This document shows, one piece after another, positions 1 through 64,000 of a DNA stretch of 64,000 nucleotides. The stretch covers positions 588,977 through 652,976 of the forward strand of contig CAZSUC010000001.1 of assembly GCA_964610055.1 (NCBI GenBank). Direction: 5' to 3'. Each line of letters begins with the position of its first letter. Position 1 is the first letter of the stretch. A program made the position numbers and the translations under genes. The notes beneath the pieces are model-generated. The model ran no database searches, was not told the DNA's origin, and saw only the letters and a list, made by a program, of their open reading frames with translations. This DNA comes from an uncultured Candidatus Saccharibacteria bacterium. GTDB lineage: Bacteria > Patescibacteriota > Andersenbacteria > UBA10190.

Positions 1-1
1 A

Positions 2-307
2 GAAATAGTCGTTCTTCCTCACCGCTCCGCCACCCAATCAGCCATCGCCGCCTTAGCCATAGCCGCAGCTAAACCGATTATCGCATCCCGTACCGGCGCC
101 ATCCCTGAATTATTAGAAGATAATCGCACTGCCATCCTAACTAAGCCTAATGACCCCGAATCGCTTGCTAGTGCTATCAAGCAGCTCCTTAATAACCCTC
201 TCAAACAAAAAACTCTGCGCCTGAATGCCTTCCAAGACTCTCGCGAACGTTTATCTTGGAATAAAGTCAGCCAAAAATATATTGATCTTTACTCTTCCTT
301 ATTATGA
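2..307 (+). CDS. C-terminal fragment of a GT4 glycosyltransferase (5' end lies outside the window)
   Basis: An open frame from the window edge translates to ...VVLPHRSATQSAIAALAIAAAKPIIASRTGAIPELLEDNRTAIL...PESLASAIKQLL..., a typical GT4 C-terminal Rossmann motif. The TGA stop at 305-307 overlaps the next ATG. Confidence 0.6.
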   Translation, partial: EIVVLPHRSATQSAIAALAIAAAKPIIASRTGAIPELLEDNRTAILTKPNDPESLASAIKQLLNNPLKQKTLRLNAFQDSRERLSWNKVSQKYIDLYSSLL

Positions 308-1221
308 TTCCTGGTCTCTCTATAATCATTCCCACTTACAATCGGTCCCTATATTTAAACCGCCTACTTAACGCACTTACTGCTCAGTCATTGCGCCCAA
401 ATCAAATAATTATCGTGGATGACCACTCGTCCGACGACACGAAGAAAGTTGTAATTAGTCTGCAAGAAAAATTTCCCGAAATACAATATGCCCTTAATCA
501 GGGCCACTACCAACGAGACGGCAAAAAAACTGGCCTTGCGCTAGCCAACCAACCTTACCTTGGATTTTTAGACGACGACATTATTATTGAAGACCAGGAT
601 TTTATAAAAAAATTATTACCTTACCTAAAACCTGACCGCCTTATCCAAGCCAAGGTTATTCTTGAAAACCTTGGTTATCAAAACGTCCTTCAAACAAACT
701 GGCGTGACCATATTGCTCACCGCCCCTATCCAATCCTAGAACTAATTACCGGACGTTTTCACGCCGGCTCTCGCCCTCGATTTACATTTCCAACAATCGA
801 ATTCGGCATCTTCGTTCACAAAAACCATGCCCCTCATTTAATTGACGACAATCTCATTAAGGACGCTTACGGAGAAAGTTACGCTTCTTCAATTAAGCTT
901 TTCCAAAAAGGAATCCCCACCCTCCTCGTACCAGAGCTTGTCATCCGCCACCCCGGTGCCCCCTCTGGAGGGTCAAGTCGGTTTAACCGTATGTCTATGT
1001 TAAAAAACTTTACTGAATTCCATGAAGGTTACTTCTATAACATGATTTACATCCATAGCCGCTACCTACCAGCATGGATATGTCTCTGGCTGCCGTTTTA
1101 CTTGATAAAATCACTGATCGCTCTTGCGGTTAATCACAACTTATCCGGCTGGTACTCTTATGCCATCATACCCATCTCAAAATCCTTATTCCGAAACTTC
1201 TTTCGAAGGCACTATGTCTAA
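304..1221 (+). CDS. Family 2 glycosyltransferase
   Basis: N-terminus LSIIIPTYNRSLYLNRLL...IIIVDDHSSDDT is a GT2 (DXD, GT-A) signature. The 305-aa ORF starts in an ATGA overlap with the upstream gene. Confidence 0.8.
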   Translation: MIPGLSIIIPTYNRSLYLNRLLNALTAQSLRPNQIIIVDDHSSDDTKKVVISLQEKFPEIQYALNQGHYQRDGKKTGLALANQPYLGFLDDDIIIEDQDFIKKLLPYLKPDRLIQAKVILENLGYQNVLQTNWRDHIAHRPYPILELITGRFHAGSRPRFTFPTIEFGIFVHKNHAPHLIDDNLIKDAYGESYASSIKLFQKGIPTLLVPELVIRHPGAPSGGSSRFNRMSMLKNFTEFHEGYFYNMIYIHSRYLPAWICLWLPFYLIKSLIALAVNHNLSGWYSYAIIPISKSLFRNFFRRHYV

Positions 1222-2278
1222 CCAACCCTCTCTTCACTTCTTTGCATGGGTCGGCGAATCATCCGGCGGAGCCGCTAAAATAGTTTACGACCTCGCCCTC
1301 ACCGCTTCTCAAAAAGGCTTTTTAGTCACTCTAGGGGTTTTTAAAAAAAATCCTGAATATTCCCTACCCCAAATCGTTATTCCTATACCCGCCTTTGTAC
1401 CTTCGTCATTTAAGTCTTTACTTGCTTCCTTTGTCTTCCAAATCATCCATGCTCACCGCTTCCACATCGTATATGCCCATACCCTCGGTTTCTGGAAAAA
1501 TAACCACAACAAACTCTTCGTCCATGATGCGGCCGACCTAGACGAAAAATACCGCCAAATTCCCGACCAAGTCCACCGCTTGGCTTACAGTTTTTGGTCA
1601 TGGCTTTACCTAAATACCTGCCTGCGGCAAGCCGACACAGTTTTTGCGGCCACCCAAAAATTTTATGCATATTTGCAAAAACATAACATTGACACTGAAC
1701 GTATTCTTCTTAGCGGATCATACTTTGACCAAAATATTTTTCACTTCTCACCCTGCTCGCACCCCCGGCAGCCTTTTAAAATACTCTTTGTCGGCCGGCC
1801 TGATGATCCTGCCAAAAACTTCGTCTATTTGCGCCAACACCTTTACAAAGTTCCTCATCTCCAACTAACAGTCATCGGAGGAACTAAGTCATATAAAGAC
1901 CATAACTTCCGTTTCCTGGCCGCCTCCTCACCCCAAACCGTAGCCAAACACATGCACGCTTCGCATTTATTTATTCTTCCCTCAATATCTGAGGGTTTTC
2001 CGCTAGTCCTGTTAGAAGCACTTGCTTCTGGACTACCATGCTTAGCCTCTGCCGCTTCAATCCCAGCCGAACTGTCACATATAAACTCGCTCCACGTCTT
2101 TGATATCACTACCACTCCTCTACCTGCAATTCAAAACATCATGGACAACTATCCTTCTATTACCAAGCCCCCGGCCGTTCTCGCTCAGTTCCATAAAGAC
2201 CGAATCCTCAATCTGGAATGCCACGCTATCCTCCACTCTTTTGACACCGACCCACTGCCCAATAATACCAACTTTTAG
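1215..2278 (+). CDS. Family 4 (GT-B) glycosyltransferase
   Basis: C-terminal motif SEGFPLVLLEALASGLPCLAS is a GT4 E-x7-E-like region. The start is taken at the ATG at 1215 (MSNQPSLHFF...) just before the upstream stop. The ORF-track start at 1124 overlaps the preceding gene. Confidence 0.75.
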
Positions 2279-3038
2279 GCATTAACCCAGTTACCAGAAT
2301 TTCTCGAAAATATACCGGTATATTACTCGCCCATCCAGGATAATCTTTACGATATTGGTATGCCGCCGTTAAGAATAACCAGTACTGGCGCATTTTATGC
2401 TTTCCTGAAACTGTCCGAGTACTTACCCGATGCGACATGCCACACATACTTAAATTACATAGCCTATATTCCGTCCCAATCCTTAACCACAGCTCATAAT
2501 CCTGAGCATACTGTCTTTTTTCGTCATACCCTCCTAACCGCTGTAACGCTTCTCGCCTTACACAAACACTTGCGTGACCAAATGGGTTCTCACGTAGCAT
2601 TATTTTGCGAATTTCCGCATCTTGCTCCGGCATTCTTAACTGGTATAAGGCATTTCCCTTATCGTCTATCACCTGATACTGAGTTCCACATACCCCCAGC
2701 TTCGGATCCGCTTCAAATACTCGCACTTGTTCCTCTAACTTAGCCAGACTAATCCAAACATCATCGTCATCAATCCTAGCAATATATTTCCCTTGTGACC
2801 GGCTAATACCTACGTTTAACGATCTAGTTAAACCTAATCTCTTTTGGTTCACGACAATCTTAATTCGATTATCACCGATACTCTTTACCACATCAGCCGT
2901 ACCATCGTCTGAACCATCATCAATCACAATTAGCTCCCAGTCTAACAACGACTGTTCTTGCACGCTCTTAATTGCGTCGCGGATCCGATTCGCCCCATTA
3001 TAGGTCGCTAAAACCACCGAAACGATCGGTTCCCCCAT
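2226..3038 (-). CDS. Family 2 glycosyltransferase
   Basis: VSVVLATYNGANRIRDAIKSVQEQS...LIVIDDGSDDGT and IARIDDDDVW are GT2 motifs. Confidence 0.8.
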   Translation of the reverse strand: MGEPIVSVVLATYNGANRIRDAIKSVQEQSLLDWELIVIDDGSDDGTADVVKSIGDNRIKIVVNQKRLGLTRSLNVGISRSQGKYIARIDDDDVWISLAKLEEQVRVFEADPKLGVCGTQYQVIDDKGNALYQLRMPEQDAEIRKIMLRENPFGHASVCVRREALQRLGGYDEKRQYAQDYELWLRIGTEYRLCNLSMCGMSHRVSTRTVSGKHKMRQYWLFLTAAYQYRKDYPGWASNIPVYFREILVTGLMPKSWYYWAVGRCQKSGG

Positions 3039-3039
3039 A

Positions 3040-3984
3040 TTAAGCGTTTATGTTAGAGCGATACCAATCCAACGATTTCTTCAACCCATGTTCAAAATCT
3101 ATCTTTGGTTCATATCCTAAGTCGCGCTTAGCTTTACGTATGTCGGCTCGCGTACCTAAAATATCTCCGGCCCGCTTCGGAAGCCTCTTAACTTCCGGAT
3201 CAACTTTTAACAACTCTTTAAGATTTTGCAACAATTCATTAATGCTAGTTGTTTGGCCCATACCGATATTATATGCTTCTCCGCTCCGAACTTTTAAACT
3301 AGTTGCCGCTTTTAAGTTAGCCTGTACTACATTTGCCACATATGTAAAATCGCGACTTTGACGCCCGTGCCAATGCACCTCTACCGGTTCACCAGTTAGC
3401 AACGCCTGGGTCATAAGAGGAATTACAGCCGCATACGCCGAATCCGGTCTCTGGCGCGGACCAAATACGTTAAAATAACGTAAGCACACGGTTTCTAATC
3501 CATACAAATCACTAAATAGACGTGCATAATACTCCCCGGTCAGCTTACTAAGTGCATACGGAGACTCCGGATGCGTAGGCATTTTTTCGTTATTTAAATT
3601 GGCCTTAAGAGAACCATACACAGAAGAAGATGAAGCTAATACTACTCTCTTCACCCCCGCTTCTTTTGCACCTAACAAAACTTGCAGTGTGCCACCGATA
3701 TTCACTTCGTTCGTATCCCAAGGATCTTCCACTGACCGCTGCACTGCTCGCAACGCCGCCTGGTGCAACACATAATCCACTCTCTTCATTGCCCGATTAA
3801 CTACTAACGGATCTGTAACCGATCCTTCAAAAACCGTAATTTTATCCCGAACCAAATCTAAATTTTCTTGTCTACCGGTAATAAAATTATCCAAAACTGC
3901 TACTTTGTGACGACGCTTGACCAGCTCCGTCACAATATGTGAACCAATAAATCCCGCCCCACCCGTGACTAGATAATACGCCAT
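3040..3984 (-). CDS. NAD-dependent NDP-sugar epimerase/dehydratase (extended SDR, UDP-hexose/UDP-HexNAc 4-epimerase-like)
   Basis: Rossmann motif TGGAGFIGSH near the N-terminus, plus catalytic YxxxK (YALSK) and the VYGS motif. Confidence 0.8.
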   Translation of the reverse strand: MAYYLVTGGAGFIGSHIVTELVKRRHKVAVLDNFITGRQENLDLVRDKITVFEGSVTDPLVVNRAMKRVDYVLHQAALRAVQRSVEDPWDTNEVNIGGTLQVLLGAKEAGVKRVVLASSSSVYGSLKANLNNEKMPTHPESPYALSKLTGEYYARLFSDLYGLETVCLRYFNVFGPRQRPDSAYAAVIPLMTQALLTGEPVEVHWHGRQSRDFTYVANVVQANLKAATSLKVRSGEAYNIGMGQTTSINELLQNLKELLKVDPEVKRLPKRAGDILGTRADIRKAKRDLGYEPKIDFEHGLKKSLDWYRSNINA

Positions 3985-4028
3985 AATCGTGCTTTAGTGA
4001 TTATACCCACACAATAAGGGCAATTCCT

Positions 4029-5003
4029 ATGAAACGCAAAGTTTGGATTCCATACGACTGGGCCGAAATCGGCGGCCCGTCTTCTTTTTTATCATCCTTT
4101 AAATCAGGACTGGTAAACTTTGGTTTTTCTGTTTCAGCCCGACCTAACATATCTTTTGACACGCTGTTTATTATGTCCGCCTGTCCGTTATCTTATGTTA
4201 TCCTTGCAAAACTGCTAAGACGACGCATTGTTCAACGCCTTGACGGCGTTTATCACCCTGGCCTCCCGGGCCGAAACGGCCGCCTTTATTGGTTTAAAAA
4301 TTTACGCGCCCAAATCATCCATAATTACCTAGCAAATCATATTATTTACCAAAGTCAATTCAGCCAAAAGGCTTGTCATCTTCTTTTAGGAAAACCTAGC
4401 GGCCAAACTTCAATCATCTATAATGCCATCGCCTATAAATTTCCAGCACGCGCCCCAATTAGTCGTAAAAATATCCGCCTCATTACTTTTGCTAATTGGC
4501 GCCGCTTAGACCAAATCGATCCCATTATTAAAGTAATATCATTACTACCAGACAATTTTACCTTGGACATAGCCGGCCCTGCCTCCCCCTCCTTACAATC
4601 AGTTCTAACTCAAGCCAAATCGCACTCCCGCATTACCTACTTAAGCAAGATACCCCATGAAGAACTACTCTTGCGTCTCAATCAATACGACATTTTTCTA
4701 TTCTCCGACCAATCAGCCTGTCCTCACAGCGTCCTAGAAGCTCTTGCTGCCGGCCTCCCTGTCGTCGCTTTTGATCGCGGTGCCTCTGCCGAGCTTGTTC
4801 AAACTGGACAAACCGGCGAAATTATCCCTCTGCCTCCTCATAACCCTTTTAAAGATAGCTACCAATTTTCTGACCAGGATATTAGTGCATTTACTCACGC
4901 TATAACCAAAACTGCCAATAATCTCGTCGAATACCAAAAACACACATCTGAACACCAAACTGGCTACCATGATATGCTTCAAGCATACGCCAATCTACTT
5001 TAA
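4029..5003 (+). CDS. GT4-like glycosyltransferase
   Basis: C-terminal SVLEALAAGLPVVAFDRGASAELVQTGQTGEIIPL is the conserved GT-B nucleotide-sugar-binding region. Confidence 0.65.
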   Translation: MKRKVWIPYDWAEIGGPSSFLSSFKSGLVNFGFSVSARPNISFDTLFIMSACPLSYVILAKLLRRRIVQRLDGVYHPGLPGRNGRLYWFKNLRAQIIHNYLANHIIYQSQFSQKACHLLLGKPSGQTSIIYNAIAYKFPARAPISRKNIRLITFANWRRLDQIDPIIKVISLLPDNFTLDIAGPASPSLQSVLTQAKSHSRITYLSKIPHEELLLRLNQYDIFLFSDQSACPHSVLEALAAGLPVVAFDRGASAELVQTGQTGEIIPLPPHNPFKDSYQFSDQDISAFTHAITKTANNLVEYQKHTSEHQTGYHDMLQAYANLL

Positions 5004-5014
5004 CCCTGCTCTCT

Positions 5015-5674
5015 ATGCCTGTTATCTCACTATTGCTTCTTAAACTTCAAAAATCATCTTGGCGTCTCGTTATATTGCGCCACCTGCTTGACTACGATAA
5101 CCATCTGCGCCGTTGGATTACTTTCTTTGCCATGGAAAAAGGTATCCACCCGAAACACCGCCTAACTCGCTACCACGATTTTTTTCTGGACCACATCTCT
5201 GCTAACCAATCCGTCTTAGACGTTGGCTGTGGCGCAGGCTACCTCGCCTATGATATTGCTTCTAAATCCGTCTCTATTACCGGAATCGATATTAACCCGG
5301 TTTCCATCAAACACGCCCGCCGAAATTCGCTCCCAAATATTAAATTCATTGTCGGCGACGCCACCGTTTATACCTTTCCGAACACATTTGACGTTTTAGT
5401 GTTAAGTAACGTTCTTGAACACATTCAAAACCGTCCTGAATTTCTGAAAAAACTAAAACACTTAGCCCCTAAAATTCTTATCCGCGTACCCATGATTGAC
5501 CGTGATTGGACAGTACCACTAAAAAAAGAAATGAACCTCGAATACTGCTTAGATCCTACTCATGAAATCGAATACACTGAATCCATATTCCGCCAAGAAA
5601 TGGCCGCCGCCAAACTATGTGTACAAGAGCTAAGTATTCGTTGGGGAGAAATATACGCTGTTGTCACTGCCTGA
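5015..5674 (+). CDS. Class I SAM-dependent methyltransferase
   Basis: Motif I VLDVGCGAGYLA, plus the post-I and motif II spacing (ITGIDIN...FDVLVLSNVLEHI). Confidence 0.75.
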   Translation: MPVISLLLLKLQKSSWRLVILRHLLDYDNHLRRWITFFAMEKGIHPKHRLTRYHDFFLDHISANQSVLDVGCGAGYLAYDIASKSVSITGIDINPVSIKHARRNSLPNIKFIVGDATVYTFPNTFDVLVLSNVLEHIQNRPEFLKKLKHLAPKILIRVPMIDRDWTVPLKKEMNLEYCLDPTHEIEYTESIFRQEMAAAKLCVQELSIRWGEIYAVVTA

Positions 5675-6470
5675 CATGAAAAAATATTACGACCGACAAC
5701 ACCACCGACTGGTTTATCTACATACTCAGGCCAACTCTTCATTTTGGGATAACCAGTGGCAATCCCCCCGTCTTAAAGAAAAAATTCTAGCTGACAGTCG
5801 TAATCCTTTCTATGTACACATCACTCGACGTTATCTACCAGTCATAAATCCCGCCCCTAAAATTTTAGAAGGTGGCTGCGGGCAAGGAGCAGTCGTACTC
5901 AGCCTCCTCCAAGCCGGATATAAATCTGAAGGAATAGACTTTGCTCATAAAACTATCACCAAAGTAAACCAAATTTTCCCTAACCTGCCCCTTCAAACCG
6001 GCGACGTCACAAAACTACCTTATTCCTCCAACTACTTTGACGGTTACTGGTCATTAGGAGTAATTGAGCACGATTACAATGGATTTACTGCCCTAATTCA
6101 CGAAGCCCACCGCGTTCTCAAATCAAATGGATACCTTTTTCTCACTTTCCCCTACATGTCATTTACCCGAAAAACTAAAGCCGCTTTAGGCTTGTACCCC
6201 GACTGGCACGCCTCATCAACCAACCTCAGTAATTTTTACCAATTTGCCTTAGACCACCTGCAAACTTTAAACGAAATTACAAAATTTGGTTTTGTAGTTA
6301 AAGCAGGGAATCCAATCGATGGATATAAAGGCTTCCAGGAAGAAATACCCATCTCCCAACCCCTGATCAAATTAATTAAACGGCTCCCGCGTCCGCTGCC
6401 GTACGCCCTCTCTACCCTCCTCACGCCAGTTAGCGGACATATTTACCTTGCCGTCTTTCAAAAACAATAA
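5661..6470 (+). CDS. Class I SAM-dependent methyltransferase (Methyltransf_11-like)
   Basis: ILEGGCGQGAVVLSLLQAGYKSEGIDF...LPYSSNYFDGYWSLGVIEH. The start may instead be the ATG at 5676 (MKKYY...), which would avoid overlap with the upstream gene. Confidence 0.7.
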   Translation: MSLPDMKKYYDRQHHRLVYLHTQANSSFWDNQWQSPRLKEKILADSRNPFYVHITRRYLPVINPAPKILEGGCGQGAVVLSLLQAGYKSEGIDFAHKTITKVNQIFPNLPLQTGDVTKLPYSSNYFDGYWSLGVIEHDYNGFTALIHEAHRVLKSNGYLFLTFPYMSFTRKTKAALGLYPDWHASSTNLSNFYQFALDHLQTLNEITKFGFVVKAGNPIDGYKGFQEEIPISQPLIKLIKRLPRPLPYALSTLLTPVSGHIYLAVFQKQ

Positions 6471-7493
6471 TTACTTCTTAGAAACAATAGTCTTCCCCAT
6501 ACTCTTTTCCGTATCTAATTTGCCATAACGAACATGAAAATTATCTGCAATATAGCCTAAAACGTCTTTGCGTTCTTGTACGCCTTGGATTGTATCGAGC
6601 CCCGCTCCCTCGCCCAAAATGTAATCAAATACCAAAATACCATTATCTTCTAACGCCTCATGCATTCGTTTAACTGTATCCAGCGGCCTATTCAAATGTT
6701 CAAACACAGTCATACAATAAATCACTTCTACTTTTCCTTCTGTTTTTAACTGGAATTCATCCGCCGGATCTAATACCAGCGGAAACACATTCTGATTACA
6801 TCCCAACTTATACGCTCCAAAATGAAATGCTAGCGTCGCAATATCACTAATAAATATTAACCCTTGTCTGCTTTTAGGCCAAAATTCCAACAACGTGGTA
6901 GTAATTGGAGCAGTCCCGCACCCGAATTCTAAACTCTTAGCTGGCCAACGCGGCGCTACTTGTCCCATCAAATTTAATAATGCTAATTCATTAGCACGCG
7001 ACTCCTTGTAAACCAAGTGTAGCAACTGGTACAAAACTTCTGGCTGCTGCCAAGCGCTTAAATGCTGCTCCGCCCCCGCCGCTCCCGGTACGTTGCTTTG
7101 TTGAAACTTCAATCGATACCAACTACGCAAAAAGTATAAATCCTCTGGCCCCCACAACGGTCTTCCTCCCAACACCTGGGACCAGTAGCGCTGAAAGACT
7201 TCAAACCAAGACTGATCCAATCCAGTTCTCCGCCACCAATGCCACGCATAATTCCTAGCTCTTAACGGCAACCAGCTAGTTCTATACACTTTATGAAATG
7301 GGTCTTTCAACCAATCATCAGATACATCTTCTCGATTTTCCGGCGGATATTGCGCGTATAGCTCAGATACATTCACTTGCATATTTCCATACCCATCCTT
7401 ATCTAAATCTATATTCTCATTACTCAACATCTGATATATTGTGCACGAGATGACCATACCTGCCAATAGCAAACCAATTAGATTTTTTCCCAT
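6471..7493 (-). CDS. Membrane-anchored class I SAM-dependent methyltransferase
   Basis: C-terminal LEFGCGTAPITTTLLEF...VIYCMTVFEHL...GILVF is a methyltransferase fold. The chosen start MGKNLIGLLLAGMVISCTIYQ gives an N-terminal transmembrane anchor. The ORF-track start at 7571 would overlap the divergent gene even more. Confidence 0.6.
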   Translation of the reverse strand: MGKNLIGLLLAGMVISCTIYQMLSNENIDLDKDGYGNMQVNVSELYAQYPPENREDVSDDWLKDPFHKVYRTSWLPLRARNYAWHWWRRTGLDQSWFEVFQRYWSQVLGGRPLWGPEDLYFLRSWYRLKFQQSNVPGAAGAEQHLSAWQQPEVLYQLLHLVYKESRANELALLNLMGQVAPRWPAKSLEFGCGTAPITTTLLEFWPKSRQGLIFISDIATLAFHFGAYKLGCNQNVFPLVLDPADEFQLKTEGKVEVIYCMTVFEHLNRPLDTVKRMHEALEDNGILVFDYILGEGAGLDTIQGVQERKDVLGYIADNFHVRYGKLDTEKSMGKTIVSKK

Positions 7494-8460
7494 TGCCGAC
7501 ACCGCTAGTGGCTGGTATCCTGACCGAGCCTTACAAGAATTTAAACAAGCCTCCTCCCTAAAGCTTGTCACTTCCCCTCACCAAGCAGACCTAATTTGGA
7601 TATTCTCTTACTACTTATCTCTTAATCCAATTTTGTCATGGCCACACCTGCGCCATCTTCTAAACCAACCACCCCTACGACATAAATCTTTAACACACAC
7701 GCCCGTCATTACTACTATTCACCACCTCTCCCCGCAGAAAAAAAATATCTGGCATCCAATCATAACTAACCTGGAACACATCACCGACTATTGGCATACA
7801 GCCAACCCAACAGGGCACGCGACTATTTCCAGCATCAGCTCAAAACCCATTATAGATTTACCTTATTGGATTGATACCAATCTTTTTCAGCCTTTCACGT
7901 CCAGCCAAAAACAAGCTAATCGCCAAAAGTTAAACATCCCCAAAGACCATTTAATCATTGGTAGTTTTCAACGTGACACTGAAGCAGACGGACAGACCCC
8001 CAAGCTGGACAAAGGTCCCGACATCTTCTGCGATATTATCGCTAAAATCCCGCAACCAGTCTTCGTAGTACTCACAGGAACTCGTCGCCAATATGTGGAA
8101 AAACGCCTAAAATCGGATAATATTCCGTATCTTAATGTTGGACATGTGCCCTATCATGATCTTCCCCGCTTATATTCCATCCTTGACTATTATTTAGTCA
8201 CCGCTCGCCTGGAAGGCGGCCCCCAGTCTATTCTTGAAACTATGGCAACCAATACCCCTATCCTTAGCACCTCGGTTGGTATATCCGGCCTCCTGCACTC
8301 CTCCGCTATTTTCTCGCCGGAATCCTTTACCCCTGATATTCTTCGCGCTGCCAACTCACCTCAAGTCCTTGCTCAACATCTAACTACTGCCACGCAATAT
8401 AGCATACAAAACATTATTCCTCAATACGATCAGGCTTTGGCACAGATATGCACAAACTAA
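7441..8460 (+). CDS. GT-B (GT4-like) glycosyltransferase
   Basis: C-terminal half DIFCDIIAKIPQPVFVVLTGTRRQY...YYLVTARLEGGPQSILETMATNTPILSTSVGISG fits a GT-B C-domain. The 5' end overlaps the divergent methyltransferase start and may begin at a non-ATG codon further in. Confidence 0.55.
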   Translation: MHEMTIPANSKPIRFFPIADTASGWYPDRALQEFKQASSLKLVTSPHQADLIWIFSYYLSLNPILSWPHLRHLLNQPPLRHKSLTHTPVITTIHHLSPQKKNIWHPIITNLEHITDYWHTANPTGHATISSISSKPIIDLPYWIDTNLFQPFTSSQKQANRQKLNIPKDHLIIGSFQRDTEADGQTPKLDKGPDIFCDIIAKIPQPVFVVLTGTRRQYVEKRLKSDNIPYLNVGHVPYHDLPRLYSILDYYLVTARLEGGPQSILETMATNTPILSTSVGISGLLHSSAIFSPESFTPDILRAANSPQVLAQHLTTATQYSIQNIIPQYDQALAQICTN

Positions 8461-8461
8461 T

Positions 8462-9490
8462 ATGAAAGTCTTCATCTCCTTCCCAATCAAATCAAAGCCT
8501 TACGGCGGCGCTAACCAGTTTCTCAAAGCACTCGCAAAAGAGTTAGAACTCACTGGTCACTTAACTCAAAATCCTGCAACCGCAAGTTTAATTCTCGTGA
8601 ACGCCAACCCCAGTAACTTATTCTTTGGATTTCAACAAGCCTTACGCTTAAAACAAAAGTTCCCTAAAGCCAAAGCCGTTATCCGAATTGATGGTCCCAT
8701 TTCACTTATTCGGAATACCAATAACACTATTGATAAACTAATTTTAAAACTATCTAACCTCTTGGCCGACGGCATCATCTTTCAGTCGCAATGGAGCGCA
8801 AAACATAACAATCTCATCCAGACGGTCACCGCCCCTAACCAAACCGTTATCTACAACTCTCCGGATAATCACATATTTTATCCGCAAACTACCCCAAAGC
8901 CCAGCGTCCCTATCCGCCTAATTGCGACTTCTTGGTCCTCTAATCAAAACAAAGGTTTTAGCTTTTATAGGTACATTGACGAAAACCTTGATTTTAAAAA
9001 ATACCACATGACCTTTGTCGGCAATGCGCCACAAACTTTTAAAAACATCCGCTGTCTTTCCCCCGTCTCATCTCACCAACTCGCCCACTTACTTAGACAA
9101 AGCGACATCTATATTACCGCTTCACGTAACGACCCCTGTTCTAACGCTCTGATTGAAGCCCTGGCGTGTGGACTTCCCGTCGTTGCCATGAATAGCGGCG
9201 GACACCCTGAGCTAGTCCAAAACAACGGGGAACTATTCCAAAACGCAACCGAATTGATCCAGAAGCTAGAAACAATCATATCTAATTATTCTCGTTACAC
9301 AAATCGGCTTCCCCGCTTTTCAATTAGTCAGACTGCCACCGAATACGTCCAATTTTTTAGCCAGGTTTCAGACACCCGCTCCACTCCCATCTCTATCTGG
9401 AAAACTTATCGTTACTGGACAATATGGGGAAAATACTATTTCACTACCATGGTTTCCGGAATCATCTCCCGAATCTTCCCTAAAATATAG
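8462..9490 (+). CDS. GT4 glycosyltransferase
   Basis: SDIYITASRNDPCSNALIEALACGLPVVAMNSGGHPELV is a GT4 motif. Confidence 0.75.
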   Translation: MKVFISFPIKSKPYGGANQFLKALAKELELTGHLTQNPATASLILVNANPSNLFFGFQQALRLKQKFPKAKAVIRIDGPISLIRNTNNTIDKLILKLSNLLADGIIFQSQWSAKHNNLIQTVTAPNQTVIYNSPDNHIFYPQTTPKPSVPIRLIATSWSSNQNKGFSFYRYIDENLDFKKYHMTFVGNAPQTFKNIRCLSPVSSHQLAHLLRQSDIYITASRNDPCSNALIEALACGLPVVAMNSGGHPELVQNNGELFQNATELIQKLETIISNYSRYTNRLPRFSISQTATEYVQFFSQVSDTRSTPISIWKTYRYWTIWGKYYFTTMVSGIISRIFPKI

Positions 9491-10374
9491 GCTGCTGCTG
9501 CTCCGTTCTGTATGTGTTGCGCAAAGTATTTTAGATTGTTTTTCGATATTTCCTTGCGCAGATTCTCATTTTTCAGGACAGGTAAGAGCTGTTTAGCTTT
9601 CTCCTTATACTCACTGCATAATTTTAAAAACTCAGCAGATGACAAATTATTATCCATTGGTCCGCTTAAACCTAAGCTCATATAGTGCACTTTCTCCCGT
9701 ACCGGAACGGGCCAATATGAAGTCGGCGGATAATCAGCTATCACTGCTCCTCCAATACTCATATAGTCAACCATTTTGAAACTTAGACAATCATGCTTCC
9801 CCCTGTTAAGAACATTCCAACGTGCCTGGCGGTTCCATTCTAACCATTTTTGATACGGCACATTATCTTTCCAAACTTCCACCCCGGCTTCTTGTAATAG
9901 CGCCCCCCACCGCTCATGGTCATCTGAACTCACCATCCTAGCCGCCAGTTTCATTTTAAAAGGCAAAGACGCTAACGCCAAAAACATCGCCACCTTATGA
10001 GGACGCCCCCCTGAAATACCAGCCAGCCAAACAATATCATACACCCTACGTTCCTCAGGAAGCGGGAAATTATGCTTTGTTAATGTCGTGCCGTTTAAAG
10101 ACGACACAACATTAACAGGATACAACCTCCCCGGATCATAATTAGCCTTAAAGTAAACCCCGTACTGCGTCGGATCATAGGCTAAGTCCTTACTATCTGT
10201 CACATCAATCAAATACGGTAAACCGTTGACTTCAAAATAAAAACAAGCCGGAGGACTACTTTTACGCAGATGTGGATATAGCTTAATTTTTCCCTGTCGC
10301 GCCAATTGCCAAAACTGCCGCATCCAAAAGCGGCTATACCAATGCGGATTAATTGCTATCGTGACTTTATCCAT
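9436..10374 (-). CDS. Hypothetical protein, distal gene of the nonulosonic-acid operon
   Basis: 312-aa ORF in tight operon spacing after the NeuB/PseI gene. I recognise no motif. It overlaps the convergent GT4 gene by 55 nt. Confidence 0.5.
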   Translation of the reverse strand: MDKVTIAINPHWYSRFWMRQFWQLARQGKIKLYPHLRKSSPPACFYFEVNGLPYLIDVTDSKDLAYDPTQYGVYFKANYDPGRLYPVNVVSSLNGTTLTKHNFPLPEERRVYDIVWLAGISGGRPHKVAMFLALASLPFKMKLAARMVSSDDHERWGALLQEAGVEVWKDNVPYQKWLEWNRQARWNVLNRGKHDCLSFKMVDYMSIGGAVIADYPPTSYWPVPVREKVHYMSLGLSGPMDNNLSSAEFLKLCSEYKEKAKQLLPVLKNENLRKEISKNNLKYFAQHIQNGAAAAYILGKIREMIPETMVVK

Positions 10375-10380
10375 ATAAAG

Positions 10381-11436
10381 CTATTCGTCTTTAATCATGT
10401 CCCAACTTAAAGGCTGTCCTTTTTTTAAAGTATACTTTGCTTTCCTACCTAGAACATCAGACCAATATTTCGGATGCATCCCAAATCCTGGCCGAATTGA
10501 CCGAATATTTGATTCGGTAAGACTCTCTCCTTCATTCACATCCTCTGTCACAAACAAGGAACGAGAGTGTTCCCGACTTTTCTTAGCCCTATTAGTCAAC
10601 ACAAAAGACCTTGTCCCCAAAGATTTTTCAATATTTCGAACTGCTTGCGACATCGCCTTAAATTCTTTCGGATCCAAAGAGAACATAGCATCTGGGCCAC
10701 CCAGATCCTTATCTAAAATAAAATGCTTCTCTATTATTTTTGCTCCCAACGCTGTTGCCGCCACTGGCATCTCAATTCCTAATGTATGATCAGACAAACC
10801 AACCACAGTCTGGTAGATCGCTTCTATTTCTGGCATTCCTCTTAAGTTTACCTCTTCTAAAGGAGTTGGATATGCGGATGTACATTTTAATAAAGCTATT
10901 TCATTATTACCCGCTTCTTTTATGGTTTGTACCGCTAAATCAATATCTTCTTTCATAGCCACGCCAGTTGATAATATTACTGGCTTATTCTTCTGTGCTA
11001 TATATCTAATTAACGGAATATCAGTAATTTCAAAAGAAGCAACTTTATAAGCCGGTACATCCATCTTTTCTAAAAAATCAACTGCCGTTTTATCAAACGG
11101 ACTAGAAAAACATACCAACCCCACGCTCTCTGCTACCTCTTTCAGTTTTGGCTGCCAATCCCACGGCGTATACGCCTTTTCATATAACTTATATAAGGTT
11201 GTACCATCCCATATGGTTCCTTGGTTAATTTGGAAATATTCGTTATCACAGTCTATCGTGATGGTATCAGGTGTATACGTTTGTAACTTGATCGCATCCG
11301 CCCCAGCATCTTTTGCTGCTTTTATAGTTGCTACTGCAACGTCAAAATCCTGATTATGATTTGCTGACAGCTCAGCAATAATAAAAACTGGACATTCTGT
11401 CCCAATCTTACGTTTAGCAATATTCATGACTGCCAT
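10381..11436 (-). CDS. NeuB-family nonulosonic acid synthase (pseudaminic/legionaminic/N-acetylneuraminic acid synthase, PseI-like)
   Basis: CPVFIIAELSANHNQDFDVAVATIKAAKDAGADAIKLQTY...KCTSAYPTP...GLSDHT is the NeuB TIM-barrel signature. A C-terminal SAF domain is present. Confidence 0.85.
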   Translation of the reverse strand: MAVMNIAKRKIGTECPVFIIAELSANHNQDFDVAVATIKAAKDAGADAIKLQTYTPDTITIDCDNEYFQINQGTIWDGTTLYKLYEKAYTPWDWQPKLKEVAESVGLVCFSSPFDKTAVDFLEKMDVPAYKVASFEITDIPLIRYIAQKNKPVILSTGVAMKEDIDLAVQTIKEAGNNEIALLKCTSAYPTPLEEVNLRGMPEIEAIYQTVVGLSDHTLGIEMPVAATALGAKIIEKHFILDKDLGGPDAMFSLDPKEFKAMSQAVRNIEKSLGTRSFVLTNRAKKSREHSRSLFVTEDVNEGESLTESNIRSIRPGFGMHPKYWSDVLGRKAKYTLKKGQPLSWDMIKDE

Positions 11437-12056
11437 ACTTTTATCTTATTAAGAATCTTATACGCGTCATCATTGTCCATCACATTCTTAATGTGCACCG
11501 CCTCTATACTAACATTCATAGCACCTTTAATATCAGCTTCCCAGTCATCCCCTATAACTAAGGCCTCTGATGGATCAACATTAAACCTTTCCAACGCTTC
11601 CAGGAAATACTTCTGATGTGGTTTTGCGTACTGCAACCCATCCAACTGAGAGTATAAAATTAGGTCAAAATAATTCTCCAGACCTAAAGCTTCAACTTTC
11701 CGTGCCTGCACATTCGGCCACCCATTCGTAATCAAACAAAGCTGATGATCCACACCCAACCTGCCTAATAACTCAACTACTTGCTCGGACATTCGTATAT
11801 CTGGCACATGAGAACGATATACATTAATTAATTCCGGCACCACCCCTGCCCCTAAAGCAAACTTCTGTACTAAAGTTTCAATGTTCTTTCCGCGTCCATT
11901 CCTAATAAACGACTCTAATAACAATCTATACGCTTCAAAATAGCTCTTGTTGAATTTATGTTGAACATATTTCGCTACCGTTTTAAATCCACTGATAACA
12001 TAGTCACCTTCAGCATATAGAGTATTATCCAGATCAAAAATTAATAATTTAATCAT
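11424..12056 (-). CDS. HAD-superfamily hydrolase (subfamily IA-like)
   Basis: N-terminal LLIFDLDNTLY (DxD motif I), plus internal T/S and K motifs and ...LVIGDDWEADIKGA (motif IV). Confidence 0.75.
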   Translation of the reverse strand: MIKLLIFDLDNTLYAEGDYVISGFKTVAKYVQHKFNKSYFEAYRLLLESFIRNGRGKNIETLVQKFALGAGVVPELINVYRSHVPDIRMSEQVVELLGRLGVDHQLCLITNGWPNVQARKVEALGLENYFDLILYSQLDGLQYAKPHQKYFLEALERFNVDPSEALVIGDDWEADIKGAMNVSIEAVHIKNVMDNDDAYKILNKIKVWQS

Positions 12057-13027
12057 ACCTTAGACACTTCGGCATCTTCTAAAAATAAATCCTGACTAAA
12101 TCGCATCATTATTAACCCTGGTTTAAAACCCTGATAACTAACAGGTAAGTTACGCAATAAGCGCAGAATAAAAACAGGTGTGTTAGCCCCAGACGCAAAA
12201 GACAGACTGCTTCCGCCTCCGTACCGCGGATTAATCTCTAGAAGTTTCACTGACCCATCGCTCAGCTTAAAACACTGCAGTACGTTATGCCCAATGAGCT
12301 GCAACTTCTCTCCAACTGCTCTCGCCAATTCCAGCACTTCCTTATCATCCACCGTCACCCCAACTTTCGATTCCCCGTCTTCAACCAGCAGTCTCACTCG
12401 CGGCACAATACTAATAACCTTACCTTGCCAATCAGAAAAATAATCGACTGAATACTCGACCCCCACCACTTGTTCCTGAAAAAGGGGATTTGAAACCAGC
12501 TTTAAAGCCATGTCCATTTCTTCTGGATTCGACACCAATTGCACCCCTCTGCTCCCCGCCCCCCAACGCTCTTTGACTATACAAGGAAAATTTGTAACTT
12601 CTGCCTTATCCAACCAAGTTTGGATAAATGGAAAATGGTTCCGCACTAAAAATTTAAAAAAAGCATATTTATCATTGCAGACTGTCGCCGTTTCATATGA
12701 TGGAGCCACAACTTTTACTCCTGCCTGATCGAATGTTTTTTGGTTCTTTGCTAGATACAAGACATCACTATCCCGTGTTGGCACCACTAAACTTATATTA
12801 TTTTTCTTACAAGTTTCGATAATATATTCGTCAAATCTAGGATCATCTAAACGAGGAGAAACATCAAACGCATCGCATGCATACAAGCCCGCGGAATAAG
12901 GGTTAATATCAAGACCAATTACCTTGCCAATCACATTTTCGTGCTTTAGAGCGTCCTTAAACGAGTTCACCAGCGTAACTTTATTACTTACACTCGTAAT
13001 TAGAATATTAATCTGCGCATCCTTCAT
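12053..13027 (-). CDS. ATP-grasp domain protein (probable amide/peptide ligase modifying the nonulosonic acid)
   Basis: PCIVKERWGAGSRGVQLV...KLLEINPRYGGG is an ATP-grasp fold signature. The gene overlaps its neighbours within the operon. Confidence 0.7.
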   Translation of the reverse strand: MKDAQINILITSVSNKVTLVNSFKDALKHENVIGKVIGLDINPYSAGLYACDAFDVSPRLDDPRFDEYIIETCKKNNISLVVPTRDSDVLYLAKNQKTFDQAGVKVVAPSYETATVCNDKYAFFKFLVRNHFPFIQTWLDKAEVTNFPCIVKERWGAGSRGVQLVSNPEEMDMALKLVSNPLFQEQVVGVEYSVDYFSDWQGKVISIVPRVRLLVEDGESKVGVTVDDKEVLELARAVGEKLQLIGHNVLQCFKLSDGSVKLLEINPRYGGGSSLSFASGANTPVFILRLLRNLPVSYQGFKPGLIMMRFSQDLFLEDAEVSKV

Positions 13028-13547
13028 ACTCTCTTCTTAGCATAGCGTGTAAAACACTGTCGTAATAATGCCCTTTTTTGTATACATTCTCCCTGAGAAC
13101 ACCTTCTTTTCTAAAACCGATCTTCTCTAAAGCTAATATTATCCGTTTTCTAAAAACATAAGTCTCAGTAACAACTCGGTTCATATTCATATCGCCAAAC
13201 CCTACATTTAACATGTGTTTTACAAATCCAGTGAATATCCCTAAAAATTCCTCGTCTGACTCCGACAATTTCGGATCCAACAAAAACGAAATCTCTCCTT
13301 TTTGGCTCACATAATCAACATGCACCAACCCTCCGTAACCAATCAGATCTCCAGTTTCATCAACAATCGCCAGCAGCCTTTCTTGATTACCGAAACTGAT
13401 TCTTTCCCAATACCGATCCTGGTCATCATTTGTTAATTTTTGATTTTGCCGCAGAATATCCATCTGCTTGTTCCTCCAATCCTTAATCAGTGACAAATCC
13501 TGCCTTCTCAATTCTCGAATTCCGTAATCTTTATAAATATTTTGCAT
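13008..13547 (-). CDS. GNAT family N-acetyltransferase (PseH-like)
   Basis: 179 aa. The acetyl-CoA-binding region (..IVDETGDLIGYGGLVHVD..GFRKEGVLRENVY) sits between the cytidylyltransferase and ATP-grasp genes. Confidence 0.65.
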   Translation of the reverse strand: MQNIYKDYGIRELRRQDLSLIKDWRNKQMDILRQNQKLTNDDQDRYWERISFGNQERLLAIVDETGDLIGYGGLVHVDYVSQKGEISFLLDPKLSESDEEFLGIFTGFVKHMLNVGFGDMNMNRVVTETYVFRKRIILALEKIGFRKEGVLRENVYKKGHYYDSVLHAMLRREYEGCAD

Positions 13548-13548
13548 A

Positions 13549-14301
13549 CTATATCCTGTAAACCACTGGAGTATAAGCCACTTCTTGAAGAGAGGTTGTT
13601 TTTTGCTTCACTTCACAATTGACTGTTAATAGCCCGTGATTTTCCTTAAGATAATATACAATATTTTCGAACGTTAAAGATTTAACATTTTGCATAACGA
13701 TGCGAACTAGCCGGTAATCATCTTTCGTATCTAAGGTTAATCGCATCTCAGAAAAATCGCGGTTGCACACTAACGCTCCAGCGTTTACTTTATTTCTCCT
13801 GCTTCTCATATACAAAGTCACATGCTCTCGCTCTGCTTGTGTCCTGGCGTTCTGGCATGCCTGCTCTAACAACTCAAAAGAAAAAACCTCTGCGTCAAAC
13901 CCTCTTGGAAACGTCTCCGTATCAATTCTAGCATAAGCAAATTTATTTTTCTGAAACGCTTTATATAGCGCTTGAATCAAAGATGAATCCACCAAAGGAC
14001 AATCAGCAGTTATCCGAATTATGACATCATACCCACCCTCTTTAGAACACTTATAGAACCTCTCCAAAACGTCCGTTTCCGACCCCCTAAAACACTTCAC
14101 TCCATTACCTTTACACAAATCAAATATTACATCGTCCTGTCGCTGGTCAGAAGTTGCTACAATCACTTCTCCTAAATCGGCTATCTGCATCCTTCTAACC
14201 ACATGCATTAATACCGGCACGCCTTCCAGATCCAGCATAACCTTGCCCGGCAAACGAGTTGACCCCATTCTGGCCTGAATAATAATAGCTGGATTATTCA
14301 T
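13549..14301 (-). CDS. Acylneuraminate/pseudaminate cytidylyltransferase-family protein (SpsF/PseF-like)
   Basis: IIQARMGSTRLPGKVM...VIVATSD...DVIIRITADCPL is the CMP-sugar synthetase (CTP_transf_3) signature. Confidence 0.75.
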   Translation of the reverse strand: MNNPAIIIQARMGSTRLPGKVMLDLEGVPVLMHVVRRMQIADLGEVIVATSDQRQDDVIFDLCKGNGVKCFRGSETDVLERFYKCSKEGGYDVIIRITADCPLVDSSLIQALYKAFQKNKFAYARIDTETFPRGFDAEVFSFELLEQACQNARTQAEREHVTLYMRSRRNKVNAGALVCNRDFSEMRLTLDTKDDYRLVRIVMQNVKSLTFENIVYYLKENHGLLTVNCEVKQKTTSLQEVAYTPVVYRI

Positions 14302-15422
14302 TTTTTCTTTAAAAACTGTCGAACTAACCTGATAACTATATCCTGATCCTTTACCGATAAAGATGGGTACATTGGCAGACTCATGATTGTACTATAAAAC
14401 TTTTCTGCCTTAGGACATTGACCCTTCTTATAACCTTTCTTCTGATAGTAAGGATGCCAATATACCGGTATGTAGTGAACTTGGGTCATCACTCCATAAT
14501 CATGCAAAAAATCATATAATTTCCGTCTCACTATGTCATCTTTAAGTCTAATGACGTACAAATGGTAAGCGTGCTCTACGTCCCGGCTTAACGGCAGAAC
14601 CTGTAGACCTTTCAGTCCCAAAAAAGACTTATCATACCGCCGAGCAAGCATTCTTCGTCTTTCAATAAAAAAACTTATTTTATTCAACTGACTAGCACCT
14701 AAAGCAGACTGGATATCAGTCATTCTATAATTAAAACCCAAATCTACCATTTCATAACACCAAGGATCATATAGTCTATCTTCATTCTTCTGAATACCAT
14801 GGCTTCTTAACCGCAACAATTTTTGATACAAATCATCGGAATTAGTTGTTATCATACCGCCCTCACCAGTTGTAATATGCTTAACCGGATGGAAGCTAAA
14901 AACTGACATGTCAGAATACTTACAACTTCCCACTCGGCTTCCTTTATACTCTGCCCCCAATGCATGACACGCATCCTCAATTACGATTAGTCCTTGCTTT
15001 TTCGCAACCCTACTAATTTTTTCCATATTACATACCGAACCAGCGTAATGCACCGGTATAATTACTTGAGTTTTTTTAGTCACCTGGCCCAATACCAGGT
15101 TTTCATCAAGTAACCCATTAGCCTTAATATCAACAAAAACAGGCTTAGCCCCGCAATACCACGCACAATTTGCAGAAGCGACAAACGTCATCGGTGATGT
15201 TATTAATTCTTCTCCCCTTTTTAATCCGGAAGCCAGGCAAGCTAAATGCAAAGCCGCGGTCCCCGAAGATACAGCAACGGCATATTTTGCGCCAACATAC
15301 TGACTAAAGAGATTTTCAAATTCTACTACTTGCGGACCACTTGTAAGCCAATCTGACTTTAAAACATTAGCCACAGCTTCTACGTCCTTATTATCCACAA
15401 ACTGATGTCCGTACGATATCAT
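14298..15422 (-). CDS. DegT/DnrJ/EryC1-family PLP-dependent sugar aminotransferase (PseC-like)
   Basis: AVAVSSGTAALHLA... and the FSFHPVKHITTGEGG lysine motif. Overlaps by 4 nt with both neighbours. Confidence 0.85.
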   Translation of the reverse strand: MISYGHQFVDNKDVEAVANVLKSDWLTSGPQVVEFENLFSQYVGAKYAVAVSSGTAALHLACLASGLKRGEELITSPMTFVASANCAWYCGAKPVFVDIKANGLLDENLVLGQVTKKTQVIIPVHYAGSVCNMEKISRVAKKQGLIVIEDACHALGAEYKGSRVGSCKYSDMSVFSFHPVKHITTGEGGMITTNSDDLYQKLLRLRSHGIQKNEDRLYDPWCYEMVDLGFNYRMTDIQSALGASQLNKISFFIERRRMLARRYDKSFLGLKGLQVLPLSRDVEHAYHLYVIRLKDDIVRRKLYDFLHDYGVMTQVHYIPVYWHPYYQKKGYKKGQCPKAEKFYSTIMSLPMYPSLSVKDQDIVIRLVRQFLKKK

Positions 15423-16444
15423 CTTAACAACCCCAAAGAGTTAAATAGCTTTATAACCTCTTTTTTTGAAATTACCGCATCCCGCGAACTGTATTGTTCC
15501 ATTACTTTTTCGTCTAACAATTTTCCTTGCCTCATATAAGCCGGACGCGTCTTCCCGGATTGAGCTTGTATACAAGAACTAATCACATACAAATTCTTAA
15601 AATCATAAGTCCTTGGAACTTCGGCAGAATTAATCATCAGCTCATGAATCTTTTCACCAGGTCTTAACCCGATTTTTTTAATCTTACTGTTAGCCTGATA
15701 TCGCTCTGTCAGTATTTCAATTAAATCCGTAACTTTAAAAGACGGCAATTTTGGAATAAACACTTCTCCGCCCACCCCATACCTCAGAGCATCAAATATT
15801 AAATTGACAGCTTGCTTAGGGCTAATAATAAAGCGTGTCATTCGCGAATCCGTCAAAGGAATGCTTTCACCTTGCATAATCTTCTCTGTAAAAAACGGAA
15901 TTACAGATCCTGTGCTTTCTAAAACATTACCATATCTAACCGTAGTAAACACGGTTTTAATGTCCCCCTTACTATAATTACTCTCACTAAAGATCCTCTC
16001 ACTCACAAATTTGCACGCCCCATAAGTATTAACCGGAGCACACGCCTTATCGCTAGAAATAAATACAGCCTTTTGAACACGATTATGCAAACAAGCGTCA
16101 ACTACATTTAACGTTCCAATAATATTAGTCTTAATTGACTCTTCCACGTTATATTCCAGTAAATCAAGTCGTTTGAGAGCAGCTGCATGTATCACGATAT
16201 CAGCCTGCCTCGTTGCTCTTATCAGCCTCTCTCGATCGCGAATATCTCCTAGTAAATGACGAATCTTATTATTATGCTTAAACAATTCTTGAAGATGGTG
16301 GTGCTTTACTTCGTCACGGCTAAACACACGAACGCTATGCGGCCCCTTTTTTAATATCTCTGTCACTAACGAGCGCCCTAAATATCCAGTACCCCCAGTA
16401 ATTAATATTGTTTTACCCTGAAACATATTGGTTTTCTTTGCCAT
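15419..16444 (-). CDS. UDP-GlcNAc 4,6-dehydratase (5-inverting), PseB/FlaA1/CapD-short family
   Basis: KTILITGGTGYLGRSL...VRVFSRDE...GDIRD...YGACK is closely PseB/FlaA1-like. An AGGTGA SD precedes the ATG. Confidence 0.85.
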   Translation of the reverse strand: MAKKTNMFQGKTILITGGTGYLGRSLVTEILKKGPHSVRVFSRDEVKHHHLQELFKHNNKIRHLLGDIRDRERLIRATRQADIVIHAAALKRLDLLEYNVEESIKTNIIGTLNVVDACLHNRVQKAVFISSDKACAPVNTYGACKFVSERIFSESNYSKGDIKTVFTTVRYGNVLESTGSVIPFFTEKIMQGESIPLTDSRMTRFIISPKQAVNLIFDALRYGVGGEVFIPKLPSFKVTDLIEILTERYQANSKIKKIGLRPGEKIHELMINSAEVPRTYDFKNLYVISSCIQAQSGKTRPAYMRQGKLLDEKVMEQYSSRDAVISKKEVIKLFNSLGLLR

Positions 16445-16550
16445 ATATCACCTAAACTTACTATGCTTATACTGCCCTAAAAAGTAAATTTTGCAGCTAC
16501 TTAATATAAACCCATCCTGAATTTATTGACAACAAAATGTATACCACTAT

Positions 16551-17762
16551 ATGTCAAATAATATAGGTTTTGTCATATCCCGTTCTGCCGAATTAAAAGT
16601 ATATGCCCCCCTTGCCAGCGCTGCTTTAGCCAAAGGATATAAAGTTTTTTTAATATGCGGCCCAAACCCTGAACAATCATGGCCCAATACACCTACATAC
16701 AAACCCATTAAAGCCAACTTAAGGTTTCAGGATGACCAGCACATTCAATATATTCCGTATTCTGACTACAAAGATGCACACCACCAAATTATAACGCACC
16801 GGATTAAAAATATTTTTACCCTTGGCTTCCGTCCCGGTTCTTTGACTTATTATCTTGGCCACCAAATCTCACAAAAATTCCGTCTCTACGGGCTCCAGTC
16901 TTATGCCGATTACTTGGCTACTCCTCCGGAATTAATGCAAAAGTTTGACGCTTTTTTCACTTTCAGCCCAATCATGAAAGACATATATCAAAAAGTTTAT
17001 CCCAAAGCGTCTATGGCAAGTCTAAACAGCGTCTTTCAAGCTGTCGGCAATCCCATGACTGAAAACATTAACACACTTCAACAACACTCTGCCGATATCC
17101 GCTCAAAATACAGCCTGCCTAGCAACAAAAAGATTGTATTATTGTTATCCTTTAACATCGGTAACGAATTATGGAGAAAATATGTTTTTGGTTCACCCAA
17201 CTGGCTATATTCTCTTGCTGCCCTAATCTACTTTCACGAATACTCTAAGATACCTTTAATCTGGTCTCAACCCAAGCTCAAGCGTATCCTAGCCGAACTT
17301 AAGCAATGGACCCGACAAAACAACGCGATTCTTGTCACCAAAACCCGGTCCAAACAAAACGAGCCCTCTTACCTCAAACGCACAACTGATTATCTTATTA
17401 CAGACACCGGATCTTGGCTGCCCTATCCTGCCCTGGAACTCATGTCTATTTCTGATTTGGTGGTCAGCTTTAACAGCACCGGAATCATTGAATCATCCGC
17501 ACTAGGCAAATTCATGCTTTCTATAAAATTAACTGACGATAAAACCACGTCAATTGGAGACACGTTTACTCGTACAATTTATCGCCCCTCAAACGTTAGT
17601 CAAACTGTGGACTACTATGACTTTCAAAAATTTCTATCATCACACGCCTTATCAGACTTTACCAAACAATCATCTGAATTTGCGCTCTATAACAACACCT
17701 TTATTAGCAAAAATACCACCCCCGCATCGCATCAAATTCTTGATTACTTAAATCAACATTAA
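16551..17762 (+). CDS. Hypothetical protein (candidate glycosyl/nonulosonate transferase), divergent from the pse operon
   Basis: 403-aa ORF. No motif is confidently recognised. Its position suggests a role in using the activated sugar. Confidence 0.5.
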   Translation: MSNNIGFVISRSAELKVYAPLASAALAKGYKVFLICGPNPEQSWPNTPTYKPIKANLRFQDDQHIQYIPYSDYKDAHHQIITHRIKNIFTLGFRPGSLTYYLGHQISQKFRLYGLQSYADYLATPPELMQKFDAFFTFSPIMKDIYQKVYPKASMASLNSVFQAVGNPMTENINTLQQHSADIRSKYSLPSNKKIVLLLSFNIGNELWRKYVFGSPNWLYSLAALIYFHEYSKIPLIWSQPKLKRILAELKQWTRQNNAILVTKTRSKQNEPSYLKRTTDYLITDTGSWLPYPALELMSISDLVVSFNSTGIIESSALGKFMLSIKLTDDKTTSIGDTFTRTIYRPSNVSQTVDYYDFQKFLSSHALSDFTKQSSEFALYNNTFISKNTTPASHQILDYLNQH

Positions 17763-17765
17763 GAC

Positions 17766-19655
17766 TTATTCACCGAATGACATCTGCTGTGTTAACAACA
17801 TCTGATAGTACTGCCCTCTTTTTCGTAGTAGCTCTTCCGACGAACCAAACTCAATTATTCTACCCTTACTTATAACTGCTATAATATCAGCCTGAGTTAC
17901 CGTCGACAGCCGATGAGCGATTATAATTGTAGTTTTTTTATGGCTCAAAGCGTTGATTGCCTGCTGCACCTCGTGCTCTGACTTACTGTCCAGAGCACTT
18001 GTTGCTTCATCAAAGACCATTACCTGTGGATCACGTACCAGAGCCCGTGCAATTGCTATCCTCTGTCTCTGCCCTCCAGACAACCGCACTCCTCTATCAC
18101 CAATCACCGTGTCATATCCATCCGCTAAATGACTGATAAACCCATGCGCGTTAGCCGCAACCGCCGCCTTCCGAATCTTGTCTATAGGACATTCTCGTGA
18201 TGCACCATAAGCAATGTTCTGCCCGACGGTATCATGAAACAAAAACACGTCCTGACTCACCACTCCAAACAGATTACGATAACTCGCCTTTTCAAAATCT
18301 TTCACATCCACCCCATCAACCAAAATCCGGCCTTTTGTTGGATAATATAATCCTAAAATTATATCTACCAAAGTACTTTTCCCTGAACCACTTTCTCCTA
18401 CTAAAGCCAAAGTCTTTCCAGTCGGCAAGAACAGATCTATATCTCTCAGTACTAAGCCATCTCCATAGCTAAAACTCACCTTCTCAAACTTTATCCCATG
18501 CTTCACCACACTAACCCGCTTTACGCCTTTATCAGTTTCTTGAGGCTCATTCAAAAATGAATATACTCTCTCAGTTGAGGCCATGCCTTCTTTTATGCTA
18601 AACCAAACGCCTACTAAGATATTCACGGGCTGCTGGAACCTGGTTAGCACGACAAAAAACAGAATCAGCTCCGGTACCGACAACTCATTCCTTATAATCA
18701 AAACTCCCCCTAAAAACACCACGGCCCCCGATAACAACGCGCTTGTAATTTCTTTAAAACGGTTTGGCAATGCTTTGCTTGCTGCATTCAGAGCCTCTAA
18801 TCGACGCCATTCTTGTAAATACTGCCTCCAACGCGTATTTTCGTCTTGTGCACGGTTAAATATTTTCACCACCTTAATGCCACTTAACGTCTCCTGTATT
18901 ACAGATGTAACTGCCGCCTGCACAACCAATATTTTTCGTTTATTGCTTTTCATCCACTCGCCTATTCCAATGGAAAATACACTGATCAAAATCCCGACTG
19001 GAATCATAATTAAAACTAGCTTTGCATTAATGACTAATAAAACGACAAGTAAGCTCGCCGAAACAAAAAAATTAATCACTATGTTGGCCACACTTCCGGA
19101 AACCATCTGAATCACCCCTTCGATATCATTAGTCATGCGAGACAAAATCGTTCCACTCCGCTCCTTTACAAAATACTGGTATGGCAGCTTAACTAGATGC
19201 TCATAACACGTTGCTCTTAGTAAAGCGTTTCCGCCCGTTTGCACACGAATGAACAAGAAATCCACTCCAAAGCCAATTATTGCCGACAAAACAACCAGAC
19301 TAATTATAAACCCCACTAGCCGTATCAACTGAAACGACTTCGTCCCTTCCCCAGCAACCACCACATAAAAGTTATTAACAACACTTTTCACCCGACTCTC
19401 CCATTCGGACACTTTTTTAAAAGCCAAGGGCTCACCATACATTTCCGGATCACTACTACTACCAAGCCCGCTCACTTCTTCAGGAAACAAAGTTTGCACT
19501 ACAGGCAAAAAAGAGTAAGTGGCTACACTGCTAACTAAACTCAACATGATCGCCAAAACACTCGCCACCACTAACACCCGCCACTCCGGCAGAATATACC
19601 GTAATGCCCAGCCATATAAACAGATTTGTTTACGCTTGTCCATCCACTGCCACAC
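17766..19655 (-). CDS. ABC transporter, fused permease/ATPase (type I exporter, MsbA-like)
   Basis: N-terminal 6-TM domain. Walker A GESGSGKST, ABC signature LSGGQRQRIAIARAL and Walker B VMVFDEATSALD. Confidence 0.9.
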   Translation of the reverse strand: MWQWMDKRKQICLYGWALRYILPEWRVLVVASVLAIMLSLVSSVATYSFLPVVQTLFPEEVSGLGSSSDPEMYGEPLAFKKVSEWESRVKSVVNNFYVVVAGEGTKSFQLIRLVGFIISLVVLSAIIGFGVDFLFIRVQTGGNALLRATCYEHLVKLPYQYFVKERSGTILSRMTNDIEGVIQMVSGSVANIVINFFVSASLLVVLLVINAKLVLIMIPVGILISVFSIGIGEWMKSNKRKILVVQAAVTSVIQETLSGIKVVKIFNRAQDENTRWRQYLQEWRRLEALNAASKALPNRFKEITSALLSGAVVFLGGVLIIRNELSVPELILFFVVLTRFQQPVNILVGVWFSIKEGMASTERVYSFLNEPQETDKGVKRVSVVKHGIKFEKVSFSYGDGLVLRDIDLFLPTGKTLALVGESGSGKSTLVDIILGLYYPTKGRILVDGVDVKDFEKASYRNLFGVVSQDVFLFHDTVGQNIAYGASRECPIDKIRKAAVAANAHGFISHLADGYDTVIGDRGVRLSGGQRQRIAIARALVRDPQVMVFDEATSALDSKSEHEVQQAINALSHKKTTIIIAHRLSTVTQADIIAVISKGRIIEFGSSEELLRKRGQYYQMLLTQQMSFGE

Positions 19656-19688
19656 TTAAAAACACATGATATTATTACAGTAGACGTT

Positions 19689-21095
19689 ATGCCTATACAT
19701 TACAAAGCCAACTGGCAATCTATTATTGCACTGATAGGAGCTACAGTAATTCTCCTTACCCTCACCCTCCAATATCCCTTCTCTGTTACTTTCCCTATAG
19801 GCGGAGATGCACCCTCATACATCACTTATACTAAAATGCTCCTTGGCGTTTTCCATAACCCCAACGATGCCTGGTACGCCCTTACTCACACCTGGTACCC
19901 ACTTGCATACTTTTACTTCGCCCCCTTCGCTTTAATTCCAATTAGCTGGCCCATGCGCTTCGTCTGGTGGGCCGCTACAGGATACGTCATTTCTGGAGCC
20001 GCTCTCGGCTGGCTAATTTACCGGATCGGGGGTTGGAAATATGCTGCCGCCAGTATCGCTCTCTGGGCACTCGTCCCGATTGCTGGCATGCGCCACTTTG
20101 AAGATGCCACCATCGCTCAACTCTGGAGCTATACCCCCTTCTTTTTATTTATTGAACGCTTTTACTCTAAAAAAACCATTGTCACCCTGATCCTACTGGT
20201 TATTACCTGCCTGAGCCACCCCATCACCGCCATCGTACTTCTCACCGGCATGTTTGCTTTTATTCCTGCTGGCATATATTCACATAAAGGATTCCAGCCC
20301 GCCGACAAACGCTTCACTATTATTATGGTTACAGCGGCATCGATCATGGCTCTCGCTGCATTGGCGGTTGTTATTAGTCGCGCTTCCGTATTTAACGTCG
20401 TTGTCGCTCTTCCTCAACCATCCGGAATATTTGATTACATGCGACCTAACTTCATTCCAATCGCTATGCTTGCTCCAATCGGGCTAATCTTCCTCCTAGA
20501 ACACTTGCGCAACAAACCTCACGCCTTACTTATGATGACCTGTATTATATTATCCAGTACATATTTTGGCCTTAACGGAATTTTCGGACACCACGTTTGG
20601 GAAGTTAGGTTCTACGCCTTCTTCGTCATGAGCCTCATTATATTAGCTTCCTTTTCCCTGCCTCATTTAGTCCACCATATATTTCCCTCTCACATTCTCG
20701 CTAGCGCATTTTTAGTTTGTTTTTTTAGCGTTATGGCCATCACTAATTGGTCCCAGGCTGCCTATGTTTATAACTTTTACGAATCGTCTAGTCGGTACGG
20801 ACGTCTGCACTCTGATGAAATTTCCGGTATCGAGTGGATGATTAACAACCTACCAAGCCACTCCAAAGTATATGTCACCAATACTACTCGACACTCGGAA
20901 TGGATCCAGGCGCTGACTGACTTCCAGGTTCAGTTCGTTGATGAGAATTCACTGACTAACGGTCTAATCCCTATCACAGAAGGCGCACAATATCATGCCT
21001 TCTTTACACATACTGAAAGTTTTCCAAAGGATCTTATCCAATACCCTATGATCTACCAGAACCAGGGGTTTAAAGTAATCCAACTCAATTCATGA
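19689..21095 (+). CDS. Polytopic membrane protein (possible GT-C glycosyltransferase or polymerase-like)
   Basis: About 10 hydrophobic helices followed by a soluble C-terminal domain. The start is taken at MPIHYK (19689) to avoid overlapping the ABC gene start. Confidence 0.5.
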   Translation: MPIHYKANWQSIIALIGATVILLTLTLQYPFSVTFPIGGDAPSYITYTKMLLGVFHNPNDAWYALTHTWYPLAYFYFAPFALIPISWPMRFVWWAATGYVISGAALGWLIYRIGGWKYAAASIALWALVPIAGMRHFEDATIAQLWSYTPFFLFIERFYSKKTIVTLILLVITCLSHPITAIVLLTGMFAFIPAGIYSHKGFQPADKRFTIIMVTAASIMALAALAVVISRASVFNVVVALPQPSGIFDYMRPNFIPIAMLAPIGLIFLLEHLRNKPHALLMMTCIILSSTYFGLNGIFGHHVWEVRFYAFFVMSLIILASFSLPHLVHHIFPSHILASAFLVCFFSVMAITNWSQAAYVYNFYESSSRYGRLHSDEISGIEWMINNLPSHSKVYVTNTTRHSEWIQALTDFQVQFVDENSLTNGLIPITEGAQYHAFFTHTESFPKDLIQYPMIYQNQGFKVIQLNS

Positions 21096-21406
21096 TTATC
21101 AGTCACAAAACATCCAGCTGGATTATTATGGTTAGCTTGCTTATCTACTTTTTTGCAGACCACCACATCGTTTTTTACATTTGGCTCACCGGAACAACAA
21201 TCCTTTTATTAACCTCTATCCCTGTCCGTACTTTTCTGCTGTTTACTGTCCTCGCATTTTTTGCTATTGCCGCCTTAAACATCTCCATCCCATGGCCAAA
21301 CGCCTGGCCGGATCTCATTAAATTATCTGCTTCAGCTCTTACTTGGGTAGCTATTACTACTACCACTTCCGCCTGTATCCTTTCATACCACCGAAGTGCG
21401 CCTTAA
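21092..21406 (+). CDS. Small hydrophobic membrane protein (hypothetical)
   Basis: 104-aa ORF with 3 predicted transmembrane helices. ATGA start overlap with the upstream gene. The 3' end overlaps a convergent ORF. Confidence 0.35.
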   Translation: MIISHKTSSWIIMVSLLIYFFADHHIVFYIWLTGTTILLLTSIPVRTFLLFTVLAFFAIAALNISIPWPNAWPDLIKLSASALTWVAITTTTSACILSYHRSAP

Positions 21407-22093
21407 AATTTTCCGAAAGAAATAAATCAAGTCATCTAACACAACACCGGGAAAAGCAATTATAAACCAAACCCCCAACAATCCCATCAAGGCATCCCTT
21501 ATTCCTAATAGTGGTGCTTCTTTATATCCTGACCACATTTTTTCCCATAACATACTCCTACCTACCAACTTCATCTCCACATCACCCTCCTTGTTATTCT
21601 CCGCAATCCAATAATGTCCGTCAGGATAATTGGGGTCAGCTTTTTCCACAAACACCCGCGGCGCCCGCGCCTGGTTTTCATGTGCAATCTTAGAACCGTT
21701 AAATACCACTTCTAAATCCCCGTCCAGCCAAACCGCAGGATTAATCTCAAATACTTCCTCCCAAGTCCGCCCCGCTTCACCTTGCCGCCGCCAACGCTGT
21801 ACTAATTTCCCGTTCCGACGCAAATCAATCTGCAACTCTTCAGTTTCTTCCGGCCAATAGATTGGCACAACTATTTTTGTCGCTTCAAACGGCTCTTCCA
21901 CCCTTAAAGTCTGAGTAACTATAAATTGCGCAAAAACAGGCATACCATTTTCTGGCACATCATGAGCAGCTAAAATCCGAATAGCTGCAAACTCTTGATA
22001 TTGACCCAACCAATTCCATCCCCACCACCCAAACACCAACAATAATATTCCGCTCGCACTCATTCGAACTATTTTGATCCAGCTTTGCGACAT
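21383..22093 (-). CDS. Membrane-anchored hypothetical protein
   Basis: N-terminal TM (ASGILLLVFGWWGW) and C-terminal TM. It is in the same reading frame as the upstream ORF, separated only by TGA plus 3 codons. Confidence 0.45.
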   Translation of the reverse strand: MSQSWIKIVRMSASGILLLVFGWWGWNWLGQYQEFAAIRILAAHDVPENGMPVFAQFIVTQTLRVEEPFEATKIVVPIYWPEETEELQIDLRRNGKLVQRWRRQGEAGRTWEEVFEINPAVWLDGDLEVVFNGSKIAHENQARAPRVFVEKADPNYPDGHYWIAENNKEGDVEMKLVGRSMLWEKMWSGYKEAPLLGIRDALMGLLGVWFIIAFPGVVLDDLIYFFRKILRRTSVV

Positions 22094-22102
22094 AAAACTG
22101 AC

Positions 22103-23503
22103 TCAAACGTTCTTCCGCCGCCGCAAACCGATCGCCAACCACGCCCACGGCATCAACCAAACAAAATACTGATGCAATAAAGTAGGGAAAAACCCGATCA
22201 ATATCGTAAAGATTGCCAGCCCGGCTTCATATATATTTATCTTCCGCCACCAAAGCGCTGCGTACACGAGCGCCATCATTCCTCCCACCACCACCATCTT
22301 CCCCACGCTCCCGAAGTCCAACACAACCGGTAATGCCGGCAAATCATAATCCATCCGCGCCTCCCGCGTCACTGAATATGTCAGCCCCTTCACTACCGCC
22401 GCCGGATTATCCCAGACAAACGGCAAAATACTTACAACCGGTATAGCACTAACCAGCACCGCTGCTAACAACGTGATTTTCACTTTTTTCCCCGGCCGTG
22501 TCCGCTGCCAAACACTAATCAAAAATACCGGCACAAACACCACTGCCACCTGCTTCACCGAAAGCGATACTCCTAAAATCAACGCTGCCCATAACGCATG
22601 CTGCTCGACCAACGTCACTGCCCCTATCAAAGACACAACACCTAAGAAATCCGTATGCGCTATTCGTGCCACATACAAAGACCAGCGGTTAAACAGCCAA
22701 AATAAAGCGGCCAGAACGCCCAAAACCGGCTGCTTCCGCCGCCAAAGCCAAGCCCCTAATAATCCGGCTCCCCCAAACCAAACTATCGTCACAATTACCC
22801 GCCAGACTTCAATCCAGTCTTCATATTCAGTTAAGCCTAGCTGCTGCATTCCGGCCGACATCCAATACACCAAAGGAAAATGAGCCGGATAACCAATACA
22901 AGTATTGTCTAAAGCACATTTATACGGATTTTCTCCTGATTTAATTTGCCCACCCCGTTGCCAATAATATCCAATATCATCTCCCGCCGTATCATGACTC
23001 CAAAAAGAATTTAGAACTGCTGCCAACGCTCCCATTCTCGTCTGAAACACTATGGCTATATTAACGTCCTCATTATCTTCAGCCATATCTTGATTTCCAG
23101 GCTTCCATTTCACCTCATTCCCGTAATTTACAAACCTCAACCTCGCGATTGATGTAGTTTTTGCCTTAATTTTTGCAAATTCAAACACCCATTTCACCTC
23201 TGCCTTTTTACCAATATCTCTTTTTCCACTTACCTCTCGAATCACATTTCCTTGTTCGTCCTGAACTTGCATTATTATTTCACCCGGATTAAGCGCTTTT
23301 TGTTCCTGTGTAATAATTTCCGAAAGTCCGCTCATTGGTACCTGAATTACTTGCTCTAGCTGTTCGTTCGTCTCTAGCACCACAGGATCGATTTCGCCTT
23401 CCTGAGGCTCAATCACACGCACCGGAACTGTAACTGGCCATATTGCCAATATAGTTAGCAACAATACCACTATTCCTAATTGTATATATAAAAACTTTTT
23501 CAT
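22103..23503 (-). CDS. Polytopic membrane protein with an N-terminal extracytoplasmic domain (GT-C/DUF2029-like?)
   Basis: Signal-anchor, a soluble domain of about 200 aa, then about 9 TM helices. Ends ...GLRRRKNV* with TGA. Confidence 0.5.
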   Translation of the reverse strand: MKKFLYIQLGIVVLLLTILAIWPVTVPVRVIEPQEGEIDPVVLETNEQLEQVIQVPMSGLSEIITQEQKALNPGEIIMQVQDEQGNVIREVSGKRDIGKKAEVKWVFEFAKIKAKTTSIARLRFVNYGNEVKWKPGNQDMAEDNEDVNIAIVFQTRMGALAAVLNSFWSHDTAGDDIGYYWQRGGQIKSGENPYKCALDNTCIGYPAHFPLVYWMSAGMQQLGLTEYEDWIEVWRVIVTIVWFGGAGLLGAWLWRRKQPVLGVLAALFWLFNRWSLYVARIAHTDFLGVVSLIGAVTLVEQHALWAALILGVSLSVKQVAVVFVPVFLISVWQRTRPGKKVKITLLAAVLVSAIPVVSILPFVWDNPAAVVKGLTYSVTREARMDYDLPALPVVLDFGSVGKMVVVGGMMALVYAALWWRKINIYEAGLAIFTILIGFFPTLLHQYFVWLMPWAWLAIGLRRRKNV

Positions 23504-23568
23504 TATCTCACGTATTTATAGCATACCGCATTGCCAGGCTCCCCCTCCAGCGATTACCCTTATACTTA

Positions 23569-26346
23569 ATGTTACAACGACTCTGGCAAACAGAACGCTC
23601 CGGAATTATATGGATCGGACTTACTTGGTTTTTTTTCTTCGTCCGTATTCTCAGTGGTACTCATGTTTATTTTCTCGATGACCTCAAATTATTTTATTAC
23701 CCCATTGAAACCATCTACGCTGAGTTTCAACATTCTGGCCACCTACCTCTTTGGAGTAACGTTTTTGGTTTCGGACACCCCTTACTTGCCTGGGGACAAC
23801 TTGGCTTCTTCACTCCCTTACATTTTCTGCTTCGCGCACTTTATATCCCCGCCCTGAATCTTCTTCAAATTTCACTGGTCACTTATTTTGCCATTGGTCT
23901 CTCGGGACTATACACCTTTCTCCGCCAGTGTCGCCTCTCACCGCTTGCCTCAGCTTTTGGTAGTATCGTCTTTATCTTTGCCGGATTCAATATTGGTCAC
24001 TTAAATCATGTGAATTTTTACGTTGGCACCATGGTTCTACCATGGCTCTTAGTTGCCATTCTACGTTTCACTAAACAACCCTCTTTGCGTTTATCAAGCA
24101 TTGTTGCTTTACTTGGCGCCACTATCGCTGTCAGTGCTCAGCCCCAAATCGTGGCTTATTGTTTTGTTATCGCTGGCATTACAGCCATCATTTTTTTCGT
24201 TCATCATTTTTTTTCTCTGACACGCTCACATCGTCTCCATTATCTTATTCATTTTCTCGTTTTGGGCATTATTGCCACTATCCTAGCCTTGGGTATTTCT
24301 TCAATTACCCTGCTTCCTCTTTTTGAGTTCTTACCATATACAGAACGTAGCGCCGGACTCAGCACCACTGAGCTTCTCGACTTCAGCTTTCCTCCCTACC
24401 ATTTTATTACTTTCCTTGCTCCTTATTTCTTCGGAGACCATGCCAATTATTGGGGCCCTAAAGGCTTTCAAGAACTTGCTGCCTATACTGGCATGATTCC
24501 GCTTTTACTTGCTGCTAGTTCGCTTTTCTCTTGGCGCACGCATCGCCCTCTTCGTATCCTTGGTCTCGCTTTAATCTGCTTTAGTCTCCCGTTACTCCTC
24601 GGTTCATATTCCCCGTTATATCGTTACCTTGTCTCACATGAGATTATTTCTGCCCTTTCTATTCCTGGACGATTCGTTTTACTTCTTGATTTTGGTCTCG
24701 CTCTTCTGGCTGCCATCGGTTTATCTGATTTCTTAAACCAAAAACTAAAACTATCACGTTATTTTGGGGCCATTCTCATTACCATTGCCATTTTTCTGCC
24801 TTTTGCCTATACCGCCACACTTACCCCTCAAATTCGCCTCCGTCTTTATCAGCTAATCAGTCAACTCAACTGGTCTTTTCTCCTAGCTGGTCTCGGATTT
24901 ATTGCCACTCTCTGGGCTTGGCTCTGGCCATTTCGACTCCAACGTCGTCATTATGCTAGCATCCTTCTAGGTATCACAGCTTTTACTCTTATTGCTTACG
25001 GCTGGAGTTATAATCCCATTACTTCACGCGCTCAAGTTCAATCTACCTCTCCTTTACTAACTAACACTACTCTCATTACTCCCGCTCGAATTTTCAGTCA
25101 GCACCAGCTTCTCATTTCTCAAGCTGCCACTAAATTGCATACTACTGAGGATCTTTCACCTTCTTTCTCAATCAAACAACCAATCTTCACCTGGCCAGAG
25201 TCTGGTTGTTTTTCCATTGCCATGCACGCGAAACCAGAAATTAACTCTCACATTACCGTCACTATATCCAGTGATCTTGATAGTCGTGAAATCCTCGCCT
25301 CTCAATCAATTGCCAGTAGTCTTATCACTTCAAACGACAATCAAATTATCTGTTTTCCTTCTTTTACTCCGACAGCCGATCAAAACCTCATCTTGTCTTT
25401 CACGAGCTTAACTGATTCTGGCGTTAATCTATATTACCAATCCGAACCAGCCACCAGCTCAACATATCTAATCAGAGTTGCGAACCCAACTCTCAGTCAG
25501 CTTCAAGCATCAGCAAAACCAGGTCAAATTATGTATCAAACATACGATTTTGACGACACCGAATCGATCACTTTAAATCGTCATCTTAACGCCGCTGCTG
25601 GTTTAAGTAGTGCAAATTGGATTGGATCGCTCTCAATTCTATCGTATCGAGAATTTGTTGATACTTTCTTCGGTAATGATCAGGAAAACGTCGATGGTGA
25701 CGGTCATCATGTTTTAGCAAAAAATCGTCATATTTTTAACATGGCTAGCGTCAATTATTTTGCTCAAATCTTGAATCCCAACACTCAGGATATTATGCCA
25801 TCAGCTGATTTCTCAGAAGAATCTGTGTATCAATTCGGCGACAAAACCGCTAAGCTTTACTTTAACCCCGAAGCTTTTCCTAAAGCCTATTTAGTACGCA
25901 ATGCCGAATATGTACCCCCTGCCGACGAAGCTCGCACAATTATGCTTGATCCCGAATTCAACCCTTCTCAACTTGTTCTTATTAGCGGAACAAGCGAACC
26001 TAAACATTTACCTGCGTATAGCTCCGACCCAATCAATGGCACAGTTAATACAACCGTTTACGAGCCAACTCGTATTGACATTGACGTCACTACTGATACC
26101 GAAGCTTGGCTTGTAGTCACTGATGCTAGTATCCCTTTATGGCAAACTTATATTGATGGCGAACTTGCCCCATACTATGTTGCTAACACCGTGTTCAAAA
26201 CTGCTCGTGTTCCTGCCGGAAATCACACCGTCAGCTTTCGCTATATATCGCCAGCTACTCAATTAGCTTCCAAACTATGTCTTTCTGCTTTAGCTATTAG
26301 TATATTGATATTAATTATTCCTTTTAAGCGCCTTTCTCATAAATGA
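23569..26346 (+). CDS. YfhO-family membrane glycosyltransferase-like protein
   Basis: 925 aa, multi-TM N-terminal half with YfhO-type loop motifs (PLWSNVFGFGHPLLA) and a large extracytoplasmic C-terminal region. Confidence 0.7.
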   Translation: MLQRLWQTERSGIIWIGLTWFFFFVRILSGTHVYFLDDLKLFYYPIETIYAEFQHSGHLPLWSNVFGFGHPLLAWGQLGFFTPLHFLLRALYIPALNLLQISLVTYFAIGLSGLYTFLRQCRLSPLASAFGSIVFIFAGFNIGHLNHVNFYVGTMVLPWLLVAILRFTKQPSLRLSSIVALLGATIAVSAQPQIVAYCFVIAGITAIIFFVHHFFSLTRSHRLHYLIHFLVLGIIATILALGISSITLLPLFEFLPYTERSAGLSTTELLDFSFPPYHFITFLAPYFFGDHANYWGPKGFQELAAYTGMIPLLLAASSLFSWRTHRPLRILGLALICFSLPLLLGSYSPLYRYLVSHEIISALSIPGRFVLLLDFGLALLAAIGLSDFLNQKLKLSRYFGAILITIAIFLPFAYTATLTPQIRLRLYQLISQLNWSFLLAGLGFIATLWAWLWPFRLQRRHYASILLGITAFTLIAYGWSYNPITSRAQVQSTSPLLTNTTLITPARIFSQHQLLISQAATKLHTTEDLSPSFSIKQPIFTWPESGCFSIAMHAKPEINSHITVTISSDLDSREILASQSIASSLITSNDNQIICFPSFTPTADQNLILSFTSLTDSGVNLYYQSEPATSSTYLIRVANPTLSQLQASAKPGQIMYQTYDFDDTESITLNRHLNAAAGLSSANWIGSLSILSYREFVDTFFGNDQENVDGDGHHVLAKNRHIFNMASVNYFAQILNPNTQDIMPSADFSEESVYQFGDKTAKLYFNPEAFPKAYLVRNAEYVPPADEARTIMLDPEFNPSQLVLISGTSEPKHLPAYSSDPINGTVNTTVYEPTRIDIDVTTDTEAWLVVTDASIPLWQTYIDGELAPYYVANTVFKTARVPAGNHTVSFRYISPATQLASKLCLSALAISILILIIPFKRLSHK

Positions 26347-28313
26347 AAATTTCACTCGTCTTTGTTTCTCTTTGGGGGCTTATTTCACTTTGTCTTTCAC
26401 TTGGCTTATTTTATCTCGCTAATCAAGCTCCTAATACTCTTAAGGCCTTACCTGTAATTGACGCACCTACCTGGCTAACTTATGGTCTCTGGCAAGGACT
26501 TCTGGTCGGATCCGCTTTCTTATGTACCGTTTTGCTGATTAATCGTTTACCCCGCCATCGTTGGTTAGCTGCCAGTATCGCACTCGTCATTTTTACTCCT
26601 CTAGCCATTGGTGGTTTTTGGTTTTCTACCTCCAATCTTGGCATTTCTGACTGGGATTATTATTTTTCTTATCACGAAGTTTTACGTCAAGGTATTCTCG
26701 TTCATCACACTTTTCCTTTTTGGAATCCATATATTTGCGGCGGTACCGCCGGCTTAGGCGATCCCGAATTTCCTGTCTTTACTCCTACATTCTTGTTAGA
26801 GCTCATCTTTGGTATTCCAATCGGATTTCGTCTCGCTATTATGTTTTCAACTGCCATGACCGCTCTTGGCATGCTTATGCTAGGTAAGCGCTTAAAACTT
26901 TCAGTTAATGCTTCTCTACTTGCTGCTTTAGTTGTTGCTTTTGGCAGCGTTAACTTACTAGAAATTGTTGAAGGCCATCCTAACATTTTTTCGGCCATGT
27001 GGGTACCATGGATATTTTGGGCCTGGCTTGCGGAGTATAAATCTTTTCGTCTTAAACACTCCATCCTAACCGGCACCTTCTTAGCTCTCACTTTCTTCCA
27101 GGGCGGAATTTATATGCTGATGTACGTCACAATTACTCTGGGTCTCTTAATTATCTTCCTTCCAAAACATAAACGCTCATTTCTTATTACCGCTACTGCT
27201 GGTTTATGGGCTCTGGGCTTCGCTGCCATTAAACTTATCCCTGTCTTATTTTGGTTAAACCAATTTCAAGACCAAGTATATGCCAGCTCAGCTAACACAT
27301 TATTATCTTTACATAAAATTCTTCTCGGCCGTTTTCTTCATGGAGAAACTAATGCCAATCTCATTTCAAGCCAAGGTAGTGGATGGCATGAATATGGCGC
27401 TTATATTGGCCCGATCGCCTTCGCCCTCGCCTTTGTTCGTCTCTCTCGTCTAAAAACACACCGTCTCACTCAACTTTTAATTGCTTTTGCTTTAATTTTC
27501 CTTCTCTTCTCAGCTTTAGGACCAACTCTAAAGCCCTTCTTCAATCAAGTCTCTTATTTCCCTCGCTCTAATATCTCCCGCATTATCCTATTTGCAGTTT
27601 TACCTTTAGCCTTATTAGCCGGACAAGGTCTAGATCAATTTTCCAAACGCTTTAAATATCTTGGCGCCGCTATCGTCGGGTTAGCCGCTATTGATCTCTT
27701 TTCTCTGGCTTACCCGTTATCATTACAAGCTTTTACTCTCGTGCCTGCTGTACCCACTCCAGAAACCGCTGCTTATCCCTTAGAACGCACTGTCGGCACT
27801 TTCATGGTTCGTTCTAACGGAGTTGACTACACTCGTGCTTACACTGCTATCAAATCTGGCTATGGCACCGAAACCTATTGCTCAGTTCTTACTCCAACTA
27901 ATTCTACTACCGCTATAGAAGAAGGCGAATCAGATCAAGACCGCGCCTACGTCACCTTATCAAATTCAAATGACGGTACAACCCAGCTACTTGATTGGAA
28001 CTATAACCGAGTAGCAGTCAGTGTTAATTCCTCACAACCGACTCAAGTGATCCTTAACAGTAATTATGCCTCTGGTTGGCTCACTAACGGTAAACCAGCC
28101 AAAGAAATTAACAATCGCCTAGGCGCATCTATTCCCAAAGGACACAGTGAAATCATTTTTACTTACCGTTCACCTGGGTTTATAGCCGGCTTAGTTGTTA
28201 CTTTACTTTCGTTAATAGCAGCCCTTACAAGCTATATCTTCTCCACCACAAAATATTTCAACTCTGGACACGCTTCTATCCCTGATAAAGACTCCGTTTT
28301 ACCATCACGATAA
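26343..28313 (+). CDS. YfhO-like polytopic membrane protein
   Basis: FPFWNPYICGGTAGLGDPEFP matches the YfhO-type W-N-P-Y-I-x-GG loop. 656 aa. ATGA start overlap with the upstream gene. Confidence 0.6.
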   Translation: MKISLVFVSLWGLISLCLSLGLFYLANQAPNTLKALPVIDAPTWLTYGLWQGLLVGSAFLCTVLLINRLPRHRWLAASIALVIFTPLAIGGFWFSTSNLGISDWDYYFSYHEVLRQGILVHHTFPFWNPYICGGTAGLGDPEFPVFTPTFLLELIFGIPIGFRLAIMFSTAMTALGMLMLGKRLKLSVNASLLAALVVAFGSVNLLEIVEGHPNIFSAMWVPWIFWAWLAEYKSFRLKHSILTGTFLALTFFQGGIYMLMYVTITLGLLIIFLPKHKRSFLITATAGLWALGFAAIKLIPVLFWLNQFQDQVYASSANTLLSLHKILLGRFLHGETNANLISSQGSGWHEYGAYIGPIAFALAFVRLSRLKTHRLTQLLIAFALIFLLFSALGPTLKPFFNQVSYFPRSNISRIILFAVLPLALLAGQGLDQFSKRFKYLGAAIVGLAAIDLFSLAYPLSLQAFTLVPAVPTPETAAYPLERTVGTFMVRSNGVDYTRAYTAIKSGYGTETYCSVLTPTNSTTAIEEGESDQDRAYVTLSNSNDGTTQLLDWNYNRVAVSVNSSQPTQVILNSNYASGWLTNGKPAKEINNRLGASIPKGHSEIIFTYRSPGFIAGLVVTLLSLIAALTSYIFSTTKYFNSGHASIPDKDSVLPSR

Positions 28314-29662
28314 TAAATTCTATATTCTGCTTCGCTTAAATCTTCTTCGCCTACTATCTTAATCGCGCTATTTCCATGGCTTAAATACAAAAGCCGATCA
28401 TAAATATGCACATTTTCCGTACCGATCGCACCCAGCCCCGACACACATTGAATTAAAGGTTGTACATCAACTAAATCAGCCGCACTATTTGTCCTATTTC
28501 CTAATGAAAAATCATTTAAACTCCCTCCTGTTTTCAGGAATGGCCATATCACTAAACCTAAAAACACCACCGCTCCCGCACCACTGACAGTTATTGTTCC
28601 TAATTGAATCCAACGCACACTATATCTCTTTAAAAACTTTCCGTACCCAATGCCGGACAATACCCATATTCCCAAACTTACTAAAACAAAATAACGCAAT
28701 GTAAACCGATCAATCATATACAGTAAAGCGCTTAAATGTATCACTAACCCAATCAGCCACGCCCCAGCCTGCACTCGTTTTCGCGGCAATACAATAGCTA
28801 AAATTACTCCCACACATAATAATCCTAAAATAGTTATTTGCACTCCGCCCGGAAATTCCTGCCCCGTATAACGCGCTATAAACGATGACCCGCTCACAGC
28901 CACGCGCAAAATACCGGGTAAATCATGCCAACGCTGACCCATTAAATCGGCCACAGCCGTCGGATCACCTTGGTCATCCGTAAACAACTGCAACATAATC
29001 ATCTGTGTCCCAAAGGCAGCCCAAAAACCCACCGCTGCCGGCCACCATTCCCACCATGTCCGTAAAATTCGCCGAATCATATGTTTATTACCTTTTCTCT
29101 GTACTGCCTCAACCGTTTCTTTGATTAACCACACTAGTGCAATCGCTAATACCGTCGGCGCAAATAAAATATGCGTATGCATCCCTAAACCAGCCACCAC
29201 CCCCGCTAACAAATGCTTATAACGCCATTTCTTTTCTAACACCCACAATAACAAAAATGACCAGAAGGGAATTAAAGTAATCCCCCAACCAATTCGTTGA
29301 TAAGTTAAATAAATAGGCGAAAATCCCATCATCACTGCTCCTATTAAACCAACTGATCGCCCGAATGTTTTTTCCAACACAGCAATCGCCAATAAATAGG
29401 TTATTATCGACACTATCAGCATCGGCACCCGTAACGCCAAGGCTGTATATCCAAACACTTTAATAAAAGGCACACGCACGTAATCCATTAAAGGCCCAAT
29501 ATATGACCTTTCTCCTTTGAAGACCAACTCTTCTGCTTGAGTCAGCTCCCATGCATTTTCTCCCTCCGACCCCTCATCTCCCATTAACCCCGGCACACTT
29601 CCCAGCCAGGCCATATTAATCACTATAAACAGTCCTAATAAACCTAATTTCACTTTATCCAT
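28232..29662 (-). CDS. GT-C glycosyltransferase, ArnT/PMT (GT39/GT83)-like
   Basis: N-terminal TM followed by a DE-containing first loop (LMGDEGSEGENAW) and about 11 TM helices typical of polyprenyl-P-sugar dependent transferases. Confidence 0.6.
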   Translation of the reverse strand: MDKVKLGLLGLFIVINMAWLGSVPGLMGDEGSEGENAWELTQAEELVFKGERSYIGPLMDYVRVPFIKVFGYTALALRVPMLIVSIITYLLAIAVLEKTFGRSVGLIGAVMMGFSPIYLTYQRIGWGITLIPFWSFLLLWVLEKKWRYKHLLAGVVAGLGMHTHILFAPTVLAIALVWLIKETVEAVQRKGNKHMIRRILRTWWEWWPAAVGFWAAFGTQMIMLQLFTDDQGDPTAVADLMGQRWHDLPGILRVAVSGSSFIARYTGQEFPGGVQITILGLLCVGVILAIVLPRKRVQAGAWLIGLVIHLSALLYMIDRFTLRYFVLVSLGIWVLSGIGYGKFLKRYSVRWIQLGTITVSGAGAVVFLGLVIWPFLKTGGSLNDFSLGNRTNSAADLVDVQPLIQCVSGLGAIGTENVHIYDRLLYLSHGNSAIKIVGEEDLSEAEYRIYYRDGKTESLSGIEACPELKYFVVEKI

Positions 29663-29664
29663 AG

Positions 29665-31620
29665 CTAAAGTTGGTATGCAATATCACCTGACTTAGCGAC
29701 CGGCTCTGTCTCTCCTTTGCGTTGCAAAAACATATTACCGGGACGTAGATCTTCATCAATGTACCGGACAGTTACTGCGTTTCCGGCTGTCCCGTCAGGA
29801 CTGGTAATAGCCACGTAAAATTCATGTCCCGCCGCTTCTGTAATCGGATCAAACTCAAAGCGCTTCCATTCGTTGTCTATAATTTCACTGGCATTCACTG
29901 TCACTCGTCGCAACGCGGTTGCCGAATCTGGCCGCTCCTTAATTTCCAACACGACTTCCGCTGTATTATTTCGACTCGAAAAAGTCGCAAACCCAATTTC
30001 GACCGCATTCCAATTATCCTGCTCGGGCTGCACAGTTTGCCCCACTTCCATTCCGCTCGTTAACTCGCCTACATGCTTCGTGAAATATCCAACTGTCATT
30101 GTCTCGTAAATCCAGGCATAAGGCACACCATGTATTGAAACAGTATGTACTGGCGTCTTGTCTTTCACTTCATCTAAAACGTTACTCGCTTGATCATCCA
30201 GAGCTCTTCCCCCCATATTACGATAAGTAATAATGTAACCTACTCGATAATCGTCTCTCGCACTTAAGCTAAATACTTTTCCCTGAAAATACGGCCGCAT
30301 CACGTTCGGATACCAAGAAGCAACTGTTAATTTGTCTCCCAACGGATTTTCATTCAACCAATCAGCCGCTAAATCTAACCCTTCCCCCCACCCCTGCTGA
30401 CTCAAAGAACGCACATTAGGAAATATCGGATTATTATACGCAATCGCATACGGCGCCCACCGCCACCATGTCACTCCCGCTAATATAACTACCAACCCAA
30501 TCAGAATTAATTTATCTCGCTTCTTACTGTGCCACCACGTCATCCCTTGCGCTAACATCCAACCTGATAGAATAGGCCCTATAACCAATGCCGGCATTGC
30601 GTAACGATCCCCTTTCTTAGCCGCCAACGAAATCAATACTAGAAAACCAACAGCATACACAATCATCCAAACCATTGTCTGCGCTCCTTTATCTCGTCGT
30701 TTAACCGCCGCATATAACACATAAACCACAGCCGCTATACTCAAAATTTGTACCCACGGAGTTACTCTCCCTAAAACTGTTCGCACATAAAACGAGGCTG
30801 GCGAAATAGGCTCATCTGATATTTCTAACGCCACATGCTCATCCTCTAAAACCGTCTGCGTATCTTTAGCAATATATCCTAATTGAAAATCCTTCCGAGT
30901 TAACATTGTCGGCCATAAAATTACCAAGACCACCACCGCTATTACGCCCCACATTGCCATTTCACCTAAAACTCGCTTCCAATTCTTCCCTCGCTCCCAA
31001 TACAAATCAATCATCCACATTAAACCAGCAACTGGCCCCAACCAAAATGCTAATACCATTTTTACTCCTAACGCCGCCCCCGCAAAAACTGCGCTAGTAA
31101 TCAAATAACCAGTCTTACGCCGTCGTCGAAACTGAATAAACCACAACAAAGACGTTAACATCAGCATCGCTTGTAACATATCCAAATGCGCCACCATACT
31201 CATCCCTACTACATACGGCTCCAACGCCAACATTATTCCTGCCAACCACGCCATCTCTTTTCCCCAGATCTGACTTAATAGATACGCCACTAATCCAATC
31301 AGACCTGACACAACTATCGCAACTGGCACAGTCGCTGCTTTTCTAAAGCCAATCACATTATTGTCATCTAATTCCACTCCGCTTATTTTTTCTTTTACCA
31401 CAATTCCCGCTCCCATGATCCACATTCCCGTTGCACCCGGATGACTCGTTAAGAATGTCCCGCTAATATCACCAGCGGCTAACTTAGCGTAAAACTCATT
31501 ACTTCGCATCATCCAGTTTTCTTCATCGGCCGTCATAAACGATCCAATCCCAACCAATCGCACACTTATCGCTAGCATCCCGATTACAATCCCAATTATA
31601 ATGTCTTTTACTTTTATCAT
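29665..31620 (-). CDS. GT-C glycosyltransferase, PMT_2/GT39-like, with a C-terminal extracytoplasmic beta-domain
   Basis: MTADEENWMMRS...TSHPGATGMWIMG first-loop motif. Paralogous to 40168-41676 at both ends (LTVASWYP...ITYRNMGGR). The C-terminal domain RFEFDPI..AITSP..GNAVTV recurs in 41673-44324. Confidence 0.65.
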   Translation of the reverse strand: MIKVKDIIIGIVIGMLAISVRLVGIGSFMTADEENWMMRSNEFYAKLAAGDISGTFLTSHPGATGMWIMGAGIVVKEKISGVELDDNNVIGFRKAATVPVAIVVSGLIGLVAYLLSQIWGKEMAWLAGIMLALEPYVVGMSMVAHLDMLQAMLMLTSLLWFIQFRRRRKTGYLITSAVFAGAALGVKMVLAFWLGPVAGLMWMIDLYWERGKNWKRVLGEMAMWGVIAVVVLVILWPTMLTRKDFQLGYIAKDTQTVLEDEHVALEISDEPISPASFYVRTVLGRVTPWVQILSIAAVVYVLYAAVKRRDKGAQTMVWMIVYAVGFLVLISLAAKKGDRYAMPALVIGPILSGWMLAQGMTWWHSKKRDKLILIGLVVILAGVTWWRWAPYAIAYNNPIFPNVRSLSQQGWGEGLDLAADWLNENPLGDKLTVASWYPNVMRPYFQGKVFSLSARDDYRVGYIITYRNMGGRALDDQASNVLDEVKDKTPVHTVSIHGVPYAWIYETMTVGYFTKHVGELTSGMEVGQTVQPEQDNWNAVEIGFATFSSRNNTAEVVLEIKERPDSATALRRVTVNASEIIDNEWKRFEFDPITEAAGHEFYVAITSPDGTAGNAVTVRYIDEDLRPGNMFLQRKGETEPVAKSGDIAYQL

Positions 31621-31659
31621 GCATTACTTATAGTACAATAATTCTAATTAATAAACCGA

Positions 31660-33930
31660 ATGTCGCCTTTTTCTCGTCCTTACTTTGCCTTATTAATTGT
31701 TAGCGCTTTAGCGCTCTGGCCGCTTTTTTTCGGCCGTTTTTACGGTATTGGCGATACACGCTCCGTTTATATTCCCATCGAGCATTTTTTTGCTGAGCAA
31801 CAACGGCACTTTAATTTACCGGCCTGGATGCCAGACACTGCTTGGGGTTTTCCGGTAATTGCTTCTGCTCAAATCGGTTTCTTTTATCCGCCTCTTTTAC
31901 TGACACGCTTCTTACCTATCTTTATTTACCTGCCGTTATTACTCTGGCTCCACATCTTTTTTCTCGGTATCGGCGCCTATCGTTTGGCCCGAACCCTAAA
32001 TATTAGTCAAAACGGCGCCCTGATTACCGCCCTATCCATTGCTCTTAACGCCTTTCTTTGGCAGCACTTAACCCACCTAAACATTATTTTTGCTTTGGCT
32101 TGGTTTCCTTGGCAATTACTCGCCGCTCATTACTTAGCCAGATCACATCGACCTAATTTCAAACAATTTGCCGGCTTAGTTTTCACTTTAGGCCTCCCGT
32201 TTTTAGCTGGCCAACTTCAAGTTCCTTTTCTCACCGCTCTTTTCTCTACCATTTATTATTTCGTTTCTTTACCCAAAAAGCCTTTCCCCTCTCGACATCT
32301 CCTCATTTTCCTCGGCGCAACTCTTTTGACTATTACTCTCACCGCCGTCCAAACATTTCCCACCCTAGAGCTCACATTCCTTTCCAGCCGTGGATCAACT
32401 AATGAATTTTCTTTGGAACGAGCTAATCAACATAGTTTTCCTATTTATCATCTACCCACCTTACTTTTTCCACGCTTTTTCGGCTCAGATAATACTTATT
32501 GGGGGAAACGTATTGAAATAGAATACGGCTTTTTCTTCGGCGTCATTCCGCTATGCCTCAGCTTTATTGCTATATTCAACAAATCACGTCGTTACCGTTT
32601 CTGGATTATCAGCGGCTTCATAGCTTTTCTGTTAAGCCTGGGCGAATTTTCTCCTTTTCGCTTAGTTGGCTTAGAGCCATCGCTCTGGTACTTTTCTGCT
32701 CCCGCCCGTTGGCTATTCTTCACCGTTTTTTCTGGATCAATCCTTGCTGGTTTTGGTTATGATCTTTTGCCTAATATCTCACCTCGTTACCTGCGCATCC
32801 TTAAATCAACTATTGTAACCATATTAAGCTGCGTCATTTTATATAATCTCGTCCTTTGGCTCTTGCCGGAAAATTTTGCTTCTTATGTTCTAACCTGGTT
32901 GCAATCACAAAATCTCACCGGCGCTCGCGATTCAGCCTATTATTTAGATAAGATTAATTCCTTACTCTCCTCTGCAAAACACACGGGCTTATCACTTGCT
33001 TCGCCATATACTTACATCACTCTCATTCCTTTGCTCGCCATTCCATGGCTCTTCCAAAAACATCACTCGTGGCTTATTCCTCTCACAGCTATTGAACTCA
33101 TCTTAATTGCCAGTACGGCCAATCCAAGTGTTACTTGGTCCAATATTCTAACTCCTCCTGCCAGCATCTCTGCCCTTCCTCAAAGTGTTACCAGCGATCA
33201 CGCTCGCATCATTTCAATCTCAGCTCCCGGCGATACAGGGCTTTGGCTAACTAACCCTGAAACCCGTGCCGATACCGCTCGTCGCGAACAATATCGTCAA
33301 CAACTCGAACCACTCACTCACTCACTTTTTAATCTTGCCGGTTCTCAATGGCCCGCCTCGCTGGATCTACAATCTCAGGCACATACTTTAGAAAATTTAC
33401 TCGAATCACGCCAAGATCAACTATACATTGATTCTGACAAAGCCGCTGCTCTCAATATCGGTGCTGCCTTAATTGCCAACGAAGCTCCCCACACTGTTTC
33501 AGAAGTACTACCCCAAAATATTGCACCGAATATCTTCTTGTATTCCTTCTCTCCTCAACCTCGCGCTTCTCTTTTAACTGAAGACCAAACCGAATTAGCG
33601 CTTCCATACGACAACACTAATCCTAATCACCAAACTTATACCCTCTCATCATCTACTCCCGCGACCCTTATTATTCGCGACACCTGGTACCCTGGTTGGC
33701 AAGCCACACTTGACGACCAACCCGTTAACATTGATACCTATAACAATATTTTCCGTTCTGTTTCGGTTCCCTCCGGATCACATACCGTTTCTTTCACCTA
33801 TCATCCTACTTGGCTTTATTACGGTCTAGCTATTTCGCTTACCACTCTTGGTTTTCTAATATTTGTGCTGATGTACAATAATCATATCTACACTGTTCCC
33901 TTTATTTTAAGGAGGAAGACCATTGGCTGA
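31660..33930 (+). CDS. YfhO-family membrane protein
   Basis: 756 aa. The N-terminal region is paralogous to 23569-26346 (GIGDTRSVYIPIEHFFAEQQ...NLPAWMPDTAWGFPVIA versus LDDLKLFYYPIETIYAEFQ...HLPLWSNVFGFGHPLLA). Confidence 0.7.
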   Translation: MSPFSRPYFALLIVSALALWPLFFGRFYGIGDTRSVYIPIEHFFAEQQRHFNLPAWMPDTAWGFPVIASAQIGFFYPPLLLTRFLPIFIYLPLLLWLHIFFLGIGAYRLARTLNISQNGALITALSIALNAFLWQHLTHLNIIFALAWFPWQLLAAHYLARSHRPNFKQFAGLVFTLGLPFLAGQLQVPFLTALFSTIYYFVSLPKKPFPSRHLLIFLGATLLTITLTAVQTFPTLELTFLSSRGSTNEFSLERANQHSFPIYHLPTLLFPRFFGSDNTYWGKRIEIEYGFFFGVIPLCLSFIAIFNKSRRYRFWIISGFIAFLLSLGEFSPFRLVGLEPSLWYFSAPARWLFFTVFSGSILAGFGYDLLPNISPRYLRILKSTIVTILSCVILYNLVLWLLPENFASYVLTWLQSQNLTGARDSAYYLDKINSLLSSAKHTGLSLASPYTYITLIPLLAIPWLFQKHHSWLIPLTAIELILIASTANPSVTWSNILTPPASISALPQSVTSDHARIISISAPGDTGLWLTNPETRADTARREQYRQQLEPLTHSLFNLAGSQWPASLDLQSQAHTLENLLESRQDQLYIDSDKAAALNIGAALIANEAPHTVSEVLPQNIAPNIFLYSFSPQPRASLLTEDQTELALPYDNTNPNHQTYTLSSSTPATLIIRDTWYPGWQATLDDQPVNIDTYNNIFRSVSVPSGSHTVSFTYHPTWLYYGLAISLTTLGFLIFVLMYNNHIYTVPFILRRKTIG

Positions 33931-34126
33931 TGACAAAGACCAAGACGAACGAAACCGACGACTTACAGAAGCCCTTGCGCCGTTAGGGCGAGGCGAGCTT
34001 CCTGACGGTACACCCATTGACCTAGCCGCCATCTCTGAACGTGCAAATCGGAAAGCCTGGATTTTTGCGCGCCGGCTTAGAGATAGCGCAGTACGTGACA
34101 ACCGCCGATACAAGGGTCAACACTAG
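33923..34126 (+). CDS. Small basic hypothetical protein, TTG start (paralog 1)
   Basis: TTG at 33923 lies 8 nt after AGGAGG. The 67-aa product shares ERNR(R/Q)LT.AL.PL...DL.AI... and a C-terminal YKG with the ORF at 34285. A strong intrinsic terminator follows. Confidence 0.55.
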   Translation: MADDKDQDERNRRLTEALAPLGRGELPDGTPIDLAAISERANRKAWIFARRLRDSAVRDNRRYKGQH

Positions 34127-34141
34127 CCCACCTCCTTACGT

Positions 34142-34169
34142 CCCGTGCCACATCGGCACGGGCTTTTTT
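34142..34169 (+). terminator. Rho-independent terminator after small paralog 1
   Basis: CCCGTGCC-ACATC-GGCACGGG 8-bp GC-rich stem followed by C+TTTTTT. Confidence 0.75.
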
Positions 34170-34284
34170 ACAATTTATTCCGTCCCAGTCTCTCATACCG
34201 GTATAAAATTTCTACTTTTGTAGATCGATATAGTATATTAACTTTATCTTTTGTTCCCTTCACTTTTAGTAGGAGGATAAACCG

Positions 34285-34476
34285 TTGGATAATGAAAACG
34301 AACGAAACCGACAACTTACCGTGGCTCTCAATCCATTAAGGACAGGTCTATCATTATCTGACCTCTCCGCAATCGCTGACCATGCCACAGACGACGCCAT
34401 GTCGCATGCCAAAGCAGTTCGTTCAGGAACAGCAAGGACCAGAGCTAAACACAGGTTAGGCCCATACAAAGGCTGA
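34285..34476 (+). CDS. Small basic hypothetical protein, TTG start (paralog 2)
   Basis: Same SD and TTG context as 33923 (AGGAGGATAAACCGTTGGAT). 63 aa, with protein-level similarity to paralog 1. Confidence 0.55.
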   Translation: MDNENERNRQLTVALNPLRTGLSLSDLSAIADHATDDAMSHAKAVRSGTARTRAKHRLGPYKG

Positions 34477-34509
34477 CCTTTGCGCACCATCACAGTCAGG
34501 AGAATTTTC

Positions 34510-34788
34510 ATGGCAGCAGAAACTTATCATTTCATCCTTTTAGGAAGCCCTCTCTCACGAACAGACTTCCTTAATCCGCTTAAAAGGCGGATACAATTCG
34601 ACATGGGCAAGACAGCTCTCGCTCAAGTCCCAGGCATACGTTTCGGTACCGAATTTCCTATTGCTTGCGCCGTAACCATCACCTGCCCGCGAGAATCACT
34701 GCCAGAACTCCACCGGATCATGACTGAACACAGTTTTCAAGAAGGTAGCCAGGAGATTTCAATCAAAACAGCCAGAGAAATCGCCTAA
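34510..34788 (+). CDS. Hypothetical protein
   Basis: 92-aa ORF from an ATG with an AGGAGA SD 7 nt upstream. Followed by a hairpin plus T-run. Confidence 0.45.
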   Translation: MAAETYHFILLGSPLSRTDFLNPLKRRIQFDMGKTALAQVPGIRFGTEFPIACAVTITCPRESLPELHRIMTEHSFQEGSQEISIKTAREIA

Positions 34789-34814
34789 CACACCTCCTCC
34801 TTCATCATCCTACT

Positions 34815-34841
34815 CCACCAAGCCAGTCTTGGTGGATTTTT
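34815..34841 (+). terminator. Rho-independent terminator between the convergent 34510 (+) and 34840 (-) genes
   Basis: CCACCAAG-CCAGT-CTTGGTGG 8-bp stem followed by ATTTTT. Confidence 0.65.
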
Positions 34842-36135
34842 ATATCCACATCCTATCAATCAATTCTCGCGGTTGTCCGTACCGTAATCGATTTACCGCC
34901 TGCACCTCTACCTTCCCTATAGCCGTTTCTAAACTTAACGGCGGCAAACTCTGCCCCCGAAATGCTCGGTACGTAATTCCGGCCTGAGTCAGACGGATAA
35001 AAAAGTGATATGGCGGCAAGTCCTGAAAATCCTCCACTTGAATCGCCTGCCCCTTATCCCACGATGTTTGCTGAAAGGCCGGCAGTAACGCTTCCGCATC
35101 ATTTGCCCCTATTTGAAAAGCCACCAACGTTCCTACATTACCCAACACCGCCTCTCGCACCTCGTCAGTTAATTGCGCCACATACTGATTAGTTAAATGC
35201 ACAGCTAATCCGTACTTGCGCGCTTCCGACAACATAGAAATGAATGTTTCCGTCATCACATTCTGAAATTCATCGACGTATAAATAAAAGGGAACCCTGT
35301 CTTCGACCGGCATATCGGCACGACGCATTATCGCCGCCTGTAACTTTGCCATCAAAATCAATCCCAACATATATGAATTTAATTCTCCCAGTCTTCCTTT
35401 AGACAAATTCACAATCAAAATTTTGCCATGATTCACAATCTCATCAAACGCCAAAGCATTGCGCTTCTGACCGATGATATTGCGCATCGTCGTATTTGTC
35501 ATAAAGCGACCAAACTTGGAAGTAAAATAATTCAACATTTCCGAGCGATGAAACTGCGCGGTTTTTGCCATCTGCTCTTCCCAAAATGACAATACGACCC
35601 GATCTCGCACATGGCGACGTTTTTCTTGCTCAAATTTTTCATCCGTAAATAAGCGCGGAATCTCAATCAAAGTTCCGCCCGCCGGATCGGCCATAACTGT
35701 TAAAGCCGCATTTCGCATCCAGTGTTCAAACTGCGGCCCAATAATTCCCTGCTGATCCGGATCAAATAGTTTATAAAATATCTGAATCGCCTCGGCCACC
35801 AAAAAATCTTTCTCACTTTCAGTTTTACCATCCAATAAGTTCAAGCCTAATGGCCATTCCGTATCAGCCGGATCAAACAACACTACATCATCCAACCGCT
35901 CCGCCGGAATATTATTTAACAGCCAATCGCACACTTCTCCATGCGGATCAACAAAACAACACCCCGCCCCAGCCTGAATATCCTGCAAAATCATATTTTG
36001 ATACAAAGTCGATTTACCCGTCCCAGTTTTTCCAATGCAATACATATGTCGCATCCGATCTTGCGGTGCTGTTTGAATACTGCGCATTTGATTGCGAAAT
36101 TCAGCGTGTCCAATTACATTCATTCTTTCTGTCAT
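34840..36135 (-). CDS. Soluble VirD4/TraD/TraG-like P-loop ATPase (FtsK-HerA superfamily, type IV coupling-protein-like)
   Basis: Walker A CIGKTGTGKST, downstream FVDPHGE (DPxGE motif) and Walker B FYLYVDEFQNV. No N-terminal TM segment. Terminal gene of a 4-gene minus-strand operon. Confidence 0.65.
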   Translation of the reverse strand: MTERMNVIGHAEFRNQMRSIQTAPQDRMRHMYCIGKTGTGKSTLYQNMILQDIQAGAGCCFVDPHGEVCDWLLNNIPAERLDDVVLFDPADTEWPLGLNLLDGKTESEKDFLVAEAIQIFYKLFDPDQQGIIGPQFEHWMRNAALTVMADPAGGTLIEIPRLFTDEKFEQEKRRHVRDRVVLSFWEEQMAKTAQFHRSEMLNYFTSKFGRFMTNTTMRNIIGQKRNALAFDEIVNHGKILIVNLSKGRLGELNSYMLGLILMAKLQAAIMRRADMPVEDRVPFYLYVDEFQNVMTETFISMLSEARKYGLAVHLTNQYVAQLTDEVREAVLGNVGTLVAFQIGANDAEALLPAFQQTSWDKGQAIQVEDFQDLPPYHFFIRLTQAGITYRAFRGQSLPPLSLETAIGKVEVQAVNRLRYGQPRELIDRMWI

Positions 36136-36136
36136 T

Positions 36137-36361
36137 TCAGCTCCTTTCTACCATTGTAAAATAATTAGCCGGAATAGGACGTGGCGGCAATCCCGGTCGC
36201 ATCACCATAACTACTTTTGTTTCCACCTTAGCTTCAGACGTAATCTTCACTGTCCGCCGCCATGCTTCCAAACGGTTTTTAATTACTCTCTGCGTTTCTA
36301 TTGGCAGCCAATGCTTAATTCGCTCATACTCCTCTTCTACTTTGTGTAATTTTGCTATCAT
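36137..36361 (-). CDS. Small hypothetical protein, translationally coupled
   Basis: Start taken at the ATG in an ATGA overlap with the Clp-like gene stop (MIAKLHKVEEEYERIK...). 74 aa. Its stop is 1 nt before the downstream ATG. Confidence 0.45.
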   Translation of the reverse strand: MIAKLHKVEEEYERIKHWLPIETQRVIKNRLEAWRRTVKITSEAKVETKVVMVMRPGLPPRPIPANYFTMVERS

Positions 36362-38043
36362 ATTGTTTCTTTCATCATCCATTGCCCGATCGCTGATTCC
36401 GCCGTTTGTTCTAGCCATCTTTTCAACGGCCTAACCCCGAACCGCGGATCATATTTCTGCTCAATGTGTTGTCTAATCATATTATCCGACATCGACAAAT
36501 TAACTCCCAAATGACTGAATCGTCTTTCAATCTTCTGTAGTTCCAACCGTCCGATCATCACTAAAGTTTCCGGCGCAAACGGAGCAAAAACAGCAATTCC
36601 CTCAAACCGATTCAAAAACTCCCACCGAAAATATTTAGTCAGCAATGGCAACATCCGCCGACTTAACCATTCCGCACTTGTTACATCCTCTCCTGCCTGC
36701 CAATCAGTCACAATTTCACTTATCCCTATATTCGAAGTCGCCACAATCACGGTTTTCCGGAAATCGATTGTTCGTCCTTGCCCATCAGTTAAACGCCCAT
36801 CTTCTAACACTTGTAAAAAAATATCAAACACCGCTTTATCGGCTTTTTCAATTTCATCCAATAAAACTAACGAATATGGCCTTTGTTGTACTGGATTAGT
36901 TAATTGACCACCACTCTCATACCCAACATAACCAGGTGGCGCACCAATTAAACGCTGTACATTATGTGCTTCCTGGTATTCCGACATATCAACCCTTACC
37001 ATCGCCTTATCTCCGCCGTACAATTCTCGCGCCAACACACGCGCCACCTCTGTTTTACCGACTCCGGATGGACCTAAAAACAAAAATGAACCCAATGGTC
37101 GATCCGGATTCTTCAATCCTAACCATGACCTTTCGATTACTTTTGTTACCATATTTACTGCTTGATCCTGACCAATGACCTGCGCTGCTAATCTACCCCC
37201 CAACCCAGCAATGGCCTTCCTATCTCGCGTTTGAACTTTTATTGTCGACATCCCCAACTTATCACTCAAAACCCGCTGCGCATCTTCATATGCCACAATC
37301 CTCCGCCCCTGCACCACCGCCTCCGCTCCAATGTCATCTAAAAACCTAATTGCCCGTTCGGGCATCGCTAAGCTCGCTGGTAACTGACTCGCTAAATCAT
37401 AGATTGCTTCCGGCATATTAGCAGCCATCTTAATATTATGTTTGAATCCAAAATAAGCGGCGCGATCTCTTAAAATTTCCACCACATCTGCTTTTCCTAA
37501 TTCATCTAATCGAATCCATTCGAACTCACGTACATACTTCGGATAATTTTCCTTAAATTTTATTTCTCCTTCTAACGACAACGCTAACACTAATCTATGC
37601 CTCTGTTTCTGCCAAAACTTACTCCACACATCCGCCATCTGCGCTGTATTCATCACATACTCCAACAGCACCTCTGCCTTATCAATCACCAAAATACAGG
37701 CTGGTAGCGCTCCTAGTGCTTCTCCGTAAAGCCGTAATTTCGCGGCCGGATCATGCGCTCGATTCATTTTTTCCTGCCACCATTTCAAATCTAACTCCAG
37801 AATTGGTGTTTGAATTATCCCCTGCAAACTGCCTTTGACCGCCGCCTGCGCCAACCCTCTCAACAACGCTGTTTTGCCTACTCCTTCTCCTCCTGTCACC
37901 ACCACGTTATTCATTTGATCACGCTCAAATACTCGCGCCATCAAACTCAACTCTCGCTCCCGACCTCTCACTGGCCACTGACGAACTTGAGTAGCCTCTC
38001 GCACTAAATCAATTATATGTATTGTTTCTAATCGCTCAGGCAT
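36358..38043 (-). CDS. Clp/Hsp100-family double AAA+ ATPase (ClpB/ClpA-like, lacking N- and M-domains)
   Basis: D1 Walker A VVVTGGEGVGKTAL with a degenerate D1 Walker B (ILVIDKAE). D2 Walker A FLFLGPSGVGKTEVAR, Walker B LVLLDEIEKA, and sensor FLQVLEDGRLTDGQGRTIDFRKTVIVATSNIG, all characteristic of ClpB D2. Confidence 0.75.
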   Translation of the reverse strand: MPERLETIHIIDLVREATQVRQWPVRGRERELSLMARVFERDQMNNVVVTGGEGVGKTALLRGLAQAAVKGSLQGIIQTPILELDLKWWQEKMNRAHDPAAKLRLYGEALGALPACILVIDKAEVLLEYVMNTAQMADVWSKFWQKQRHRLVLALSLEGEIKFKENYPKYVREFEWIRLDELGKADVVEILRDRAAYFGFKHNIKMAANMPEAIYDLASQLPASLAMPERAIRFLDDIGAEAVVQGRRIVAYEDAQRVLSDKLGMSTIKVQTRDRKAIAGLGGRLAAQVIGQDQAVNMVTKVIERSWLGLKNPDRPLGSFLFLGPSGVGKTEVARVLARELYGGDKAMVRVDMSEYQEAHNVQRLIGAPPGYVGYESGGQLTNPVQQRPYSLVLLDEIEKADKAVFDIFLQVLEDGRLTDGQGRTIDFRKTVIVATSNIGISEIVTDWQAGEDVTSAEWLSRRMLPLLTKYFRWEFLNRFEGIAVFAPFAPETLVMIGRLELQKIERRFSHLGVNLSMSDNMIRQHIEQKYDPRFGVRPLKRWLEQTAESAIGQWMMKETI

Positions 38044-38044
38044 A

Positions 38045-39895
38045 TTAGACCATCATTGTCCGATTAACAGTTGTGCCACCCGTAATCTGACTGGATCTTA
38101 TCGTTCCTTCCTCTTCATCTTCTGTTCCTATAATTATCCCGCCACGATGACGCGCTTCTGCCGCTAACTCAATCTCTGTCCCTCTTTGCTTAATCTGACC
38201 AACATAATTATCTAAATCTACTCGCCAACCCGGCTTCTCTCTTTCATTTCTCCAATTTTCTCTTTCCGCCTCTGCTCTCCATTCATATCCAACCGGACCA
38301 TCTGTCACTTGCTCTAAACTATCCGGCTTCGTTTTCGCCTCATAAAAACGATACCTAACTGCATCCCCATCTCGCTCCACTACCGTTACATCCAACACTT
38401 CGCCTTTTACCGTACGCTCTCCCGAAAAATACTGCTGTTCTCTGTTTACTGCGCCTCTAATCACTTTTTCTAGCTCTCCTCGCTCTTCCACCGGCCACAA
38501 ATCCATCACACTCTTTTCTATTTGCTCCGGCATCAACGTTAAAGCGACTTTCTCTTCCATATCTAACTCAACATCAATACCCTGAATTTCCTCTCTTCTT
38601 ACCTCCGCCTTATAAACCGTTTCTACCTTCGGGTACTCTTTCTTTTCCCCAACCTTCACATCTACATTCACATCTACATCTATATTCTCTACATTATTTT
38701 CTCTTCCCTTTTCTAAAATCACTGGTCTTTCAGCTATTTTTTTCTCCTCCGTAATCGCAACTTCAACTCTTTCCTTAACTCTCGTAACGCTTTGCTCCGA
38801 TAAAACCTGGTCGGCTTTCACATCCACCGCTTTCGGCACTAGTCCCGGAAACATCTCCTGTAAACTCACTTCTACTTTCCTAGATTCATTTTTCTGTCCT
38901 AAATCAGTTTGCACTACTTCTGGCATTGAAGCAGCTTCTCTTTCCCCCGCATTTACATACTTTATCTCTATGGCTTCACTCGGCGTATTTTCTATCACCC
39001 GTACCTCTCCTGTCTTCGTCTCACCAGGTTCCTCTTGCTTTAACAACTCCTTACGCAACTCCTCATGATTCCAAACTTCTTCTAGCTGCGGCTCTTCAAC
39101 CTGCCTCTGCTCCACAAACACATCAGAATTAATCGTATTTTCAGATGCTTGTTCTTCTAGTTCTTCTCTTTGATCATCTACTTCCACTCTTTCACCAACC
39201 ATATCCATCGCATTTATATAATTTATCTCAATGCCTTCACTCGACGTATTTTCTATCACTTGCACCTCTTCTTCTCTCACCTCATTGCTTTGCTGTTCTT
39301 GTACCACTACCACTTCTTCTCTAACAAGCTCTTCACTTATCTCATCAACCATACTTTCTGCTTGCGCTTCAATCTCTACTTGTTCTACTTGCGCTTCATC
39401 TTCACTGCCTATCCACTCGTCGCTTTCTTCATTCAAATTAACCGGTACTTCACGAAATTGCACTAACATATATTCTGTTTCTCGTTCTCCCCACTCATTC
39501 ACTTCGTCTTTGACCACCACTGCACAACTTTTAAACTCATGATAAGCCACATATCCACTTTTCGCGCCACATAATGTTTCAAATTGCCCTTCTTCATCCA
39601 TTCCTTCACTACTAATCTCCTGATCATTCCAAAATACCCGTCTCTTACCAGTCGCGTCTTCCCTCACCACGCATTTATATGTCTGCGCCATTTCTAGTCT
39701 TTGCCCTGTCCCTTGCTCTAAATCAACTCGAGCTGATTCTAATCTCATTGTCATTCGCTCATGTTCTTCTGTCTGGCGTTCCTTTTCCGATGCTAATTCT
39801 TCTGCTTGAACCTGTACCTCAGATTCAATCTCTTCAACATCCAACATTTCCTCTAGGCTTTCTTCGGTTTCCGCTATGTTTATACTTTCAGGCAT
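38045..39895 (-). CDS. Highly acidic glutamate-rich protein with an internal sequence repeat (no recognisable domain)
   Basis: 616 aa from the ATG at 39895, which lies 9 nt after AGGAG. Low-complexity E/V/Q-rich sequence with duplicated segment QVIENTSSEGIEINYINA / RVIENTPSEAIEIKYVNA. Less acidic C-terminal 150 aa. The ORF-track start at 39925 would include the SD. Confidence 0.6.
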   Translation of the reverse strand: MPESINIAETEESLEEMLDVEEIESEVQVQAEELASEKERQTEEHERMTMRLESARVDLEQGTGQRLEMAQTYKCVVREDATGKRRVFWNDQEISSEGMDEEGQFETLCGAKSGYVAYHEFKSCAVVVKDEVNEWGERETEYMLVQFREVPVNLNEESDEWIGSEDEAQVEQVEIEAQAESMVDEISEELVREEVVVVQEQQSNEVREEEVQVIENTSSEGIEINYINAMDMVGERVEVDDQREELEEQASENTINSDVFVEQRQVEEPQLEEVWNHEELRKELLKQEEPGETKTGEVRVIENTPSEAIEIKYVNAGEREAASMPEVVQTDLGQKNESRKVEVSLQEMFPGLVPKAVDVKADQVLSEQSVTRVKERVEVAITEEKKIAERPVILEKGRENNVENIDVDVNVDVKVGEKKEYPKVETVYKAEVRREEIQGIDVELDMEEKVALTLMPEQIEKSVMDLWPVEERGELEKVIRGAVNREQQYFSGERTVKGEVLDVTVVERDGDAVRYRFYEAKTKPDSLEQVTDGPVGYEWRAEAERENWRNEREKPGWRVDLDNYVGQIKQRGTEIELAAEARHRGGIIIGTEDEEEGTIRSSQITGGTTVNRTMMV

Positions 39896-40167
39896 ACAAA
39901 AAACTCCTACATGCACAACACGCATGAGGAGAAATCACTAAAAATCCTTATGCGCGTAGGCTCAACAAAGGATTCAGGCACTCTGACTTATGGCTTTTAG
40001 CCCATCACAGTTGCGGCATACCAGCGCCGGATTCTCACCGGCTTTCCCTGATCACACTTTTCAGTGCGCGTGGTGCGAACCACGCCAATCCTCTTTAAAA
40101 ATTAATGTGCACTCTTAGCTTACCGCCGTTCCCTTGGCCCCACAATCAGTTTTTTGCACAGGCTCGT

Positions 40168-41676
40168 TTATTTAGCGTATATCCAAACATAAGGCACGTC
40201 GTGCACCTTTATAACCTCCACCGGCACGACATCTTTCATTGCCGCTAACGCCTGACTCGCCAAAGTGTCTTCTCCGCGACCACCCATGTTTCTATAGGTC
40301 ACAATATAATCAACATGTTCATTCTCCCGAGCCGCTAAACTAACTACCTCGCCCCTAAAATATGTTTGCAACACTTGCGGATACCAAGATGCAACCGTTA
40401 ATTGTTCCGCCTCTGTCTGCGCGTTTAACCAAGCTGCCGCCGCTTCTAACCCCTCACCCCATCCTTGCTGACTTAGTGGCCGTATCTCCGGTAATAAAGA
40501 ATTATTATACGCAATCAAATAACTATCTCGCCAATTAGCCCATGTCCAAACGGATAGAAATACCACCACGCCTATCGCAAACCCTTGCCATGTTTTTTTT
40601 CGTCTCGCCAAAGTTATCTTTGCCGTTACCCATCCCGTCAACACCGGCCCCACAACCAACGCTGGCAATGCATACCGATCCGCTTTTTTCGCCGCCCAAG
40701 TCATAATAACCAAAAAGCCAATCGCATAAACATACATCCAAACCATTTCTTGGCTGTGCTTTTGTTTCCGCACTATTACTATTAATGCTGCTACCCAGCC
40801 AAATAACACCAGCGGCGTACTCCGACCCAATGCGGTTCGCATATAAAAAGTCGCGGGCTGAATCGCATCCGTCCCAGCATCTAACTCAACATGCTCCCAA
40901 GTAACTGCTGTCCCAATATCACGCGTAAATGAACGACTCATATCTGCTTTCACCCACGCCGCTGGCCATGCCACCCAAAACACCAGTCCTGCTACTCCAA
41001 TCACCGTGCCCAAAGTTCGCAACATTATATTTATTTTTCCTGACTTGCCCCATAACTTCCACACCACCCACCCCATCATCATTGGCACTAGCCATAACGC
41101 TAAAATTAATTTCGTTGCCGCTGCTAGCCCAAACCAAATACCTGCTCCAACTAGCCAACGCCATTTTTGCTTTTGCCACCAGACCATCCACGCCAACCAA
41201 CTATTCAACATGAACAATGCCAATAATCCATCCAAATGCACAATCTGCGTCGCTCCTGCTAAATACGGATCTAACGCCAAAAATATTCCAGCTAACCAAC
41301 CGACTGGCGCCCCTCCTAAGATCGTCAACATAAATGCCGCTATCCCAATCATCCCAGCCGCCGCTAAACTCACGGGCAGAACAGCTGCCTTACGAAAATG
41401 TTGTAAATTACCTGGCTGAACTGTTACTCCTAAACGTGTTTCTTGCACCACTTCCCCTGCCCCTGCTAGCCACATTAAAGGCGCCCCCGGATGAGTTGTC
41501 ACAAATGTCGACGCTGGATCCATGGCTCGAATTGCCTGCCAATATTGAGCGCTGCGTAACATCCACGCCTCTTCATCCACTGTCATATATTGCCCTAACC
41601 CCGGCCACCGCGCCAATAACGCTAAAACTCCGATACTAACTGGTATTATTCCTGCTTTCGCTTTAATCCAATTCAC
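40168..41676 (-). CDS. GT-C glycosyltransferase, PMT_2/GT39-like (paralog of 29665-31620)
   Basis: MTVDEEAWMLRS...TTHPGAPLMWLAG and C-terminal LTVASWYPQVLQTYFRGEVVSLAARE...VTYRNMGGRGED align to the 29665 ORF. Confidence 0.65.
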   Translation of the reverse strand: MNWIKAKAGIIPVSIGVLALLARWPGLGQYMTVDEEAWMLRSAQYWQAIRAMDPASTFVTTHPGAPLMWLAGAGEVVQETRLGVTVQPGNLQHFRKAAVLPVSLAAAGMIGIAAFMLTILGGAPVGWLAGIFLALDPYLAGATQIVHLDGLLALFMLNSWLAWMVWWQKQKWRWLVGAGIWFGLAAATKLILALWLVPMMMGWVVWKLWGKSGKINIMLRTLGTVIGVAGLVFWVAWPAAWVKADMSRSFTRDIGTAVTWEHVELDAGTDAIQPATFYMRTALGRSTPLVLFGWVAALIVIVRKQKHSQEMVWMYVYAIGFLVIMTWAAKKADRYALPALVVGPVLTGWVTAKITLARRKKTWQGFAIGVVVFLSVWTWANWRDSYLIAYNNSLLPEIRPLSQQGWGEGLEAAAAWLNAQTEAEQLTVASWYPQVLQTYFRGEVVSLAARENEHVDYIVTYRNMGGRGEDTLASQALAAMKDVVPVEVIKVHDVPYVWIYAK

Positions 41677-44324
41677 ACTGCACTCGCTTTAATTCGATGC
41701 ATGAACACCAGCGTGTTTGATCCATTCTCTACTTCATGAACTGTTTCAAAATCAGTTTCCATCCCTGCCTCAATCTCGGAATACTCCATCAAAAATGAAA
41801 ACCCAGTTTGTTTTTCTAGTAACACCCATTCCGCCTCACGCCAAGCCTGAACCATCTCTTCGGCGGAAGGCAAAAACACATTCAGTCTTTCTGGGTTCTT
41901 TCGTGTAAATTCATAGGCATACCAACGCGGATGAGCAATATCTAACGACACATGATGACCAGATAAATATGGTACTGCCGCTGCTCCCGTAAAAATCGGT
42001 TTATCTGATGGAATATTTTCCTGCGCCCATTCTGCCGCCTCACGCAAAGAATCTTGCTGAAAAGTTCCAGTGTGCTCAAACGTTGCCGTAATATAATTTG
42101 ATAAATAAACTGCCCACATAATCACTAGTATACTTATCACCGCCAATGGGCGGCGTACCATTTCTCCTTTACCTACCACAAACAAACGTCTCCACAACCA
42201 ATAAGCTCCTACCGCCGCCAATATCGTCAGAGGTGGCAAAAATTCAATAATGTAATTCGCATGAAACTTAATCCAATTCCAGTAAAAGAAGGCTAAGCCT
42301 AAAAACCACGCCAACAAGACCAATGCACTCGCTAGCATCTGTCCCGCCGATTGTTCTCCCGGTGCCACTTTAATTGACTGTTTAATTTCAAATTGAGCTT
42401 GTGCTCCTGAAACTACATTCATCGGTATATTCACCCCTGCATCCGGCTGCGTACTAGCTTTAACTTGAGATGACGCCACCCATCCTTCTTCATTACTACG
42501 CGGCCATACAGTTGCAATCAGTAAAACACTCATCATACCCCACCATAACCCTCGCATTCCACCCATTGATAAAAACGGTTCTCCTTCATATTCAAAGAAA
42601 AATCCATGCGCCCACCACCACCCTAACCATGCCAATAACCAGCCTATTTTTGGCAGCACATGATCGACAATTACAATAGTGATCTTGTCCGACTTATCAC
42701 TGACCCACTTTCGCGCTATCACCCGTAACCATCTTTCCCACATCATTCCAACTCCCACCAGCGCCAAAATTATTAGCGGCAATGATTCTCGGAAAAACGG
42801 CGTCATGCCTCGAATTGAATATTCGCGCACTTGTTCCGCCTCTGCCGGATCAATTGCGGTTTGCCCATCTTCCGCTGAATTAAAACCACTCACTTCCCAC
42901 AAGCCTTGTGTACCATACTGACCATATGCCCACCCTAACAACGCCGAAATTACTAACAAAAATCCCGCCCCAATCAAAACTAAACGCTGGAATTTATTGC
43001 GCCATCCTCGCGACTCAATCCAGACTAATAATAACGGCACAATCCCTAACGCTAGAATACTCTTACGCGAAGCAACACCTAACCCCAATAAAAGACCACC
43101 TATTAACAAGCGATATCCTAATTTCCGGCCTCCCAGATGACCCCGCAACGCCGTCCATATCACCGCGATTCCACTAATCCCAAATAACATCGCCACTGGC
43201 TGAGTGTGCACATACACTGTACTCACTGCTGCCGATCCCAACATCCCCCACATTACCGCTGCCAATAATCCTGTTCGTTTGTTATGTGCTTCTCGTCCAA
43301 TAAAATACATCGGAATGATTGTCAGCACTCCAGCCATAATTGATCCCATGCGTCCCGCTAAAATTGTCGGTCCCATTATTAACTGCCATAATGCCACCCA
43401 TAACAACATAATCGGCGCCTTCACATAACCATCCCCTCCGGCTAAGTGTCCGCGCAATAATGTTTGCGCATCATACAAATAATTACCCTCATCATTAGTC
43501 ACCGGCATTTCTACGGCATATCTGATACGCCATAAAGTCGCCAATATCATGACTAAAGCAATAATCGTTCCCACTACTACTCGATTTAATTCTTTTTCCT
43601 GAGCTTGCCCGCTCAAAACTACTATTGCTCCTACAACCACCGCAGCCGCCAACGCTAAAATCATCCAGTTATAATACGTTCCTTCCCGTGTATCCCAAGT
43701 TCCCACTACCCACCGCGCCTGATTCCCAACAGTGGTAATAATAGCTTCTCGCAACGTCACATCATGATGAGCTATAAACGCCACATCCACCGTTGGCTTT
43801 CCTGACCGCGCAATTACCTCCGCCCCTATCTGCCCTTCGCTGTTCCGCACTAAAAATGCTGACCCTAAGTGATAAGGATCTTGCGTGTTCAAATCAACAG
43901 TCACTGCATTTCCCACCACTGACGCCGGCGAAGTAATCGCGAAGAAATAAGTTTTTCCTTTGCTATTCGCAATCGGATCAAACTCAAACCGATAAAATTG
44001 ATTATCTCCTAGCTCCTGCGGCTCAGCTATGACAGTCCGCAAATTTTCATCACTTGTATAGGACTCTCGTAAATAGAAATAAACCGGCGCCGTGTTGTCC
44101 CTCCCCGAATACGTTGCAAACATTACGCTTACTGCCGACAAGTCATCTGCATCCGCCACAAAAGTCTGTCCTACTAACGCATCGCCCGTTAATTCACCTG
44201 CGTTAGTTGTATATTCCTTAATTTCCGTGTCATTTTGCTTAACCTTAATAAAATTCGCTGACACTGCTGCAGCCGCTAAAACAACTACCACAATTAAAAA
44301 CCAAATTTTTGTTGATGATCGCAT
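41673..44324 (-). CDS. Large GT-C (ArnT/PMT-like) membrane glycosyltransferase with an N-terminal extracytoplasmic beta-domain
   Basis: Signal-anchor, then a domain RFEFDPIANSKGKTYFFAITSPASVVGNAVTV homologous to the C-terminus of 29665-31620. Then about 13 TM helices with a PMT/ArnT-like first loop (NDEGNYLYDAQ) and a long C-terminal region. 883 aa. Confidence 0.6.
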   Translation of the reverse strand: MRSSTKIWFLIVVVVLAAAAVSANFIKVKQNDTEIKEYTTNAGELTGDALVGQTFVADADDLSAVSVMFATYSGRDNTAPVYFYLRESYTSDENLRTVIAEPQELGDNQFYRFEFDPIANSKGKTYFFAITSPASVVGNAVTVDLNTQDPYHLGSAFLVRNSEGQIGAEVIARSGKPTVDVAFIAHHDVTLREAIITTVGNQARWVVGTWDTREGTYYNWMILALAAAVVVGAIVVLSGQAQEKELNRVVVGTIIALVMILATLWRIRYAVEMPVTNDEGNYLYDAQTLLRGHLAGGDGYVKAPIMLLWVALWQLIMGPTILAGRMGSIMAGVLTIIPMYFIGREAHNKRTGLLAAVMWGMLGSAAVSTVYVHTQPVAMLFGISGIAVIWTALRGHLGGRKLGYRLLIGGLLLGLGVASRKSILALGIVPLLLVWIESRGWRNKFQRLVLIGAGFLLVISALLGWAYGQYGTQGLWEVSGFNSAEDGQTAIDPAEAEQVREYSIRGMTPFFRESLPLIILALVGVGMMWERWLRVIARKWVSDKSDKITIVIVDHVLPKIGWLLAWLGWWWAHGFFFEYEGEPFLSMGGMRGLWWGMMSVLLIATVWPRSNEEGWVASSQVKASTQPDAGVNIPMNVVSGAQAQFEIKQSIKVAPGEQSAGQMLASALVLLAWFLGLAFFYWNWIKFHANYIIEFLPPLTILAAVGAYWLWRRLFVVGKGEMVRRPLAVISILVIMWAVYLSNYITATFEHTGTFQQDSLREAAEWAQENIPSDKPIFTGAAAVPYLSGHHVSLDIAHPRWYAYEFTRKNPERLNVFLPSAEEMVQAWREAEWVLLEKQTGFSFLMEYSEIEAGMETDFETVHEVENGSNTLVFMHRIKASAV

Positions 44325-44333
44325 TAACGCCTC

Positions 44334-45353
44334 TTACCAATAATACTCTTTATTCTTGCGATAAAACTCGACCATTTCACGAATACCGTCCTTAAAATCT
44401 ATCTGTGGTTTCCAGGCACATGCCATTTCCAATTTATGCGTATCAGCAATATAATCCCCTGTCTCATTTTTTTCATAATCTTCCGGCCAGGGTACGTATT
44501 TCTTCGTCCCCGCCCCCGCCGCTGCGATAATCATATCTACCATCTCTCCAAATTTAATCCGCTCATGACTCCCCACATTATACGCTTCTCCCGCCTGTCC
44601 TTTGACGATTAAGCGCATCATCCCATTTACAATATCATCAATATAAATATAATCTCGCTCCTGTTCTCCATCTCCAAAAATCTGAATTTCTTGCCCCTCT
44701 AAAGCCTGCCTCACAAACCAACCAACTATTGAATACTTACCATGTTTCATCTGCTGTCGTGGACCATATGGATTTGGGATCCGCATAGACACGCCTTGCA
44801 CTCCAAAAGTATGCGCATAATATCGATAATACTTTTCTCCTAATAGCTTATGAATTCCATACAAAGACAAAGGATCAGTCGGATGCGTCTCTTTAACCGG
44901 TAATTCTAAAATTTTTCCATACACTAATCGAGATGACGAAAAAAGAATCCGCGCTTCTGGTGCAAAATTTTTGACTGCTTCCAAAATCACTAAATTGCCT
45001 CGGCCGTTAAAATCCAAATCCATAAACGGCTTATCCTTTGATTCCAAATAACTCACTTGTCCCGCTAAATGAAACACAAACTGTTTGCCTTGCACTAATT
45101 TATTCATTAGTTCCTCATCCCGAATATCACCATCTACCAGCTCTAACTTCTCTTCTATATCCGCTACGTTAAACCGATTACCTCCATACGGCGGCAATAA
45201 CGCATCCAAAATTGTTACTTTTGCTCCAGCTGCTGTTAGCGCTCTTGCCAAATTACTGCCAATAAATCCTAGGCCACCAGTAATCAACACCTGTGCTCCA
45301 GTTAGGGCTGTTTTTATATCTTCCGGCAAATCGCTTGTTAATTGCTTATCCAT
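44334..45353 (-). CDS. NAD-dependent NDP-sugar epimerase/dehydratase family protein
   Basis: VLITGGLGFIGSNLAR Rossmann motif, YGIHK catalytic dyad. 339 aa. Confidence 0.75.
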   Translation of the reverse strand: MDKQLTSDLPEDIKTALTGAQVLITGGLGFIGSNLARALTAAGAKVTILDALLPPYGGNRFNVADIEEKLELVDGDIRDEELMNKLVQGKQFVFHLAGQVSYLESKDKPFMDLDFNGRGNLVILEAVKNFAPEARILFSSSRLVYGKILELPVKETHPTDPLSLYGIHKLLGEKYYRYYAHTFGVQGVSMRIPNPYGPRQQMKHGKYSIVGWFVRQALEGQEIQIFGDGEQERDYIYIDDIVNGMMRLIVKGQAGEAYNVGSHERIKFGEMVDMIIAAAGAGTKKYVPWPEDYEKNETGDYIADTHKLEMACAWKPQIDFKDGIREMVEFYRKNKEYYW

Positions 45354-45405
45354 TGCCTATCACGGTAGCAGAAAAATTCTGTGTCTGCATCTCTAATTCT
45401 TTAAC

Positions 45406-45439
45406 AAAACCCCTTAAAGAAAGACGCATTTCCTTAAGG
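45406..45439 (-). terminator. Probable intrinsic terminator downstream of the 45453-45902 gene
   Basis: Interrupted hairpin (CCCTTAA/TTAAGGG outer stem, GAAA/TTTC inner stem) followed on the minus strand by TTTTGTT. Confidence 0.5.
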
Positions 45440-45452
45440 GGCGAATAAACAC

Positions 45453-45902
45453 TCAGGATTGCAAGCGAATCAAGAGAGCGTAAGATTCCCTCAGCCGCGG
45501 AACACAGTGATTCATTGCCAAACCACGTGTCGTGCAAGACTTATACAGCCACGATCCGCGGGTAAGACCAAACTTATCGCGAGTATCCAGTTGCACAATC
45601 TTGGCATATGGCAACAACAAACCACGCAGAAAAAAATGAGCGCCCACAGCCAAAAGATCGCACTGATCCGCTAACCAAACACGCTTCTTCTCAACCCAAT
45701 CCATCGCTTGCATATCAGTCGTTTCAACTCCAAAGCAAACGAGTTCCAAAGGCGCTAAACCAGCCGCATGGGGCGCACACCAATCTTGAGGTATAGTCAC
45801 CCCGGTCACCATGTCATACTTAGCACTATCAACGCGTTCCTGTAAAGATACACTCCGGGGCGGCAACCAGACATCACGCAGTTTCGTTATAACCACTGTC
45901 AT
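45453..45902 (-). CDS. Hypothetical protein
   Basis: 149-aa ORF from MTVVITKLRDVWLPP. Its composition is more CG-rich and Trp/Cys-containing than its neighbours. Followed by a minus-strand hairpin plus U-run. Confidence 0.4.
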   Translation of the reverse strand: MTVVITKLRDVWLPPRSVSLQERVDSAKYDMVTGVTIPQDWCAPHAAGLAPLELVCFGVETTDMQAMDWVEKKRVWLADQCDLLAVGAHFFLRGLLLPYAKIVQLDTRDKFGLTRGSWLYKSCTTRGLAMNHCVPRLRESYALLIRLQS

Positions 45903-45969
45903 CTCTCTTCTCCTGTATGAGTGAAACTTTGTCTCAGTGAAAGGTACGATCAATTACACTCTCACGATT

Positions 45970-47109
45970 TTACCCCTGTTTATATTCCCGATACAACCGG
46001 TCGTATTCACTCATGATTGCACTCCAATCGTATTGCAAAGCCATCTCTCGACTTGCTTTCCCCATTCGTTCTCGTAAATCTTGATCATCAATCAATCGTA
46101 CCAATCTCTCGGCAATCTGTTCTTCATTTTCTCCCACTAAAAATCCATTTTCGCCCTCTTTAACGATTTCGTTATTTCCTCCCACATCACTCGCCACCAC
46201 CGGCAATCCGCACCCCATTGCTTCTAAAATTACTGATGGCATACCTTCTGATAATGACGTCAACACAAACACGTCAGCATACTGATAAGATTTTTCTAAT
46301 TTGTCGTAAGGCACAGTCCCCACATACTTAATCACATCTGACACGCCTAATGAAGTCGCCAACTGGTCCAGTTCACTACGATAAGTTCCTGTCCCCACTA
46401 CTTCAACTTCAAACGGATACTGCGCTCGCTCCCTCACTAACGGCAATGCCTTCACTACCCGCTGAAACCCTTTCCGCGGAATCAAACGACCAATAAACAA
46501 TAGTCTGACTTTGGGGTTAGCTGACCGTTCAATCGGAGAAAACCTTTTCGTATCCACCCCATTTGGAATCAACTTAAACTCCGCTTTCGGATCAACTTGT
46601 TGACCTAAGCGAACCAATTCTTCTGAACAAACAGTTCTAAACTCCGCTCGTTGCCAAATTAATTTTAATAGGGGAGTAATCACCGGATACACCCGTTTGT
46701 ATCGCGATGGATTCGCCCCCGGAATATCCGATCCGCCAAAATAAACAGCGTAGGGGAGACCTCGCACTAATGAAATCACCCACGCCACCCATCCCGCCGG
46801 CACCGCAAAATACGCCTGAATAAAGTCCACTTTATGCCTTAAGGTGTACCACCACACGTATCCCAATGCTGATATTCCAAATATGACTAACTCCCACATC
46901 GCCGCATAGTCAGCAAATCGCCGCACTGCCGGAATCCTAATCACTTCAGCTCCATCAATCACTTCCCTGCGCGGCAATCCCTTATATCCCGATGTCACTA
47001 AAGTCACTTCATGCCCAGCCGCCACTAAATATTTAATCGCATATTTTGTAACCGTTGATCCTCCCCCGCCAATCGGCGGAAATTCATTGTTAATTAGCAG
47101 CAGCTTCAT
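45970..47109 (-). CDS. GT4 glycosyltransferase
   Basis: LLLINNEFPPIGGGGSTV N-terminal domain and SEGMPSVILEAMGCGLPVVASDVGGNNEIV C-terminal motif. Confidence 0.85.
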   Translation of the reverse strand: MKLLLINNEFPPIGGGGSTVTKYAIKYLVAAGHEVTLVTSGYKGLPRREVIDGAEVIRIPAVRRFADYAAMWELVIFGISALGYVWWYTLRHKVDFIQAYFAVPAGWVAWVISLVRGLPYAVYFGGSDIPGANPSRYKRVYPVITPLLKLIWQRAEFRTVCSEELVRLGQQVDPKAEFKLIPNGVDTKRFSPIERSANPKVRLLFIGRLIPRKGFQRVVKALPLVRERAQYPFEVEVVGTGTYRSELDQLATSLGVSDVIKYVGTVPYDKLEKSYQYADVFVLTSLSEGMPSVILEAMGCGLPVVASDVGGNNEIVKEGENGFLVGENEEQIAERLVRLIDDQDLRERMGKASREMALQYDWSAIMSEYDRLYREYKQG

Positions 47110-47114
47110 TGCAA

Positions 47115-48053
47115 TTATTCAAATCCAACTGTTCTCCGGATTGTATAGGGCTTTTTTTCCGTGTAATAAGTTTTTGCCACCTGATCAGCCAATACTCCGG
47201 ACAATAAAAATTGAAAACCTAATAAAACTAATAAAACAGCCAGCAGGGGAGAAGTTCGATTCGCCAACCCAATAATCCGAAATAACCACAGTGCGCCTAG
47301 CGTACCACCCAAGACAAATCCAGTTCCGATAAATCCCGCCCCGATCGCTCCAAAAAAGTGCATCGGCCTAGCTGAATATTGAATCCAAAATTTCACCACA
47401 AATAAATCCAAAAACCCTTTTAATTTCTTTTTGATTGAATATTTCGTCTTACCGTATTTACGAGGATGATGCCTTACCACCATCTCTCCCACTCGAAATC
47501 CTTTCCATGACAACAACGCTGTAATATACCGATGCATTTCTCCGTATAATTCCAGTCCTTCCAAAGCTTCTTTGCGGTACACTTTCAAACTGCACCCTTG
47601 ATCGTGAATTTTTTCGCCTGTTACTCTCCGTCGCACCCAATTCCCAATCTTACTCCCCAGCATCAATAGTTGCTTATCATGCCGCTCTTTTCGCCATCCG
47701 GATACGACATCTAATTTATCCTCCTCTAACTTCTTAATCATCGCCGGAATATCTTCCGGATCATTCTGTAAATCAGCATCTAACACAATCACGTATTTCC
47801 CTTGCGCTTTATCAAACCCAGCCGACCAAGCCGCTGTCTGTCCAAACTGTCGTCGGAATTCAATTAGCTTCACGCGCTTATCTTGTTCAGTCAGGCGCAC
47901 AACTCGTTTCAATGTCTCATCCGTGCTACCGTCATCAATAATAATCAATTCCCACTCTCCTGCCATTTCACCCACTACCCGCTTAACCGACTCATACAAA
48001 GGCAGGATTGAATCTTCTTCGTTATGTGCTGGGACAACAATTGAATATTGCAT
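47115..48053 (-). CDS. Polyprenyl-phosphate glycosyltransferase (GT2; Dpm1/ArnC/GtrB-like)
   Basis: SIVVPAHNEEDSI...LIIIDDGSTDET...VIVLDADLQNDPEDI plus two C-terminal TM helices. This architecture is typical of undecaprenyl/dolichyl-phosphate sugar synthases. Confidence 0.85.
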   Translation of the reverse strand: MQYSIVVPAHNEEDSILPLYESVKRVVGEMAGEWELIIIDDGSTDETLKRVVRLTEQDKRVKLIEFRRQFGQTAAWSAGFDKAQGKYVIVLDADLQNDPEDIPAMIKKLEEDKLDVVSGWRKERHDKQLLMLGSKIGNWVRRRVTGEKIHDQGCSLKVYRKEALEGLELYGEMHRYITALLSWKGFRVGEMVVRHHPRKYGKTKYSIKKKLKGFLDLFVVKFWIQYSARPMHFFGAIGAGFIGTGFVLGGTLGALWLFRIIGLANRTSPLLAVLLVLLGFQFLLSGVLADQVAKTYYTEKKPYTIRRTVGFE

Positions 48054-48068
48054 ATCTTTGTCTTTCTA

Positions 48069-48953
48069 TTATGAAACAGTCTGGTCAGCTACCTCAAGCA
48101 GATAATCTCCATACCCACTTTTTTTCAATGGCTCCGCTAAAGCAATGAGTTGTTCTCGAGTGATATACCCCATCCGATAAGCCGTTTCTTCAATACAGCC
48201 CACTTTCAAACCCTGTCTCTTTTCAATCACTTGGACAAAATTCGCCGCCTGCAACAAAGAATCATGGGTTCCCGAGTCTAACCACGCCGTCCCACGATTT
48301 AATTTCGCTACCCGCAAATTCCCCGCTTGCAAATACAGCTTATTAATATCTGTAATCTCTAATTCGCCTCGCGCTGACGGCTTTAAGTTTCGCGCCATCT
48401 CCACCACTGCGTTGTCGTAAAAATATATTCCTGGCACCGCATATGACGATTTCGGTTGCAATGGCTTTTCTTCAATACTCAACACCTTACCTACCTCATC
48501 AAAATCAACTACTCCATACCTTTCCGGATCAGACACGTGATAGGCAAACACTAACCCTCCGCCTTGGTTCTCTACTTCTTGCTTCGCTTCTTGTAACACT
48601 TCTTGAATTCCGCCGCCGTAAAAAATATTATCGCCTAGAATCAATGCCACGCTTTCTTGACTAACAAAATCCGCACCAATCACAAAAGCCTGCGCTAAAC
48701 CTTCTGGCCGCGGTTGTTCGGCATATGTAAAATGCATGCCTAATTGCTGACCATCGCCCAGCAGCTTCTTGAACAACGGCAAATCATACGGTGTTGAAAT
48801 AATTAAAACTTCCTGAATCCCAGCCAAAATCATCATTGATAAGGGATAATAAATCATTGGTTTGTCGTAGACTGGAACCAATTGTTTACTTACTGCAATT
48901 GTTGCCGGATTTAATCTTGTCCCTGCCCCACCTGCTAAAATAATCCCTTTCAT
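48069..48953 (-). CDS. rfbA: Glucose-1-phosphate thymidylyltransferase
   Basis: [36 protein letters not shown] is the canonical RmlA N-terminus. 294 aa. Confidence 0.9.
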
Positions 48954-49077
48954 AAGTCTTCTGCTTAATTAAGACTAACCTATAATTATAACACTTTTAC
49001 CCTAATATTGTCAATAGGAATAGGGGAGTCCCCTCCGCCATTTATCATATACTTATCGCCTGCCGGCTACCACTCCT

Positions 49078-50055
49078 TTATTCACCTAGATGCTTGTGCG
49101 GCTCCAAATAATCTTGTACATACTCACGTACTGCATCCTCTAATAAAGTACTATCCTTCGCAAACCCTGTCCCCCATAATTTCTTCATTATCGCTTCAGT
49201 GTGATTTTGATACTGGTTTTTTATATTATCCGGCAAGTCAATGTATTGAATTCGAGTTTCTTTTCCTAACGCATCAAACAACGCCTTCATCGTATCATTC
49301 CACGTCCGCGCCTTGCCTGTGCCAACATTAAATACCCCATTAGCCTCCGGATGATCCATTAAAAACAGTGTCGCCCGCACCGCGTCTTTAACATAAATAA
49401 AATCTCGATCTTGTTCCCCGTCAGCATAATCCGAATGATTTGACTTAAATAACTGCACCACTCCCTGCTCTTTTGCTTCGGGATACTTTTTCAAAATAAC
49501 ACTACGCATCCCTTCCTTGTGCCATTCATTCGGTCCAAACACATTAAAATACCTTACCCCCGCCACGTTATTTAAATAACCACCATCTCGTGCCCAAATA
49601 TCAACCTTTAGTTTTGATTTGCCATACAAATTCAAAGGCCGCAATTCATCAAATAAATCATGATCATCATCAAACCCATTGGAACCGTCACCGTACGTCG
49701 CTGCACTCGATGCATATACGCAGCGCACTCCTCGATCAGCACTCCACCGAATTATATCCTGTGAATATTCCACGTTATTATCCTGCAAATAATTCCAATT
49801 TTGTTCTGTCGTGCTCGAACATGCACCCATATGTAAAATTGCTGTCACTTCTCGCTCATTCCAAACTCCTTCCAATAATTGTTGTCTAAAATCTTGCGGA
49901 GTCACTAACTCCTCATACTGCAAACTGCCAACATTATGTTCTTTTTCATCGTGATCCAACTCATCTACGATCACAATTCCTCGCTCCCCTTTTTCATTCA
50001 AAGCCCATACCAAAGCACTCCCAATCAACCCTGCTCCCCCTGTTACAATAATCAT
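49078..50055 (-). CDS. hldD: ADP-L-glycero-D-manno-heptose 6-epimerase
   Basis: MIIVTGGAGLIGSALVWALNEKG...ILHMGACSSTTE...YGKSK matches the RfaD/HldD family. Confidence 0.8.
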   Translation of the reverse strand: MIIVTGGAGLIGSALVWALNEKGERGIVIVDELDHDEKEHNVGSLQYEELVTPQDFRQQLLEGVWNEREVTAILHMGACSSTTEQNWNYLQDNNVEYSQDIIRWSADRGVRCVYASSAATYGDGSNGFDDDHDLFDELRPLNLYGKSKLKVDIWARDGGYLNNVAGVRYFNVFGPNEWHKEGMRSVILKKYPEAKEQGVVQLFKSNHSDYADGEQDRDFIYVKDAVRATLFLMDHPEANGVFNVGTGKARTWNDTMKALFDALGKETRIQYIDLPDNIKNQYQNHTEAIMKKLWGTGFAKDSTLLEDAVREYVQDYLEPHKHLGE

Positions 50056-50097
50056 TTCCTTATTATTCCTAATTATCTTTAAAAAAGGAACTGCAGT

Positions 50098-50601
50098 TTA
50101 CTTACTTCTCCGTATTTTCGCTACAATATCTGATGTCGCCAGCCCAGGACGTCGTTCTACCGTATAAGGCTTAACTCCATATCGCTGCATTACCGGCCAT
50201 TCAATCCAAGTTTCAGGCGCACCGTACTCGCTCCCATTAACATGCACATCTGGTTGCACCGTCTCAATCAAAACATCCTGCACCTTATTATATGGCGCAT
50301 CTATCACCACTACATAATCTACACAACTCAAAGCCGCCAACATGGCCGCTCTTTCTGCTTCCGGAATAAACGGACGCATTGATCCTTTGCCATCTTTTAC
50401 GGAAGCATCGGAATTCATCCCTATAATCAACAAATCACCCTGCTGCTTAGCCTCTTCTAACATATCTAAATGTCCAGCATGCAAAATATCAAAAGCACCA
50501 TTTAAGGTCACCAGCTTCTTTCTAGCCTGCTTCCATTCTCCTGTCCGCGCCGCCGCTTCAGCAATTGTTAAGATTTTTTCTGTTCGCCAATGATGTTTCA
50601 T
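50098..50601 (-). CDS. hldC: D-glycero-beta-D-manno-heptose 1-phosphate adenylyltransferase (RfaE domain II-like, cytidylyltransferase fold)
   Basis: LNGAFDILHAGHLDMLEEAK (HxGH nucleotidyltransferase motif). 167 aa. A stand-alone gene. Confidence 0.75.
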   Translation of the reverse strand: MKHHWRTEKILTIAEAAARTGEWKQARKKLVTLNGAFDILHAGHLDMLEEAKQQGDLLIIGMNSDASVKDGKGSMRPFIPEAERAAMLAALSCVDYVVVIDAPYNKVQDVLIETVQPDVHVNGSEYGAPETWIEWPVMQRYGVKPYTVERRPGLATSDIVAKIRRSK

Positions 50602-50606
50602 AGTTA

Positions 50607-51149
50607 TTAAGATAACATAATCTTATTCGCCGCTTCATCTAACGACTCCACTATCATATCCGGCTGAACTGATAATTCTTCCGCTTGCCAGTACTGGCTT
50701 TTTATCAACGCTGTTTTTGTTCCTAGCTTTTTACCGAACAATAAATCCGCCTCTTTATCCCCAATTGTCCAACTCGCCGCATAATCAATCTTCCCGATTT
50801 TTTCTTCAATCTGTCGCGCCATTCCAATTTCCGGCTTCCGACACTCACACCCCGCTTCTCGATGATGAGGGCAATACGCAATCACATCTAATTCTGCTCC
50901 TGATTTTTTCAATTCGGCCTGCATATATATATGCAAAGCTTCTACATCCGCTTCCGTGTACAACCCATGCCCAATACCAGACTGATTCGTAATCAACGCT
51001 AATTTAAACCCGGCTGCTTTCAAGTTATGCAACGCCTCTTTGGCTCGTGGCTTAAACTGCCAATCTTCCTTCCGATATACATATCCACAATCATGATTAA
51101 TCGTCCCGTCACGATCCAAAAAAACTACCTTATTCTCCTCGCTCGGCAT
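50607..51149 (-). CDS. gmhB: D,D-heptose 1,7-bisphosphate phosphatase
   Basis: VFLDRDGTIN (HAD DxDGT) and CxHx..C.CRKP (the zinc-binding CxH...CxC of GmhB). Confidence 0.8.
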   Translation of the reverse strand: MPSEENKVVFLDRDGTINHDCGYVYRKEDWQFKPRAKEALHNLKAAGFKLALITNQSGIGHGLYTEADVEALHIYMQAELKKSGAELDVIAYCPHHREAGCECRKPEIGMARQIEEKIGKIDYAASWTIGDKEADLLFGKKLGTKTALIKSQYWQAEELSVQPDMIVESLDEAANKIMLS

Positions 51150-52131
51150 AATGCGCTAATAAATCTATAATTTCATCAGCCGTTACTCCGGTTGCTCCAA
51201 TTTTATGAGCATTGATTGTTCCCGCCGCGTGACCTAAAATCGCTGCCTCTTCATCACTTGCTCCAACTAACTTGGCTAACAAGATTGCCGCCGAAGCCGA
51301 ATCACCGCAGCCGGACGTATCCAAAACTTCATCATCACCCGTAAATTCTTGTTGCGCATGATATGACTTCCCGTCTCGATTCAAAACATAAATTCCATTC
51401 TCAGACAAAGTTAAAAATACATTCGTGTTAAATGTATCTCGCAACAACCCCGCTAATTCACTCGGCTCCTTCTGATTATCAAACTGGTTAAGGCCCAAAA
51501 ACTCATAGGCTTCCTTCCGATTAGGAGATATATAATCTGCTCCGGTAAAGAAGTTTATCCGCGACGGTTTTACATCCGCCATCACTGGCACCCCGGCTGA
51601 ACGCGCCGCCTCCATTACTGCTAACGCTGTCTTTTGCGTCACACAACCTTTGGCATAATCTGACACTAAAACCCCGTCTACTTCTGAAATAATATCTTGA
51701 ATTGCTTGCACCGCCTCTGCTTCCGCCGCTCCTTTAACTTCCCGCTTGTCTTCATAATCAACTCTCAACATCTGCTGTGTGCGCACGACATATCTAATTT
51801 TTTCTGTCGTTGGCCGCGTTGCATCACTAATCAGTCTAATCTTATACCCTTCCTGTTCTGCTGCCTGCTCCAACTCACGCGCCACCGCATCGCCACCACC
51901 AACTGCCACTAATTCCGCTTGGCCGCCAATCGTCACTATATTCTTAGCCACGTTCCCCGCACCACCCGTAACTTTTCTCTCATCTGTTACTTCCAGAATA
52001 GGTACCGGCGCCTCTGGATTTAATCGTTCCACTTTACCGGTAATATACCGATCCAACATTACATCGCCAAATACTAATACTTTTTTGGATTTAAACTCAC
52101 TTAAAATTTGTCGTGCTTTGTCTGCTTTCAT
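51130..52131 (-). CDS. hldA: D-glycero-beta-D-manno-heptose 7-phosphate kinase (RfaE domain I-like, pfkB/ribokinase family)
   Basis: KVLVFGDVMLDRY..GKVERLNPEAPVPI and C-terminal DTSGCGDSASAA (ribokinase anion-hole). 333 aa. Confidence 0.8.
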   Translation of the reverse strand: MKADKARQILSEFKSKKVLVFGDVMLDRYITGKVERLNPEAPVPILEVTDERKVTGGAGNVAKNIVTIGGQAELVAVGGGDAVARELEQAAEQEGYKIRLISDATRPTTEKIRYVVRTQQMLRVDYEDKREVKGAAEAEAVQAIQDIISEVDGVLVSDYAKGCVTQKTALAVMEAARSAGVPVMADVKPSRINFFTGADYISPNRKEAYEFLGLNQFDNQKEPSELAGLLRDTFNTNVFLTLSENGIYVLNRDGKSYHAQQEFTGDDEVLDTSGCGDSASAAILLAKLVGASDEEAAILGHAAGTINAHKIGATGVTADEIIDLLAHYAERGE

Positions 52132-52136
52132 ATGTT

Positions 52137-52742
52137 TTAAACTTCTAAATTCATATCTTCACCTGGTCCGGGTGCCTCAATTACCGGTACCTCGTTTTCA
52201 AATAATTCACACAGCAAATGAATCGCGTGTAAATGCATTTCCTGAATCCTAGCATTCGTATGTGAAGGCGAGATGATGGCATAATCAGCCGTATCTTTCA
52301 ACGTCCCCTTTGGCCCTGTCATTGCGATAATCGTCATTCCTTGTGCCCGTGCCTGTTCAGCCGCTGCAAGAATATTTTTGCTATTCCCTGAAGTTGTTAA
52401 CCCCACCAAAATATCACCTTCTCGGCCTAAAGCTTCCACCTGGCGCTTAAACACATCTTCATATCCATAATCATTTCCAATACAAGTTATCACCGCTCCG
52501 TCCGCCGTTAAAGCAATTACAGGATACGCCTCTCTATTCTCTTTATACCTTCCCACCATCTCATCAGATAAATGTTGGGCTTCGGCCGCCGAACCACCGT
52601 TTCCTGCTACCAACACCTTATTGCCTCGCGCAAACGCTGCTTTCATTTGCTCCGCCACCAGCCTAATCTGTTCGTGAAATTCTTGTGTATTTTCTAAAAC
52701 TGTTTTTAGCTCCTCGGAATGTTGTTTAAATAAGTCGTTCAT
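52137..52742 (-). CDS. gmhA: Phosphoheptose (sedoheptulose-7-phosphate) isomerase
   Basis: SIS-domain motifs VLVAGNGGSAAEAQH and LTTSGNS. 201 aa. Confidence 0.85.
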   Translation of the reverse strand: MNDLFKQHSEELKTVLENTQEFHEQIRLVAEQMKAAFARGNKVLVAGNGGSAAEAQHLSDEMVGRYKENREAYPVIALTADGAVITCIGNDYGYEDVFKRQVEALGREGDILVGLTTSGNSKNILAAAEQARAQGMTIIAMTGPKGTLKDTADYAIISPSHTNARIQEMHLHAIHLLCELFENEVPVIEAPGPGEDMNLEV

Positions 52743-52751
52743 ATTTTTATC

Positions 52752-53591
52752 CTACGTCTCCGCCTTACGATTTCGCAAATAATCACTTAAGGCCTCTTCC
52801 CAGGTTCTCATATTCGGACCTCGATCATTAATCAGCACACTCCATTCTGGTCGTTGAGCCGGCCGCGGATATTCGACTGCTTTGATCGGCACCACCTTAA
52901 CTTGTTTATTCGCCAACTCAAAAATCTTCTGTGCAAAACCATACCAAGTTGTCATGCCTTGATTAACTCCATGATAAATTCCCGGCTTATAGCCAGCTTG
53001 CACTAATTCTTTAGTATACCTGGCTAAATCAACCGTATAAGTGGGTGAGCCATGCTGGTCATTTACTACTTTGATTTCATTTTGCGAATCAGCCAACTTC
53101 AGCATCGTTTCCACAAAATTACGCCCACCCGCTCCATACAACCAAGCTGTACGCACTAAAAAATACTCACCACCCACAGTGGCTAAGGCCTTCTCACCGG
53201 CTAATTTTGACTCGCCATACGCATTCACTGCCGGACCAGGCATATCATTTTCTTGATACCCCTCCGCTTTATCCCCTGGAAAAACATAGTCAGTACTGTA
53301 ATGCACTAAACTAATCTCCAACTCACGGGCTACCTGAGCAATATTTCTAACCCCTATCTCATTAACTGCCAAAGCTGCTTCTTGATCAGTTTCCGCTCCA
53401 TCAACATTCGTATACGCCGCTGCATTCAAAATCCAAGCTGGTTTTTCTGCTGTAATTTTTTCTCTCACTGCCTGGACGTCAGTAACATCCAACTGCTCCC
53501 GATCCCACGCCACCACTTCTTGGTCACTCCAAACTTCCGTTAAAGCCTGGCCTAACATTCCTCCCGCACCCAAAATCACAACTTTGCTCAT
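52752..53591 (-). CDS. rfbD: dTDP-4-dehydrorhamnose reductase
   Basis: MSKVVILGAGGMLGQAL...YTNVD...YGESK. Start chosen at the ATG in an ATGA overlap with the upstream stop. Confidence 0.8.
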   Translation of the reverse strand: MSKVVILGAGGMLGQALTEVWSDQEVVAWDREQLDVTDVQAVREKITAEKPAWILNAAAYTNVDGAETDQEAALAVNEIGVRNIAQVARELEISLVHYSTDYVFPGDKAEGYQENDMPGPAVNAYGESKLAGEKALATVGGEYFLVRTAWLYGAGGRNFVETMLKLADSQNEIKVVNDQHGSPTYTVDLARYTKELVQAGYKPGIYHGVNQGMTTWYGFAQKIFELANKQVKVVPIKAVEYPRPAQRPEWSVLINDRGPNMRTWEEALSDYLRNRKAET

Positions 53592-54544
53592 CGCTTCTGA
53601 GGCAAATACCAATTTTTCATCCATTCCACTAAATCACGCACACCATCTTGAACCGATATCTCTGGAATCCAACCTAATAGTTTTTGCGCTTTCGTTGTAT
53701 CAGCATACGTTACTCGCATTTCTCCCGCCGGTGATTCCATCGGCACAATTATTGGCGATTTTCCAGCCGCCTCGGCAATTGCATCCACTAACTTACGTAA
53801 AGGCACTGGTTCACCTCGGCCAGCATTAATAATCTCAAATCCCAAATCTTTATCGACCGCCGCCCCAATTGCTCGCACTAAATCATTGATATGCGTTACA
53901 TCTCTTTGTCGATCATCCTTATTTAACGGCACCTCTGCCTCCGTTAGAATTTTTTCCGCAAAAATCATTGGTGCCATATCTGGCCGACCCCATGGCCCAT
54001 ACACACTGAAAAAACGTAGTACAGTAATCGGTAAACCGTGCAAATCATGCCACATCGAACAATAATCTTCTGCTGCTGCTTTACTGGCTCCATATGGAGA
54101 TTTCGGCCGTAACGGATAAGTAGTTTCTTCAAACGGAGTCTGTTCATCGTTATACACCGACGAGCTCCCCGCAAAAACCAAGCGCTTCACATCGTATTTA
54201 GTCGCCGCCTCTAATACTGCCAAAGTACCATTTACATTCGTATACGTATATTCTTGCGCTCGTATTACACTCTCTTTCGGATTTGCATGTGCCGCCAAAT
54301 GAAGTACTACTTCAAACTTCCCCTCTCTAAAAGTTTTTTCTAACAACTCAGCGTCAGTAATATCACCCTCAATCACCGGTACTTCATTCTTCAGAAAGTC
54401 TGTTACCCGTGCTCGTTTTAACCACGATGGATACAAAAAATCACTAAAATTATCCCATAACACCACTTCATCCCCGCGCTCTTGCAACATTTTTGCCGCG
54501 TGACTCCCTACAAATCCCGCTCCACCAGTAATTAATACTTTCAT
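53588..54544 (-). CDS. NAD-dependent epimerase, UDP-glucuronate 4-epimerase-like
   Basis: MKVLITGGAGFVGSH..., YGASK, and the diagnostic RFFSVYGPWGRPDMAPMIF motif. It occupies the slot where rmlB would be expected. Confidence 0.7.
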   Translation of the reverse strand: MKVLITGGAGFVGSHAAKMLQERGDEVVLWDNFSDFLYPSWLKRARVTDFLKNEVPVIEGDITDAELLEKTFREGKFEVVLHLAAHANPKESVIRAQEYTYTNVNGTLAVLEAATKYDVKRLVFAGSSSVYNDEQTPFEETTYPLRPKSPYGASKAAAEDYCSMWHDLHGLPITVLRFFSVYGPWGRPDMAPMIFAEKILTEAEVPLNKDDRQRDVTHINDLVRAIGAAVDKDLGFEIINAGRGEPVPLRKLVDAIAEAAGKSPIIVPMESPAGEMRVTYADTTKAQKLLGWIPEISVQDGVRDLVEWMKNWYLPQKR

Positions 54545-54545
54545 A

Positions 54546-55091
54546 TTAAAAACCTTCCGCTTGTTCTAATTTCGGCAAAGCCGCGTCTCGTTTTGATAAA
54601 ATAGGTTCTTTGACCGGCCAATCCACGCCAATCTTAGCATCATTCCAAACAATTCCTCCTTCTGTTTCCGGCGCATAATAGTCAGAACATAAATACAAAA
54701 CATCAGCTGTCTCCGAAGTTACGCAAAAACCATGCGCAAATCCTGTCGGAATGTATAGCATCTCAGCTTTTTCTGCCTTCAGCATTGCTCCGGCCCACAT
54801 GCCATAAGTCGGCTTATCTCTGCGCAAATCAACTGCTACATCAAAAATCTCTCCACTTAAAGGCATAATTAATTTTGCCTGCGCTTGTGGAAATTTCTGA
54901 TAATGTAATCCTCGCAAGACATTTTTCTTGCTACGCGATCGATTAAACTGCACCCATGGCCCCCGCACCCCGTAATCATTAAAAATATTCTCCCGCACCA
55001 TTTCACTAAAAAAACCTCTCTCATCCGGATAAACATCCGACGTAATATGTAAAACTTCCGGCAATGATAGTTTTTCAATCACAAAAGCCAT
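54546..55091 (-). CDS. rfbC: dTDP-4-dehydrorhamnose 3,5-epimerase
   Basis: RGFFSEMVR...RGLHYQ...HGFCV cupin motifs. Start taken at MAFVIEKL. Confidence 0.85.
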   Translation of the reverse strand: MAFVIEKLSLPEVLHITSDVYPDERGFFSEMVRENIFNDYGVRGPWVQFNRSRSKKNVLRGLHYQKFPQAQAKLIMPLSGEIFDVAVDLRRDKPTYGMWAGAMLKAEKAEMLYIPTGFAHGFCVTSETADVLYLCSDYYAPETEGGIVWNDAKIGVDWPVKEPILSKRDAALPKLEQAEGF

Positions 55092-55150
55092 AAAGGAAAA
55101 AGTTAACAATCTTTGACCTGACAATACCGGTTTTGTCCCGGTTGGTCAAT

Positions 55151-55495
55151 TCACTTCTCCTGTTGCTTAACTAAAAACGCATCTAACCATTCACGCGCTT
55201 CTTCCGACTGCATTTTTATATCCGGACTCTTAGCTATACTTTCCATAACATCGATCTCTTGAGTAGCGGTATCTTGCCAATCAGTCCGAGCAGTTAAACG
55301 TAATGTTTCTTTCTCAGCCGATATTTTCTGGCGCGGAACATTCAACCATGCAATTCCGATTACCCCCATTCCGAGCACAGCTAAAAAGAATAGTTTCTTT
55401 GGTTCCGCTTCAAAATATATACCTACCGCCAATCCCCACGTTGCCCCTACTAAGATCCAAGTTCCCAGCGCTAACTTTTCCCATTGATTCATCAT
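55151..55495 (-). CDS. Small two-TM membrane protein (hypothetical)
   Basis: 114-aa ORF immediately downstream of lepA with two hydrophobic helices. Confidence 0.45.
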   Translation of the reverse strand: MMNQWEKLALGTWILVGATWGLAVGIYFEAEPKKLFFLAVLGMGVIGIAWLNVPRQKISAEKETLRLTARTDWQDTATQEIDVMESIAKSPDIKMQSEEAREWLDAFLVKQQEK

Positions 55496-55500
55496 ATTTC

Positions 55501-57273
55501 TTACCTTTTTAAAACTGCTAAATACGCTTCCGGCGGAATATCCACTGAACCATGTTCGCTCATACGCTTCTTCCCTTTTTTCTGCTTTTCTAATAATTTG
55601 CGCTTACGTGAATAATCACCACCGTACAAATGTCCCGTGACATCTTTCCGCATTGCCGGCAAAGTTTCCCGCGCGACAATACTTCCTCCAATCGCTGCTT
55701 GCAAAGGTACTGCAAATAATTGCCGCGGTAATACTTCCTTTAATTTCGCTACCAGGCGCCTGCCTGTTGCCTCTGCCTTACTACGCGCCACAATTACCGC
55801 CAGTGCTTCTACCTCCACTTTATTCACTAACAAAGACAGCTTCACCACCTCGGCCGGTCGCCACTCTTTCATCTCATAGCTCATTGAGCCATACCCCGCT
55901 GTCACTGACTTTAATTTGTCATAAAAATCAACCACTAATTCACGCATCGGTATTAAATAGGTTAACTGCACCCGCTCCCCCTCTAAATGCTGTTGATTTA
56001 CAATTTCCGCTTCTCGATCCTGCATTACTTCAAAGACGGCTCCCATGTACCCAACTGGCGTTAAAATATCAACCTGAGCATACCGCTCTTCAATCGCTTC
56101 AATCTGAGATGGGTCCGGAAATTCTACCGGCGTCGCCGCTTCCATATCCTCACCGTTTCGCAACTTAATTCGATACGCCACACTCGGAGTCGTAATCACT
56201 AAATCTAAATTATATTCTCGACGTAAACGCTCTTGAATAATTTCCATATGCAGCATCCCTAAAAATCCACATCGAAACCCTTGTCCTAAAGCTTCGCTTC
56301 TCTCTTGTAATGCCGTTAGGCTCGCATCGTTTAACATCAATTCACTAATCGCATCTTTTAATAAGGGAAAATCATCACCCCGAGCAGGAAAAATTCCGGC
56401 AAACACTTTGGGCTGCGGAATTCTAAAACCCGGCAAAGCTTGTAAACCTGACCGCCGACTTGCCAAAGCAATCGTATCGCCCACCCGCGCTTGTCGCACG
56501 TCTTTTAACCCCGTTGCTATATATCCAATTTCTCCCGCATCAATCATTTGATCAGGATGCCATTCGGGTGCAAATGAACCAACTTCCACTGCCCGATCAG
56601 TCGCCCCTGTCCCTAGAAAAATCACTTCATCTCGTGCTGATACTTTACCTTCTATGACCCGCACGTAAGTTACAACTCCTTTATAATCATCGTACACAGA
56701 ATCAAAAATAAGGGCTCGCAAAGGCTTAGTATTGTCCTGCTGTGCCGCCGGTATTCGCTGCACCACTGCATCCAAAACTTCTTTGACTCCTTCTCCTGTC
56801 TTAGCTGAAATCTTGAGAATATCAGTCGCCTTGCCACCCAATAAAGCGAGTATCTCTTGAGTGACTCGCGGTACATCTGCTGCCGGTAAATCCACTTTAT
56901 TAATCACTGGAATAATCTCCAAATTATTCTCAATCGCAAAATACAAATTAGAAATAGTTTGCGCTTGCACACCCTGGGTTGCATCCACCAGTAATACGGC
57001 TCCCTCCACCGCCTGCAAACTCCGACTCACCTCATATTGAAAATCAACATGACCCGGCGTATCAATCAAATTCAGCATGACCCCATTCCACTGCATGCGC
57101 ACTGGCTGTAACTTAATTGTAATTCCCTTTTCCCTCTCTAATTCCATTGAATCTAATAGCTGTGCTCGCATCTTCCGACTCTCCACTGTTCCGGTCAGCT
57201 CTAACATCCGGTCGGCTAAAGTCGACTTCCCGTGATCCACATGCGCAATAATGCAAAAATTACGTATCTCCAT
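55501..57273 (-). CDS. lepA: Translation elongation factor 4
   Basis: MEIRNFCIIAHVDHGKSTLADR (G1), DTPGHVDF (G3), NKVD (G4) and the LepA-specific C-terminal domain. The ORF-track N-terminal extension is not supported. Confidence 0.95.
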   Translation of the reverse strand: MEIRNFCIIAHVDHGKSTLADRMLELTGTVESRKMRAQLLDSMELEREKGITIKLQPVRMQWNGVMLNLIDTPGHVDFQYEVSRSLQAVEGAVLLVDATQGVQAQTISNLYFAIENNLEIIPVINKVDLPAADVPRVTQEILALLGGKATDILKISAKTGEGVKEVLDAVVQRIPAAQQDNTKPLRALIFDSVYDDYKGVVTYVRVIEGKVSARDEVIFLGTGATDRAVEVGSFAPEWHPDQMIDAGEIGYIATGLKDVRQARVGDTIALASRRSGLQALPGFRIPQPKVFAGIFPARGDDFPLLKDAISELMLNDASLTALQERSEALGQGFRCGFLGMLHMEIIQERLRREYNLDLVITTPSVAYRIKLRNGEDMEAATPVEFPDPSQIEAIEERYAQVDILTPVGYMGAVFEVMQDREAEIVNQQHLEGERVQLTYLIPMRELVVDFYDKLKSVTAGYGSMSYEMKEWRPAEVVKLSLLVNKVEVEALAVIVARSKAEATGRRLVAKLKEVLPRQLFAVPLQAAIGGSIVARETLPAMRKDVTGHLYGGDYSRKRKLLEKQKKGKKRMSEHGSVDIPPEAYLAVLKR

Positions 57274-57333
57274 AGAATACCGCCCAGCATACCAATTCAC
57301 GCCCTTTTCGCCAATATCTCTCTTGTTCATCAT

Positions 57334-57385
57334 AAAAAAACGCCCCAAGGACAATCCGACCGGGCCATCGGGAAAGCCTTGGGGC
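57334..57385 (-). terminator. Rho-independent terminator (T2), 60 nt upstream of the lepA start
   Basis: On the minus strand: GCCCCAAGG...CCTTGGGGC 9-bp stem with a nested CCGA/TCGG stem, followed by GTTTTTTT. Confidence 0.7.
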
Positions 57386-57485
57386 ACACATGAAGGAACA
57401 ACGCAACAGGGTAAAGAGAGCTATGCGCATGGCACCAGCCGCTCGGTCTCAACTTAAACCACACGCATAGCCCACACGTAGTTTT

Positions 57486-57513
57486 ATCATATCCCGCCTA
57501 CTCCAGATGTCAA
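57486..57513 (-). promoter_or_regulatory. Sigma70-like promoter (P2) immediately after T1
   Basis: TTGACA, 16-nt spacer, TATGAT on the minus strand. Confidence 0.5.
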
Positions 57514-57519
57514 CCAAAG

Positions 57520-57589
57520 AAAAAAACCGCCGAAAAGCGATTGTGTGGCACGGCGGGAGAATATCGCCACACAAAGAGCTTTTCGACGG
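57520..57589 (-). terminator. Strong rho-independent terminator (T1) in the lepA upstream region
   Basis: On the minus strand: CCGTCGAAAAGC...(inner 8-bp stem TGTGTGGC/GCCACACA)...GCTTTTCGGCGG, a 12-bp outer stem with one mismatch, followed by TTTTTTT. Confidence 0.7.
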
Positions 57590-57846
57590 CAACCGGGAAA
57601 GGGTAATCTCGCATCTCTTGCAAATTTGAGTCACCATTCTCAAGCTAGCCCGGCGGAGTCATGTACGACCTCCTTTCTAAAATGAGATCAGCCGACAGAC
57701 AACGCAAGGGGCCCTACCAACTTCAAAAAAAGAAAGAAAAAGAGAACAATATAACCGCCCGGAGGGGTTCATGAGAACCTACTTGGGGCACTAGCAGTCC
57801 CCTACAACACCCTCCAGACGGCTCGCACGACAGGTGCTGTTAAGTT

Positions 57847-57875
57847 CTTATACTCTTACCCGCTTTTTTTGTCAA
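57847..57875 (-). promoter_or_regulatory. Sigma70-like promoter (P1) downstream of murJ
   Basis: TTGACA, 17-nt spacer, TATAAG, read on the minus strand. It transcribes into a structured non-coding region. Confidence 0.5.
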
Positions 57876-57896
57876 CGGTCAAATTATCGTCTACCC

Positions 57897-59519
57897 TTAT
57901 TCCAACATTCCACCAAACCTTGGCGTCTCGGTCCCTGCATCTAATTTAACTTTCCATTTCCGCGGCAAATATTTTCGCAACACTTCTAACTCCTCACATC
58001 GGAATAACATACATAACCCTAAATAGGCCATTGCCCCGCCTACAAAGGCTCCAACCATCTGTACGCTCACACCCCAAAACCGCGTCATATTCACCCAAGG
58101 CTCAATTGCATACTTTAATCCTTGTACCACCATACCAGCCAATCCGCTCGCCACCGCGATCCTGATCATACTTGCCACCACCGCTTTATCATCAAACCCA
58201 TTCAGTTCTATATGCAGTTTTCCTAGCAATAACACCAAAGTTATAATCGCTGATGCCGAAAAAGCCAAGGCCAATCCTTCCACCCCCATACGCGGCGACA
58301 ACCAAATTGCCAATCCAATATTCGCCGCCATACTAATCAAAGAAATAACAACTGGTGTTGCTGTATTTTGTCTGACATAAAAAGCCCTAATCAACAACGG
58401 AGCGGCTGCTTGAGCAAATAAACTAACCAACAATAGACCTAAAATTGAATACGTCATAATAGTATCATTCCAATCAAACGCCCCATCACCAAACAAAACT
58501 CGCACAATTTGAGCGCGTAATAAATAAGCAAAAGCCGCGGTTGGTACTGTTAAAAAGATAATATAACGAAATGTTCGCGTTAGCGTCATCCGAAAATCTT
58601 TCGCCTGCTTCCGCGCCCATTGTTCGGCTAATGTTGGAAAAGCCGCTTGCGCAAATGCCAATCCAAAAATACCCACCGGTACGCTTTGAATGTTATTCGC
58701 CAAATGAAATGTCGCAATACTGCCAGCCGAAAGAGTCGAGCCAATAATGGTTACTAAAAACAAATTCATTTGTTGGCCTGCCATACCAAACATTCTCGGT
58801 ATAATCATCCGCCGTAAAGTTTTTACGTCTTTTGATTTCCATTTCATAACCGGACGCCACCGCCATCCCAACCGCCAAACACTCGGCAATTGAACTAAAG
58901 CATGCAAAGCTGCTCCTAACACCACCCCCCATCCTAACCCCGCCACTCCTAACCATGGCACCAGCCACACCACACCAACAATAATACCGATGTTGTAAAC
59001 AATCGGAGCCAACGCATACGCCACAAATCGCTTAAATGAATTCAGCACCCCTGAAAACATAAAGCTAATACTCAATAAAATTGGCTGTAATGCCATTATG
59101 CGAGATAAAGTGATCGTCATTTCTAACTTATCTCCCATAAAACCAGGTGTAATTAAAGGCACAATCCAACGCGCCCCTAATGCATATCCTGCGCTCAACA
59201 CTATCACTGTTAACAACACAATATTTAAGACCGACAAAGAGAAGTCAAAGGCCTCCTCATGATTACCTTTTTTACCTTTAACTAATTTCTCCGTAAACAA
59301 CGGAATGAAGGCTGCCGATAAAGCGCCCATCACTACTAAATTAAAAATCAAATCCGGCAAACGGAAAGCTGCAACAAACGCATCAAAAATATCGCCGGCC
59401 CCAAAAGTCGTAGTCATCACCCGTTCCCGTAACAACCCCACGACACGCGACCCTAACGACGCTACCGAGAGCCACAAAGCTGCTGAAATTAATTTTTGTG
59501 TATTGCCGTTCTTAATCAC
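57897..59519 (-). CDS. murJ: Lipid II flippase MurJ/MviN
   Basis: 540 aa, 14 predicted TM helices, N-terminus LGSRVVGLLRERVMTTTFGAGDIFDAFVAAFRLPD typical of MurJ. Confidence 0.85.
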   Translation of the reverse strand: MIKNGNTQKLISAALWLSVASLGSRVVGLLRERVMTTTFGAGDIFDAFVAAFRLPDLIFNLVVMGALSAAFIPLFTEKLVKGKKGNHEEAFDFSLSVLNIVLLTVIVLSAGYALGARWIVPLITPGFMGDKLEMTITLSRIMALQPILLSISFMFSGVLNSFKRFVAYALAPIVYNIGIIVGVVWLVPWLGVAGLGWGVVLGAALHALVQLPSVWRLGWRWRPVMKWKSKDVKTLRRMIIPRMFGMAGQQMNLFLVTIIGSTLSAGSIATFHLANNIQSVPVGIFGLAFAQAAFPTLAEQWARKQAKDFRMTLTRTFRYIIFLTVPTAAFAYLLRAQIVRVLFGDGAFDWNDTIMTYSILGLLLVSLFAQAAAPLLIRAFYVRQNTATPVVISLISMAANIGLAIWLSPRMGVEGLALAFSASAIITLVLLLGKLHIELNGFDDKAVVASMIRIAVASGLAGMVVQGLKYAIEPWVNMTRFWGVSVQMVGAFVGGAMAYLGLCMLFRCEELEVLRKYLPRKWKVKLDAGTETPRFGGMLE

Positions 59520-59522
59520 ACC

Positions 59523-61466
59523 TTATTGCCTTTCTAAAACCGCCCCTACCAACACGTCTTGGTTAAGCTCTCCTCGATAAACCAACTCTTGGCTGCTTGT
59601 TGTTGTAATTCCGTCATGAGGGATAGTATGCACAATCCCTATGTTTTCGGGAAGCCGTATTTCTACTCGCACTTCTGTTCGATTATCACCTGGTTGTTTT
59701 ACTACATAAGTTTCGTATCTCTCTGCTGGATCTAACAAATCCGGTAAGTCCGCTGCGCCCGGTAATCGATAGCGGTAAATTCCCACTGTCGTTGCTCCCG
59801 GTTTAGTTATCATCCAATTAGCAAAAAACTTATATCCACTTTCTTGACCAATCACCGTGCCGCTAACATCCGCCACTTGCGCTCGTTGCCATTCCGCTAA
59901 ATCAGGATCAGCCGTTAATTCCTCTGGCAATTCTGGAAAATCATATCGCGGCACATCTGCAGCTTCTGTAAAACCTCGTGCCTCTATTAACTCTGCCTCA
60001 TCCGGTACTAATACTCGCTGCCAAACTACATTATCTTTATACGCTGGGTTTTCGCCATCAGGATATTCACGATCCAATATCTCTTCCGGACCCCGATGCG
60101 TTCGCCTAATCGTAACTGTCACTTCCACATCGCCATTGCTTTGCACATCGCTGCGATAATCAATCTCTTGATCCATAAACTGATCACTCTTATGCCCTCC
60201 AATATTTGTATTATTTACATAAAGCAAGCCTAACTGTTCCTCAGGCAACTCTCCACTCCAATTTAACTCATGTACTCGCGCCTGTTCCTCTGTTCTTGTT
60301 AAATTAACTAATAAACTTTTTTTCTGAATTGCATTATTCATGACATTTAACACATCTAATACTGCTTTCGAATCTTGTGCGAACACTCGATTCAACAAAA
60401 CCGGCGTTAAGTCAGCCAAAAATTGTTTCGGCCGATTAACTTCTTTATCGTAATCATATGTCACCTCGTCTTGAGTTAGCGCAATGAAGTTATCCTCATC
60501 CACCGTCACGTTATAAGTTGGCATTTCAATTGGACCAGTAATCGCTAACAAATCTTGAATAATCTCTGGAGTAATTGCAATGACTCCATCCACCTTTGAT
60601 CCACCCTCCTTTTCCCAAAACGACTGAATTTTCTCTGCACTTAAGTCAAAATCAACAAACCAATTAGCATCTCGTAAGTACCATCTATCCGTAATTCCTC
60701 GCATCGGATCAGGTGGTGCAATATATTCTTTTAATTGTCCGTCCGGATCATATACTGTTTGCACATCTACTTCTTCCACCTGACCTCGACTAACATTTAC
60801 CACTCCTAGACTTCCAATAAATCCACCTGTTGGCCGCAATTCATGATTGTTTTGAAACACTAACAAATAACGTCGATCTTCTTGCGCTCCTAAAACTGAT
60901 AACAATAAATCACTTTGTTCATTGAAAGATTGAATTGATGCTAATAATTCTGGCACTACTTCTTTCAACATTTGCGCAGGCTCTTTTACGGATGCTGGCA
61001 ACAACAAAGTATTAACGCCATTTAAGTTTTCGACTGCGTCTTCCAACGCCGCTTGTGCCACTCCCATATTCTCTTGTGTAATCTCCAGCGCGCCAACCAA
61101 AGTCCTTTCCGACTTTTGATTACTACCGATTACCGACCCACTTGAAGCCATTAAAACAGACAACGCTTCCGTAACTCTCTGCCCTGCCTCAGTTACACTT
61201 TCCGCTGCCGCTAACATATTATCGCCTGAACGGACTGTGCCTGTAACATCTAAAGTTTCTAGAACTAATCGCGATGCTGATAAAGCATCCCGCAGTTGCT
61301 CTCGCGCTTCCATCAATTGCTCCTTGGCGTTAGCAAAATTTTCACTCCCAGTTTCAAAATCGCTTTGCGATACCGCCGCCTGCGCAGCTGCCACTTCATT
61401 CAAAGCCTCTTTCGTGCGTCTAATAATTGGGCCAATTGCAACATACCCTCGACCCAAAGCTTGCAA
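59523..61466 (-). CDS. DUF4012-domain protein, membrane-anchored extracytoplasmic part (apparently frameshifted from its N-terminal region)
   Basis: YLLVFQNNHELRPTGGFIGSLG is the DUF4012 signature. The frame stays open upstream through a TM helix (LVSNALILIIGCGIGWLAL) to a stop inside the A9 tract with no canonical start. The ORF-track start is TTG. Confidence 0.6.
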   Translation of the reverse strand: MQALGRGYVAIGPIIRRTKEALNEVAAAQAAVSQSDFETGSENFANAKEQLMEAREQLRDALSASRLVLETLDVTGTVRSGDNMLAAAESVTEAGQRVTEALSVLMASSGSVIGSNQKSERTLVGALEITQENMGVAQAALEDAVENLNGVNTLLLPASVKEPAQMLKEVVPELLASIQSFNEQSDLLLSVLGAQEDRRYLLVFQNNHELRPTGGFIGSLGVVNVSRGQVEEVDVQTVYDPDGQLKEYIAPPDPMRGITDRWYLRDANWFVDFDLSAEKIQSFWEKEGGSKVDGVIAITPEIIQDLLAITGPIEMPTYNVTVDEDNFIALTQDEVTYDYDKEVNRPKQFLADLTPVLLNRVFAQDSKAVLDVLNVMNNAIQKKSLLVNLTRTEEQARVHELNWSGELPEEQLGLLYVNNTNIGGHKSDQFMDQEIDYRSDVQSNGDVEVTVTIRRTHRGPEEILDREYPDGENPAYKDNVVWQRVLVPDEAELIEARGFTEAADVPRYDFPELPEELTADPDLAEWQRAQVADVSGTVIGQESGYKFFANWMITKPGATTVGIYRYRLPGAADLPDLLDPAERYETYVVKQPGDNRTEVRVEIRLPENIGIVHTIPHDGITTTSSQELVYRGELNQDVLVGAVLERQ

Positions 61467-61525
61467 ATTTTGTAACGCTAACCAACCAATCCCACATCCA
61501 ATAATTAGGATCAGGGCATTAGAAA

Positions 61526-62218
61526 CTAATCGACGTACAGTTTTTTTTTACGCCAAGCCTCCTTTAACGCTTCTGTTAACTCTATGTCTTGTCCGGCTTT
61601 TGCCGGAACAATATTTTTCGGAAAAATACTAAAGTGCAGAGGTAAGGCAAACCGACGCTTAGGCGGTTGGATTGCATTTTGCTCATTTACTTTAATCTCT
61701 GCTCCGTCAGGTTTTTGCTTTTTGTCTTCCCATTCATACGGCATATCTCGCTCTTTTGTAATCAGTACCTTAACCGGCTTTGGTTGCATCATTTTTGTTT
61801 TATTGGTTCCTCGGGCTGGAGGAGTCATTCTTTTCGATTGCGCCAACATGTTTCCATACGGCGGCAACATTACACTCGCCCCCGGCTTATTCTCTCGCCA
61901 TACATCGCCAGTATGTTGTTCTACTCCTCGTTTCGGTTTCGGCGTTCGCCGCATAGAATATAGAGGATACTTTGAAGGTAATTCAGAATATAAAGGTCTC
62001 CGCTCAAATTGAATAATTGCTTGCTGTTGTCGCCTCTTGCGTCTTTGTCTTTCTAATTCATATCGTACTGGGCGGCGCAAACGTGCTGGCAATTTCCAAT
62101 CAAACTGCACAACTGGCGGCTGCGGTTTAGCCGCTTTCTTCGGTACTCGCCGTGTCTTTCCGTGCGCAATTTTTCGCTCCGGTCTTAACGGTTTTTTTGG
62201 AGGAACTACATCGTACAC
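61526..62218 (-). CDS. Basic proline/lysine-rich ORF, probable N-terminal cytoplasmic region of the DUF4012 protein
   Basis: 230-aa K/R/P-rich low-complexity ORF ending ...WRKKKLYVD* in the A9 tract at 61541-61549. A +1 A would fuse it in frame to the TM helix and DUF4012 domain. Confidence 0.45.
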   Translation of the reverse strand: MYDVVPPKKPLRPERKIAHGKTRRVPKKAAKPQPPVVQFDWKLPARLRRPVRYELERQRRKRRQQQAIIQFERRPLYSELPSKYPLYSMRRTPKPKRGVEQHTGDVWRENKPGASVMLPPYGNMLAQSKRMTPPARGTNKTKMMQPKPVKVLITKERDMPYEWEDKKQKPDGAEIKVNEQNAIQPPKRRFALPLHFSIFPKNIVPAKAGQDIELTEALKEAWRKKKLYVD

Positions 62219-62252
62219 ACGCTTATTATATCATCATGCTACACTATAACCA

Positions 62253-63644
62253 ATGTCACAGTTTCTCCCTCTTGGTCAGCATGATCTACCACCCGCCCTA
62301 TCTTTCCGCCGCTTGATTGGCCCCAGCTTTATTATCTTAGGTCTCGGCTTAGGTAGCGGCGAGGTCATTCTTTGGCCTTATCTTTCTAGTAACTATGGTC
62401 TCGGTATTGTTTGGGCTATTGTCGTCGGTATTACCATGCAGTTTTTCATCAACTTAGAAGTCGAACGATACGCTTTAATTTATGGTGAAAGCATTTTTGT
62501 CGGTTTCGCACGCATGCTGCGTTATCTTCCCGCCTGGTTTATTCTCACCACCTTCTTTGGTTTCGGCTGGCCCGGTATCGGTTTAGCCGGCGCAACTTTA
62601 CTTGCTCATGCTTTCGGTATTTCTAATGTAAACATCGCGGCCATCGCCATCTTTCTCCTTATCGGACTTATCTTGTCTTTTGGACGCGTTCTTTACCAAA
62701 CCGTTGAAAATATTCAAAAATGGCTGATCGGCTTAGGTGTCCCGGCAATTATTCTGCTCACTCTTTACCTATCTTCTCGAGCTGACTTTGTTGTTCTCGC
62801 CCAAGGTTTAATTGGCCACGGTCACAATTTTTGGTTCTTACCCGACGGCTTAGCAATTGCTGCTTTTTTAGGCGCTCTGGCTTTCTCTGGGGCAGGCGGA
62901 AATCTTAATCTGGCTCAATCTTTTTACGTGCGCGACAAAGGTTACGGCATGGGAAAATATTCTGCACGAATTACTAATCTGCTCCACGAAAATCAAGATG
63001 ACGCTCACTTTCACCTCACCGGCTCCACTTTCCCTCTGTCTTCTTCTAACCTCAGTCGCTTTCATCGTTGGTGGCGCATCATGAATCTCGAACACTTTTT
63101 AATTTTTTGGGTTCTCGGTTTGATTACAATGTTAACCCTAGCTTTATTAGCTTACGTCACCGCTTACGGCACACCTGGCAATGAGCAAAATATTACTTTC
63201 GTTCTCAATGAAGCCACTGCCATCAGCCAACTCACTCTTCCTGTTATCAGCCTGTTATTCCTGATCATAACTGGCATCATGCTTTCCGCCACCCAGATGA
63301 CTGTGCTTGATTCCACTAGTCGTATCATCGCCGAAAATTGGCTGCTCTTTACGCGCAAAGCTAAAGGCAAAATGGCACACCTGTATTATTTTATTCTTTG
63401 GGCTCAAATCGCTTTTGGAATCCTGGTTTTCCTGGCTGGATTTAACGAACCGAAACAATTAATTATTACTTCCGCTGTCATTAATGCTTTCACCATGTTT
63501 ATTTACACCGGACTTTTACTTTGGTTAAATAATAGTCGCTTGCCTCAACCTCTTAAACCTCGTGCCTGGCGCAATGTCGCTCTCGCTATTACTTTTCTCT
63601 TTTTCGGTGTTTTCTGCGTTTTGTATCTCATTGATAAATTTTAA
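62253..63644 (+). CDS. NRAMP-family-like divalent metal transporter
   Basis: 463 aa, 11-12 TM helices. N-terminal GPSFIILGLGLGSGEVILWP and a MQFF...E-containing TM3 resemble Nramp/MntH-like proteins. Confidence 0.5.
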   Translation: MSQFLPLGQHDLPPALSFRRLIGPSFIILGLGLGSGEVILWPYLSSNYGLGIVWAIVVGITMQFFINLEVERYALIYGESIFVGFARMLRYLPAWFILTTFFGFGWPGIGLAGATLLAHAFGISNVNIAAIAIFLLIGLILSFGRVLYQTVENIQKWLIGLGVPAIILLTLYLSSRADFVVLAQGLIGHGHNFWFLPDGLAIAAFLGALAFSGAGGNLNLAQSFYVRDKGYGMGKYSARITNLLHENQDDAHFHLTGSTFPLSSSNLSRFHRWWRIMNLEHFLIFWVLGLITMLTLALLAYVTAYGTPGNEQNITFVLNEATAISQLTLPVISLLFLIITGIMLSATQMTVLDSTSRIIAENWLLFTRKAKGKMAHLYYFILWAQIAFGILVFLAGFNEPKQLIITSAVINAFTMFIYTGLLLWLNNSRLPQPLKPRAWRNVALAITFLFFGVFCVLYLIDKF

Positions 63645-64000
63645 TTGAAATATAAAAGCCGGTGCGCTATGCACCAGCATTGCCGTTACGGCGGCATTTA
63701 ATCAAGGGAACCAAAGAGAGGCTGACAACCAGGCGGAACGATACTATTTAGCGAGTAGCACCCCGCTTCAATGTATGGCAATTGCCCGCACTTCTGTATC
63801 AGACTCACATACAGAATCATTGAAGTCCCCCGTGGAGACCTCAACACAGTGCCCAAAAAATCACGATGCAAGACCGTCTCCTCTGGAAATACCTTAGCCA
63901 GCAAAGAATCCCGCTCTTGCTCTGTCGGCTTCTCTGTCCTTTGAAAATCATCAAGCAAATCAAGAAATTGGGACAATCCCAACGGACACAGCAAAGTATG

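Follow-up and report, generated by a model that had tools for sequence, protein, structure and literature searches.

A conserved Patescibacteria operon encoding a Clp-like ATPase, a VirB4/VirD4-type ATPase and an acidic protein downstream of a predicted cobalamin riboswitch

A block of four translationally coupled genes

The window analyzed here, i.e., the whole 64,000-nucleotide stretch from an uncultured Candidatus Saccharibacteria bacterium (GCA_964610055.1 CAZSUC010000001.1:588977-652976), carries four minus-strand genes flanked on one side by a profile-confirmed YfhO gene of the GT-C type (31660-33930) and on the other by a gene for a PMT_2 GT-C protein, also confirmed. ORFs and flank profiles thus bear out the operon that a first-pass annotation had placed between two GT-C genes. 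The first gene encodes an acidic protein (38045-39925, 626 aa; 38045-39895, 616 aa when counted from the M11 ATG at 39895-39893, where gene callers place the start and which is served by an AGGAG Shine-Dalgarno site), followed by genes for a Clp-like ATPase (36358-38043, 561 aa), a small protein (36137-36361, 74 aa, or up to 36418, 93 aa) and a VirD4-like ATPase (34840-36135, 431 aa). As had been noted before, the junctions read from the sequence span only 0-1 nt: a 1-nt gap between the acidic and Clp-like genes (TAA-T-ATG), an ATGA overlap between the Clp-like and small-protein genes, and a 1-nt gap between the small-protein and ATPase genes (TGA-A-ATG). Together they form a translationally coupled, conserved block, and none of their products has a transmembrane (TM) segment. 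On the plus strand, two small genes (33923-34126 and 34285-34476) sit inside a ~355-nt DNA duplication, each preceded by an RBS-like site. Their earlier description as tandem paralogs holds (34% identity, E 5e-8), but they are missing from the 80 related loci and hence lie outside the conserved module.

The acidic protein proved to be as first described, glutamate-rich and internally repeated: Asp and Glu make up 25% of its residues (net charge -82, pI 4.4), and the repeat in its gene is real (69 nt, 84% identity, 261 nt apart). This polyanionic, largely low-complexity protein matched no Pfam, NCBIfam, PADLOC or PHROG family and is essentially an orphan in libraries of 5.8e9 and 1.8e9 proteins, with one marginal match covering residues 33-169. 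Acidic proteins of different loci could not be aligned to each other; nevertheless, 27 of the 29 relatives scored are classed as disordered by the Uversky plot, and a C-terminal tail motif recurs, G-I/V-T/S-L/M-x-x-A-A-COOH. An AA C-terminus was found in 17 of 32 proteins in the acidic position, compared to 4.8% of other ORFs, while the window protein ends in GGTTVNRTMMV, not AA. Genomes that have no Clp gene also encode acidic low-complexity proteins ahead of the ATPase, and 8 of 43 of these end in AA. The tail resembles the ssrA tag, which is read by ClpX and ClpA. Since the tail is ssrA-like, the acidic proteins are likely substrates to be threaded, and we regard the window protein as a putative client. 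Neither this tail nor the riboswitch in the leader had been noticed in the first-pass annotation.

Profile searches upheld the assignment of the second protein to the Clp-like family (Pfam AAA_2 7e-58, ClpB_D2-small 2e-9; ClpB/ClpC D2 structures in the PDB at 1e-96), yet its matches to the NCBIfam ClpB, ClpA and ClpV models all fell far below the cut-offs. We rejected a ClpB/Hsp104 disaggregase (TIGR03346, 391 bits vs. a cut-off of 1232), as the match lies mainly in D2 and is weak in D1, the protein has 561 aa vs. ~860, there is no Clp_N match, and D1 has a "DK" Walker B and no pore-loop motif. ClpA/ClpC (TIGR02639, 352 bits vs. 993; no Clp_N) and the T6SS protein ClpV/TssH (TIGR03345, 336 bits vs. 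885; no N-domain) were rejected likewise, and a Pfam scan of 10 flanking genes found no T6SS genes. By eye, no hydrophobic-Gly-hydrophobic tripeptide occurs between "TSNIG" and "FRWEFLNR", where we presume a ClpP-docking IGF/IGL/VGF loop would lie. Aligning 34 orthologues showed Walker A, Walker B, the GYVG pore loop and the GARP sensor to be preserved in D2, whereas D1 retains GxxGxGKT, has "VIDKAE" instead of DE and is without the KYRG pore-loop motif. To judge from these motifs, the protein appears to be a Clp/Hsp100-type double-ring AAA+ ATPase with a degenerate D1 and a fully catalytic D2. It shares the two-tier architecture of ClpB, ClpA/ClpC and ClpV but differs in lacking both the N-domain of ClpA/B/C/V and the coiled-coil M-domain of ClpB, as well as the Walker B glutamate and pore-loop tyrosine of D1.

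The small protein has no family in any library searched. However, an ORF of 68-141 aa occupies its position in 35/35 other loci, including L083, whose source annotation omits it. These small proteins have in common a region predicted to be helical and, at the C-terminus, a "YF(E/V)QK" motif (NYFTMVE in the window), and the 74-aa protein is a putative adaptor.

A predicted cobalamin riboswitch in the operon leader

The 245-nt leader directly upstream of the acidic gene (39926-40170) holds a predicted cobalamin-clan riboswitch aptamer (39941-40105, minus strand). A search of 501 nt matched the full Rfam RF00174 model at 39957-40105 with 27.4 bits (E 3.7e-5), which falls below the gathering score of 31.5. 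We also built a leave-out covariance model, R2, from which the window and its closest relatives were excluded; it matched 39941-40073 with 56.9 bits (E 2.7e-14), its sole match in the 64 kb. Upstream of the same operon, a riboswitch is statistically supported in 29 of 31 related loci with upstream DNA. The Rfam gathering score was passed in 14 related loci (32-67 bits), and our own covariance models added 14 further loci at E<1e-9, the leave-out window match among these. All matches lie on the operon strand, and each either ends within ~100 nt upstream of the called acidic-ORF start or overlaps an over-extended ORF call. Conversely, no convincing riboswitch was found at 44 loci without the Clp gene, the sole match being marginal (L073, 24.5 bits, E 0.007). 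Across 20 operon leaders, RNAalifold found compensatory double changes in 9 of 12 predicted pairs, an example being ACNGU/AGUCNG (U:A 12, G:C 4, C:G 4); the core expected of such an aptamer is GGGAA / GGUG..AAUCC / GCCGCAACUGU / B12-box AGUCAG. The covariation supports the secondary structure of a cobalamin riboswitch (clan CL00101) for the leader RNA, which is a predicted B12-class aptamer.

A putative expression platform (39895-39956, minus strand) comprises a terminator-like hairpin (AAUCCUU...AAGGAUU plus a U-run) and then a second hairpin that hides the AGGAG Shine-Dalgarno just before the M11 ATG. In the window, this platform is suggested by the sequence and by a minimum-free-energy fold only weakly better than shuffles (z only -1.7). 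Strong terminators (z -3 to -4) were found in three relatives (L027, L055 and L009), in which the terminator 5' arm CUCGGG can pair with the aptamer 3' UCCCGAG. This terminator/antiterminator complementarity suggests an OFF switch, so the operon would be made when cobalamin is scarce.

The same riboswitch also leads operons of a second type. At four metagenomic loci it is followed by genes for proteins of 590-671 aa and 130-190 aa and for a membrane-anchored, full-length relative of the ATPase (45-51% identity). Most often (27 of 72 loci), the subclass precedes one small-protein family, of which the member tested carries DUF4430, which we take to be a B12-binding domain. In leader position and riboswitch clan (RF00174, RF01482, RF01689), the operon resembles known cobalamin-riboswitch regulons (btuB/btuFCD/ECF-CbrT, DUF4430 binders, cob/cbi, metE, nrd). 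In contrast, none of its four proteins belongs to a known family of B12 transport, biosynthesis or isozymes, and profile searches found no resemblance to a B12 binder, a transporter or a B12-independent isozyme. The riboswitch is the strongest functional clue of the locus.

Conservation of the operon and affinities of its ATPase

The arrangement recurs in relatives. The small ORF and the ATPase gene lie directly 3' of the Clp-like gene in 35/35 other Clp-carrying Patescibacteria loci. A large ORF ends at the Clp-like gene in 31/31 loci with DNA upstream and is acidic (pI 4.0-5.2) in 29 of these, the exceptions being L029 and L034. Such a four-gene arrangement is far beyond chance, and the operon is conserved in one large Patescibacteria branch (Parcubacteria/Paceibacteria, Doudnabacteria and Kaiserbacteria-type genomes). 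Between Patescibacteria lineages the ATPase is ~57-70% identical, a range consistent with vertical inheritance as a core gene.

The first-pass annotation had read the block as a possible secretion, defense or mobile-element module inserted into a glycosylation locus. Insertion is not supported: the neighbors of the cassette differ completely in every related genome, the flanks being unrelated, varied and housekeeping. Moreover, tetranucleotide deviation stays within +-1.7 sd of the window, i.e., normal composition, and neither flanking direct repeats nor an integrase or tRNA were found at the cassette. We therefore rejected the island reading; the four genes are a conserved operon of ultra-small CPR/Patescibacteria bacteria. 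As for anti-phage defense or a mobile element, we did obtain weak PADLOC matches (mad8 4e-16 for the ATPase; PDC-M37B 8e-40 and DolB for the D2 domain), a match to phrog_5156 at 5.5e-48, and a soluble relative, 40% identical, on a phage-like IMG/VR contig. However, the PADLOC matches (mad8, PDC-M37B, DolB, HerA P-loop) are to single domains, cover generic P-loop/AAA_2 regions and come with no partner genes, and the cassette itself is highly identical between relatives. We also know of no metabolite-riboswitch control in known defense islands. This explanation is largely refuted and seems to us very improbable.

The family of the ATPase needed some qualification. Its earlier description as VirD4-like is supported by profile matches (TrwB_AAD_bind 1e-7, TraG-D_C 2e-6, DUF87 2.5e-5) and by GKTGTGKST, DPHGE and VDEFQ, which fall in invariant columns of the family alignment, and it has the FtsK-HerA-superfamily nucleotide-binding domain expected of a type IV coupling protein (T4CP). 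The N-terminal TM domain of T4CPs is absent, the protein having no hydrophobic segment: its model opens with beta strands at residue 6, with Walker A at residue 35. The closest structures were DptH, VirB4, TrwB and HerA, with the VirB4 C-terminal domain and DptH as close as TrwB. The protein is thus a soluble P-loop ATPase of the VirB4/VirD4(T4CP)/HerA clade, for which "VirD4-like" is only partly right. No T4SS (VirB4) or relaxase partner came to light, there being no second VirB4/T4CP-like P-loop protein in the 64 kb or the +-8 kb flanks of relatives. From complexes of TrwB, VirD4 or DotL with their adaptors the operon ATPase differs in having no N-terminal TM domain and no T4SS, relaxase or known adaptors nearby, in its much stronger conservation and riboswitch control, and in having a Clp unfoldase as its partner. 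At 44 Berkelbacteria-type loci, the orthologue of this ATPase domain occurs as a fusion with one N-terminal TM helix and a ~350-aa domain. Tn-seq in S. epibionticum found SEML1_0142, one of the two such proteins there, to be essential, along with the small gene preceding it (PMC10633639); synteny suggests that SEML1_0142 is orthologous to the window ATPase gene.

Could the ATPase be a conventional T4CP that receives substrates for the Patescibacteria MPF-FATA-like T4SS? In that case the host would be sent the acidic protein as a secreted effector, with the Clp-like ATPase as its unfoldase and B12 as a mere cue for host contact or starvation. This would agree with the T4CP Pfam domains and with T4SSs being widespread and essential in Saccharibacteria; T4SS substrates have C-terminal signals and must be unfolded, and Legionella DotL-DotM recognizes Glu-rich signals. 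We consider it unlikely, since the ATPase has no TM domain, the window has no VirB4-like gene, TrwB is no closer to it in structure than VirB4 and DptH are, and ~60% identity across lineages is atypical of T4CPs. Also against it, a survey of Patescibacteria places only 148 of 5,713 T4CP homologues near virB4, with VirD4-profile homologues in 2,918 of 3,035 genomes vs. VirB4 in 2,417, and suggests that the orphan homologues were exapted for other functions (Quinonero-Coronel et al. 2025, PMC12102498). The operon ATPase belongs to the same family and corresponds to this published, unexplained "orphan T4CP". The accessible text of that study contains none of the words "Clp," "AAA" and "acidic," says nothing of a riboswitch and draws no distinction between soluble and TM-anchored forms, whereas the Clp-like partner and the riboswitch are described, and the two forms separated, here.

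Proposed function

We tentatively propose that the operon encodes a B12-repressed protein-handling/translocation module expressed under cobalamin limitation, with relief of that limitation as its output. Scarcity of cobalamin would relieve the OFF switch and the operon would be made. The giant polyanionic, largely disordered protein would be the client, its ssrA-like C-terminal tail being engaged by the Clp-like hexamer, although the reader of the tail could instead be the ATPase, another Clp or neither. Because motifs are conserved in D2 and degenerate in D1, only the D2 ring would be a competent motor, with D1 as a nucleotide-binding scaffold. The polypeptide would be threaded or remodeled, and the small YF-motif protein would help pass it on to the hexameric VirB4/VirD4-type ATPase, which is probably a coupling/translocation motor at the membrane; its orthologue is membrane-anchored in other Patescibacteria. 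With no TM segment in the four proteins and no channel or VirB4 gene within 64 kb, translocation has no visible conduit.

A different possibility is that a B12-dependent step is bypassed through DNA handling, with the ATPase as a DNA translocase. B12 starvation would stall the AdoCbl-dependent ribonucleotide reductase, and foreign DNA would be imported or processed to provide deoxynucleotides; proteins would be stripped by the Clp-like ATPase, and the polyanionic protein would mimic DNA or act as a regulator. B12-independent alternatives such as metE and nrd genes are classic targets of repression by B12 riboswitches, the closest structures of the ATPase (DptH, VirB4, TrwB, HerA) are DNA-handling/T4SS motors, and in two close relatives its gene overlaps xseA-xseB (exonuclease VII). 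T4SS-type DNA uptake has also been proposed as a nucleotide source for Patescibacteria (review, PMC11665869). However, the xseAB linkage is confined to those two loci, the cassette has no conserved nuclease, DNA-binding domain or channel, and the Clp unfoldase and conserved C-terminal peptide tail point to protein, not DNA, as the substrate, all of which makes this account doubtful.

For the protein-handling module that we favor, the nearest parallels are partial. Type VII secretion combines an EccC FtsK-like ATPase, an EccA AAA+ protein and small helical substrates, and Plasmodium PTEX combines HSP101 with acidic PTEX150; in both, the accessory proteins are non-homologous to those of the cassette, which has no membrane components and, compared to type VII secretion, no multi-domain EccC or WXG100 protein. 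Our literature search turned up no earlier account of the operon or its control by B12. A Clp-type unfoldase together with an ATPase of VirB4/VirD4 type and a giant, acidic, disordered protein is a combination seen in no described system (T4SS, T6SS, T7SS or PADLOC defense systems); the first-pass annotation, too, could not assign it to a T4SS, a T6SS or a known defense system. Its output would most probably be relief of B12 limitation, with cobalamin acquired or extracted from the host or environment, or with a B12-dependent step substituted, for which the main candidate would be deoxynucleotide supply when the AdoCbl-dependent ribonucleotide reductase is idle.

The operon and its four proteins

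The ORF map and the junction sequences bear out four co-directional genes on the minus strand. The first encodes an acidic protein (38045-39925; a 626-aa ORF, or 616 aa from M11, the ATG at 39895, which follows an AGGAG ribosome-binding site and which gene callers chose as start), followed by a Clp-like ATPase (36358-38043, 561 aa), a small protein (36137-36361, 74 aa, in an ORF that reaches 36418 and 93 aa) and a VirD4-like P-loop ATPase (34840-36135, 431 aa), hereafter the window ATPase. Read from the sequence, the junctions are those originally described: TAA-T-ATG, an ATGA overlap and TGA-A-ATG. Neither ATPase has a second copy within the 64-kb window.

The first-pass annotation had placed the two ATPases in the Clp and VirD4 families, and profile searches upheld both calls, the Clp-like protein matching AAA_2 (7e-58) and ClpB_D2-small and the window ATPase matching TrwB_AAD_bind (1.4e-7), TraG-D_C (1.7e-6) and DUF87 (2.5e-5). 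In structure comparison, the window ATPase scored 29.2 against both the DptH C-domain and the VirB4 C-terminal domain, 25.7 against TrwB, 24.0 against HerA, 23.2 against DotL and 15-17 against EccC domains. It has no TM segment, and it lacks the membrane anchor and the T4SS linkage of a type IV coupling protein (T4CP); "VirD4-like" stands as the name of a fold family and not as membership of the T4CPs. The Clp-like protein starts where D1 starts in ClpA/ClpB, with the N-domain and M-domain both absent. Its D2 keeps Walker A and B, the GYVG pore loop and the GARP sensor and hence a competent ring; in D1 the P-loop is kept, "VIDK" replaces the Walker B DE and the KYRG pore-loop motif is absent, and from these motifs D2 is probably the sole working motor. 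The protein scores far under all NCBIfam Clp equivalog cut-offs and is a distinct Clp/Hsp100 subfamily. As had been proposed, no described system accommodates the operon, whose proteins fell outside the T4SS coupling proteins, ClpB, ClpA/ClpC, ClpV and the PADLOC systems.

The acidic protein has a net charge of -82, a pI of 4.4 and 25% D+E, and the internal repeat ascribed to it is a true one (69-nt copies, 261 nt apart, 84% identity). By sequence it is nearly orphan: BLAST and phmmer detected no homology to 30 positional counterparts, and a word-indexed search of 5.8e9 proteins together with an exhaustive phmmer search of 1.8e9 representatives returned the protein itself and one marginal N-terminal match.

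On the opposite strand beside the operon, the two small paralogs reported earlier are real. These plus-strand ORFs, within 33894-34836, encode 67 and 63 aa (34% identical, E 5e-8) and sit in a ~355-nt tandem duplication, each behind an AGGAGG-like site. A strong plus-strand terminator (34142-34162) lies 3' of the first; the second is followed by a 102-aa plus-strand ORF (34480-34788) and a further plus-strand terminator (34814-34836). Gene callers instead report an overlapping 81-aa ORF on the minus strand (34266-34511). Pfam, NCBIfam, PADLOC and PHROGs contain no family for the paralogs, and 80 related loci contain no counterpart. GC skew was strongly negative in every 1-kb bin of the window (1-64000; -0.1 to -0.5), with no turning point seen in the 64 kb; since plus-strand YfhO (31660-33930) is included, the bias is strand-wide and not simply that of the coding strand.

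Conservation of the cassette in Patescibacteria

The window derives from a Patescibacteria (CPR) genome, and its ATPase has more than 5,000 relatives, those with names being Portnoy-, Doudna-, Colwell-, Pace- and Parcubacteria. Using the ATPase alignment, we fetched 80 species-level loci from GTDB genomes and called and compared their ORFs. Class A, the loci with a Clp-like gene (33 from GTDB, together with L083 and L084, the closest relatives), has the order large acidic protein, Clp-like ATPase (~552 aa, 32-40% identical), small ORF (68-141 aa) and soluble ATPase (~425 aa, 53-69% identical). In every Clp-bearing locus, the Clp gene is followed directly by the small ORF and the ATPase gene, and the large upstream ORF is present in every class-A locus with enough upstream DNA and is acidic (pI 4.0-5.2) in 29 of 31. 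The small proteins form a family that is conserved and carries the C-terminal motif YF(E/V)QK.

Because homology searches found almost nothing for the acidic protein of the window, we compared it with its counterparts by position, composition and tail. The counterparts are alike in position and in their polyanionic, disorder-type composition, and a subset shares an N-terminal domain of ~100 aa. A jackhmmer profile of this domain joins 16 counterparts and does not reach the window protein, and profile comparison of the domain with proteins next to riboswitches at other loci (X, c2, c4 and c5) gave nothing significant. The counterparts share a conserved C-terminal tail, G-I/V-T/S-L/M-x-x-A-A-COOH, with AA at the C-terminus in 17 of 32 compared with 4.8% of other long ORFs; the window protein ends in a divergent version (...GGTTVNRTMMV). 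This tail is similar to the ssrA tag, which is read by Clp unfoldases, and mainly for that reason we treat the acidic protein as a candidate threaded client.

The operon had first been viewed as an insertion in a glycosylation locus and a possible mobile element or defense module. Its neighbors in the window are indeed glycosylation genes (YfhO, four PMT_2 GT-C proteins, GT4, GT2 and an epimerase). Mapping of gene neighborhoods, however, showed that the cassette is conserved among class-A loci and its surroundings are not: each genome has its own, unrelated flanks, among them exonuclease VII, FtsEX, response regulators and genes of the pentose-phosphate pathway, and the glycosylation context is therefore incidental. 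In tetranucleotide usage the operon stays within ±1.7 sd of the window. Flanking repeats, tRNAs and integrases were looked for and not found, and scanning the window with Rfam at gathering score, as a further island test, was also negative. Matches in PADLOC and PHROG were to generic domains only. The island, mobile-element and defense readings are thus unsupported.

Class B comprises 44 loci of Berkelbacteria type that have no Clp gene. Here, the orthologous ATPase domain (49-56% identical) forms the C-terminal half of a protein of ~830 aa, which in addition carries a single N-terminal TM helix and a domain of ~350 aa for which Pfam has no family; hhalign gave probabilities below 1% for this domain against the Clp-like and small proteins, and equivalence to either was rejected. 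Usually, a second full-length paralogue (35-42% identity to the window ATPase) is encoded 3', either next to this gene or one to three genes further on, and an acidic or Pro-rich low-complexity protein is often encoded 5' of the ATPase gene. The 824-position family phrog_5156, of obscure function, matches the window ATPase (5.5e-48) at profile positions 387-797 and so has the class-B architecture.

Several further arrangements were seen. A soluble 432-aa relative of the ATPase (40% identity) is encoded at 5932-7230 of the phage-like contig L085 (IMGVR_UViG_3300015370_000561), which also carries a holin, an M23 peptidase, a PLD nuclease and a PD-(D/E)XK nuclease. In two close relatives, L083 (9281-10631) and the P0002 contig, the 5' end of xseA lies within the ATPase gene and xseB comes next (exonuclease VII), which suggests co-transcription with an ssDNA exonuclease in those genomes only. 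Just 5' of the acidic-protein/ATPase pair in Berkelbacteria-type loci, an ORF of ~370-430 aa recurs (L041 3917-5032, L056 5139-6281, L074 5396-6502 and L079 5104-6390), which from its N-terminal sequence looks like tgt (queuine tRNA-ribosyltransferase). Queuosine synthesis includes a B12-dependent step (QueG).

Cobalamin riboswitches upstream of the ATPase operons

Core motifs of a cobalamin riboswitch can be read by eye in the 245-nt leader 5' of the acidic-protein ORF, and Rfam at an E-value threshold gave a full-length RF00174 match at 39957-40105 on the minus strand (27.4 bits, E 3.7e-5), under the family's gathering score of 31.5. In relatives, the element likewise lies 5' of the acidic gene on the same strand, and 14 loci exceed the Rfam gathering scores for Cobalamin, AdoCbl or AdoCbl-II (32-67 bits). 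A first covariance model, made from 20 leaders, found 24 strong matches, all in class-A leaders, and only one marginal match in the 44 class-B loci (L073; 24.5 bits, E 0.007). A second model, built with the window and its nearest relatives left out, matched the window at 39941-40073 on the minus strand (56.9 bits, E 2.7e-14), its sole match in the 64 kb, and also matched the related loci L002, L083, L084, L024, L027, L034 and L038. Altogether, the riboswitch has statistical support in 29 of 31 class-A loci with upstream DNA; L016 has an AdoCbl-II-like core by eye and no statistical match, and L029 has no riboswitch within its 316 nt of upstream DNA. Compensatory changes occur in 9 of 12 predicted base pairs. 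The operon is a conserved, translationally coupled unit behind a B12-class aptamer.

In three class-A leaders (L027, L055 and L009), a strong intrinsic terminator (z -3 to -4) sits directly 5' of the start codon, and its 5' arm is complementary to the aptamer's 3' UCCCGAG. Such complementarity is the usual OFF-switch layout. Before M11 in the window, a terminator-like hairpin and a Shine-Dalgarno-sequestering hairpin can be drawn with weak statistics. Given the layout in these three relatives and the weak window statistics, we infer the polarity of the switch.

A second link to B12 came from metagenome contigs scanned for the operon's riboswitch subclass, where 80 loci were examined and 72 had a callable downstream ORF. 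The commonest gene 3' of the riboswitch (27/72) encodes one family of small proteins; an inspected member starts with an N-terminal hydrophobic anchor, and the member scanned with Pfam contains DUF4430, a B12-binding domain. In four loci (L106, L121, L139 and L157), the riboswitch is followed by a 590-671-aa protein, a 130-190-aa low-complexity protein and a full-length ATPase of class-B type (45-51% identical to the window ATPase), so that riboswitch and ATPase are associated in two operon architectures. Among these metagenome loci (L088-L167), several cytoplasmic protein families (~200-670 aa, one a cluster of 12) also lie directly 3' of cobalamin riboswitches; members scanned had no Pfam family, and these families are unexplained members of the B12 regulon.

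Taken together, we are highly confident that the operon is a vertically inherited Patescibacteria module under B12-riboswitch control, and not an island or a defense system.

A putative B12-linked machine and the orphan T4CPs

Around the highly conserved VirB4/VirD4-type ATPase, a working scheme can be drawn. The operon would be expressed under B12 limitation; the tail of the acidic protein would be engaged by the Clp-like hexamer and its chain threaded; the small protein may couple the two ATPases; and the VirB4/VirD4-type hexamer, judging from its membrane-anchored orthologues, would be the coupling or translocation motor. The output could be either acquisition of cobalamin or bypass of a B12-dependent step. 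None of the operon proteins resembles a known B12 binder, and the cassette encodes no channel. We put forward the client-threading relay and its B12-limitation purpose tentatively, as somewhat more apt to fail than to hold. We come closer to an even judgment, still on the doubtful side, on the broader proposal of an undescribed Patescibacteria machine built on the VirB4/VirD4-type hexameric ATPase and wired directly to cobalamin status, to which one large branch adds a Clp-type unfoldase dedicated to it and a disordered polyanionic protein tagged by the tail; it would either give these auxotrophic epibionts a new way of obtaining B12, or a B12-dependent product, from hosts or be a host-sensing, B12-gated secretion device. 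All parts of the system belong to known superfamilies; the operon matches no known category of cobalamin-regulon genes, and we rate the system, in its putative function, as outside known kinds.

In a 2025 census, VirD4-profile "T4CP" homologues occur in 2,918 of 3,035 Patescibacteria genomes (5,713 copies), only 148 of them near virB4, and exaptation is noted as possible (PMC12102498). The words "Clp", "AAA" and "acidic" are absent from that paper. Tn-seq tables for S. epibionticum (Saccharibacteria) list two class-B-type proteins, of which SEML1_0142 is essential, as is the small gene before it, and SEML1_0293 is dispensable and adjoins a Sigma70_r4/HARE-HTH gene, SEML1_0294, which is itself essential (PMC10633639 supplement). 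The second paralogue of the class-B locus L033 likewise adjoins such a gene, which lies directly 5' of it (9983-11011), and this suggests that the Sigma70_r4 + HARE-HTH protein is a dedicated regulator of the second paralogue. Gene order would place the window ATPase nearer to SEML1_0142, the essential protein, than to SEML1_0293. In open-access text, we found nothing relevant that pairs Patescibacteria/CPR with cobalamin riboswitches or T4CP with Clp, and no description of the operon, its riboswitch control or the tail motif.

Patescibacteria/CPR, which account for much of bacterial diversity, draw resources from hosts by largely obscure means. The literature has noted the VirD4-like ATPases that nearly all of them carry and has never explained them, and a direct regulatory link to B12 makes this orphan-ATPase problem experimentally testable. 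The link also adds a wholly unexpected class of genes to the cobalamin regulon and provides a natural ligand-controlled switch for a phylum in which inducible genetic tools are sought (PMC11665869), and the tail shared by otherwise unalignable proteins is a handle for finding the machine's client set. If the proposed machine is real, it would explain the near-universal "orphan T4CPs" of Patescibacteria and, provided the synteny-based orthology also holds, the essentiality of one T4CP in Saccharibacteria.

What the first reader, a model, noticed from the sequence alone, without database searches (positions are those of the whole stretch)
33905..34480. Tandem pair of TTG-initiated small paralogous genes with duplicated SD and start context
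Both copies have AGGAGG, 8 nt, then TTGG.T.ATG. The TTG frame gives 67- and 63-aa basic proteins sharing ERNR(R/Q)LT(E/V)AL(A/N)PL...DL(A/S)AI... and a C-terminal YKG. The ATG 6 nt downstream of each TTG is in another frame and terminates after 15-18 codons. Protein-level conservation after nucleotide divergence argues that the TTG frame is real. Copy 1 is followed by a strong terminator. An A/T-rich putative promoter lies before copy 2. They may be regulators or small effector proteins of the adjacent ATPase operon.
Basis: seen in the sequence. Interest (0 to 1): 0.55.

Follow-up and report, generated by a model that had tools for sequence, protein, structure and literature searches.

The report
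Tandem pair of small basic-protein genes
Two neighbouring TTG-started genes in a Patescibacteria (CPR) genome really do encode ~65-residue basic two-helix proteins of a rare family absent from the libraries searched, but nothing ties them to the neighbouring ATPase and their function is unknown.

Summary
ORFs 33923-34126 (67 aa) and 34285-34476 (63 aa) are paralogues (34% identity, E=5e-8). Each starts at the only canonical start codon available upstream of the conserved N-terminal motif, a TTG 7-8 nt after AGGAGG. These are the only two AGGAGG hexamers on the + strand of the 64-kb window.

The TTG frame is the real one. An exhaustive HMMER search found nine other 62-71-residue proteins (one called with an N-terminal extension, 105 aa). 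A profile built from those alone scores copy 1 at 59 bits and copy 2 at 51 bits, while the antisense and alternative-ATG frames score about 0. Only this frame stays open in all eight loci examined.

AlphaFold predicts two helices joined by a short loop for both copies, read here as a hairpin. All members are basic, with the charge in the C-terminal half, and the homologues end in [YFW]-x-Gly.

No match was found in Pfam, NCBIfam, PHROGs, PADLOC, PDB sequences or fold libraries.

The proposed link to the ATPase operon is not supported. None of 75 loci with orthologues of that VirD4-like ATPase carries a family member. The homologues sit singly among unrelated housekeeping genes.

Copy 2 is missing from the public protein collection; gene callers took the antisense ORF. 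The function is unknown. My best guess, held weakly, is a nucleic-acid- or ribosome-binding accessory protein.

The parts
33894..33919 (+). Upstream part of duplicated unit 1 (TGTTCCCTTTATTTTAAGGAGGAAGA). It includes the Shine-Dalgarno AGGAGG at 33910-33915 and lies inside the 3' end of the YfhO-like gene.
   Evidence: family D2 shows 81% identity to 34252-34277. Searches place the AGGAGG.
33923..34126 (+). Copy 1: a TTG-started gene for a 67-aa basic protein predicted as two helices joined by a short loop. It overlaps the stop of the upstream YfhO-like gene by 8 nt.
   Evidence: pLDDT 87.8; helices 2-22 and 34-66. One search gives 58.8 bits against a profile of external homologues. One search gives a codon-usage log-odds of +18.8. 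One search shows the overlap.
34131..34138 (+). CCTCCTTA, the exact reverse complement of the copy 1 SD region TAAGGAGG (33908-33915). It sits between the stop codon and the terminator.
   Evidence: One search confirms the complementarity. In one search both the MFE and the centroid fold pair it with the SD. Its function is not shown.
34142..34171 (+). Intrinsic terminator after copy 1 (CCCGTGCC-ACATC-GGCACGGG followed by CTTTTTT).
34172..34251 (+). A/T-rich spacer and presumed promoter region for copy 2. No convincing consensus promoter was found.
   Evidence: One search gives 29.6% GC over 34163-34270. One search finds only the match at 34145-34174.
34252..34277 (+). Upstream part of duplicated unit 2 (TGTTCCCTTCACTTTTAGTAGGAGGA), including the Shine-Dalgarno AGGAGG at 34271-34276.
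34285..34476 (+). Copy 2: a TTG-started gene for a 63-aa basic two-helix protein ending ...YKG. It is not present in the public protein collection; gene callers called the antisense ORF 34266-34511(-) instead.
   Evidence: One search gives 50.9 bits. One search gives pLDDT 78.7 with helices 2-19 and 24-58. One search gives +11.6.
34510..34788 (+). A 92-aa ORF 33 nt downstream of copy 2, with its own AGGAGA SD. It is probably co-transcribed with copy 2. No homologue was found in any fetched locus.
   Evidence: One search gives a codon-usage log-odds of +14.9.
34814..34836 (+). Intrinsic terminator closing the copy 2 / 92-aa transcription unit.

Best explanation
These are two genuine, tandemly duplicated protein-coding genes. 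They belong to a rare family of small proteins found in none of the libraries searched.

Family features:
- Length 62-71 residues.
- Consensus M-x(2-8)-[EK]R-x-x-[KR]L-x-x-AL-x-x-L-x-x-G-E-x-x-DG-x-P-[IL]-[DN]-[LF]-x-x-IA ... G-Q-x-R-T-R-x-K-x-R-x-x-R-[YFW]-x-G-stop.

Translation and transcription:
- Each gene is translated from a TTG that follows a strong AGGAGG Shine-Dalgarno.
- Copy 1 is read through from, or translationally coupled to, the upstream YfhO-like gene and ends at its own terminator.
- Copy 2 is transcribed from the A/T-rich spacer together with a lineage-specific 92-aa ORF.

Predicted product:
- Two helices joined by a short loop, which I read as a soluble hairpin. Helix packing was not inspected.
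- The conserved Leu/Ala positions look like a helix-helix packing face (inference from their spacing).
- In a hairpin, the conserved R10 and the Arg/Lys-rich C-terminal tail with its terminal aromatic-basic-Gly would lie together at the open end.

Inferred, not shown: that basic end binds a polyanion, most likely RNA (for example the ribosome) or DNA. The protein would then be a stand-alone accessory factor rather than part of the neighbouring ATPase system. The two diverged copies may act as homo- or heterodimers.

My confidence that the genes are real and belong to this family is about 0.9. My confidence in nucleic-acid binding is about 0.3.
For: Coding frame:
- The exhaustive HMMER search found nine other small homologues, 62-71 aa; one is called with an N-terminal extension at 105 aa.
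- A profile of those nine alone scores copy 1 at 58.8 bits and copy 2 at 50.9 bits. The antisense and alternative-ATG translations score about 0.
- Only the family frame is free of internal stops in all 8 loci.
- Codon-usage log-odds are +18.8 and +11.6, against 22 +/- 8 for true + strand genes of the window and -27 +/- 11 for shifted frames.

Start codon:
- The TTG is the only canonical start in frame before the conserved N-terminal motif.
- Homologues start at the equivalent position with ATG or GTG, three of the seven behind a clear SD-like GGAG/GAGG core.
- AGGAGG occurs on the + strand only at these two sites in 64 kb.

Transcription units: terminators lie at 34142-34162 and 34814-34836.

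Fold and chemistry:
- AlphaFold gives two helices for both copies, with pLDDT 87.8 and 78.7.
- No hydrophobic segment is present; the maximum 19-residue Kyte-Doolittle score is below 0.9.
- pI ranges from 7.9 to 11.7, and the last 20 residues carry a net charge of +3 to +9 in all 11 members.

Stand-alone nature:
- Homologues are single-copy.
- Their neighbours are unrelated: a restriction-modification pair with L9/L27/CTP synthase, Sua5 with SHMT, ATP synthase gamma, and a Zn-ribbon protein with a deoxyribosyltransferase.
Against: - No experiment or detectable homology supports any function.
- The family is rare and patchy. Only 12 cluster representatives reached E<=1e-3, two of them spurious repeat proteins. 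That argues against a core ribosomal or nucleoid role.
- Copy 1 has lost the G-Q-x-R-T motif and carries a 2-residue extension past the otherwise terminal Gly. Copy 2 has lost 4 residues of the conserved loop. One or both may be degenerating.
- dN/dS between the copies is uninformative.
Confidence: 0.55

Rival explanations
1. The proteins are small regulators, adaptors or secreted substrates of the adjacent VirD4/TraG-like coupling-protein ATPase (34840-36135, minus strand). In the substrate version, the positively charged C-terminal tail would be the recognition signal.
For: - The genes lie within 400 nt of the 3' end of a VirD4/TrwB-like ATPase (TrwB_AAD_bind 1.4e-7, TraG-D_C 1.7e-6).
- The C-terminal 20 residues carry a net charge of +3 to +9 in all members.
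- From my own knowledge, not tested here: Agrobacterium VirB/D4 substrates use Arg-rich, positively charged C-terminal signals.
Against: - None of 75 loci with orthologues of this ATPase, with up to 8 kb of flank on each side, encodes a family member in any of six frames.
- No homologue locus contains a similar ATPase.
- The genes are convergent with the ATPase, not in the same operon.
- No virB4 or other T4SS channel gene was seen among the neighbours scanned.
- PMC12102498 reports that most Patescibacteria VirD4-like genes are orphan copies.
Confidence: 0.07
2. The real gene at copy 2, and perhaps at copy 1, is the antisense ORF: 34266-34511(-) of 81 aa and 33907-34113(-) of 68 aa. This is what automatic gene callers chose for copy 2.
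For: - Prodigal-type calls in two public contigs annotate the antisense ORF, at 81 or 74 aa, in place of copy 2.
- The antisense frame shares third codon positions with the TTG frame, so synonymous-looking changes do not discriminate between them (codon table together with the coordinates).
- The antisense frame of copy 2 has a positive codon-usage score of +8.5.
Against: - Antisense frames contain stop codons in most homologue loci.
- Antisense translations score about 0 against the family profile.
- No SD precedes the antisense ATG at 34511.
- The antisense products are Arg/Ser/Leu-rich, as expected for the shadow of a real gene.
- The terminators and SDs are on the + strand.
Confidence: 0.03
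3. The pair is decaying duplicated DNA, or a pair of pseudogenes, with no protein product or no current function.
For: - Overall dN/dS between the copies is about 0.83, with saturated dS.
- Each copy departs from the family consensus in a different conserved segment.
- The G-poor + strand (15% G) makes TAG and TGA rare, so open frames are cheap.
Against: - Both frames are intact.
- Both keep a perfect AGGAGG at the right spacing, which is unique on this strand in 64 kb.
- Both still score 51-59 bits against an independent profile.
- Both have gene-like codon usage.
- The N-terminal half shows dN/dS of about 0.5.
Confidence: 0.07
4. The protein is a conjugatable tag in the manner of Pup or UBact, attached through its conserved C-terminal glycine, or a RiPP-type precursor peptide. 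The tandem gene copies would then be typical precursor arrays.
For: - All nine external homologues and copy 2 end exactly at a Gly preceded by aromatic-x. Copy 1 ends ...YKGQH.
- The length of about 65 aa is similar to Pup.
- A ClpB-like AAA+ ATPase lies 2 kb away.
Against: - There is no Pfam Pup hit and no hit to any NCBIfam model.
- The proteins are basic and confidently helical, not acidic and disordered.
- No ligase, deamidase, proteasome or RiPP-maturation gene is conserved next to any member.
- Conservation runs along the whole length rather than following a leader/core pattern.
Confidence: 0.03

Closest known systems
DUF5302 (Pfam PF17227), small actinobacterial proteins of unknown function
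   Same: Similar size. Both have an N-terminal [KR]-x-K-[FL]-x-E-A-L motif and a basic C-terminus ending aromatic-R/K-...-Gly. I recalled this resemblance from memory and then tested it.
   Different: - No member here hits PF17227, even at E<=1.
- The profile-profile comparison gives probability 0.9% and E=0.06 over only 17 columns.
- DUF5302 has a Gly-rich middle where this family has the conserved G-E-x-x-DG-x-P-I-D-L loop and a long second helix.
Small basic two-helix ribosomal proteins (uL29, bS21 and similar)
   Same: About 65 residues, basic and largely two helices. Expression signals are strong, and some homologues sit among housekeeping or translation genes.
   Different: - The only trace is a single weak TIGR00012 (L29) hit at E=0.036, in 1 of 11 members.
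- There is no PDB sequence hit, and no ribosomal protein appears among significant fold matches.
- The family is far too rare to be a core ribosomal protein.
Pup / UBact prokaryotic ubiquitin-like tags
   Same: About 64 residues, with an ER-x-x-KLTE-like helix motif and a conserved extreme C-terminus involving Gly.
   Different: - Pup is acidic and disordered and ends GGQ or GGE; this family is basic, helical and ends [YFW]-x-G.
- There is no Pfam Pup match.
- No PafA/Dop-type ligase domain was found in the window ORFs scanned.
VirB2-like pilin clusters of Patescibacteria T4SS loci (PMC12857230)
   Same: Multiple small, sequence-divergent two-helix paralogues encoded near T4SS-related genes in the same phylum.
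   Different: - The proteins here have no signal peptide and no hydrophobic helices; the maximum Kyte-Doolittle 19-mer score is 0.22 for copy 1 and 0.87 for copy 2.
- They are strongly charged.
- No virB4 or virB6 was seen nearby.

Membership tests
Unnamed small-protein family defined here (P0002-P0008, P0010, P0012) | Significant match over the full length to a profile built only from external members | tested here: met
Unnamed small-protein family defined here | Loop motif G-E-x-x-D-G-x-P-[IL]-[DN]-[LF] between the two helices | tested here: inconclusive
   Copy 1 has it (GELPDGTPIDL). Copy 2 has a 4-residue deletion there (GLSLS--DL).
Unnamed small-protein family defined here | Basic tail G-Q-x-R-T-R...R-[YFW]-x-G, with the Gly as the last residue | tested here: inconclusive
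   Copy 2 meets it (SGTARTRAKHRLGPYKG-stop). Copy 1 lacks GQxRT and ends RRYKGQH, two residues past the Gly.
DUF5302 (PF17227) | Match to the Pfam model or to a profile of members | tested here: not met
   No hit at E<=1 for 11 members. hhalign gives probability 0.9%.
Pup (PF05639) / UBact | Match to the family model; acidic disordered protein ending GG[QE] or G[QE]; PafA/Dop-type ligase in the genome neighbourhood | tested here: not met
   No Pfam or NCBIfam hit. pI is 8-11.7. The models are confidently helical. No ligase domain was found in the neighbours.
   No Pfam, NCBIfam or PADLOC hit. The models have only two helices. No neighbour is conserved.
T4SS (VirB/D4) substrates | Positively charged, hydrophilic C-terminal signal | tested here: met
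   The last 20 residues carry net +3 to +9 in all members. This feature is not specific.
T4SS (VirB/D4) substrates | Dependence on, or co-occurrence with, a T4CP or T4SS | tested here: not met
   0 of 75 T4CP-orthologue loci carry the family, and no homologue locus carries a T4CP. Genome-wide co-occurrence and translocation cannot be tested here.
VirB2-like pilins | Signal peptide and two hydrophobic helices | tested here: not met
   The maximum 19-residue hydropathy is 0.22 for copy 1 and 0.87 for copy 2.
Ribosomal protein uL29 | Match to TIGR00012 / Pfam Ribosomal_L29 above the cut-off | tested here: not met
   Only 1 of 11 members has a sub-threshold hit at E=0.036. There is no Pfam hit.

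The most novel reading that the evidence does not exclude
The family could be a lineage-restricted ribosome- or RNA-associated accessory protein of ultra-small bacteria. It would dock through the basic open end of the predicted hairpin (R10 plus the R-[YFW]-K-G C-terminus). In this genome it would have been duplicated into two complementary, partly degenerate copies that work as a heterodimer. An even less likely variant, about 0.05, is that the proteins are substrates or adaptors of the orphan VirD4-like coupling ATPases that are common in Patescibacteria.
Probability: 0.12. Interest if true: 0.6.

Novelty: new member of a known kind. Interest (0 to 1): 0.3.

Why it matters
The value is modest.

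- The work adds a bona fide small-protein family, absent from Pfam, NCBIfam, PHROGs and PADLOC, to the unannotated coding space of Patescibacteria and other uncultured bacteria.
- It corrects a strand error in automatic annotation: copy 2 is not in the public protein collection searched.
- It gives a clear case of TTG initiation supported by comparative evidence.
- It shows how an extreme strand composition bias (15% G on one strand) can mislead gene callers on small genes.
- It does not reveal a new mechanism, and it removes the suggested link to the ATPase operon.

Tried and rejected
Library and collection searches:
1. Pfam, PHROGs, NCBIfam and PADLOC scans of both copies and of all 11 members found nothing meaningful.
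2. A PDB sequence profile search gave only chance hits with E>=0.7.
4. An Rfam scan of 33000-35500 gave no RNA family, and the window has no tRNA.
5. tblastn against phage and plasmid collections gave no match. A viral-contig scan gave none either.
6. Metagenome scans with copy 1 and with a P0005/P0006 alignment recovered nothing new.

Specific ideas tested:
7. The DUF5302 resemblance was rejected by hhalign.
8. Pup/UBact, RiPP precursor, VirB2 pilin and antitoxin readings were rejected; see the membership tests.
9. The two large hits of the representative search, P0009 and P0011, are repeat-rich unrelated proteins.
10. Nei-Gojobori dN/dS between the copies is saturated and not decisive.
11. 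A local SD-sequestering hairpin (UUCCCUU pairing with AAGGAGG) is predicted in both copies but is no more stable than shuffled sequence, z about 0.
12. Neighbour proteins of the different family loci share no similarity with each other.
Full report
**1. What is in the sequence**

Two + strand ORFs lie at the stated place:
- 33923-34126, TTG start, 67 aa.
- 34285-34476, TTG start, 63 aa.

Start context, read:
- Copy 1 has AGGAGG at 33910-33915, a 7-nt spacer and then TTG.
- Copy 2 has AGGAGG at 34271-34276, an 8-nt spacer and then TTG.
- Both starts read TTGG.T.ATG.
- The out-of-frame ATGs at 33930 and 34292 run 18 and 15 codons before a stop.

The two products align at 34% identity, E=5e-8. 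They share ERNR(R/Q)LT.AL.PL, DL.AI and YKG.

The duplication includes about 30 nt upstream of the start. Segment 33894-33919 matches 34252-34277 at 81%, and a 52-nt intragenic segment matches at 73%.

Signals around the genes:
- An intrinsic terminator (34142-34162 plus a T run) follows copy 1.
- A second terminator (34814-34836) follows a 92-aa ORF (34510-34788). That ORF starts 33 nt after copy 2 and has its own AGGAGA SD.
- The spacer before copy 2 is 29.6% GC, but it holds no convincing consensus promoter.
- Copy 1 overlaps the stop of the upstream YfhO-like gene by 8 nt.

AGGAGG occurs on the + strand only twice in the 64-kb window, at exactly these two sites. Many long ORFs of the window have no SD core before their first start codon. 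These two SDs are therefore not background.

**2. Which frame is real**

This needed care, for two reasons:
- Both copies also carry long antisense ORFs, 33907-34113(-) and 34266-34511(-).
- The antisense frame shares third codon positions with the TTG frame. The synonymous-looking differences between the copies therefore do not discriminate between the strands.

In two public contigs identical to the window over 33881-34840, automatic gene calling annotated copy 1 but took the antisense ORF in place of copy 2. The copy 2 protein is absent from the 15-billion-sequence collection.

Four lines of evidence settle the question.

(a) Homologues exist. An exhaustive HMMER search of 1.8 billion cluster representatives found nine other small proteins of 62-71 aa, one of them called with an N-terminal extension at 105 aa. 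They share the same pattern along the whole length.

(b) An independent profile recognises both copies. A profile built only from those nine scores copy 1 at 58.8 bits and copy 2 at 50.9 bits. Both antisense products and both alternative-ATG peptides score about 0.

(c) Only the family frame stays open. Across the eight loci for which I hold DNA, it is the only frame free of internal stops. The +1 (alternative-ATG) frame and, in most loci, the antisense frames are interrupted.

(d) Codon usage fits. Log-odds trained on the window's + strand genes give +18.8 and +11.6. True genes score 22 +/- 8 per 65 codons and shifted frames score -27 +/- 11.

dN/dS between the copies is saturated (dS 0.85, dN 0.70) and about 0.5 in the N-terminal half, so it adds little.

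**3. TTG initiation**

- Each stop-to-stop frame begins only four codons upstream of the TTG and holds no other start codon there.
- Copy 1 has no other in-frame ATG, GTG or TTG at all.
- Copy 2 has only an ATG at residue 38 of 63, past the conserved N-terminal half.
- Homologues start at the equivalent position, 2-8 residues before the [EK]R..KL motif. They use ATG or GTG; three of the seven examined sit behind a clear SD-like GGAG/GAGG core, for example GAGGAGG-6 nt-ATG in L005 and GAGGAG-7 nt-GTG in L084.

**4. The protein**

- AlphaFold2, with the eight permitted family sequences as alignment, predicts two helices for both copies. Copy 1 has helices 2-22 and 34-66 joined by a short loop (pLDDT 87.8). 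Copy 2 has helices 2-19 and 24-58 (pLDDT 78.7). I read this as a hairpin; the packing itself was not inspected.
- There is no hydrophobic segment.
- All members are basic, with pI 7.9-11.7. The charge sits in the C-terminal half, and the last 20 residues carry +3 to +9.
- The spacing of the conserved Leu/Ala positions suggests helix-helix packing.
- The conserved polar features are R10, the loop G-E..DG.P-I-D-L, G55 and the C-terminal R-[YFW]-x-G. In a hairpin, R10 and the C-terminus lie side by side at the open end (inference).
- Copy 1 keeps the loop but has lost the GQxRT motif and runs two residues past the terminal Gly. Copy 2 keeps the tail but lacks four loop residues.

**5. Context and distribution**

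The window is a Patescibacteria-type envelope-glycosylation region. It carries PMT_2 and YfhO-like genes, GT1 and GT2 glycosyltransferases and epimerases. The closest relatives of the neighbouring ATPase are MAGs labelled Saccharibacteria, Doudnabacteria and Berkelbacteria, at no more than 63% identity.

The ATPase at 34840-36135(-) is a VirD4/TraG-like coupling-protein homologue. Such genes are common and mostly orphan in this phylum (PMC12102498).

None of 75 loci with its orthologues encodes a family member in any frame. None of the other window neighbours I tested there (YfhO-like, 92 aa, 93 aa, 626 aa) is conserved beside the ATPase either. The ClpB-like gene was not included in that test.

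The family members elsewhere are single-copy. Their neighbours are unrelated:
- A restriction-modification pair, then L9/L27/CTP synthase (L003).
- Sua5 and SHMT (L005).
- ATP synthase gamma (L082).
- A Zn-ribbon protein and a deoxyribosyltransferase (L083).
- Unknown proteins on a 59%-GC contig (L084), whose assembly prefix is cited by papers on deep-sea (marine) sediment metagenomes.

There is no phage or plasmid match.

**6. Comparison with known families**

Nothing was found in Pfam, NCBIfam, PHROGs, PADLOC, PDB sequences or the fold libraries.
- I recalled a resemblance to DUF5302 (KRKFREALERK...FRRKSG). I confirmed the recollection against Pfam and then rejected the link by profile-profile comparison, with probability 0.9%.
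- Pup/UBact, RHH, HTH and antitoxin, VirB2-pilin and uL29 readings each fail a defining feature; see the membership tests.

**7. Explanation and verdict**

Shown:
- The two genes are real, paralogous and TTG-initiated, and belong to a rare small-protein family absent from the libraries searched.
- They are organised as two transcription units.

Inferred:
- The protein is a soluble two-helix hairpin whose basic open end binds a polyanionic partner, most plausibly RNA, the ribosome or DNA.
- It acts on its own rather than with the ATPase.

The functional link to the ATPase operon is not.

This is an ordinary small hypothetical-protein family with a tidy annotation correction. I found no evidence of a new mechanism.

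Noticed in passing
window 1-64000: The window shows an extreme and uniform strand asymmetry. The + strand is 15.0% G and 28.7% C, giving a GC skew of -0.315, and every 2-kb bin lies between -0.14 and -0.49 whatever the gene orientation. Third-codon-position skew is -0.52 in + strand genes and +0.62 (coding strand) in - strand genes, so this is a mutational or replication-strand bias. Among 73 related Patescibacteria loci the median |skew| is 0.095; only two Collierbacteria loci reach about 0.30.
   Followed up: partly
window 34131-34138 and 34793-34801: Anti-SD-like CCTCCT motifs lie directly after the stops of copy 1 (CCTCCTTA, the exact complement of its SD region TAAGGAGG) and of the 92-aa ORF (CCTCCTCCT). 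Each sits just 5' of a terminator. The MFE and centroid folds of the copy 1 transcript pair the SD with this 3' element (z=-2.4 for the whole fold). The motif is not seen after the stops of the homologues checked in L003 and L005. Read on the minus strand, the first motif is AGGAGG-7 nt-GTG for a 33-aa antisense ORF.
   Followed up: partly
window 34266-34511 (-): Public gene calls on identical contigs (L001, L002) annotate an antisense 74- or 81-aa ORF here instead of copy 2. The copy 2 protein sequence is absent from the 15-billion-protein collection.
   Followed up: yes
window 34840-36135 (-): The 431-aa VirD4/TraG-like ATPase corresponds only to the C-terminal half of the roughly 850-aa ORFs that carry this domain in most related genomes (L016-L081). 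The PHROG alignment covers positions 387-797 of 824. The nine closest relatives (L007-L015) also have the short form. None of the other window neighbours tested (YfhO-like, 92 aa, 93 aa, 626 aa; the ClpB-like gene was not tested) is syntenic in relatives, and no virB4 was seen among the neighbours scanned.
   Followed up: partly
window 34510-34788 (+): A 92-aa ORF with its own SD and terminator is probably co-transcribed with copy 2. It has gene-like codon usage (+14.9), but no Pfam hit and no homologue in any of the 80-odd fetched loci.
   Followed up: partly
window 304-63644 (starts of the 54 long ORFs): Many of the 54 long ORFs have no SD core (GGAG, GAGG or AGGA) 4-11 nt before their first start codon. 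SD use therefore appears to be the exception in this genome, which makes the perfect SDs of the small genes stand out.
   Followed up: no
L003 10319-11340: Downstream of the homologue P0012 lies about 1 kb with no called gene, no convincing ORF and no Rfam match.
   Followed up: partly
window 38045-39925 (-), 23569-26346 (+), 26343-28313 (+): Three large ORFs (626, 925 and 656 aa) have no Pfam domain at all. They sit inside a cluster of PMT_2 and YfhO-like glycosyltransferases.
   Followed up: no

What the first reader, a model, noticed from the sequence alone, without database searches (positions are those of the whole stretch)
34840..36135. Soluble VirD4/TraD-like coupling-protein homolog without a membrane anchor
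The P-loop, the DPHGE motif and DEFQ Walker B fit the FtsK-HerA / T4CP clade. However the 431-aa protein lacks the N-terminal TM helices of coupling proteins, and no relaxase, VirB4 or pilin genes are in the window. It pairs with the AAA+ unfoldase instead. This could be a stand-alone substrate-translocating or DNA-pumping ATPase used in a non-conjugative context.
Basis: partly seen in the sequence, partly recalled or inferred. Interest (0 to 1): 0.5.

Follow-up and report, generated by a model that had tools for sequence, protein, structure and literature searches.

The report
B12-riboswitch operon with anchorless coupling-protein ATPase
The gene is a real, membrane-anchor-less relative of conjugation "coupling" ATPases, but in these ultra-small (CPR/Patescibacteria) bacteria it is the last gene of a conserved four-gene operon that also encodes a ClpB-like unfoldase and sits behind a vitamin-B12 riboswitch, which ties a widespread gene of unknown role to B12 supply.

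Summary
ORF 34840-36135 (-) encodes a 431-aa protein with Walker A, DPHGE and DEFQ motifs. It passes the Pfam thresholds for TrwB_AAD_bind, TraG-D_C and DUF87, has no transmembrane segment, and its model folds like TrwB, VirB4-CTD and HerA. The window holds no T4SS, relaxase or integrase genes.

It is not a stand-alone gene. It ends a tightly coupled operon: a hypervariable acidic protein, a ClpB-like AAA+ protein without N- and M-domains, a small helical protein, then this ATPase. That order is kept in 66 of 80 CPR species representatives.

The operon follows a cobalamin riboswitch. In the window the match is just below Rfam's threshold. A cobalamin-class riboswitch is found in 52 of 56 related loci that could be tested. 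Most leaders checked also carry a terminator, and modelling fits an OFF switch.

The acidic proteins share little except a C-terminal tail (consensus LNGITL[KR]xAA).

Best reading: a cytoplasmic two-ATPase module, induced when B12 is scarce, that works on the acidic protein. It is not conjugation. What the module finally achieves is unknown.

The abundance of orphan T4CP homologues in CPR is published. I found no paper describing the operon or the B12 control.

The parts
39957..40105 (-). Cobalamin (B12) riboswitch aptamer in the 5' leader of the operon
   Evidence: Rfam RF00174 scores 27.4 bits (gathering score 31.5), E = 3.7e-5, with the full model matched and an intact GGGAA..CCGGUGAGAAUCCGG..GCCGCAACUG core. 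The whole-window gathering scan found nothing. Riboswitches that pass Rfam's threshold (RF01482, RF00174, RF01689) occupy the same position in related loci. My own covariance model hits 48 related loci and the window.
39896..39931 (-). Expression platform: a hairpin at 39931-39904 (CUCCUCAUGCG...UGCAUGUAGGAG) followed by UUUUUUGU. Its 3' arm contains the AGGAG ribosome-binding site for the ATG at 39895.
   Evidence: Folding. The terminator forms when the platform is folded alone, but not in the minimum-energy fold of the whole leader used. One search folded a slightly different stretch and its minimum-energy fold does contain this hairpin. This is modelling, not proof.
38045..39895 (-). Gene 1: acidic protein of 616 aa (25% D+E, 126 Glu) with no detectable homologues, Pfam family or TM segment. 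It ends ...GGTTVNRTMMV, a diverged form of the family tail LNGITL[KR]xAA.
   Evidence: (only itself is found, as a 616-aa product). A single-sequence AlphaFold model has mean pLDDT 37.9, which is uninformative. The mechanical ORF extends to 39925, but the ribosome-binding site and P0121 support a start at 39895.
36358..38043 (-). Gene 2: ClpB/ClpA-like double AAA+ protein of 561 aa without N-domain or M-domain. D1 keeps Walker A but lacks the Walker B Glu (IDKAE) and the pore-loop KYR. D2 is fully canonical (GPSGVGKT, GAPPGYVGY, LLDEIEKA). No ClpP-docking [ILV]G[FL] loop was seen. It starts 1 nt after the gene 1 stop codon.
36137..36361 (-). Gene 3: small helical protein of 74 aa from the ATG that overlaps the ClpB-like stop codon (ATGA). 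The open frame extends to 36418 (93 aa). It keeps the conserved C-terminal ...NYF motif.
   Evidence: A positional ORF of 70-141 aa is present in the class-1 loci. 68 of 69 of these ORFs, including the window's, form one BLASTP single-linkage family. Alignment. No Pfam match.
34840..36135 (-). Gene 4, the finding: a TM-less VirD4/VirB4-clade P-loop ATPase of 431 aa with a helical insertion domain at about residues 100-235. It starts 1 nt after the gene 3 stop codon, behind GAAAGGAG.
34814..34836 (.). GC-rich hairpin just after the stop codon of gene 4. It is a terminator-like site for the convergent + strand ORFs and the likely end of the operon.
   Evidence: No conserved fifth gene lies downstream in related loci.

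Best explanation
The 431-aa protein is a soluble ring-type ATPase of the VirD4/VirB4/HerA clade. It has left the conjugation and T4SS gene context. It is the fourth product of a self-contained cytoplasmic operon that is vertically conserved in CPR/Patescibacteria: acidic protein, ClpB-like unfoldase, small helical protein, ATPase. A cobalamin riboswitch with a terminator-type platform precedes the operon, so the four proteins are most likely made only when adenosylcobalamin is scarce. The proposed mechanism is inferred, not shown. The ClpB-like ring has one active tier (D2), no ClpP loop and no Hsp70-coupling M-domain. It and the coupling-protein-like hexamer would act together on the co-encoded polyanionic protein. 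That protein would be recognised through its conserved C-terminal tail (LNGITL[KR]xAA), in the way that T4CPs, EccC-type ATPases and Clp unfoldases read C-terminal signals. The small protein would serve as an adaptor or regulator on the highly conserved helical insertion domain of the ATPase. The client would then be unfolded and handed on, probably to a membrane conduit encoded elsewhere such as the chromosomal CPR T4SS, as part of the response to B12 shortage. Shown here: family, fold, lack of an anchor, operon conservation, the riboswitch association and the tail motif. Inferred: OFF logic, physical interaction of the four proteins, that the substrate is a protein, and the final destination.

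For: Operon: there are 1-nt gaps or an ATGA overlap between all four genes. The ClpB-like gene lies directly upstream in 66 of 80 GTDB loci, and in L002 and L003. The small-ORF family and the acidic upstream ORFs are conserved in position. No conserved flanking gene exists.

Riboswitch: searches give 52 of 56 testable class-1 loci and 0 of 14 class-2 loci. All hits are on the operon strand, ending from about 130 nt inside the called ORF start (mis-called starts) to 727 nt upstream of it, most within about 140 nt. A hairpin plus T-run follows the aptamer in 21 of 28 leaders. The terminator forms in 17 of 20 platforms folded alone but in only 6 of 20 full-leader minimum-energy folds.

Tail: 35 of 57 non-redundant acidic proteins end in AA, against about 2-5% of other ORFs.

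Unfoldase anatomy.

Conserved blocks: the two longest invariant blocks of the ATPase (GPQFEHWxRN and FHxSEMLNYFxSKFG) lie in the helical insertion, not in the ATP site.

Literature: 5,713 VirD4-type homologues occur in 2,918 of 3,035 CPR genomes, only 148 near virB4, and exaptation has been suggested (PMC12102498). VirB4 occurs in only 2,417 genomes.
Against: None of the four proteins has a membrane segment, and no channel gene is in the operon or the window, so any export step depends on an unidentified partner. According to PMC12102498, the T4CP homologue of S. epibionticum was not essential although the T4SS was; I did not check whether that homologue belongs to this class. The window's riboswitch scores below Rfam's gathering score, and the window's acidic protein lacks the AA ending. 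The direction of the switch is only modelled. Most members of this ATPase clade move DNA, and nothing here shows that the substrate is a protein. The acidic protein could simply be an unstable regulator carrying an ssrA-like degron.
Confidence: 0.4

Rival explanations
1. It is a B12 acquisition or trafficking machine in the strict sense. The ATPases would energise uptake of corrinoids, or strip B12 from tightly binding carrier or host proteins by unfolding them. The acidic protein would be a secreted or tethered scavenger.
For: In a lineage that cannot make B12, membership of the B12 regulon usually marks transporters or salvage genes (established knowledge of cobalamin regulons). In metagenome locus L093, a membrane-anchored relative of this ATPase (788 aa, 49% identical in the ATPase domain) is the last gene, 3 nt after its neighbour, of a cluster: NrdJ, then a riboswitch, DUF4430, DUF6580 and a PduO adenosyltransferase. 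NrdJ lies about 1.1 kb downstream of the operon in L056 and L068.
Against: The acidic proteins are hypervariable with no detectable fold or Pfam domain, which fits poorly with specific B12 binding. The operon has no membrane component. The L093 arrangement was seen once among 15 class-2 loci, so it may be simple adjacency. None of the 14 GTDB class-2 loci has a riboswitch.
Confidence: 0.2
2. It is a DNA motor. Under B12 shortage the B12-dependent ribonucleotide reductase fails, and the ATPase pulls in or processes foreign DNA as a source of deoxynucleotides. This would be a B12-independent bypass, the other classic content of B12 regulons.
For: The closest folds are DNA translocases or DNA-associated ATPases: TrwB, HerA, DptH and FtsK. 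NrdJ is the typical B12 enzyme next to such riboswitches in the loci seen here. A polyanionic protein could mimic DNA.
Against: It does not explain a conserved Clp-type protein unfoldase with a canonical substrate pore loop, nor the conserved C-terminal peptide tail. No nuclease, ComEC/ComEA-like or DNA-binding partner is in the operon.
Confidence: 0.15
3. It is an ordinary conjugative coupling protein of an integrated element, or an anti-phage defence ATPase of the HerA type.
For: Pfam T4CP domains. Weak PADLOC hits to mad8 and HerA models. Plasmid-borne relatives exist.
Against: No relaxase, VirB4, pilin or integrase is in 64 kb of ordinary chromosomal envelope-glycan genes. Identity of 57-70% across many CPR classes indicates vertical inheritance. 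Plasmid relatives are at most 34% identical. The PADLOC hits cover only generic P-loop regions and no defence partner (Sir2, NurA, DUF4297) is present. Metabolite-riboswitch control is not a known feature of either kind of system.
Confidence: 0.04

Closest known systems
Type IV coupling proteins TrwB (R388), VirD4, Cag-beta, DotL
   Same: RecA-like nucleotide-binding domain with the same Walker A, DPxG and DEFQ motifs, plus a helical insertion domain. The length equals the soluble TrwB-deltaN70 fragment (431 aa against 437). These are the best sequence hits in the PDB and the top Foldseek hits. Like T4CPs it may read C-terminal signals and bind small regulators, as Cag-beta binds CagZ.
   Different: No N-terminal membrane domain. 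Not linked to VirB4, a relaxase or any T4SS gene. Only 13-15% identity. NCBIfam T4CP models match far below their cut-offs. It sits in an operon with a Clp-type unfoldase under a B12 riboswitch.
TraJ of pIP501 (Gram-positive T4CP without its own membrane anchor)
   Same: It is a precedent for a coupling protein lacking transmembrane helices. TraJ is thought to be tethered by a separate small membrane protein, TraI (PMC12857230).
   Different: TraJ is encoded inside a conjugation operon with a relaxase and VirB4. Here the adjacent small protein has no hydrophobic segment, so it cannot be a TraI-like anchor.
VirB4 C-terminal domain, DptH/DndH C-domain and HerA
   Different: It lacks the VirB4 N-terminal domain and the HerA HAS-barrel. 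No NurA, Sir2 or Dnd partners are present.
Type VII secretion pair EccC/EssC (FtsK-like) plus EccA (AAA+)
   Different: EccC is membrane-anchored with three ATPase domains, and EccA is not a Clp/Hsp100 protein. There is no homology beyond the superfamily level.
ClpB / ClpV / ClpA (Hsp100) for the partner gene
   Same: D2 is about 55-60% identical to the second nucleotide-binding domain of ClpB and ClpC, with all catalytic and pore motifs. The two-tier layout aligns with ClpA residues 187-714.
   Different: No N-domain, no M-domain (ClpB residues about 408-532 have no counterpart), a D1 without catalytic Glu or pore Tyr, and no ClpP-binding loop.
Cobalamin riboswitch regulons (RF00174, RF01482, RF01689)
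   Same: Aptamer core, position in the 5' leader and a terminator platform. Related loci pass Rfam's thresholds.
   Different: The regulated genes are not transporters, cob/cbi genes, metE or nrd. I found no paper linking cobalamin riboswitches to CPR or to T4CP- or Clp-like genes.

Membership tests
Type IV coupling protein (VirD4/TraG/TraD/TrwB) | N-terminal transmembrane domain anchoring the hexamer at the membrane | tested here: not met
   Walker A starts at residue 35. The highest KD(19) is 1.35, against 2.29 for the MurJ control.
Type IV coupling protein (VirD4/TraG/TraD/TrwB) | Nucleotide-binding domain with Walker A and B recognised by the family profiles | tested here: met
   TrwB_AAD_bind 31.2 bits (threshold 20.5) and TraG-D_C 28.4 bits (threshold 22). 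TrwB is the best PDB sequence hit. However, the NCBIfam TraD and VirD4-like models match far below their cut-offs.
Type IV coupling protein (VirD4/TraG/TraD/TrwB) | All-alpha domain inserted in the nucleotide-binding domain | tested here: inconclusive
   The model has an all-helical insertion at about residues 100-235, between strands 84-87 and 239-243, and aligns along its length with TrwB at TM about 0.6. Domain-level homology to the TrwB all-alpha domain was not tested separately.
Type IV coupling protein (VirD4/TraG/TraD/TrwB) | Genetic and functional linkage to a T4SS (VirB4) and/or a relaxase | tested here: not met
   None in the 64-kb window. Published census: 148 of 5,713 CPR homologues lie near virB4. 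The rest of the genome was not available.
HerA helicase / DUF87 | DUF87 ATPase core plus an N-terminal HAS-barrel and a nuclease or effector partner (NurA, Sir2, DUF4297) | tested here: not met
   DUF87 scores 24.9 bits against 23.2, which is marginal. Only about 30 residues precede Walker A. No partner is in the operon.
FtsK/SpoIIIE | Match to the FtsK_SpoIIIE motor-domain profile | tested here: not met
VirB4 | Two-domain protein of about 800 aa with the VirB4 N-terminal domain, encoded with VirB3/VirB6 | tested here: not met
Cobalamin riboswitch (RF00174 clan CL00101), leader of the operon | Score at or above Rfam's gathering threshold | tested here: inconclusive
   Window: 27.4 bits against 31.5, E = 3.7e-5, full-length match. 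Elements at the same position in 11 of the 17 related loci scanned with Rfam pass thresholds for RF01482, RF00174 or RF01689.
Cobalamin riboswitch | Binds adenosylcobalamin and switches expression | not testable with these tools
   Only thermodynamic modelling of the terminator and antiterminator was possible.
ClpB disaggregase (partner gene 36358-38043) | N-domain, two active AAA+ tiers and the coiled-coil M-domain that couples to DnaK | tested here: not met
   The alignment to ClpB skips residues 1-171 and about 408-532. D1 lacks the Walker B Glu and the pore Tyr across 64 homologues. The NCBIfam ClpB model scores 391 bits against a cut-off of 1232.

The most novel reading that the evidence does not exclude
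CPR bacteria have a previously unrecognised B12-starvation machine. It is built from a coupling-protein-type ring ATPase and a stripped-down Clp unfoldase, and it threads a fast-evolving polyanionic protein recognised by a C-terminal xAA tail. The purpose would be either to deliver that protein to the host through the essential chromosomal T4SS, or to harvest B12 or deoxynucleotides. This would be a new functional class in cobalamin regulons and the missing role for the thousands of orphan T4CP homologues in this radiation.
Probability: 0.25. Interest if true: 0.85.

Novelty: new variant of a known kind. Interest (0 to 1): 0.68.

Why it matters
CPR/Patescibacteria make up a large share of bacterial diversity and live off host cells, and most of their conserved genes have no known role. 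A 2025 census found a T4CP homologue in 96% of CPR genomes, nearly always away from the T4SS, and could only suggest exaptation. This analysis gives that orphan three things. It has fixed partners: a minimal Clp unfoldase, a small adaptor-like protein and a hypervariable acidic client with a conserved tail. It has a regulatory input, cobalamin. It has a directly testable prediction: expression and phenotype should depend on B12 supply. That could also explain why the gene looked dispensable in rich co-culture. The analysis also adds a new gene set to cobalamin regulons, and it is an example of a conjugation motor re-used in a purely cytoplasmic operon.

Tried and rejected
1. Conjugative element. 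Rejected: the Pfam scan of 53 window ORFs of 120 aa or more (57 proteins in all) found only envelope-glycan, LepA, MurJ and similar genes.

2. Defence system. The PADLOC scan gave only generic P-loop hits.

3. Homologues of the acidic and small proteins. The word-indexed search found only the proteins themselves. BLAST and jackhmmer of the window's acidic protein against 58 positional counterparts found nothing. Homology of the small protein was recovered only through single-linkage among positional ORFs.

4. Pfam on 10 long acidic counterparts: no domains.

5. Single-sequence AlphaFold model of the acidic protein: mean pLDDT 37.9, uninformative, so no fold search was run.

6. Reciprocal test. 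I scanned metagenomes for the riboswitch core to see whether it always precedes this operon. The core proved generic to cobalamin riboswitches of many bacteria. Of 120 loci, only L093 held a relative of the ATPase. The test says nothing about specificity within CPR.

7. The afdb50 fold library was unavailable.

8. I looked for a shared rule that terminator 5' arms pair with the aptamer GGUGA core. It holds in only a few loci, so I dropped it in favour of the folding comparison.

9. ssrA mimicry. The one tmRNA tag read (L042, ending ...PALA) resembles that organism's acidic-protein ending (...VAFA) only loosely. This remains an idea, not evidence.

Full report
**Observation**

The ORF at 34840-36135 (- strand) exists and encodes 431 aa. 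Walker A (GKTGTGKS) is at residues 35-42, DPHGE at 63-67 and VDEFQ at 287-291. Pfam places it above the gathering score in TrwB_AAD_bind, TraG-D_C and, marginally, DUF87. FtsK_SpoIIIE is below threshold. NCBIfam conjugative TraD/VirD4 models match only far below their cut-offs.

No hydrophobic segment is present. The highest 19-residue hydropathy is 1.35, against 2.29 for MurJ from the same window. Only 34 residues precede the P-loop.

**Genome context**

The window is ordinary chromosome. It holds glycosyltransferases, a nonulosonic-acid cluster, rhamnose and heptose pathway genes, many PMT_2/YfhO membrane glycosyltransferases, LepA, MurJ and a DUF4012 protein. No T4SS, relaxase, pilin or integrase families appear.

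The exact protein lies on a 698-kb contig. More than 5,000 homologues were found. The top 120 are 57-70% identical and 397-471 aa long, and where they are named they come from CPR lineages such as Parcubacteria, Doudna-, Portnoy-, Colwell- and Paceibacteria.

**The operon**

The gene is the last of four tightly packed genes on the - strand:

- an acidic protein, 38045-39895;
- a ClpB-like AAA+ protein, 36358-38043, starting 1 nt after the previous stop codon;
- a small helical protein, 36137-36361, whose ATG overlaps the ClpB-like stop codon (ATGA);
- the ATPase, starting 1 nt after the previous stop codon, behind GAAAGGAG.

The same order occurs in L002 and L003 and in 66 of 80 loci from GTDB species representatives. 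Each of these has a 70-141-aa ORF in the gap and a large ORF upstream of the ClpB-like gene. The small proteins form one family: 68 of 69 join by single linkage, and they share a central helix and a C-terminal L..YF motif. The upstream proteins are acidic (D+E typically about 20%) and none has a TM-like segment. No flanking gene is conserved beyond these four.

The other 14 loci form a second class. They are 51-55% identical in the ATPase domain, and 12 of the 14 proteins are 837-853 aa long (the other two are 591 and 819 aa). These 14 proteins have an N-terminal extension, about 400 aa in most, that starts with a hydrophobic segment in 13 of them. They have no ClpB-like neighbour.

In a library clustered at 50% identity, the soluble class collapses into a handful of representatives. 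Nearly all other top hits are 600-2,000 aa long with the ATPase domain after a long N-terminal extension (7,097 representatives at E <= 1e-30). The anchorless 430-aa form is thus one tight orthologous group within a large expanded family.

**The partner proteins**

The ClpB-like protein aligns with ClpB residues 172-407 and 533-840, so it has neither N-domain nor M-domain. Across 64 homologues, D1 keeps GxxGxGKT but has D-[D/N/K] in place of the Walker B D-E, and it has no pore-loop KYR. D2 is invariant in Walker A and B, the GAPPGYVGY pore loop, sensor 1 and the Arg motifs. No ClpP-docking tripeptide is seen. It is most simply read as a one-motor unfoldase that is coupled neither to Hsp70 nor to a peptidase.

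The acidic protein of the window has no homologue detectable by sequence and no Pfam family. Ten long counterparts also have no Pfam domain. Despite this divergence, 35 of 57 non-redundant counterparts end in Ala-Ala, with the consensus L-N-G-I-T-L-[KR]-x-A-A. That compares with about 2-5% of other ORFs in the same loci. The window's copy ends ...GGTTVNRTMMV, a diverged version. The N-termini are acidic with scattered aromatic residues.

**The riboswitch**

While reading the leader I recognised a cobalamin-riboswitch core. Rfam RF00174 matches 39957-40105 (-) over its full length at 27.4 bits, below the gathering score of 31.5, with E = 3.7e-5 for the 501-nt stretch. The whole-window gathering scan lists nothing.

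At the same position in related loci, Rfam-passing AdoCbl or Cobalamin riboswitches occur in 7 of 9 loci. AdoCbl-II occurs in 4 of 8 further loci.

A covariance model built from nine of these elements hits 48 class-1 loci and the window. Every hit is on the operon strand, and most end within about 140 nt of the called acidic ORF start (range 129 nt inside it to 727 nt upstream). It hits no class-2 locus. Together this makes 52 of 68 class-1 loci. Twelve of the 16 negatives are cut off upstream, which leaves 52 of 56 testable.

Most of the leaders checked have a GC-rich hairpin plus T-run before the start codon (21 of 28). In the window this is 39931-39904 followed by UUUUUUGU and the ATG at 39895, and the hairpin's 3' arm holds the ribosome-binding site. 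The terminator forms in 17 of 20 platforms folded alone. It appears in only 6 of 20 full leaders, where aptamer sequences compete for pairing. For the window itself the result depends on the stretch folded: the terminator is absent from the minimum-energy fold but present. Overall this matches the usual OFF design. It is a model, not a measurement.

**Literature**

A 2025 survey reports 5,713 VirD4-type homologues in 2,918 of 3,035 CPR genomes. Only 148 lie near virB4, VirB4 occurs in 2,417 genomes, the S. epibionticum homologue is non-essential, and exaptation is suggested (PMC12102498). That paper mentions neither ClpB nor a riboswitch. No paper in the library combines "cobalamin riboswitch" with Patescibacteria or CPR. 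TM-less T4CPs have a precedent in pIP501 TraJ, which is thought to be tethered by TraI (PMC12857230).

**Interpretation**

Solid points:

- It is a VirD4/VirB4-clade ATPase without an anchor.
- It is not part of a conjugative element.
- It is one subunit of a conserved cytoplasmic four-gene module.
- The module belongs to the cobalamin regulon of many CPR lineages.

My preferred mechanism (confidence about 0.4) is that B12 scarcity switches on two ring ATPases that process the co-encoded polyanionic protein through its conserved C-terminal tail. The small protein would act as an adaptor on the extremely conserved helical insertion. The client would then be passed on, probably to a membrane conduit encoded elsewhere.

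There are two main rivals:

- A strict B12-acquisition or extraction role. It gains some support from one metagenome locus (L093) where a membrane-anchored paralogue closes a cluster of NrdJ, riboswitch, DUF4430, DUF6580 and PduO, and from NrdJ lying 1.1 kb downstream of the operon in two loci.
- A DNA-motor role that bypasses B12-dependent ribonucleotide reduction. This fits the fold relatives but leaves the unfoldase and the tail unexplained.

Ordinary conjugation and phage defence are effectively excluded.

**Novelty and score**

The existence and abundance of orphan T4CP homologues in CPR is published. I found no description of the operon, the stripped-down Clp partner, the tail motif or the B12 control. 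I rate it a new variant of a known kind, with interest 0.68. A specialist would be surprised by a cobalamin riboswitch in front of a coupling-protein and Clp operon, and the finding makes the role of a near-universal CPR gene directly testable.

Noticed in passing
window 1-64000: There is an extreme and uniform strand asymmetry. The + strand is 15.0% G and 28.7% C (GC skew about -0.3 in every 2-kb bin), whichever strand the genes are on. This is much stronger than usual replication skew.
   Followed up: no
window 33923-34788 (+): Two small paralogous ORFs of 67 and 63 aa share the motif ERNR[RQ]LT.AL.PL. A 102-aa ORF follows. They fill the 0.9-kb gap between the YfhO-like gene and the ATPase gene. 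None has a Pfam match.
   Followed up: partly
window 22103-33930 and 40168-44324: Eight large membrane-protein genes (ALG3-, PMT/PMT_2- and YfhO-like, plus one with no Pfam match) flank the operon on both sides. They are embedded in about 45 kb of sugar-nucleotide and glycosyltransferase genes, including a NeuB/nonulosonic-acid cluster at 10381-16444.
   Followed up: no
L093 1489-8777: A metagenome contig carries, in order: class II (B12-dependent) ribonucleotide reductase, a cobalamin riboswitch core, a DUF4430 protein, a DUF6580 membrane protein, a PduO-type adenosyltransferase, a 165-aa unknown protein and a 788-aa membrane-anchored paralogue of the ATPase. The last gene starts 3 nt after its neighbour.
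   Followed up: partly
L077 4565-14212; L205 (Rhodococcus plasmid pYYL1.1) 5167-7845: Class-2 loci can hold two tandem long paralogues (845 and 1,040 aa) together with a DUF5663 protein and a Sigma70_r4/HARE-HTH protein. The same pairing of a DUF87 ATPase with DUF5663 occurs on an actinobacterial conjugative plasmid.
   Followed up: no
L090 1438-3667; L147 4646-9277: In other metagenome contigs the same riboswitch core precedes an unannotated ORF of 526-652 aa. That ORF is followed by an NrdR-like gene and, in L147, by NrdJ. This may be another B12-regulated gene of unknown function.
   Followed up: no
L204 (Sulfitobacter plasmid) 6980-8167: The closest plasmid relative is a stand-alone 395-aa protein annotated as a T4SS DNA-binding domain protein (34% identity). 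It lies among transposases with no T4SS nearby, so anchorless orphan copies also exist outside CPR.
   Followed up: no
L002 17227-17532; L042 16280-16670: Rfam finds a group I intron in L002. In L042 Rfam and ARAGORN find a tmRNA, and ARAGORN reads its tag as ANLYTRMKTAMANAFAPSFVPALA.
   Followed up: no
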